A DNA stretch of 32,000 bases from Streptomyces sp. CNQ-509. GTDB taxonomy: Bacteria > Actinomycetota > Actinomycetes > Streptomycetales > Streptomycetaceae. Shown piece by piece: positions 1-32,000 of the stretch. The position numbers and the translations under genes were made by a program. The DNA lies in contig NZ_CP011492.1 in the NCBI RefSeq assembly GCF_001011035.1, positions 4,459,516 to 4,491,515 on the forward strand. Direction: 5' to 3'. The notes below the pieces were generated by a model. That model searched no databases. It saw only the letters and a list, made by a program, of their open reading frames with translations, and was not told the DNA's origin. Position 1 is the stretch's first letter. Each line of letters begins with the position of its first letter.

Positions 1-562
1 ACGGGCGGCGGAGCTGTGCGGGGTGTGCATGGGGGACTTGCACTGGGAGAACGGCCAATGGGGCCGATTCGTCGTGCAGGGCAAGGGGTCGCGTGGCTCA
101 GGGCCCAGGCCGCGCGAGGCGTACATGTTCCGGGAGGGCCGAGAGCTGCTCTGGTGGTACGTCGAGGAGGTACGGGGGAAGTTCGGGGATGATGCCGAGC
201 ACCCGCGGGCCCCGCTGTGGCCCTCCGAACGCAGCCCGAAGGCGGTTTCCGCGCTGAACGTCCAGATCGCGCCGGCACTCCAGCCGCCGGCCTTCCGCCG
301 GCTGCTGCACAACGCGGCAGCCGCGTATCTACGAGGGCCGGTCACCGACCTGTTTCCGCACCTGTTGCGGCACGCGTGCGCGACGCACAACTACGAGCGC
401 GGGATGACGTTGTGGGAGGTCCAGCGCGTCCTCGGGCACGACTGGGCGACTACCACGGTCCGGTACATGGCGACCGCCCATGCGGACCCGGAGGGTGCAC
501 ATGTGGCTGCCAGCACCCGCGCGGCCCAGCGGCTGGTGATGGACAAGGGGAATCTTCGGTGA
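1..562 (+). CDS. Tyrosine recombinase/integrase, C-terminal catalytic part (5' end lies outside the window)
   Basis: The frame is open from the window edge to TGA at 560-562. The tail carries the phage-integrase catalytic signature HLLRHACATHNYERG...VLGHDWATTTVRY (H-x-x-R, second His, nucleophile Tyr). GC3 is high. Confidence 0.85.
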   Translation, partial: RAAELCGVCMGDLHWENGQWGRFVVQGKGSRGSGPRPREAYMFREGRELLWWYVEEVRGKFGDDAEHPRAPLWPSERSPKAVSALNVQIAPALQPPAFRRLLHNAAAAYLRGPVTDLFPHLLRHACATHNYERGMTLWEVQRVLGHDWATTTVRYMATAHADPEGAHVAASTRAAQRLVMDKGNLR

Positions 563-900
563 AGTGGAATCTGCGGATGGTGGCGGCCCAGCGCGATCTG
601 TGGCGCCCCACGGAGCTGCTGGAGGCTTTCAAGACGGTGGACTTCACGCCGTCGCTGAGCAAGGTCGCCGCGATGTGGAGCGGCAAGCCGGTCACCGTCC
701 GCTTGGACGACCTGGACAAGATCTGTGCCGTGCTGGAGTGCACCGTGGGCGACCTGCTCCAGGCTGAGCCACTCTCGGCCGAGCACGGCCAGACGACGCT
801 GCCCGCGGCCCGGGCGGTCGGCGCTCCCGAACCGGGCACCGGCCCGGTGCGCCCCAGCCCGCGTAAGAAGAGCGGCCCGCGCTCGCTGCCGCCGAACTGA
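559..900 (+). CDS. XRE/Cro-type helix-turn-helix DNA-binding protein
   Basis: GTG at 559 overlaps the upstream stop (GTGA). The product VKWNLRMVAAQRDLWRPTELLEAFKTVDFTPSLSKVAAMWSGKPVTVRLDDLDKICAVLECTVGDLL matches the short HTH proteins commonly encoded beside actinobacterial integrases. The C-terminal tail is Pro/Gly-rich. Confidence 0.75.
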   Translation: MKWNLRMVAAQRDLWRPTELLEAFKTVDFTPSLSKVAAMWSGKPVTVRLDDLDKICAVLECTVGDLLQAEPLSAEHGQTTLPAARAVGAPEPGTGPVRPSPRKKSGPRSLPPN

Positions 901-902
901 GC

Positions 903-3257
903 ATGTCGGCTGCGCATGAACCCCGGCAGTGCCGGGAGTGCCTGGGGTGGGGGCTGCTAGGCAGGCAGCGCGTCTGCCACGGCTGCAGTGCGTGGCGCCA
1001 GCTTCACGCGCAGCGAGGGCGGTGCCCGCGCTGCTGTCACACCCGGCATCTGAACTCCGACCCGCTGTGCCGAGCGTGTCTCCATGCGGTCCGGCTGGAG
1101 AGGGACACCGAGTGGGTCTCCGCCGCACAGACGTGCCGGCCGCGTGACCTCCAGCTTCTGGTGATCTTCTACGGCCTGGCAGCGACGCACGCGCAGCCGC
1201 TGCGCAAGTACGGCCGGCGCACGGTCGGCGGGCGCGAGCGGCTGCACTGGGTGGAGGCCCGCAACGCCCGTCAGGGTCCTTGCCGCGACGACCCGGCCGT
1301 GCTGCCGCCCGTGCTGCGAGGGCAGCTCTCCCTCTTCCCCGTCCGGCATCAGTTGTCCATCCAGGTCTGCCGCCGCATTCTGCAACGCCCGTTGGACGGC
1401 TACGACGAGCTGGTCGAGCACACCGCCGCCTTCGCCGCGGACACCGGTATCGGCAAGCCGATGCAGCGCAAACTGGTCGAGATGCTCCGACTTGCGCTCG
1501 CCGTCCGCGATGCCGACGGCGACGACCTGGTCGACGAGCGTGTCTTGGGCGACATCCCCAACTTCACCCGCTCGGTGCGAGCGATCCTGCAGCGGGCCGA
1601 GATGCTGCGGCCAGAGCCACCTCTTCCGCCCTTCTACCACCGCGTCCCCAGCCCGCGGCCCCGCCTTGCCCAGCGCCGCGTTCGGCCCCTACGTGCTCCA
1701 ACACAGCCGGATCCGACTCCGCGATCGTGCGTTCTGTGCGACTGCTGGTTCAGCGCCTCGCGACGAGGCCGGTGCCTGCGGTGCAGCCAGGCGGGCGGGC
1801 TCGGCGCCGCGGCGGCGATGTGCGGTCGCTGCCGACGCTCCGCCGGGCCCCTCATCGACGGGCGGTGCCGCGGCTGCCGAATTCACATCGCGGTCCACGG
1901 CCCCGGCGCCGAGCACGAGCCCTTCACGCAGCTCTGGTTCGGCGAACCCCTTCCGACGGGCCTCGCTCTCCTACGCCGCCCTGCCACGTCCGCCGCCACC
2001 GAGCACGGCGGACGACCGGTATCGGAGCACCTGGCCTTCCCCGGCCAGCAGGCGCTGTTCGAGGCACGACGCGACTGGCGCCGACTCGCCTACACGCCCG
2101 CTCATCTGCTGCCGACACTGACGCCAGCGGCGGAGACGCTGCTGGCCGAACTCGCCTCCCAGGCGCAACGGGAACGGTGGGAGAAGGGCCCCGTCACCTC
2201 CACCCGACAGACGCTGACCATCCTGCTGTCATGGCTGGGCGCCAACACCCCCGTCCGGGAGACCGACCTGCACGACCTGGCCCAAACCAAGGAGCATCTC
2301 AGCGCCCGGCGCGCAGCCCGCTTCCTGCACGAGCGCGGTCTGCTCATCGTCGACCCGAACCTCCACCGGGACAGCGACCAAGATCGTGTGGAGCGCGAGC
2401 TGGCCGCCTTCCCGGAAACGATCGGCCGCGAGCTGCGCGCGTGGGTGCGCGCTGTCCGGGGCGAAGGCAGATGGGAGCGACCCGGGCGCAGCTACCACAG
2501 CATCGCCCGCTACGTCGGCGTACTCAAGCCCGTGCTGGACCGGTGGATCGACAACGGCATCGACAGTCTCCGGACCGTCACCCGCCAGGACATCGAAGAG
2601 GCCATCGCCACCCGGACGGGCACACCGGCCCGAGCCATCCACATCGTGCTCCGCAACGTCTTCCGAGCCCTTCGCCAGGAACGCTTGATCTTCCGTGACC
2701 CCACCCGCGGACTCGTGTTCTCCGGCATCACCACGGTGCCGCCGTCGGTCCCCTCCGACCGGCTAGCCGGACTCCTCGACCGCGCTCGCAGCGCTTTCGA
2801 CCACGTCGTCATCGTCCTGGTCTGCGTCCACGCGCTGAACGGCACTGATATCCGCCGCCTGTTCCTGTCCGACCTCGACCTACCACGCGAGCGGCTCCTG
2901 GTCCGCCGGCCGGGCCGGCGGCACGTCATCTACCTCGACGAGACCACCTACCGCAGCGTCGCGGAGTGGACCCGGGAGCGGCACCGCCGCTGGCCTGCCT
3001 CCGCCAACCCACACCTGCTGATCAACCGTTGGACCGCAGTCGACCCGAACGCCGCCATCACTACCGCCGCGCTGCACGGGACCTTCCAGCACGCCGGGGT
3101 ATCGATGCAGACCGCGCGCCAGGACCGCATCCTCCACGAAGCCTACGAGACCGAAGACCCCCTGCATCTGATCCGTCTGTTCGGAATCAGCGCCACCACC
3201 GCGATGCGGTACATCACGGCGGCCCACCCCGAGCGCACCGCGAAGCTCCTCCTTTAG
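903..3257 (+). CDS. Large (784 aa) integrase-like protein with two Cys-rich zinc-ribbon-like clusters and a C-terminal tyrosine-recombinase-like domain
   Basis: ATG lies 2 nt after the upstream stop. The N-terminus is CRECLGW..CHGCSAW..CPRCCH..CRAC, and a second cluster reads CVLCDCW..CLRCS..CGRCR..CRGCR. The C-terminal region (IVLVCVHALNGTDIRRL ... RHVIYLDETTYRSV ... LIRLFGISATTAMRYI) resembles a recombinase catalytic fold ending in the conserved Tyr. I could not confirm the full catalytic tetrad by eye. Confidence 0.65.
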   Translation: MSAAHEPRQCRECLGWGLLGRQRVCHGCSAWRQLHAQRGRCPRCCHTRHLNSDPLCRACLHAVRLERDTEWVSAAQTCRPRDLQLLVIFYGLAATHAQPLRKYGRRTVGGRERLHWVEARNARQGPCRDDPAVLPPVLRGQLSLFPVRHQLSIQVCRRILQRPLDGYDELVEHTAAFAADTGIGKPMQRKLVEMLRLALAVRDADGDDLVDERVLGDIPNFTRSVRAILQRAEMLRPEPPLPPFYHRVPSPRPRLAQRRVRPLRAPTQPDPTPRSCVLCDCWFSASRRGRCLRCSQAGGLGAAAAMCGRCRRSAGPLIDGRCRGCRIHIAVHGPGAEHEPFTQLWFGEPLPTGLALLRRPATSAATEHGGRPVSEHLAFPGQQALFEARRDWRRLAYTPAHLLPTLTPAAETLLAELASQAQRERWEKGPVTSTRQTLTILLSWLGANTPVRETDLHDLAQTKEHLSARRAARFLHERGLLIVDPNLHRDSDQDRVERELAAFPETIGRELRAWVRAVRGEGRWERPGRSYHSIARYVGVLKPVLDRWIDNGIDSLRTVTRQDIEEAIATRTGTPARAIHIVLRNVFRALRQERLIFRDPTRGLVFSGITTVPPSVPSDRLAGLLDRARSAFDHVVIVLVCVHALNGTDIRRLFLSDLDLPRERLLVRRPGRRHVIYLDETTYRSVAEWTRERHRRWPASANPHLLINRWTAVDPNAAITTAALHGTFQHAGVSMQTARQDRILHEAYETEDPLHLIRLFGISATTAMRYITAAHPERTAKLLL

Positions 3258-3480
3258 TGCCCGACCGAAGTCACTGACGTGATCTTTCGACGGGGGTGAA
3301 AGGTGAGCCGCCCGGCGGCGGGCCGGAGAAACCAAGCGGTAACTGGATGGGGAAGAACGCCCGTCCGTTCCTGGCCGTGCTCGCCCTGACGTTCCTCGGC
3401 GGGTGGTGTGCGGCGGGGTCACGCAAGGGCTCCACTTCGCTGCAGAGGCACCTGGCACAGACCGTGGCGAGTGCTCAGTA

Positions 3481-3502
3481 CCTGACGCTGTCGGGGATCT
3501 TG
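3481..3502. repeat. IS left terminal inverted repeat CCTGACGCTGTCGGGGATCTTG
   Basis: It is the exact reverse complement of 5593-5614. Confidence 0.9.
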
Positions 3503-3632
3503 GGCGAGCGCGGTTTTGGGAGATCAACGAGCTGAATGGGCGGGCGCCGCGGGAGTGCTGTGCCAGAGTGTGCTCCGGCCTTCGGGGCCGGTCTGGGTGA
3601 AGGTGATGGCGAGCACCTTCAGGATGATCAGC

Positions 3633-5315
3633 TCATCGTGCGGGGCGGGTGGCGACGCGCCAGGAGTGGGGCCGGGGGATGCGCTGCCAGTCGAGGAAGC
3701 CCTGGAGAGCCGTTGGATTTCGGGGCTGGCGAGTCGGCGCTGGCGGAAGATGGGTGCCGATGCGTTCGAGGTTGACCGCGATGGCGGTCAGGACGTGCTG
3801 GACATGGGCCTTGTCCTCGCTGCGGTAGCGGCACTGGCGCATGCCGTGGCCGTTGACGAACTCGCTGATCGTGCTCTCGATGGCAGCCCGCAGCGAGTAG
3901 CGCGAGAGCCACTCCTGGGTCTGCTGCTCGGTCCGGGACTCGGACTGGATGTCGTAGAGATCGCGCGGGAGGAAGGAGACCTTCCGGGCGTCGGTGCGGG
4001 TGCAGGCGGCCTTCACCGGGCATTGCCGGCAGTCGTCCGGGGCGAACTCAGCGTTGACGTAGGGCGCGAGGGAGGGCGGTGTTGACCAGCGGCGGCTCAC
4101 CTTGCCCTGCGGGCAGGTGACCTGCTTCGCATCCCAGTTGATGTTGAATGCTTCGCGGTGGAAGACGGTGCCCTTGCGGGACTGGCGGGTGCTCCTGGCC
4201 CGGATCGGTCCGACCAGGCCGACGCCGTGTTCGCGGGCGAGCTGCTGTTTCAGCGCGACGGAGAGGTAGCCGCCGTCGACGAAGTGTTCCTTCGACAGCA
4301 GATTCCGCTCATCGAGGTTGGCCAGGATGCCGGGAAGGGCCTTGGTGTCGTGGACGGGAGCCTTGGTGGTGGTGACGTCCGTGATCACGCTGGGGGTGTC
4401 CGGGTCGCAGGTCTCGGTGACGTGCGCGAGGAAGCCCTTCCAGCGGGTCTCGCCGCGGCGTGCGTAGCGGGCGCTGACGTCGTAGGGCGAGACGATGGCG
4501 ACGGCCGAGGGCGGCAGGCCGGCGCCCTCGGCTTCGCGCCACTTCGGTCGGTCCTTGGCGTCGAGGTGGTAGTTCTGCACGAAGATCTGCCGCAGGGCCT
4601 GGATCTGCTCTCCGTCGCGAAGAGCGGGCAGCTAGCGGTGGACGTAGCGCAGGAGCAGGCGGACGTCCTCGCCGGTCTCGTTGATCCGGGTCTTCGGCTT
4701 GGAGGGGTTCTTGCCGAGGCGGGCCGCGCGTCCGTAGCGCTTGCCCCAGTCCTCGGTCACGAGGCCGACCAGCTCGTGCGGCGCCCGGCGGGCGAGTTCC
4801 TCCAGGGTGGCGCGCATGGCCTCGGTGACCAGCTCCAGGCGGGTCAGGTCGCGGACCGCGGCCAGGACGTGGGTGGAGTCGGTGCGCTGCCGGCCGCGCT
4901 GCCGGACCAGGCCGACGGCCCGGATCTTCTCCAGTGCGAGGTCGAGCAGCTTGTCGGCGCGGCCTTACTCGGCCAGGCGCTCGCGGAAGTCGGTGAGGAC
5001 GCTGTGGTGGAAGCCGGGATCCTCCAGCTCCATGCCCAGGGCGTACTTGAAGTCGATGCGGTTGCGCACGGACTCGGCGGCCTGCCGGTCGGACAGCTCC
5101 AGCAAGAACTGCAAGACCGACACCGTGGCCAACTGGGCAGGTGACAGGCCCGGCTTGCCGTCTCTGGGATACCACTCCTCGAAGTCCTCATCGCTCCACA
5201 GACCGTTGAGGTGGTCGCGGATGGCCATGGCCGTGGTGCCCTGAGGGTTGCTCGCCCGCGCCACCCGCACCGTCAGCTCGGGAACCACACAGCCGGTACG
5301 GGAACGAACGCACAT
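3633..5315 (-). pseudogene. IS1182-family DDE transposase, interrupted by two in-frame stop codons
   Basis: Three ORF pieces (4965-5315, 4632-4817 with its upstream extension, and 3633-4580) all lie in the same frame. They are separated only by TAA (4962-4964) and TAG (4629-4631). The N-terminus GKPGLSPAQLATVSVLQFLLELSDRQAAESVRNRIDFKYALGMELEDPGFHHSVLTDFRERL is the typical InsH-like N-terminal domain. The C-terminal part (HFVDGGY ... NGHGMRQCRYRSEDKAHVQHVLTAIAVNLER) is the DDE core and tail. Confidence 0.85.
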
Positions 5316-5592
5316 CTCGGACCTCCGAAGTCGCGGGCCCCAACCGTGCCACCAGCGCCGACCACCAGATCCGTGATTCTCGGGTCGGCCGCCACGAACG
5401 GGTGACCACCCATCGACACACTCGCCACTACAGTCACACCGGCATCACGGAGCACGAACGATGCGTTCGCCCAACGGTCACCGGGTCCATGGGAGGCATA
5501 CCGCCGGGCAACCGACCCGTCCACCGACCACCTGACCAGGAAGAACGAACCGTCTACGTGACGTGCTCGCCGTGATCGACTGAACCGGATTT

Positions 5593-5614
5593 CAAGATCC
5601 CCGACAGCGTCAGG
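5593..5614. repeat. IS right terminal inverted repeat CAAGATCCCCGACAGCGTCAGG
   Basis: It is the exact reverse complement of 3481-3502. Confidence 0.9.
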
Positions 5615-5727
5615 CTCTCAGTTCATCCTGATGTCGTAGAGCAAAGCCGACAGGGCCCCCAAGGAGTGTTGCTCCATCGGGGGGCATCCGTGGTGGTCTG
5701 CCGGTCGATGTCTGGAGGTTGTTACCC

Positions 5728-5750
5728 CGGCCGGCTGGTCAGCCGGGCCG
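5728..5750 (-). terminator. GC-rich hairpin just downstream of merB
   Basis: CGGCCGGC-tggtca-GCCGGGCCG forms a stem of 5+3 bp with one bulge. It starts 5 nt past the merB stop. There is no U-tract. Confidence 0.35.
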
Positions 5751-5754
5751 TGTG

Positions 5755-6399
5755 TCAGCAGCAGCCGTGGGGGGTGGGGTCGCCGGCCTGGATCTGTTCG
5801 ATGATCGGGCGTCCGATCTCGAAGGCTTCCGTGACCGTCAGCACCCGTGCTTCGGGGTGCTCGTGGAGCCAGTCCTTCGCGGAGTCTGCGCTGGCGAAGA
5901 AGTGGACTTGGTTGCAGAAGGAGGTGCGCACCGAGCTGGGTGTTTCGGGGGCGACCAGTGAGACGACGGCTGTGGCGGGGTGCACCTGGGAGGGGCCGTC
6001 GGGGGTCACGGTCACGCGGACCGGTTCTCCTGTGGCACGGCATGGGGAGGTCACCTGCGCGGTGTGGTTCAGGACGGCGGGGAAGGCGAGGGTGTCCAGT
6101 GCGCACCAGGTGTAGAAGGTGCGGCCGCCGGTCTCGTAGCGGTGGGGGGTGGGGTTGAATGTCAGTCCGAAGCCGATGATGCGTCCCTGCGTGTCGTACT
6201 CGGTGTCGGGCATGCACGCCAGCGTGTGGCGGATGTCCTCCTCGCTGCGGCCCGCGTGTTCGGCGAGCTGGCTGATCGTGACGGGCTCGCGGGTGGCCAG
6301 CAATGTCAAGAGCGGGCGGAGCAGCGGCATGGTCAGGCCCGGTGCGTTGCCCAGCGAGGTGGTGAAGCGGGCGGCGAACGCCTGGGGGTCGGTGTTCAC
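5755..6399 (-). CDS. merB: Organomercurial lyase MerB
   Basis: GTG start with AAGGAG 6 nt upstream. The product contains the MerB active-site regions FYTWCALDTLAFP (Cys/Asp) and SFCNQVHFFAS (second Cys). Its length of 214 aa is typical. Confidence 0.9.
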   Translation of the reverse strand: MNTDPQAFAARFTTSLGNAPGLTMPLLRPLLTLLATREPVTISQLAEHAGRSEEDIRHTLACMPDTEYDTQGRIIGFGLTFNPTPHRYETGGRTFYTWCALDTLAFPAVLNHTAQVTSPCRATGEPVRVTVTPDGPSQVHPATAVVSLVAPETPSSVRTSFCNQVHFFASADSAKDWLHEHPEARVLTVTEAFEIGRPIIEQIQAGDPTPHGCC

Positions 6400-6447
6400 G
6401 GCGTACTCCTTCTGTGCCTGGAGGCGGAAGTGGTGCGTTCGCTGGCG

Positions 6448-6479
6448 ACCGTAGGGTCTGACCCCGGTGGGAGGGTCAA
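6448..6479 (-). promoter_or_regulatory. Putative MerR-type promoter/operator upstream of merB
   Basis: On the minus strand the sequence reads TTGACC (6479-6474), a 20-nt spacer, then TACGGT (6453-6448). The dyad TGACCC-N8-GGGTCA (6459-6478) overlaps the -35 element and the spacer. An over-long 19-20 bp spacer containing a dyad is the hallmark of MerR-family activated promoters. Confidence 0.5.
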
Positions 6480-6506
6480 GTCGGCGCCGCTTTACCAGCG
6501 GGCGGT

Positions 6507-6923
6507 TCAGCAGATGTCGCAGGCGGCCGTCTCCTCCTGGTGGGCGGCCTGGTATTCCTCAATGCGGCGCAGCATGCGCTGCTGGGCAGCGATGCGCTGC
6601 TCCAGTCGTGCCCGGGAGCGGGCCAGGAACTGGGTGAAGCGCGGGCTGGCGGGACTGGCCGTGACGTTGTCATCCTCGCGCGAGGCGGTGGTCAGGTCTC
6701 GGATCTCGGCGACGGTGAGGCCCAAGCCGCGCAGTGTGCCGATCCGGTGCACGCACCACAGCGCATGGTCGTCGTAGAGCCGGTAGTTTGCCGGGCTGCG
6801 GCCCTGGCTGCAGATCAGTCCGAGGTCGGTGTACGCGCGCAGCGACTTGATTGGTACACCGGTGCGGCGGGACAGCTCCCCGACCGTCATCAGGCGTGTC
6901 CCGCGTCCTTCGTTGATCGACAC
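6507..6923 (-). CDS. MerR-family transcriptional regulator
   Basis: The N-terminal HTH is MTVGELSRRTGVPIKSLRAYTDLGLI...YRLYDDHALWCVHRIGTLRGLGLTVAEIRDL, followed by a coiled-coil region and a C-terminal AACDIC. The gene lies between merA and merB on the same strand. Confidence 0.85.
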   Translation of the reverse strand: MSINEGRGTRLMTVGELSRRTGVPIKSLRAYTDLGLICSQGRSPANYRLYDDHALWCVHRIGTLRGLGLTVAEIRDLTTASREDDNVTASPASPRFTQFLARSRARLEQRIAAQQRMLRRIEEYQAAHQEETAACDIC

Positions 6924-6939
6924 CTTGTCTTCTTCTCCG

Positions 6940-8379
6940 TCAGGCGCAGCAGGACAGCGTGGACAAGTCCCTGGTATAGCTCTGGGCGGCCAGCTTCAGT
7001 CCTTCGGCCATGGTCAGGTACGGGTTCCACGATTCGGCGAGCTGCTGCACGGTCATCCGGTTGCTCAGGGCATAGCTGGCAGCGGTGATCACGTCCCCGG
7101 CGCCGTCGGCGACGGTGTGGGCGCCGAGCAGGCGGCCGGTGCCGCGTTCGGCGACGAGCTTGATCAGGCCGCGGGTGTCGCGGTTGACAAGCGCTCTGGG
7201 TACAAACGAAAGGGGCAGGATTCGGCAGTCGCAGGCGTAGCCGCGCTCGACGGCCTGGCCGTCGGTCATGCCGACGGCGGCGATCGCGGGCGTGGTGAAG
7301 GTGACGCGTGGCAGGTGCCGGTAGTCCAGGGTGCGCCGGGTGTCGTCAAGGGCGTTGTCGGCAACGAGCCTGCCGTGGGCGGCGGCGACGTAGACGTACT
7401 GGGGTTGCCCGGTGACGTCGCCCGCGGCCCAGATCCGGGGGTTGGTGGTGCGCAGTTGCTCGTCTACCAGGACCTCACCGCGCTCGCCGGTCTTGACGCC
7501 GACGCTCGCCAGCGCCAGTCCGTCGGTGACCGGGCGGCGGCCGGTCGCGACCAGCACCCGCTCCGCGCGCAGTTCGTCCGCCTGGCCGCCGCGGGTCATC
7601 GTCACGGTGTACCCGTCGGCCGTGCGGCGTACGGCGGTGACGCGGGCGGCAGTGTGCACGTCGATCCCGTCGTCCCGGAAGACGTCTTCGAGGACCGCGG
7701 AGACCTCCGGCTCCTCGAACGGCGCCAGCCGGTTCAGTGCCTCCACGACGGTGACCTTCGTGCCTAGGTGGGCGAAGAGCTGGGCCTGCTCCAGCCCGAC
7801 GGCATTGCCGCCGATCACGATCATCGACTCGGGCAGGCGCTGAAGCTCCATCGCTGTGGCGGAGGTCAGGTACCCGGCCTCCGCCAGACCGTCGATCGCC
7901 GGCGCCCAGGGGGCAGAGCCGGTGGCGACCACATGGTGCGTGGCCTCGATCGTGGTGGCGCCGCCGTCGTGGCGGGCCACGCGAAGCGTCATGGCGTTGA
8001 CGTCGCCCGTGCCGGTGAAGGCGGCGGTGCCGCGGATGATCTCCCAGCCGTGCTCTGCCGCCAGATCGACGTATTTTTCTGCCCGCATCCCCTCCACCAG
8101 CGTGTCCTTGGCACGCATCAGGGCCGGGAGGTCGACTGGGCCGGGCGTGGTGCGGATGCCGGGGAAGGGCTGGGTGGAGGCACGGTGCCGGGTCTCGGCG
8201 GCGGCCAGCAGCGCTTTGGAGGGGACGCATCCGCTGTTCACGCAGGTGCCGCCCGTCGTCCCGCGCTCGATCATGACCACCGACCGGTCCTTGGTGCGGG
8301 CGGCGATCGCGGCGGCGAAGCCTGCCGCCCCGGAACCGATGACCGCCAGGTCGTAGCCGCTCTTCGGCTCTCTCACCAC
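6940..8379 (-). CDS. merA: Mercuric reductase MerA (actinobacterial short form, no NmerA domain)
   Basis: GTG at 8379 with AGGAGG 5 nt upstream. The FAD motif is DLAVIGSGAAG, the redox-active pair is GGTCVNSGCVPSK, and the product ends with the diagnostic C-terminal LSCCA. Length is 479 aa. Confidence 0.95.
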   Translation of the reverse strand: MVREPKSGYDLAVIGSGAAGFAAAIAARTKDRSVVMIERGTTGGTCVNSGCVPSKALLAAAETRHRASTQPFPGIRTTPGPVDLPALMRAKDTLVEGMRAEKYVDLAAEHGWEIIRGTAAFTGTGDVNAMTLRVARHDGGATTIEATHHVVATGSAPWAPAIDGLAEAGYLTSATAMELQRLPESMIVIGGNAVGLEQAQLFAHLGTKVTVVEALNRLAPFEEPEVSAVLEDVFRDDGIDVHTAARVTAVRRTADGYTVTMTRGGQADELRAERVLVATGRRPVTDGLALASVGVKTGERGEVLVDEQLRTTNPRIWAAGDVTGQPQYVYVAAAHGRLVADNALDDTRRTLDYRHLPRVTFTTPAIAAVGMTDGQAVERGYACDCRILPLSFVPRALVNRDTRGLIKLVAERGTGRLLGAHTVADGAGDVITAASYALSNRMTVQQLAESWNPYLTMAEGLKLAAQSYTRDLSTLSCCA

Positions 8380-8413
8380 AGTCGCCTCCTGTCCGCACTT
8401 CCTGCTATGCGGC

Positions 8414-8458
8414 TTGCCGAATTCCAACCTGCCACATACTATTCGTTTGGGCGAATAG
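8414..8458 (+). promoter_or_regulatory. Divergent mer promoter/operator region
   Basis: TTGCCG (8414-8419), a 17-nt spacer, then TACTAT (8437-8442) form a sigma70-like promoter for the ArsR-type gene. A perfect inverted repeat CTATTCG-N6-CGAATAG (8439-8458) overlaps the -10 element. An AGGAAGG RBS follows. Confidence 0.55.
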
Positions 8459-8476
8459 AAAGGAAGGTGTGTCCGT

Positions 8477-15646: not shown

Positions 15647-16174
15647 ATCGGAGTCCCACTCGGGTTCCGACTGAGGTGCCTTCAAGATTCCTGGAACCCG
15701 CGCGCTTCCGCCTGCGGGGACAAGAAGCGCCCGATACCCAAAGGCCAGCGGCACGGCTGGCCCGCCGGCGAGCTGTACACCGGGCACTACCACCGCTCAC
15801 TGCGGCGCGCCGCCGACGCGCTGACCCACCCCGACCTGATCCGCATCGCCTCCGCGCTCCACGGGCTCGTCCCCTTCGACCGCTCGCTGCACCCGTACAA
15901 CGTCACCCTCCGCCACAAGCGGGCGATCACCACGGAGAAGATGAGCGGACACACCCGCGGCTACGGCCTCTTCGACGCCGACGTGATCTTCCTCGGCGGC
16001 CAGGACTACGCCGAACTGCTGCGCCCGTCCGTCCCGCACCTCCTGGCCCCGCTCACCGGACAGATGGGCGAGCACCGCAGGCTGTGCCGCCACGCCCGGG
16101 AGAACCCCGTGCTGCGCGAGACCTGGTGGGAGCAGGCCGCCGCGTTGTTCGACGAGCACCGGCCGGCACCCTGA
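15647..16174 (+). CDS. DUF6884-like protein, 5' end unresolved (possible truncated remnant)
   Basis: The frame opens after TGA at 15644-15646 and has a high-GC3 codon pattern. It encodes ...ACGDKKRPIPKGQRHGWPAGELYTGHYHRSLRRAADAL..LIRIASALHGLVPFDRSLHPYNVTL..., which recalls DUF6884. No ATG, GTG or TTG occurs in frame before the ATG at 15941; only CTG does, for example at 15671. Confidence 0.4.
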   Translation: MGVPLGFRLRCLQDSWNPRASACGDKKRPIPKGQRHGWPAGELYTGHYHRSLRRAADALTHPDLIRIASALHGLVPFDRSLHPYNVTLRHKRAITTEKMSGHTRGYGLFDADVIFLGGQDYAELLRPSVPHLLAPLTGQMGEHRRLCRHARENPVLRETWWEQAAALFDEHRPAP

Positions 16175-16200
16175 CCGCCCGTGGCGGCCCCACCGCCTGG

Positions 16201-16226
16201 AGCTGCAACGCTGAAGAGGCTCACTG
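16201..16226 (+). repeat. 26-nt direct repeat copy A (GCTGCAACGCTGAAGAGGCTCACTGA)
   Basis: 25 of 26 positions are identical to 20654-20679. The sequence corresponds to the HTH-coding part of an IS630-type transposase. Confidence 0.85.
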
Positions 16227-16282
16227 ATCTGGACCACTGTGACAAGGCGACCGAGCCTTGCGTGTTGCCACGGGTGCGACTG

Positions 16283-19200
16283 TCAGGAAGGGCAGATGTC
16301 GGTGGGCACGTTGATGCTGAGTCCGCGGCGCTCGTCGGCGGTGAGTTCCCGGCCGATGGCCTTGCACACATGGCGCTTCCAGAGGGCGGGGTCGAGGCGG
16401 AGCAGGTCGTAGGGCTCAAGGTTCATGGGGTCGCGAAGTATCGCCTTGCCGTCGCTGGTCGCTGCCGGGAAGGCTTGTTCTTCGCCGAATTCGTAGATGT
16501 CCTGGTAGCCGGGTTCGTCGGCCTTGAGGAAGTGGATGGAGCCCTTGTAAGCGAGGAAGAATCCGGCTCCCCCGGTAGGGCGCAGCGACCACTCCTTTGA
16601 CCACTCTTTGTCGGTGAGTGGCCCGAACGGGCCCACTACTCTCCTTGCCGGGCGCCCAGGGTGGACAGACCAGAGCTCAGCCATCTGGGCCGTGGTCAGG
16701 ACGGTTACGTACTCCGGGTCATCCAAGAAGGAGGCCGAAAAAAGGTCATCGGCGAGACGTACGCGGAACTTTTCCTCGGGTTCTCCTGTGCGCAGGTCGA
16801 CGGCGTGCATGTACGGCTCACCGGCCACCGTTACGCTCACAAACCCAGGCTTGGGATGGTCTCGCACAGTGAAGGTGGAAGGGTCCTTCTTGGTCAGGCT
16901 TATATCGTGCAGATCAATGGGCTGCGATAGACGTCGACCACTGCGGGCGTCCCAACTCTCCACGACAGAACCGGACGTCGTGACGATCCGGTTGTCGCCG
17001 TGGAAGCTGAGAAACACCGCTGACTGTTCCCGTGGTTCCGGAGCGGGGGGCTTCGCGGTGCGAAACTCCGCTACCGGACGTAGAGAAGGAAGCGCACGGA
17101 CCACGATTCGATTCCTTTCTAAGACGTCCGCCACCAGTGTTCCGGGCCCGTTTACTTCGAGGGGCACGTATGGTTCTAGAACGGCGCTGGATGTGACCTC
17201 GGAGAGGATCCGTCCTTCGCCTTCTGTCTCCACGACCCGCAGCAGACCGGTGTCTTCCTTCCTTGCCCTGATGACCATCCTGCTGCCGTCGCCGAGCAGC
17301 TGCGGCTCCGGGTCCGTACTGTCGTCGTACAGTGTTCGCGCCCACCCTTTGAGCGCGTTTCCTTCGTTAGTCACCAAGGTTGGTGTTTGAGGAGGCCCGA
17401 CAAGGAAGGGGGTAGAGTCGACCAGCGGGGAGTACTCGGCGCGGTCGGAGTAACTCAGCGGATCGGGGCCGAGGAAATATGTCCGCGGCGGGATACCGGG
17501 GCGAGTACCGACAAGGTCCCAGTGGTTGGACGAACTGTTCACGACCGCGAAATAGTCGCCGGTGCCGTCGACGGCGATGTCGGAAGACGTGCAGTCATAC
17601 TTATATTCGTCCATGCTGACGGTTCTCAGCACCTGCCCGTCCGATACACGAACAACGCGAAACTGTGTCTCCGGACCCGTGCAGGAGACCGCCACGCCGG
17701 CGTTTCCCGAAATCGCGACCGCGGCTCCACTTGACAACTCGCGTATGGCGCCCGTAGCGATGTCGACCTTCACCAGAGAGGGGCGAGGCTGGAGTCGCTT
17801 GGCCACAACCGTGTTCTCGTCGGGCCCGAACCACACGCTGTCCAAGCCACGGATTCGCTTGGGCAGGACCCGAGGCCGCCCGGTCGTCAGGTCCCACAGT
17901 TGCAGGGGCTGTGTCGACACGGACGCGCCGACCAGGAAACGGGAGTCCGGAGAGAAGTCCATGCGGTTACGGCGGCCATCGACTGGTAGCGATTCGGGCT
18001 CCAAGAGCGCGCCTCGGAGGATGCGCATTGGTCCCGCCAGTCGCTCTCCCGTGGGTGTCACGTCGTGCCAGACCACCACGCCGTCCGCGCCGCGCACGTA
18101 GGCAATCCGGCTGCCGTCGGAGCTGACCACAGGGGCCTGGACGTCGTCCACGAAACGGAGCTGCGTATGCCGGACGCTGCCGTCGGCCGTACGGACGAAC
18201 AGGGTCGCTCGGCCCGTCACGCTCGTCACGAGGGCCACCGTTCCCTCATCGCTGACGTCCGCCTCCACTATCTTTCCTTGAGCCCCTGCCAGCACCCACG
18301 CCGCGCCCTTCAGCTCCGCGTACCGCCGCATCAGCGCGCTGCGGGCCTCCTGCGTGGGTGCGATGTCGTACGCCGCAAGCGCTGCCAGACCTGCCTGAGC
18401 GGGGTTGCTGTCCGTCAGTTCGTCCGACTGAATCGCAAGAGACCTTGACTGGCCCTCCGCCGCCCGTTCGGCGCTCACGCGCGACTCTTGCGCGAGGAAT
18501 GTGCCGAGCCCCGCGATCAGCACGAGGGCCGACCCCACCGCGATCCAGCCCGCGCGCACCCGGGCGCGCCGCGCCTGCCGGCGCCTGCGGGCCAGCGTGA
18601 GGAAGTCCCGTTGCTCTTCGGCCAGGTCTTTCTCACGGCCCCGTAATCTTCCTTCCAACGCCGCGAGTTGAAGGGCGCCGGGTAGCAGATCCGCCGGGCT
18701 GTCCGCCTTCCGCCACCGCTCAAGGTCGTGCTGCACCTCCGCCCGGCAGGCGAGGAAGTCCGCGTCGGCCCGGACCAGTTCGAAGAGCGTCGGCCACGCG
18801 GTGATCAGTGCCTCGTGTGCCAACTCGACGCTCTCAGGGCGACCTTCGCCCCCGTACAGGACCAGCAGGCGTCGCTCGGCCAGCGACTGTGCGAGGCGCC
18901 AGCGGCTTTCTCCGGCTTCGTCGCGGGTCAGCCGGCGCCGCAGTGGAGCCTCGCCACCGGGCAGCACCCGGACCAGCCCGGTCAGCAGTGCCAGCGCCTC
19001 AGCCTCGTCCCCAGACGGGACGCACTGCCGCCACGCTGTCTCTGCGTGGCGGCGCAGAGCGCCGGACACCCCGCCGATGTCCTCGTACGTCGTGGCCAGA
19101 AGACGGCCGGCCACCTGGTGCTCCCACAGCTGCTCCAAGACGAAGCCGAGCAGCGGGAGTACGCCTGGTTCGCCGCCCGTGTCGTTCAGTACGCGCCCGG

Positions 19201-20554
19201 CCAGCCCCGGGTCGTATTCCACCGCCGGTACCGTCTCGACCGGTTTGGTGATCACCTCTCGGAGCTGGTCGCGGGACATCGGCGTGAGCGGCAGCGTGGT
19301 ACCACCACGCAGGACAGCTCCGAGGCGCGGGTGTTCGAGGGCAGCATTCATGAAGTCCGCGCGGAGGGTGAGCAGCACCCGTCCCACGGTGGCGGGCAGA
19401 CGGTCGTGGAAGAGCAGTTCCACGAGTTCGCCGAGTTCGGCGTCCGTGCGGTCGACGAGTGCCTCTGCCTGGTCGAGGACGATCAGCGTTCTGCCGGTGG
19501 CCGTGCCGCGGAGCCGGTGGAGCGTGTCGGTGAGCCCCTTGTCCGCGAGCCAGGTCTCCACCTGGTCCACGCTCTCCACCGGCCTTGGTCCGAAACGGCC
19601 TGTACGGACAGCCTCGTGGAGTTCGGTGGCGAGCGCGGAGCGCAGGGACGAGACCTGCCCGGCGTTCACCACGAACACCTCGTACCCGGCCTGCCGCATC
19701 CGCGGAGCAACCCCGGCCAGCGCCAGTGACGACTTCCCGCAGCCCGACGGCCCGTACAAGGTGACAGCGGAGTCGGCGCCACACAGCGCGGTGACAACGC
19801 GCTCTACGTCGCCGTCACGGCCGAAGTAGACGTCCGCATCCTGCTCCTGGAAGGTCGCCAAGCCACGGAAGGGCGTGGGTGGGCTCACAACGGCAGCGAG
19901 CGAGGGAACCTCCCGCAACACGCTTCTGGTCCGCAGCACGTACGCCTGCTGCGCATCCTGCTGCGGCTGTGCGGCCACGAGTAGACCGACCACCGCACCC
20001 AGTTCGTTGTCCCAGACCGGACTGCCGCTGAACCCGCGCTGGACGTGTACGGTCTGCCCATCGGCCCGGGAGAGCTGGAGCCAGCCCTCGCTAGTGGCAC
20101 CGCTGAGCTTTCCGCGGAACCAGGTCTCCCCCGGCTCGCCACCCGTGAACCCCACCGCACGCGCTCCGTGATTCCATACGCTCGCAGCGTCGACCATCGG
20201 CAGGGGATGGGCAAAGGGGATCGCCTCCCGAAGCCGCAGGACCGCGATGTCGCCCGCGTGGCCGGCCCTGATCGGCACCCAATGTTCGACCTCGGCCGAC
20301 CACACGCCGGGCCCGACTCCGTCTCGACGCTCGGCCAACGGCAGCTCGACGTTGACCACCTTCCCGGTCGGCACCGTCTCGTGACGGGGCTGGTCCAACG
20401 CGTCCGACACCACGTGGGCGCAGGTCAGTACCAGATCCGCGGCGACGAGGAAACCCGCTCCGCTCAGCGCCCCGTTCTGCCCGGTGACCCGGACGACCGA
20501 TGAGGCCAGCGCATCGTCCGGACTCGATGGCGTCCTGTACGCGGTACCTGACAT
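16283..20554 (-). CDS. Trypsin-like serine protease + STAND (nSTAND-type) P-loop NTPase + single TM helix + degenerate WD40-like beta-propeller (1423 aa)
   Basis: Protease triad context: LVLTCAHVV (His), GDIAVLRL (Asp), GFSGSPVW (Ser). NTPase: FRGLATFQEQDADVYFGRD..., Walker A LYGPSGCGKSSLALAG (about 19733-19759) and Walker B LIVLDQAEAL. The TM helix AGWIAVGSALVLIAGLGTFLAQ maps to 18488-18553. The C-terminal ~730 aa contain repeats such as LQLWDLTTGRP and VESWDARSGRR. The ATG at 20554 has AGGGGG upstream. Confidence 0.85.
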   Translation of the reverse strand: MSGTAYRTPSSPDDALASSVVRVTGQNGALSGAGFLVAADLVLTCAHVVSDALDQPRHETVPTGKVVNVELPLAERRDGVGPGVWSAEVEHWVPIRAGHAGDIAVLRLREAIPFAHPLPMVDAASVWNHGARAVGFTGGEPGETWFRGKLSGATSEGWLQLSRADGQTVHVQRGFSGSPVWDNELGAVVGLLVAAQPQQDAQQAYVLRTRSVLREVPSLAAVVSPPTPFRGLATFQEQDADVYFGRDGDVERVVTALCGADSAVTLYGPSGCGKSSLALAGVAPRMRQAGYEVFVVNAGQVSSLRSALATELHEAVRTGRFGPRPVESVDQVETWLADKGLTDTLHRLRGTATGRTLIVLDQAEALVDRTDAELGELVELLFHDRLPATVGRVLLTLRADFMNAALEHPRLGAVLRGGTTLPLTPMSRDQLREVITKPVETVPAVEYDPGLAGRVLNDTGGEPGVLPLLGFVLEQLWEHQVAGRLLATTYEDIGGVSGALRRHAETAWRQCVPSGDEAEALALLTGLVRVLPGGEAPLRRRLTRDEAGESRWRLAQSLAERRLLVLYGGEGRPESVELAHEALITAWPTLFELVRADADFLACRAEVQHDLERWRKADSPADLLPGALQLAALEGRLRGREKDLAEEQRDFLTLARRRRQARRARVRAGWIAVGSALVLIAGLGTFLAQESRVSAERAAEGQSRSLAIQSDELTDSNPAQAGLAALAAYDIAPTQEARSALMRRYAELKGAAWVLAGAQGKIVEADVSDEGTVALVTSVTGRATLFVRTADGSVRHTQLRFVDDVQAPVVSSDGSRIAYVRGADGVVVWHDVTPTGERLAGPMRILRGALLEPESLPVDGRRNRMDFSPDSRFLVGASVSTQPLQLWDLTTGRPRVLPKRIRGLDSVWFGPDENTVVAKRLQPRPSLVKVDIATGAIRELSSGAAVAISGNAGVAVSCTGPETQFRVVRVSDGQVLRTVSMDEYKYDCTSSDIAVDGTGDYFAVVNSSSNHWDLVGTRPGIPPRTYFLGPDPLSYSDRAEYSPLVDSTPFLVGPPQTPTLVTNEGNALKGWARTLYDDSTDPEPQLLGDGSRMVIRARKEDTGLLRVVETEGEGRILSEVTSSAVLEPYVPLEVNGPGTLVADVLERNRIVVRALPSLRPVAEFRTAKPPAPEPREQSAVFLSFHGDNRIVTTSGSVVESWDARSGRRLSQPIDLHDISLTKKDPSTFTVRDHPKPGFVSVTVAGEPYMHAVDLRTGEPEEKFRVRLADDLFSASFLDDPEYVTVLTTAQMAELWSVHPGRPARRVVGPFGPLTDKEWSKEWSLRPTGGAGFFLAYKGSIHFLKADEPGYQDIYEFGEEQAFPAATSDGKAILRDPMNLEPYDLLRLDPALWKRHVCKAIGRELTADERRGLSINVPTDICPS

Positions 20555-20639
20555 CGTGCCCCCTGCCTGGATGCCCCTCGGTCAACCTGTTTGAGAATCT
20601 TCCCCAGTTGGGTCCTCGAAGTCACGGCGGCTCCAGCTC

Positions 20640-21058
20640 AGACGCTGCAACGCTGAAGAGGCTCAGTGAGCGGTCGGTGGAGCGGTGGCGCCGGGCCGGC
20701 GCGAACGCGGCGAGGCCGGGGTCCTGACGAAGGAATCGCCGGGCCGCCCGAGACTCGGACCGACGCAGATCGCCAGGCTGGACCGGGAAGGGGAGTGTGG
20801 TCTGCTCGCCCGTGGCTGGGCGGACCAGCGATGGGCGCTGGTGCGGGTGAAGACGCTGATCGGGCGGCTGTTCCACGTGTCCTACATGGTGGAGGGCTCC
20901 TGGCGCCTGCTGAAGCGGCACGGCTGGTCGTGGCAGCAGCCCGCCAGGCGGGCGATCGAGTGGGACGGGGAAGCGGTCGAGCTGTGGAAGAAGGAGGTCT
21001 GGCCGCAGGTAAGGGCACCGCGGCGGCGTGCGACGGCTGGATCGTCTTCGAGAACGAA
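20640..21058 (+). pseudogene. IS630-family transposase fragment (N-terminal HTH region only, frameshifted, truncated at both ends)
   Basis: Spliced by eye across at least 2 frameshifts, it reads AATLKRLSERSVERWRRA / GRRERGEAGVLTKESPGRPRLGPTQIARLDRE..GWADQRWALVRVKTLIGRLFHVSYMVEGSWRLLKRHGWSWQQPARRAIEWDGEAVELWKKEVWPQV / KGTAAACDGWIVFENE. This matches the IS630 N-terminal pattern. No DDE core follows. Confidence 0.7.
20654..20679 (+). repeat. 26-nt direct repeat copy B (GCTGCAACGCTGAAGAGGCTCAGTGA)
   Basis: 25 of 26 positions are identical to 16201-16226. It lies inside the IS630 fragment. Confidence 0.85.
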
Positions 21059-21100
21059 CGTCTTGTCCACCTCTCGGATCTGAACATGCACGGATTCGGA

Positions 21101-24100
21101 TCAGGAGGGGCAGAGTCGGCCCGGGAGCGGTCCCGGCAGCGTATCGCGCTCGTCATCGGTCAGCTCACGGCCGACTACTTTGCAGACTTGCTTCTCCCAG
21201 AGGGCGGGGTCGAGGCGTGTGAGTTTCAGGGGGCCACTCGGAATCGATGTGTCCCTGTCGTCCCGAGCGGGACTACCGAGGAACGCCTTGCCGTCGCTGG
21301 TGTTCGCCGGTTCGAAAAACTGATTCCTTCCGAACTTGTAGGTGTCCCGGTACGACGGATCACTCAAATTGAGGAACACGATGGTATCGCCGTAGGCTAC
21401 AAAGAACTTAGCGTCCGCGGGATTCCCGACCGTGAATTCGCCGGACTCCAGTGGCCCCATTTGCGAAAACACCCTTCGTGGCGGCTTACCTGGCTCAGCA
21501 TTCCACAATTCCAAGACGCGGCCGGTGGTCAATACCGCCATGTACCTGCTGTCCTTGAGGAATTCCGCTGTCAGGAGGTCATCGTGCAATGAGATACGGA
21601 GGTTCTTCCGCTCCCGGCCTGTCCGCAGGTCAACCGCGTACACGTTCGGCTTGCCGGACACGGCAACCCCGATCATCCCCGGAACCCGATGTCTCGAAAT
21701 GAAGTATTCCCGCTTGTCCCGGGAGGTCGGCTGGAGATCCATCAGGTCGATCTGCCCGCCGAGGCGCCGGCCATCGGCGACGTCCCAGTGCTCGACGCGA
21801 GAGCCTGAAAGCGTCACGAGTCGGTCAGCCGGAAGAAATTCGAGGGTGACCGGGTTCGGATCCTTGGGAGCCCATGGCGGTGGGGGCGCAACTTTGAACT
21901 CGGAGATCTTCTTCAGCGATGGCAAGCGGCGTACTGTGACCCGGGTATCGTCCGACACATCCGCCATGAGCGTCTGCGAGTCATTGACGGCGAATAGCTG
22001 ATCCCGGGAAGGCGGTGTCTTGAACGCGACGGACGTCTCGGACACCACTCGTTGGTTCCCTTCGGTCTCCACAATGGTCAGCTTGTCGCCTTCGCCTCTC
22101 GTTCGGACCAGCATCGTGCTCCCGTCGCCCAGCAGGTGCGGGCGTCCGTACGCGGTCTCGCCCTCGGAGTCGGTCAGCTTCTGCCCGATGAGTCTGTTAT
22201 CGCGCAGGACGGGCACGACTGGCTCGTCGGCGGTGCCGAGCAGCGGGAGATCCGGCCCCCCCAGCTCTGGACCGGGGCCGAGGGTCTTCCTGGGGCGGGC
22301 GTCACCACTGGTTGGCAGCACTTCCCAGTCGACGTTGAGAGCGTTGGCCTCCCGGGCGAACCGCGTCCCCGACGGGGCGAGCCGCGTTTCTCCGCACAAG
22401 CCGCGGTCGTCCCGGTAGCTGCGTAGGACCTTCCCGTCCGCCACGCGTATCGCCGTGTAAGAGACGCTGTATTTCTCGACATCGGGGTTTCTTCGGCAGG
22501 AAAGCGCCACAGTTCCGTCGGCCGACACCCAGGCTTCATTTCTCGAATCGTTGGGGTTGTCTTCGAAAGGCTCGGTCAGCCGACGCATTTTCTCGGTCCG
22601 GAGGTCGACGGCGATCATTGATTTGGACGGTGCTTCCAGAACCATCGTCCGGTTGTCAGGACCGAACCACGCCTTCGTCGCGATCGCGTATTTCTCCGGC
22701 AGTTCATGCGTGCGCCCTGTCTCCAGGTCCCACACCCGCACGGGGTGCTCCGGCTGATCGAATACACCGGCGTCGTCTCCCGACTCGACCAGAAATCGAC
22801 CGTCGGGTGAGAAGCTCGTCTCCTTGAACTGAAGCAACGAACTGCTGCGGTCCTGCGCGTCCGGCGCGGTACGCTCCGGCATTTCGAGCGGGTGCCCGCG
22901 GCCTACCAGCGTCTGCCCCGTAAACGAGACGTTGTGCCAGACGACCACCCCGTCGTCCGCTCGTACGTAGGAGATCCGTCGCCCGTCGAAACTTACGTCG
23001 GGGTCATTGATCCTGGGGCGCAGGCGAAGGCTCTCCTGTCGCACCTGGCCCTGTGCCGTTCGTACGAACAGCACTGCGCGCCCACCCTCGGTCTGCACCA
23101 GCGCCACTTTGCCGTCTGCGCTCATCGCGGCGTCCTCGAACTTCCCTTCGGCCGCCGACAGGCTCCACTCCTCGTCGCGGACCTCGGCGTAGCGCCGTAG
23201 CAGCGCATTCCGGGCCTCCTGCGTCGGCGCGGCCTCGTACGCGGCCAGGGCGGCGAGGGCCGCGTGACTGGGATTGGTGTCGACCAGGTCGTCGGACTGC
23301 ACCGCCAGCGCCCTGGAGCGTGCTTCTGCCGCCCGCTGGCTGCTGACCTGGGACTGCAGGACACCGAACGTGGTCAGAGTCGCAATGAGCGTGAGCGTCA
23401 GGGCGCCAGCCGTCCAGCGAAGCCGGGTGCGCTTGCGGGCCGCCCGATGCCGTCTCCGTGCCGCGTGAAGGAACTCACGTTGGTCTTGGGTCAGTTCGTC
23501 GGTGCGACCGTCCAGCCTTTGCATAAGGTTGTCGAGTTGGAAACCGCCCGGTAGCAGGTCCGCACGGCGCTCTGCCTGCTCCCAACGCTCCAGGTCGTGC
23601 TGGATCTCGGCTCGCGCGTTCAGGAAGGCTGCGCCGTCTCTGACTACCTCGGCCAGCTCGGGCCACTCGGTGATCAGCGCCTCGTGTACCAGTTCCACGC
23701 TCTCGGCCTGACCGTTCCCGCCGTACAGGACGAGCAGACGCTTATCCTCCATGGCCATTTCTTGGGCAAGCCGCCAGCGCTCCTCACCGGCCTCCTCGCG
23801 GGTCAGCGGGCGCCGCAGAGTGGCCTCCCCGCCCGGAACCACCCGCACGAGGCCGGCCAGCAGACGTCGTGCCTCCGCCTCTGATTCGGGCGACACACAC
23901 TGCTTCCATACCTGTTTGGCATGGTTGACCAAAGCGCCCTTGACACCACCGATCTGCTGGTAGGTCGCGGCGCTCAGCTGTCCGCCGTGCTGCTTGTCCC
24001 ACAGCTCCTTCAGCAGGAACCCTAAGAGCGGCAGAATGCCCGGATCGGTGCCGGCGTCGTCCAGAATCCGCATGTCGAGGCCGGGGTCGTAGAACACCGC

Positions 24101-25423
24101 GGGCGCCTGTTCGAGGGGGCGGGTGATGACCGCGTGGAGTTGGCCCCGGGTCATCGGTGCCAGTGGCAAGGTCCTTCCGGAGGTCAGCACGGGTGCCAGC
24201 AGTGCGTGATTCAGCGCCGTGTTGATGACGTCGGCGCGCAAGGTGGCGAGGATCCGCAGCCCGCCGCGACGGGGCGGGAACAGCAACTCCAGCGTCTCGG
24301 CGAGCTTCGGATCCGGCAGGCTGAGCAGTGCTTCCGCTTGATCGAGTACGACGAGCAAATGCTCCGCGGGGCGCCCGGTTGCGCGGTGGAAGGCGTCAAC
24401 CAGCCCTACATCCCTCAGCCACACGTCCACTTGATCTACGCTCCGTACCCGCGCGATCCCGTCGGAGCGGGAGCCGCCAGCTCCGCCTACCGCGTACTCG
24501 AAGAGAGACGTCGCCAGTGCGGCTGTCGACGCCGACGTACTGACACAGTCGACGATCAGGACATCCCACCCGGATCTGCGGAGTTGCGGCACCACACCGG
24601 CACGCGCGAGGGAGGACTTGCCGCTGCCGGACGGGCCGCACAGCGTGACGATCGGGTGGTTGCCCTTCAGCTCTGTGACCACCCGGGAGATGTCCTCGTC
24701 CCGGCCGAAGAACCGTTCTTCGTCGCCCTCGCTGAACCGCCGCAGACCGAGGAACGGATTGGCGGGCAGCAGAATCTGCCTGAGCTCCGGAACCCGCTCG
24801 GACAGCGTTTCCGTACGGATCACGAACGCCTGCTGCGCCTCCTGCTCCGGTTGAGATGCGACGACCATGCCCACCGCCGCACCCAGGTCGTCGTCCCAGA
24901 CCGGGCTCCCGCTGAACCCCGGCTTCACGTAGACGGCTTGGTCGTTGTCCCGCGAGAGCTGCACCAAGGAACTCCCGACAGGGCCACGAAACCGCCCCTT
25001 CTGCCAGTCACCGCCGGACATGTCGCGGGTGAAGCCGACCGCCCGGGTCTCGTGGTCCCAGACCTCCCGCCTGTCAGCCATCGGTAAAGGGCGCCCGCCT
25101 GGCAGGGGTGCGGGCAAGCGCAGCACGGCGATATCGCCGCCCTGGTCCGCTTCGACCGGCGTCCAGTGCTTCACGCCCGCAGTCCAGGTGGTGTCGCCGG
25201 GGACGAACGGCAGGTCGAGCCGGACCTGACGGCCCAGGTCAACGGGGGAGTCCCGGTCCAGCCCCAGGGCATCGGACACCACATGAGCGCAAGTCAGCAC
25301 CGTGTCGCTGGCGATGAGGAAGCCGGCACCGACGATCGCGCCGTCCTGAGTCAGGATTCGGACGATCGACGAGGCCATGGCGGGTTCGGATGCCTCCCGG
25401 CCCCTCGGCCCGTGCTCAGCCAC
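21101..25423 (-). CDS. Paralogous trypsin-like protease + STAND NTPase + TM helix + beta-propeller protein (about 1440 aa)
   Basis: Same architecture as 16283-20554: TVLTCAHVV, GDIAVLRL, GFSGSPVW; Walker A LCGPSGSGKSSLARAG (about 24612-24640); Walker B LLVVLDQAEAL. The TM helix LRWTAGALTLTLIATLTTFGVLQ maps to 23354-23422. The C-terminal tail RLDPALWEKQVCKVVGRELTDDER...CPS is shared. I prefer the GTG at 25423, which overlaps the upstream stop, has GGAG upstream and gives an N-terminal length matching the paralog. ATG 25378 and the ORF-track ATG 25516 are alternatives. Confidence 0.85.
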   Translation of the reverse strand: MAEHGPRGREASEPAMASSIVRILTQDGAIVGAGFLIASDTVLTCAHVVSDALGLDRDSPVDLGRQVRLDLPFVPGDTTWTAGVKHWTPVEADQGGDIAVLRLPAPLPGGRPLPMADRREVWDHETRAVGFTRDMSGGDWQKGRFRGPVGSSLVQLSRDNDQAVYVKPGFSGSPVWDDDLGAAVGMVVASQPEQEAQQAFVIRTETLSERVPELRQILLPANPFLGLRRFSEGDEERFFGRDEDISRVVTELKGNHPIVTLCGPSGSGKSSLARAGVVPQLRRSGWDVLIVDCVSTSASTAALATSLFEYAVGGAGGSRSDGIARVRSVDQVDVWLRDVGLVDAFHRATGRPAEHLLVVLDQAEALLSLPDPKLAETLELLFPPRRGGLRILATLRADVINTALNHALLAPVLTSGRTLPLAPMTRGQLHAVITRPLEQAPAVFYDPGLDMRILDDAGTDPGILPLLGFLLKELWDKQHGGQLSAATYQQIGGVKGALVNHAKQVWKQCVSPESEAEARRLLAGLVRVVPGGEATLRRPLTREEAGEERWRLAQEMAMEDKRLLVLYGGNGQAESVELVHEALITEWPELAEVVRDGAAFLNARAEIQHDLERWEQAERRADLLPGGFQLDNLMQRLDGRTDELTQDQREFLHAARRRHRAARKRTRLRWTAGALTLTLIATLTTFGVLQSQVSSQRAAEARSRALAVQSDDLVDTNPSHAALAALAAYEAAPTQEARNALLRRYAEVRDEEWSLSAAEGKFEDAAMSADGKVALVQTEGGRAVLFVRTAQGQVRQESLRLRPRINDPDVSFDGRRISYVRADDGVVVWHNVSFTGQTLVGRGHPLEMPERTAPDAQDRSSSLLQFKETSFSPDGRFLVESGDDAGVFDQPEHPVRVWDLETGRTHELPEKYAIATKAWFGPDNRTMVLEAPSKSMIAVDLRTEKMRRLTEPFEDNPNDSRNEAWVSADGTVALSCRRNPDVEKYSVSYTAIRVADGKVLRSYRDDRGLCGETRLAPSGTRFAREANALNVDWEVLPTSGDARPRKTLGPGPELGGPDLPLLGTADEPVVPVLRDNRLIGQKLTDSEGETAYGRPHLLGDGSTMLVRTRGEGDKLTIVETEGNQRVVSETSVAFKTPPSRDQLFAVNDSQTLMADVSDDTRVTVRRLPSLKKISEFKVAPPPPWAPKDPNPVTLEFLPADRLVTLSGSRVEHWDVADGRRLGGQIDLMDLQPTSRDKREYFISRHRVPGMIGVAVSGKPNVYAVDLRTGRERKNLRISLHDDLLTAEFLKDSRYMAVLTTGRVLELWNAEPGKPPRRVFSQMGPLESGEFTVGNPADAKFFVAYGDTIVFLNLSDPSYRDTYKFGRNQFFEPANTSDGKAFLGSPARDDRDTSIPSGPLKLTRLDPALWEKQVCKVVGRELTDDERDTLPGPLPGRLCPS

Positions 25424-25799
25424 GACGCTCTCCGCTGTCTGGCGGCCGTGGTTCGGCGTTGTCGTGGCGCCAGGTGAGGCTGACCGAGAAATTCGCCGCT
25501 GCCGAAGAACCGGCAATGAGGATCTTCGCGTCGGCCGTCAGGGACATACCGAACTGCAAGGTGGCCTCGTCGGGCTGTCGCCCCATGTCCTGGCAGCGCC
25601 CGACGAACGCGTTGGCCACGGGCCGGACCACTTCCAACATCCGGTCCAGGGACTCCTCGGCCCTGGCCGCAGTCCGGCTACCACGGCCGACCCGGACCAC
25701 GGACTCGTCCGCCTCTTCGACCTGCACCCGCACGACGCCCTCGCCGTCGTTCAGGGGTACTTCGACCACATGGAAGGAGCGGCGTTCGTTTGAAACCAT
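25416..25799 (-). CDS. Trypco2-like (trypsin co-occurring domain) small protein
   Basis: ATG at 25799 with GAGGA upstream; 127 aa. The C-terminal block LQFGMSLTADAKILIAGSSAAANFSVSLTWR matches my memory of the small partner proteins encoded immediately upstream of protease-NTPase conflict genes. Its stop overlaps the GTG of the downstream gene. Confidence 0.6.
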   Translation of the reverse strand: MVSNERRSFHVVEVPLNDGEGVVRVQVEEADESVVRVGRGSRTAARAEESLDRMLEVVRPVANAFVGRCQDMGRQPDEATLQFGMSLTADAKILIAGSSAAANFSVSLTWRHDNAEPRPPDSGERRG

Positions 25800-26360
25800 G
25801 CGAATCCTCGTCTCAGGGGCCGACACGCCTGAAGTCCAAGGGGCGAGCGTACGTACGGCATGCCCGGTCAGGAGACATGATCGTCCCTTTTGGCGCAAAC
25901 CCTCCCCTGCTGCCACCTGGTGATCACCGTCCCGCCTCAACGGGTGGATCCGCCTGGCCCGCCCGGTACACGCCACACTCGGCACAGGTCACCATCGCGT
26001 GCTCGCGGAAGAGCGGCTGTTTCCAGGGCAACATCGGGCCGTCGAATTGTTCGTGAGTGAGCACCCGCATCTCCGGCGGAAGGAAGTCGCTTACCACGCG
26101 GGCTGGTACGGCGTGCTACAGCTCCGGCCGCACCTGCTCGACCTCTGCTGCCCCCGCCTGACCCGGTCGCGCCGCCCGCTCGAAGAACCGGCGCCCACCC
26201 TCGCCCAGCTTGGCGGGGCGGCGGCATATCTGGTGAAACACCTGACGTCCTCCCTCATCTCCTTCACCTACAAGACGTGTCCCGCACTGTGGCCGCTCTC
26301 CGAATCGCGTAGTCCCGCGGGAGGGACTGATGGCCGCCAAGCCTTCGCGCCTGCGGCTGT

Positions 26361-28103
26361 TCAGTAGGACTTGGTGGTTCCGCTGTCGGCGGGGGCCGTA
26401 CGTGCTGCTCGCGGCGGAGACGGCCGTGGTGTGGGTGGCGAGTTTCGCGTGGCGTTCGTGGCGGGCTGTGGTGTCCCCAGGGGCAAGTGTGCCGTGCGGC
26501 GCAGCCGCCATACGAGAACGTCGCTGACGGAATCTGCGGTGCCCAGTTCACGGCGGTGTGCGGCTCGGGCCAGCAGGGCGGTCGGGTCGTGGCCGGCACG
26601 TTGGGCGTCGGCGAGGGTCGCCGCGAGGGCGCACCAGCCGGGTTCGCTGAGGATCTGCTCGACCAGTTCCGGCAGCGCCTCGCGGAGCTGGGCGGCATGG
26701 CGCCGCTCTTGCGGGGGTGGAAGGCGCCGGCCGCGGTGCGCCAGAGCCGCCAGCGGTGCAGGGGCGGCTGCCCGGTAGGCGGAGCGCAGGTGTTCGGCGG
26801 TCTGGCGGGCGGCGGCGGCCTGCTGTGCGTGGCCTTTCTTCGCGTGCCAGTGCGCGGCGGCGGTGATGAGGAAGAACAGCATGTCGATGGCCATCGCGGT
26901 GGTTGCTCCGTCTTCGCCGTAGCCGAGTGCGGGACCGCCGTGGACGAGGTCGCCCGCGGCCCTTCGCAGCGCGGGGTCATGTCCCCGTACGGCGCGGATG
27001 TGGGAGCGCGAGGCCCGCTCGAAGGCAGTGGCTGCGGCCTGGAGTTCGCGGCGGGTGTGGGCGGCGGACGTCTTCGCGAGCGCGTCCAGGACCTCCCCGG
27101 CCGCGGCGATATGGGCGGCGGCAACGGCGTCCGGCCCGCTGTCGACGACGAGCACGGCCTGCCACGCGGCTGACGCGGCGTGCCATCGGGCGGTCGCCGG
27201 AGCGCCCGGCGCGGTGCGGTCCTCCTGGTGCGGCCGAGTGCGCTGGCCGCCGTCTGGGTGCGGGGCGTCGCCGGTCCAGCGTTCCCGGATGCGAGGGAGC
27301 GAGAGGTCGGGGGCTAGGCGGGCGCCGGGATAGAACACCGGCTGGCCGTCCTTGTTCCGATCGTCGGGCAGGGCGACTTTGTATCCGAGGAGGTCGCCGA
27401 ACGGTGCGGCGCGCTTGCGGATGAGGAGGCCGGCGTCGGCGAGCCGGTCGAAGAACTCGTCTTCGCTGGTCGCGCCGGCCACCGCCTGCCGTACCGTCTC
27501 GCGCAGTTCTTCGCGGGCGGTGCGCTCGCGGCCCTGACGTCTGGCTTTGTGGCGTTCGGCGCTGGTGGGCCGCTGTGCGGCGGTGCCGTCGCCGGGGGCG
27601 ACTTGGTGCAGGCCGAGTTCCTTTTCGATGAGGCGGGCTTCGGCCTGGGCGCGGGTGCCGGAGCGGTAGTCGTCGGGGCGGTGGCCGTCTTCGGTGACGA
27701 GGGTGGCGACGATGTGGATGTGGTCGTCCGCGTGCCGTATGGCGGCCCAGCGGCAGCCGGGCTGTCCGCCGCCGGGGTCGATGCCGGTGGCGGCGACGAT
27801 GCGGCGGGCGATGCCGGCCCATTCCTCGTCGGACAAGACCCGGTCCCTGGGGTCGGCGCGTACGGAGGTGTGCCATACGTGCTTGGCGGGGCGGGCGTGT
27901 GAGGCGAGGGCCATGACGGGCTGGTCGAGGAGTTGCTGGAGGTCGGTGAGGGTGGTGTTCGGGTCGCGGCCGGGGTCGGGGGACATGCCGTCAAACGAGG
28001 CCACGAGGTGCGGGTCGGTGTGCTCCTCGGCCTTGCCGGGGCCGTAGAGGTAGGCGAGGAGTCCGATGGTCCGCGAACCCGAGGAGTTGACGCTGGGGAT
28101 CAC
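26361..28103 (-). CDS. MOB relaxase / mobilization nuclease (MobA/VirD2 family)
   Basis: GTG at 28103 overlaps the MobC stop (GTGA). The N-terminus is VIPSVNSSGSRTIGLLAYLYGPG, and the histidine triad region is WAAIRHADDHIHIVATLV. A long Ala/Arg-rich C-terminal domain with DSVSDVLVWRLRR follows, as in actinomycete relaxases. Confidence 0.9.
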   Translation of the reverse strand: MIPSVNSSGSRTIGLLAYLYGPGKAEEHTDPHLVASFDGMSPDPGRDPNTTLTDLQQLLDQPVMALASHARPAKHVWHTSVRADPRDRVLSDEEWAGIARRIVAATGIDPGGGQPGCRWAAIRHADDHIHIVATLVTEDGHRPDDYRSGTRAQAEARLIEKELGLHQVAPGDGTAAQRPTSAERHKARRQGRERTAREELRETVRQAVAGATSEDEFFDRLADAGLLIRKRAAPFGDLLGYKVALPDDRNKDGQPVFYPGARLAPDLSLPRIRERWTGDAPHPDGGQRTRPHQEDRTAPGAPATARWHAASAAWQAVLVVDSGPDAVAAAHIAAAGEVLDALAKTSAAHTRRELQAAATAFERASRSHIRAVRGHDPALRRAAGDLVHGGPALGYGEDGATTAMAIDMLFFLITAAAHWHAKKGHAQQAAAARQTAEHLRSAYRAAAPAPLAALAHRGRRLPPPQERRHAAQLREALPELVEQILSEPGWCALAATLADAQRAGHDPTALLARAAHRRELGTADSVSDVLVWRLRRTAHLPLGTPQPATNATRNSPPTPRPSPPRAARTAPADSGTTKSY

Positions 28104-28726
28104 GAGCTGCGGCGCTCGATGAGCCGTGCGGCGGCTTCGTGGGTGGTGTCGGCGGCTCGCCGTACGGCGGTGACGGCCGCTTCCAGATAGGGGGCGTCTG
28201 CTCCTGAGTTGAGTGCTTTGGCGGCTTGGTTGAGGTTGCTGCCGGCCCAGCCGAGGCGGCGTCGGCAGTCGAACAGGGCGGTGATCACTTCGCGTTCGTC
28301 GGCGATCTCGGCGCTGGTGCGGTCGAGGTCGCGGGCGGCGGCGAGCGCGGAGCGGGCGAGGAACCCGGCGACGGACAGGTGGCACCGGGCGGCGGCGGAC
28401 TTGATCAGAGTGATCTCGTCGTCGTTGAAGCGGGTGGCGGGCTGGTGCAGGCGCTTCTTCTCGCGCGGCTGACGCGGGCGCTGATGGGCACGGGGCGCGC
28501 GCTGTCGGCGGGCGCTGCGGTCGGTGGGCTTGTCCTCCTTCCCTGGCTTCGATCCGCCCTCGGTCGAAGCCCCAAGGACCTGCGCCCCCCGGTGCAGGTC
28601 CTGGCCCGCCCCCTTCGGGGCGGGTTCGGCGGAAGCTATGCTTCCGCCCCAACTTGCTCGCCCAGCAACCGAGTTGATCTCGCCGTCACGTTGGGGGGTG
28701 TTCCAGTTCGGCGCTGGAGTTGTCAT
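28100..28726 (-). CDS. mobC: MobC-like relaxosome accessory protein
   Basis: ATG at 28726 shares its A with the upstream TGA (TGATG). The C-terminal half TRFNDDEITLIKSAAARCHLSVAGFLARSALAAA...LGWAGSNLNQAAKALN fits the ribbon-helix-helix MobC pattern. The N-terminal half is basic and disordered. Confidence 0.75.
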   Translation of the reverse strand: MTTPAPNWNTPQRDGEINSVAGRASWGGSIASAEPAPKGAGQDLHRGAQVLGASTEGGSKPGKEDKPTDRSARRQRAPRAHQRPRQPREKKRLHQPATRFNDDEITLIKSAAARCHLSVAGFLARSALAAARDLDRTSAEIADEREVITALFDCRRRLGWAGSNLNQAAKALNSGADAPYLEAAVTAVRRAADTTHEAAARLIERRSS

Positions 28727-28920
28727 CAGCCGCATTCCAGGCAGCGGGCGAGGTGGCCGGAGAGGGCGCGGGCCATCCGTGCCTTGGTCGATGCGGCCTG
28801 TGTTGCGCTGCATCTCGCCGCCGGGCGGCCCTGGTGTCGTACGGAGTGGGCGGTGAGGTAGCCGATCTCCCGTTCGTAGACCGCCTGGAGGGCGGCGAAG
28901 TCGGCGCAGGTCTTGATCAT
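28726..28920 (-). CDS. Small hypothetical protein (64 aa)
   Basis: It is coupled at both ends (ATGA at 28917-28920, TGATG at 28724-28728), which argues for translation. I recognise no family. Confidence 0.4.
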   Translation of the reverse strand: MIKTCADFAALQAVYEREIGYLTAHSVRHQGRPAARCSATQAASTKARMARALSGHLARCLECG

Positions 28921-30629
28921 GTGGTGTCCTTCGTCGTCGTGGCGTGGTTGTCGCTGCGCAGTTCGTGCAGGACGAGGCTGAGTTGGGAGTTCCGGCCGCC
29001 TACGAGTCCTTCGCGGCGGAGGATCTCCCGCAGCTGGACCCGGGTGACCGCGGTGTTGCCGTCGCGGGCGAGCAGGTCCGGGACGTGGGGCCGTACCTGC
29101 TGGACAAGCTGGTCCACCGACAGCGCGGGGTCCTGCTGGCGAGGGGTGCGGGATCGGCTGCTGCGCTTGCCCCGGCTCTTCTTCGTGTGCGCCTTCTTGC
29201 GCCGCACGGTCCCCGGTCCCCGGTCCCGGCCCGGTCCCCGGTGGGGGGTGGGCTCGGTCCCCGGGTGGTCTTCCGCGGGTGCGGGGACCGGTCCCCGCGC
29301 TGGTGTTGTCGCGGTCCCCGGTTCGCGGTGTTCTGGCTCCGTGCCGGTCCCTGGGTGGTGTGGTGCGGGTGCGGGGACCGGTCCCTGTGGCGGGTTCGGT
29401 CCCCGGTCCCCGGCTTCGGTGTGGGGACCGGGTGCGGGGACCGGCGGGTCCGGGACCGTCGGCGGGTTGACTTGGTCATTCATGGAGGTGGGGACCGGTC
29501 CCCGGTTCGGCGTCATCGCGGTCCCCGGTTCACGGTCTTCTCGTTCCGTGCCGGTGCCCGGGTGGTGTGGTGCGGGTGCGGGGACCGGTCCCCGTGGCGG
29601 GTTCGGTCCCAGGTCCCCAGCCTCGCTCGGGGTGTGGGGACCGGGCGCGGGGACCGACCCGGTCGGCGGGTTGATCCGGGAACCCATGGGAGCGGGGACC
29701 GGTCCCCGCAGCCGGTTCGGTCCCCGGTCCCCGGCGACGGGGACCGTCGGTGCGGGGACCGCGGTGTCGAGGGTGCCGGCGGTGGGCGGGGACCAGGGGG
29801 AGGGGAGGGCGATGGTGGCGAGGGCGACTGCGTGGCGGCGGGCGGCGAGTTGTCGGAGCAGGCGTGCGCGCTGGTCGGGGTCGGTGCCGACCTCGGCCTT
29901 GCCGAGGGCTTTCGACAGCCGGCGGGTCAGGCGCCGGCCGCGGCGATCGTGTTGCTGCTCGGGCGTCTGCTCGGCGAGCCGGGCGGCCAGGGCGACCGCG
30001 CGGTCGGTGGCCCGGTCCCGGGTGATCTGCGCGGCGTCACGGTCGCGGGCGGCGATGCCCAGGCGGGACAGGAGGCGTTCGCGGGCTTCCCGCCCGAGGG
30101 TGGCGATCAGCGAGCGGGAGGCGGCGCCGGGCGTGCGCAGGCGCAGTTCGATGCCCATGGCCAGGTGCCACAGCACCGCGGCCATGATGGGGCCGACGAA
30201 GGCGCGGACGGTGCCGCCGACCGGGCCGCTTTCGGCGTAGGCGGGGATCACCTGGACCCCGCTGATGATCCAGACCAGGGTGCCGGGCACGCCGGGCGCG
30301 CCCTGGGTGGTGAGGTTCTGGCGGGCCATCAGCGCGGTCGCGAAGAGCGCCAGCTCGGCTGCCGCGAACATGCCGGCGCGTTCGGCGGTGCCGGCCATGT
30401 CGAGGTAGTCGGCGGCGAACCGCCAGGAGGTGTCGGCGCTGTAGGCGGTGCAGGCGAGGGCGGCCACCGCGGCGATGGCGACCGCGGCACTGCCGCGACG
30501 TTCCCGTGACCGGGCGCTGCGCCGCCGCAGCACCCGGACGGCCAGCACGATGGCGAAGGCGGCGAGCAGTGCGGTGGCGAGGAAGAGGTCCAGTTCCGGA
30601 GCGGTGACGGGGGGCAGGACCGCGGTCAT
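28917..30629 (-). CDS. DUF2637-like membrane protein with an internal 69-aa Pro/Gly-rich tandem repeat and a basic C-terminal DNA-binding-like tail
   Basis: ATG at 30629 overlaps the WhiB-like stop (ATGA). The N-terminal ~190 aa carry about 4 TM helices (LFLATALLAAFAIVLAV, AAVAIAAVAALACTAY, MFAAAELALFATALMA, AFVGPIMAAVLWHLAMGI). The middle contains the repeats GDRGPNPPxGPVPAPAPHHPGTGTE.E.REPGTA. The tail is KKAHTKKSRGKRSSRSR...VTRVQLREILRREGL. The family call is from memory. Confidence 0.6.
   Translation of the reverse strand: MTAVLPPVTAPELDLFLATALLAAFAIVLAVRVLRRRSARSRERRGSAAVAIAAVAALACTAYSADTSWRFAADYLDMAGTAERAGMFAAAELALFATALMARQNLTTQGAPGVPGTLVWIISGVQVIPAYAESGPVGGTVRAFVGPIMAAVLWHLAMGIELRLRTPGAASRSLIATLGREARERLLSRLGIAARDRDAAQITRDRATDRAVALAARLAEQTPEQQHDRRGRRLTRRLSKALGKAEVGTDPDQRARLLRQLAARRHAVALATIALPSPWSPPTAGTLDTAVPAPTVPVAGDRGPNRLRGPVPAPMGSRINPPTGSVPAPGPHTPSEAGDLGPNPPRGPVPAPAPHHPGTGTEREDREPGTAMTPNRGPVPTSMNDQVNPPTVPDPPVPAPGPHTEAGDRGPNPPQGPVPAPAPHHPGTGTEPEHREPGTATTPARGPVPAPAEDHPGTEPTPHRGPGRDRGPGTVRRKKAHTKKSRGKRSSRSRTPRQQDPALSVDQLVQQVRPHVPDLLARDGNTAVTRVQLREILRREGLVGGRNSQLSLVLHELRSDNHATTTKDTT
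29206..29790. repeat. Tandem repeat array, period 207 bp (about 2.5-2.8 copies), rich in the 14-bp perfect palindrome GGGGACCGGTCCCC
   Basis: The unit starting at 29310 recurs at 29517. Perfect palindrome copies lie at 29283, 29490, 29580 and 29694, and a 13/14 copy at 29373. Many GGGGACC/GGTCCCC half-sites are also present. The period is a multiple of 3 and lies inside the CDS 28917-30629. Confidence 0.9.
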
Positions 30630-31267
30630 AGGGCCTTTCCAGCAGGGATGGATGCGGTGGTCGACGCGGCGGTTCGGGCTATCGGCTGCCGAGTACGGGG
30701 CCTGCTCGGTGCAGGAGCGTCCACGGCTGGGCTTGTCTTGTGCCGTTTCCTCTTCGGCTGGGGTACGCCGTAGGTGCGGTCGCGGTCGAAGACCTTCAGG
30801 GCGGCTTGCCGGAGCAGGTCCCGGGCATGCCGGTGGCTGATCTGCAGGGCGGCGGCGAGCCGGTCGGGCCGCCAGCCCCGGAGGTAGGCGTGGTCCATGA
30901 CGAGCTGCCGCTCAGCCTCGGTCAAGTGCACATCGCGTCCGTCGAAGAACGCGCGCACGCGCCGATAGTCCAGACGGTGAGGAAGCCCGTCGTGCCAAGG
31001 GCGCCGCTCGGCCTCGGTCAGCCCGCCCCAGATACCTTCCCTGAGGCCGTTTTCCACCGCGTAGTTCAGGCAGTCGCTGCGCACCGGGCACAGGGCGCAC
31101 AGCTCCTTCGCCTCGGCGACGGCGATGTGGTCCCGCGGGGGCGGGAAGAACACCTCGTCGGCCTCCACCGAGTCCAGGCCGTAGCACGCGCCGCGGCTGT
31201 GCCAGCTCGTGTCGGCGATGCCGCGCAGGCCGCTGGCCGGCGCCTCGTGAGTGGTGATGTATCGCAA
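30626..31267 (-). CDS. WhiB-like (Wbl) Fe-S transcription factor fused to a C-terminal sigma70-region-4/LuxR-like HTH
   Basis: The Wbl Cys pattern is GACYG...AKELCALCPVRSDCLNYAV, followed by GIWGGLT. The C-terminal part LTEAERQLVMDHAYLRGWRPDRLAAALQISHRHARDLLRQAALKV is followed by a basic tail. Confidence 0.85.
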   Translation of the reverse strand: MRYITTHEAPASGLRGIADTSWHSRGACYGLDSVEADEVFFPPPRDHIAVAEAKELCALCPVRSDCLNYAVENGLREGIWGGLTEAERRPWHDGLPHRLDYRRVRAFFDGRDVHLTEAERQLVMDHAYLRGWRPDRLAAALQISHRHARDLLRQAALKVFDRDRTYGVPQPKRKRHKTSPAVDAPAPSRPRTRQPIARTAASTTASIPAGKAL

Positions 31268-31399
31268 GGAACGGTCTCCGATGGGCTGCGCGCTGGGCGG
31301 ACGCGACGTCGGGCACCGCTGCCGAACAACCAGGGGTGCCGCAGCGGAGGTGAGGGGCTATCCGGGCCGGGGGGATGCCGCCCCGGTCTGCGTGGTCGG

Positions 31400-32000
31400 T
31401 CAGGACGCCGCGCGATGCGCGGGGTGCTGTTCGGCGGCGAGGTCGAGCCGGCCGGGGTGAGGGGTGGCGCGTGGTGCGGTGCCACGGGCGGAACCGTCGG
31501 GGCCGATCCGCCGGCGGCGGCACGGCTCCCCGGCCTGGGCCCGGCACCACTGGCACCGCACCGACAGGGCGTCGGGCAGGCCCTCGGCGACGGCCTCCTC
31601 GCGCGCCGCGCGGGCGGGCCGGTAGGGCGCGAGGGCGGCCCGAGCGGCGGGCGGAATGCAGGAGCCGACCTCCCGCAACCGCGCCTCCAACTCCGGGTCG
31701 ACCCGGCCGCGACCCTGGCTGATGGCCCGGTACCGGACGGGCTGAGCGGTGCCGGCGGCCACAGCCTGGCGTGCGCGGGCCAGTTCGGCGGTCCAGGCGG
31801 CCTGGTCGTCGGGGTCGGCGGCCGGGGTGGGGTCGGTGTGGCGGAGCATGCGCTCGCGCCGGTAGCTCTCCCACGGGCGGGCGACGTCGGCGGGCACGAT
31901 CGGGTACGGCGAGATGCGGATGTGCCGACGGGCCGCGGCATAGGCGTCCCAGCCGTACGCGGTGGCCATCGGCACGTCGCCGAGCAGCTCGTGCCACTGA
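31400..32000 (-). CDS. Hypothetical protein with a C-terminal Cys-rich zinc-finger-like motif (5' end may lie outside the window)
   Basis: The frame is open to the window edge (..QWHELLGDVPMATAYGW..). The C-terminus reads VRCQWCRAQAGEPCRRRRIGPDGSARGTAPRATPHPGR. GC3 is high. The function is unknown. Confidence 0.45.
   Translation of the reverse strand, partial: QWHELLGDVPMATAYGWDAYAAARRHIRISPYPIVPADVARPWESYRRERMLRHTDPTPAADPDDQAAWTAELARARQAVAAGTAQPVRYRAISQGRGRVDPELEARLREVGSCIPPAARAALAPYRPARAAREEAVAEGLPDALSVRCQWCRAQAGEPCRRRRIGPDGSARGTAPRATPHPGRLDLAAEQHPAHRAAS

Follow-up and report, generated by a model that had tools for sequence, protein, structure and literature searches.

Kaur, Burroughs, Iyer, and Aravind defined Trypco1 and Trypco2 as partners of trypsins in conflict systems (eLife 2020, PMC7159879) and nSTAND1 as part of counter-invader systems (eLife 2021, PMC8195603); Aravind's group predicted modules of the type described here to be NTP-dependent conflict systems. 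One member of the Trypco/Pepco class, a Trypco2, has been characterized experimentally, namely, Pepco of Streptomyces subrutilus together with SsAvs4 (Evans et al., bioRxiv 10.1101/2025.11.14.688446). Pepco is a beta-barrel pore set free by removal of its tail; it forms an SDS-resistant 9-10-mer barrel whose toxicity is cleavage dependent, and the same work places "transmembrane STAND ATPases" among the Pepco-linked sensors. A sequence-only reading of the locus studied here had held that no such system was characterized, a view now superseded. A further relative in design is Apaf-1, whose output is a recruited caspase; the Apaf-1-like bacterial WD40 STANDs instead carry a fused caspase-like domain (Nature 2026, PMC13581612).

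We analyzed a 32,000-nucleotide stretch of the Streptomyces sp. CNQ-509 genome (the window), and the features of the locus are listed in Table 1. The two same-strand genes of about 4.3 kb that had been proposed to share one architecture both lie on the minus strand, and each of their products, giants A and B, contains a Trypsin_2 domain, an nSTAND1 domain, one transmembrane (TM) helix, and a double seven-bladed beta-propeller. The profile searches suggested for the protease and the NTPase matched both giants, with scores for PF20703 (nSTAND1) of 281 and 278 bits (cutoff, 27.1) over the full-length profile. In giant A, the triad residues are His32, Asp82, and Ser156 (numbered from the ATG), and the Walker A and B motifs read GPSGSGKSS and VVLDQAE; an alternative GTG start at 25423 is possible. 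Across 122 family members, conservation is at least 95% for the His/Asp/Ser contexts and for the Walker A (GPSGxGKSS) and Walker B (VLDQAE) motifs, which bears out the intact triad and the nSTAND P-loop NTPase read from the letters. Moreover, the His and Ser motifs align to those of SplD/trypsin, while a sequence search of the PDB with the protease and ecto parts gave no significant match. With its intact and conserved His/Asp/Ser contexts, the protease is predicted to be catalytically competent.

Table 1. Features of the locus in window coordinates, with strand and supporting evidence
Feature	Position	Strand	Evidence or remark
DUF6884 fragment, downstream of giant B	15647-16174		
26-nt repeat; other copy at 20644-20669, the edge of the insertion	16202-16227	+	
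Giant B, 1423 aa, ORF intact, architecture as giant A	16283-20554	-	Pfam profile matches, hydropathy
Giant B ecto region	16286-18475	-	
Giant B TM helix	18491-18547	-	Hydropathy
Giant B nSTAND1	18698-19873	-	Pfam nSTAND1, E 2e-83
Giant B protease	19982-20461	-	Pfam Trypsin_2, E 6e-15
Trypco1-B 3' relic (last ~20 codons + stop), original partner of giant B	20582-20643	-	Sister-strain comparison
IS630-like orfA internal fragment (wHTH, HTH_33)	20644-21058	+	Pfam HTH_33, E 6e-19
N-terminal Trypco1 relic of 15 codons (ESVHVQIREVDKTFV vs EVIRVQIREVDESVV), possible but uncertain	21053-21097	-	tblastn, E 0.14
Giant A, 1425 aa (ATG start, 25378)	21101-25378	-	Pfam profile matches
Giant A extracytoplasmic region, 746 aa	21104-23341	-	AF2, Foldseek, blade and Cys analysis
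Giant A TM helix TAGALTLTLIATLTTFGVL, with ARRRHRAARKRTRLRW just before it	23357-23413	-	Hydropathy
Giant A nSTAND1 NTPase module	23561-24757	-	Pfam nSTAND1, E 2.7e-82, profile 1-378 of 379
Giant A trypsin-like Ser protease domain	24866-25330	-	Pfam Trypsin_2, E 8.6e-14
Trypco1-A gene, 127 aa, directly upstream of giant A	25416-25799	-	Pfam Trypco1, NCBIfam CU044_2847

Hydropathy analysis identified a single strongly hydrophobic segment in each giant, preceded by an Arg-rich stretch. Such a segment was present in all 39 diverse relatives compared, with 4 to 10 K/R residues upstream and 0 to 4 downstream, in agreement with the one TM helix expected. The ecto region of giant A contains exactly four Cys, all conserved family-wide, and the same count is typical of the 39 relatives. 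Giant A is predicted to have its N terminus inside and its C terminus outside, and the topology signals and the four conserved cysteines together argue that the propellers lie outside the cell. The AF2 model of the ecto part (~746 aa; pLDDT, 89.7; pTM, 0.89) has ~57 strands in ~14 blades; it begins with three helices, which are followed by two seven-bladed beta-propellers and then by a helical tail at the C terminus. In a Foldseek search of the PDB, its top matches were the tandem seven-bladed WD40 double propellers of Pwp2, Apaf-1, and AIP1 (E ~1e-20). Thus, the ~730-aa beta-propeller called from the sequence was recovered as a modeled fold.

The 127-aa ORF reported directly upstream of the upstream giant was also found. 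It is 100% identical to AA958_19190 of Streptomyces sp. CNQ-509 and matches Pfam PF19493 (E 7.7e-24; 84.6 bits, cutoff 24.6; profile positions 1 to 97 of 98) and NCBIfam CU044_2847 (E 2.4e-20; 73 bits, cutoff 23). It had been likened to trypco2; however, the Pfam search gave no match to Trypco2 (PF19631) at E<=0.1, and hhalign of a Trypco1 alignment against SsPepco, a Trypco2, returned a probability of 0.2%, that is, no detectable homology. The small protein is therefore a Trypco1. Nor was its supposed translational coupling to giant A established: 37 nt separate its stop from the conserved ATG, and an 8-nt overlap arises only if the alternative GTG is used. The core of Trypco1-A is conserved up to W110, and residues 111 to 127 form a variable, disordered, acidic and Pro-rich tail; in the family alignment, the tails are likewise variable (12 to 40 aa) and rich in D, E, P, and G. 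As read from the sequence, the protein has two amphipathic strands that alternate strictly (LQFGMSLTA and NFSVSLTW). The AF2 monomer is of moderate confidence (pLDDT, 64; about 43 to 54 in the tail), and a Foldseek search of the PDB with it gave no match (E > 0.3).

Compared with Pepco/SsAvs4, the locus has the same layout, with a small gene directly upstream of a STAND with an N-terminal trypsin-like protease, in actinobacteria, and Trypco1 shares with Pepco its amphipathic beta strands, its structured core, and a C-terminal tail that is disordered, charged, and Pro-rich. The tested small protein is nevertheless a Trypco2 to which Trypco1 shows no detectable homology, and the conserved Ile of the Pepco cleavage site has no counterpart after the Trypco1 core, where the tail is instead preceded by Trp110, an invariant residue; I95, the one Ile that is conserved, falls within a predicted strand (alignment and AF2). 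Furthermore, the protease of the giants is only marginally similar to that of SsAvs4, their NTPase is nSTAND1 rather than Avs4, and their sensor is an external double propeller instead of a cytosolic portal-binding TPR. The systems of Kaur et al., as far as the available texts describe them (PMC7159879, PMC8195603), share with the locus Trypco1, Trypsin_2, and nSTAND1, the same neighbor relationship, and enrichment in multicellular actinobacteria; there, Trypco is found mainly as part of ternary vWA-MoxR systems, the sensors that accompany nSTAND1 are of the EAD or lectin type, and neither the TM plus double-propeller chassis nor the two-gene form described here was found in those texts. Like Apaf-1 and the Apaf-1-like bacterial WD40 STANDs (PMC13581612), the giants place two seven-bladed propellers after a STAND NTPase and have a protease output. 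Unlike them, they have nSTAND1 rather than NB-ARC, a TM helix and positive-inside bias that point to an external, not a cytosolic, sensor, and, as the output, a serine protease predicted to have a small substrate of its own.

More than 760 homologues of the module were found in Actinobacteria. Trypco1 lay directly upstream of the giant at 10 of the 12 loci inspected, nine of them outside the window, and the spacing was 24 to 46 nt in Streptomyces, Nocardiopsis, Sphaerisporangium, and Actinopolyspora, amid unrelated neighbors; about 30 further giant/Trypco1 pairs on a shared contig appeared in the homologue hit tables. The pairing with the small protein, whose conservation the sequence-only reading had set as a test, is thus kept across several genera. 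The N terminus of the nSTAND1-TM-propeller chassis varies, being TIR plus trypsin, a kinase, or no protease at all; this swapping is the modularity typical of immune STANDs. Giants of this family are plentiful in Streptomyces and related taxa.

dN/dS was 0.25 to 0.67 in the ecto part versus 0.14 to 0.28 in the cytoplasmic part (0.67 and 0.15, respectively, for giant B against its ortholog in Streptomyces sp. CMB-StM0423), and the evolutionary rate of the propellers is about double that of the cytoplasmic half. Because the ratio stays below 1 throughout, an arms race is not proven; the proposal that the propellers are diversifying sensor domains gains weak support from the higher ecto values, but these never reach 1.

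The locus lies, as had been described, between a metal island and a mobilizable element; it is flanked by mer genes with transposases and, at the opposite end, by a relaxase/WhiB element. The module adjoins the relaxase/WhiB element in both CNQ-509 and the sister strain CMB-StM0423. In the PADLOC part of the check that had been proposed, the models recognized no known defense system at the locus; the protease part alone had weak matches (RT-Protease_XI, 5.5e-5; NCBIfam Avs1b, 0.02), and Trypco1-A matched neither the PADLOC system-specific models nor NCBIfam Avs1b. A PHROG scan likewise gave no system-level match, its sole hit being phrog_923 (function unknown) to the STAND part. In a megablast of the locus against plasmids, the matches were the IS fragment and distant giants only, so the locus does not correspond to any known plasmid locus. 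Scans of positions 15600 to 26500 yielded no promoter-like sites, and terminator-like sites were rarer than expected by chance.

Giants A and B are 47% identical overall, with 55% identity in the cytoplasmic half, 46% in the ecto half, and a minimum of 33 to 37% over giant A residues ~900 to 1100. The estimate that the N-terminal domains are roughly half identical was therefore sound, whereas the statement that the propellers differ far more was exaggerated. Orthologs of giant A (67 to 69% identity) each have their own Trypco1 upstream, and giant B is 97% identical at the amino acid level to its ortholog in CMB-StM0423, which has the giant B module only, with a 123-aa Trypco1, against the two modules in the CNQ-509 window. 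In situ tandem duplication was considered but rejected, because the giants are only 47% identical, closer orthologs of each exist elsewhere, and the sister strain has one. The giants, which had been called diverged paralogs, hence did not arise locally but have separate origins.

Comparison with the sister strain also located the junction. The 97.6% identity to that strain starts at 20643, which corresponds to codon 104 of its 123-aa Trypco1, and a 5.7-kb segment made up of the IS630-like fragment, giant A, and Trypco1-A sits in place of Trypco1-B codons 1 to 103. The 546 bp between the giants thus hold the IS630-like orfA fragment and the end of a destroyed second Trypco1 gene. The orfA fragment is without its first ~42 codons and the DDE part, and it shares 77 to 84% DNA identity with wHTH/transposase genes on Streptomyces plasmids. 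From these sequence comparisons, we infer that two separately derived modules were joined by an IS-associated insertion that destroyed Trypco1-B. The 26-nt repeat has a single, identically placed copy in the sister strain, and zero chance matches are expected for it; it is probably a small remnant of this IS orfA and possibly recombination microhomology. That the Trypco1-like stretch next to giant A is the 5' relic of Trypco1-B was not supported, as it matches the sister Trypco1 at 31 of 45 nt (69%) against 97.6% for the 3' relic; at that identity, it either comes from a different gene copy, if real, or is a chance match.

We favor, with reasonable though far from full confidence, the view that the locus comprises two Trypco1 plus protease-nSTAND1-TM-propeller modules in which a membrane receptor protease arms Trypco1 as a cell-suicide or immunity device. 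The giant would be a single-pass membrane receptor with its protease and STAND NTPase in the cytoplasm and a disulfide-stabilized double beta-propeller outside. Binding of an extracytoplasmic cue, for which a surface phage component, envelope damage, or a foreign surface molecule are candidates, would cause NTP-dependent oligomerization of the STAND module, which would gather and activate the N-terminal trypsin-like proteases. The activated protease would then cut the co-encoded Trypco1, leading to membrane damage and the death or arrest of the hyphal compartment. Trypco1-A is thereby predicted to be both the protease substrate and a latent membrane toxin. Bacterial gasdermin systems follow the same logic by analogy only: a sensor-linked protease frees a membrane-permeabilizing protein encoded next to it. 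To our knowledge, Trypco1 and gasdermin have no sequence or fold in common. That Trypco1 is cleaved, that it is toxic, and that the module serves defense are suggested by analogy with the tested Trypco2 pair, Pepco/SsAvs4; architecture, catalytic motifs, topology signals, propeller fold, pairing, effector swapping, and rearrangement history come from the present analysis. The locus is a member of a computationally predicted kind, in a class in print since 2020 and with hundreds of equivalent modules. More tentatively, the giants may act as "outside-in" NLR-like receptors, in which ligand binding to the fast-evolving external propeller would fire the protease, which in turn would arm Trypco1 as a new pore-former. 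Equally tentative candidates for the ligand are non-self hyphal surfaces, secreted toxin particles, and phage tail or receptor-binding proteins. In this reading, Trypco1 may be cut at another site than Pepco is, the candidates being a VRVGRGxR loop, which is invariant, and the bond that follows Trp110. The characterized STAND/NLR-type immune sensors that we know of detect their ligands inside the cell, and we know of no characterized bacterial or eukaryotic STAND for which surface surveillance has been shown. If true, the external sensor of this family would extend STAND logic to surface surveillance.

A conflict or defense role, as proposed by the sequence-only reading, draws support from the profile hits, the conserved pairing, and the swapping of N-terminal effectors, but no PADLOC system was recognized, which would also suit non-immune envelope or developmental signaling. 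There, the propellers would watch the cell wall or a self-made signal, and Trypco1, once processed by the protease, would have a regulatory or morphogenetic function, perhaps in the programmed death of hyphae during development, instead of acting as a toxin against invaders. The neighbors of the module in other genomes are mostly ordinary metabolic and regulatory genes, with no obvious defense islands; purifying selection prevails on both halves; a kinase-headed variant of the same chassis is known; and actinobacterial Ser/Thr kinases with external beta-propellers are an established signaling design, as noted in PMC7159879. However, the module is patchy, strain specific, and linked to mobile elements, with one copy in the sister strain versus two here; orphaning and frameshifts recur; the N terminus can be swapped with TIR; and all available literature ties the Trypco family to conflict systems. 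We therefore regard signaling as unlikely. Still less probable, and in our judgment very doubtful, is that the TM segment is only a tether and the propellers sense phage proteins in the cytoplasm, as in Apaf-1-like bacterial STANDs. Apaf-1 is among the Foldseek matches and cytosolic WD40-STAND defense clades are described, yet both flanks of a single-pass helix cannot stay in the cytoplasm, where the NTPase needs its NTP; moreover, every one of the 39 relatives has its K/R bias on the N-terminal side of the helix, and exactly four conserved Cys are the usual complement of the ecto region.

Within the favored membrane receptor model, the loss of Trypco1-B through the insertion leaves giant B either a decaying orphan or dependent on Trypco1-A in trans. 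It is quite possible, if somewhat short of probable, that giant B is a nonfunctional relic, unexpressed or lacking a substrate, and that only giant A and Trypco1-A are active. Codons 1 to 103 of Trypco1-B and the region upstream, which would have held the native promoter region, have been replaced; a similar orphaning is seen in a second strain, L005; a giant A ortholog of another strain has a frameshift, so such genes do decay; and the ecto dN/dS against the sister strain is raised. On the other hand, the ORF is intact over 1423 codons with every catalytic motif present, and the cytoplasmic half retains its low dN/dS. Trypco1-A, ~54% identical to the B-type Trypco1 and encoded 5 kb upstream, could act in trans, and some family members have no protease, so that the chassis may work by other routes. 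With one complete module and one whose effector gene is destroyed, the window allows a natural comparison that bears on whether a giant can use a Trypco1 in trans.

Three intact ORFs occupy the minus strand from 16283 to 25799, namely giant A and giant B, two proteins that each join a protease, an nSTAND1 NTPase, a transmembrane (TM) helix and a predicted double propeller, and Trypco1-A, the small protein encoded directly upstream of giant A. In a Pfam profile search, both giants matched Trypsin_2 (E of 6e-15 for giant B and 9e-14 for giant A) and, over its full length, nSTAND1 (2e-83 and 3e-82, respectively). A family alignment of 122 sequences shows conservation of at least 95% for the catalytic His, Asp and Ser, the Walker A motif GPSGxGKSS and the Walker B motif VLDQAE. 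Giant A has an alternative in-frame GTG start at 25423, which adds 15 codons and overlaps the upstream stop by 8 nt. Trypco1-A, 100% identical to AA958_19190 of Streptomyces sp. CNQ-509, had been likened to Trypco2; instead, it matches Trypco1 (PF19493, E of 7.7e-24) as well as NCBIfam CU044_2847.

Features of the locus and its boundaries (window positions)
Feature	Position	Strand	Remarks
DUF6884 gene fragment	15647-16174	+	downstream of giant B
Giant B	16283-20554	-	1423 aa, intact ORF
Trypco1-B 3' relic	20582-20643		last ~20 codons; from the 97.6% block vs the sister strain
IS630-like orfA internal fragment	20644-21058		415 bp; HTH_33 E 6e-19; 77-84% identical to plasmid copies
Possible further Trypco1-like relic	21053-21097		15 codons; weak (E 0.14, 69% DNA identity)
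Giant A	21101-25378	-	1425 aa from ATG
Trypco1-A	25416-25799	-	127-aa ORF

The relaxase/WhiB element of the window also occurs in a sister strain, Streptomyces sp. CMB-StM0423, where only one module comes after it, composed of a 123-aa Trypco1 and a giant that shares 97% identity with giant B. By blastn, window 26331-31999 aligned with the sister strain at 89.5% and window 15709-20643 at 97.6%, and the 5.7 kb at 20644-26330 had no counterpart there. The 97.6% block begins at codon 104 of the sister's Trypco1; thus, the window retains just the end of Trypco1-B, the original small partner gene of giant B, and the IS630-like fragment adjoins this relic. The closest relatives of giant A (67-69% identical) occur in other Streptomyces, each with its own Trypco1, and no second giant lies within 6 kb of them. 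Because the sister has one module and lacks the 5.7 kb, Trypco1-B survives as a relic and the relatives of giant A lie elsewhere, the tandem must have arisen when an IS-associated segment with a complete giant A module landed in the resident Trypco1-B, destroying that gene. The sequence-only reading had called the giants paralogs, implying duplication. Local duplication is ruled out by the single B-type module of the sister strain and the location of giant A's nearest relatives; the segment with giant A is missing from the sister strain, and the giants are 47% identical overall.

A 26-nt direct repeat with one mismatch (16202-16227 and 20644-20669) brackets giant B and the Trypco1-B relic. Its second copy coincides exactly with the edge of the sister-absent segment and with the start of the IS630-like fragment; the sister strain has a single copy, in the position of the first. 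The repeat may mark the recombination, possibly as a microhomology, or may be an IS relic. The relaxase/WhiB/zinc-finger element and the giant B block differ in identity to the sister strain (89.5% vs 97.6%), which indicates that the region is a mosaic of segments with different histories. Sister-strain homology ends at 15709, inside the DUF6884 fragment, marking another rearrangement boundary. Beyond giant B, a GmrSD-type restriction gene and a group II intron RT are found in the sister strain, in the place taken in the window by a GntR regulator and a mer/transposase island. This mercury/metal island (3633-14100; MerB, MerR, MerA-like oxidoreductase, P-type ATPase, DUF169, CdhD/ferredoxin-like protein and methyltransferase) is flanked by a split DDE transposase (DUF772 plus DDE_Tnp_1_6), and an integrase fragment lies at 23-562.

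Since giant B has lost both its partner gene and its original upstream region, it may be either an orphan or a user of Trypco1-A in trans; its ORF is intact and its cytoplasmic half (protease plus NTPase) is constrained, with a dN/dS of 0.15. A second, independently orphaned giant was observed in Streptomyces sp. NPDC060366 (L005, 7859-7957), where the Trypco1 upstream is reduced to its last 33 codons but the giant, an orthologue of giant B at 89% identity, is intact; a further Trypco1 is encoded elsewhere in this genome, on a separate contig (P0036). In Streptomyces sp. BBFR102 (L003, 6001-10282), the giant A orthologue is open for only 967 codons before homology resumes in another frame, reflecting either a frameshifted, probably decaying copy or a sequencing error, and the Trypco1 upstream is intact.

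Each giant contains one strongly hydrophobic 19-mer (Kyte-Doolittle 1.6 and 2.05) just after a run of Arg/Lys. Such a segment (1.7-2.9) was found in 39/39 diverse relatives, down to ~27% identity in the C-terminal part, and in all 39 the preceding 15 residues hold 4-10 K/R, compared with 0-4 after the segment. By the positive-inside rule, this bias predicts a cytoplasmic protease and NTPase, with the C-terminal ~745 aa (the ecto half) outside. The C-terminal region of giant A has exactly four Cys, all conserved family-wide, which suggests two disulfides; the same number is present after the TM segment in 28 of the 39 relatives. An AlphaFold2 model of the giant A ecto region (72-sequence alignment; pLDDT 89.7, pTM 0.89) comprises three helices, ~57 strands that make up about 14 blades, and a short C-terminal helical tail, and Foldseek against the PDB returned tandem seven-bladed WD40 double propellers (Pwp2, Apaf-1 and AIP1) at E ~1e-20. 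Thus, the degenerate propeller proposed earlier was correct, and topology, model and structural matches refine it to a double propeller predicted to be displayed outside the cell.

The cytoplasmic halves of the two giants are 55% identical and their ecto halves 46%, with the lowest identity (33-37%) near giant A residues 900-1100, which fall in propeller 1; family-wide, conservation is weakest in blades 3 and 5-7 of this propeller. Across eight orthologue pairs, Nei-Gojobori estimates of dN/dS ranged from 0.14 to 0.28 for the cytoplasmic half and from 0.25 to 0.67 for the ecto half, and the two halves differed significantly in five pairs. The sensor half thus evolves faster than the cytoplasmic half, but all values are below 1 and do not demonstrate positive selection.

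Trypco1 proteins share a highly conserved core ending ANFSVSLTW110, followed by D/E/P/G-rich tails of 12-40 aa that vary in length and sequence. The AlphaFold2 monomer of Trypco1-A (pLDDT 64) shows, in order, an N-terminal hairpin, a loop, a long helix, three strands and a disordered tail. The low-confidence loop holds the invariant VRVGRGxR (residues 35-42); full conservation and apparent exposure make this Arg/Gly loop a candidate for a protease site or an oligomer interface. The wider invariant pattern E..VRVGRGxR...RAE (residues 32-48; window 25656-25706) also lies in this loop, the lowest-confidence part of the model. Read from sequence, the strands LQFGMSLTA and NFSVSLTW show a strict alternation between hydrophobic and small polar residues, the pattern of membrane-inserting beta hairpins.

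Kaur et al. (eLife 2020; PMC7159879) named Trypco1 and Trypco2 in NTP-dependent conflict systems, where one or the other, but not both, neighbours a trypsin-like peptidase, and Kaur et al. (eLife 2021; PMC8195603) named nSTAND1 in counter-invader systems. The earlier statement that no member of the class had been characterised is outdated, since Evans et al. (bioRxiv 10.1101/2025.11.14.688446) tested the SsPepco/SsAvs4 pair of Streptomyces subrutilus. SsPepco assembles into SDS-resistant beta-barrels of 9-10 subunits, the neighbouring SsAvs4 has a trypsin-like protease that cuts a 2-kDa charged, Pro-rich C-terminal tail off SsPepco after conserved Ile97, and truncated SsPepco is toxic, consistent with a membrane pore (10.1101/2025.11.14.688446). 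SsPepco is a Trypco2 (supplement legends of Evans et al.; Pfam); the Trypco1 alignment showed no homology to it (hhalign probability 0.2%), and the SsAvs4 protease aligns with giant A around the His motif only. Trypco1 resembles Pepco in its design of a core plus a removable tail, but its tails lack the conserved Ile in our alignment; a cut could fall after Trp110 or in the invariant Arg/Gly loop.

More than 760 giant homologues were found at E<=1e-10, and nearly all of the best 120 share this Pfam content at a length of 1390-1490 aa; their sources include Streptomyces, Nocardiopsis, Salinispora, Embleya, Sphaerisporangium, Streptosporangium and Actinopolyspora. Trypco1 lies 24-46 nt upstream of the giant at 10 of 12 inspected loci (paired: window-A, L001-L004, L006, L007, L011, L013 and L015; orphaned: window-B and L005), and two hit tables hold ~30 more pairs on shared contigs, including adjacent locus tags in S. 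tendae. Because neighbour genes vary between genomes, the module is a self-contained two-gene cassette. With the ecto region alone as query, 55 clusters were retrieved at E<=1e-30 from 1.8 billion representative proteins; short, apparently partial sequences aside, almost all are of similar length, with the aligned part in the same place. Length variants that were sampled retain nSTAND1 but differ at the N-terminus (TIR plus trypsin, protein kinase, a longer extension ahead of trypsin, or no recognisable effector domain). STAND immune receptors typically swap effectors on a constant sensor chassis.

Set beside the observed architecture, motifs, topology signals, sensor fold, pairing and modularity, the most likely path has five steps, in which we infer cleavage, toxicity, ligand and biological role: an extracytoplasmic cue would bind the propellers, nSTAND1 would oligomerise with NTP, clustering would activate the N-terminal proteases, these would cleave Trypco1, and cleaved Trypco1 would permeabilise the membrane. 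Against a defence role, PADLOC models recognised no system at the locus, and the surroundings of the module in other genomes do not form clear defence islands; the mobility and patchiness of the module nonetheless fit conflict better than housekeeping, without proving it. The locus singled out by the sequence-only reading is thus real and was well described, apart from the small-protein family, the untested class and the duplication, and belongs to a computationally predicted kind abundant in Actinobacteria. Its residual interest lies in the predicted outside-facing STAND sensor, the candidate Trypco1 effector and a natural "effector-deleted" second copy. Separately, phrog_923 (function unknown, 990-position profile) matches the nSTAND1 part of giant A (residues 208-639, window 23462-24757; E of 9e-24), indicating that phages or prophages encode related STAND NTPases.
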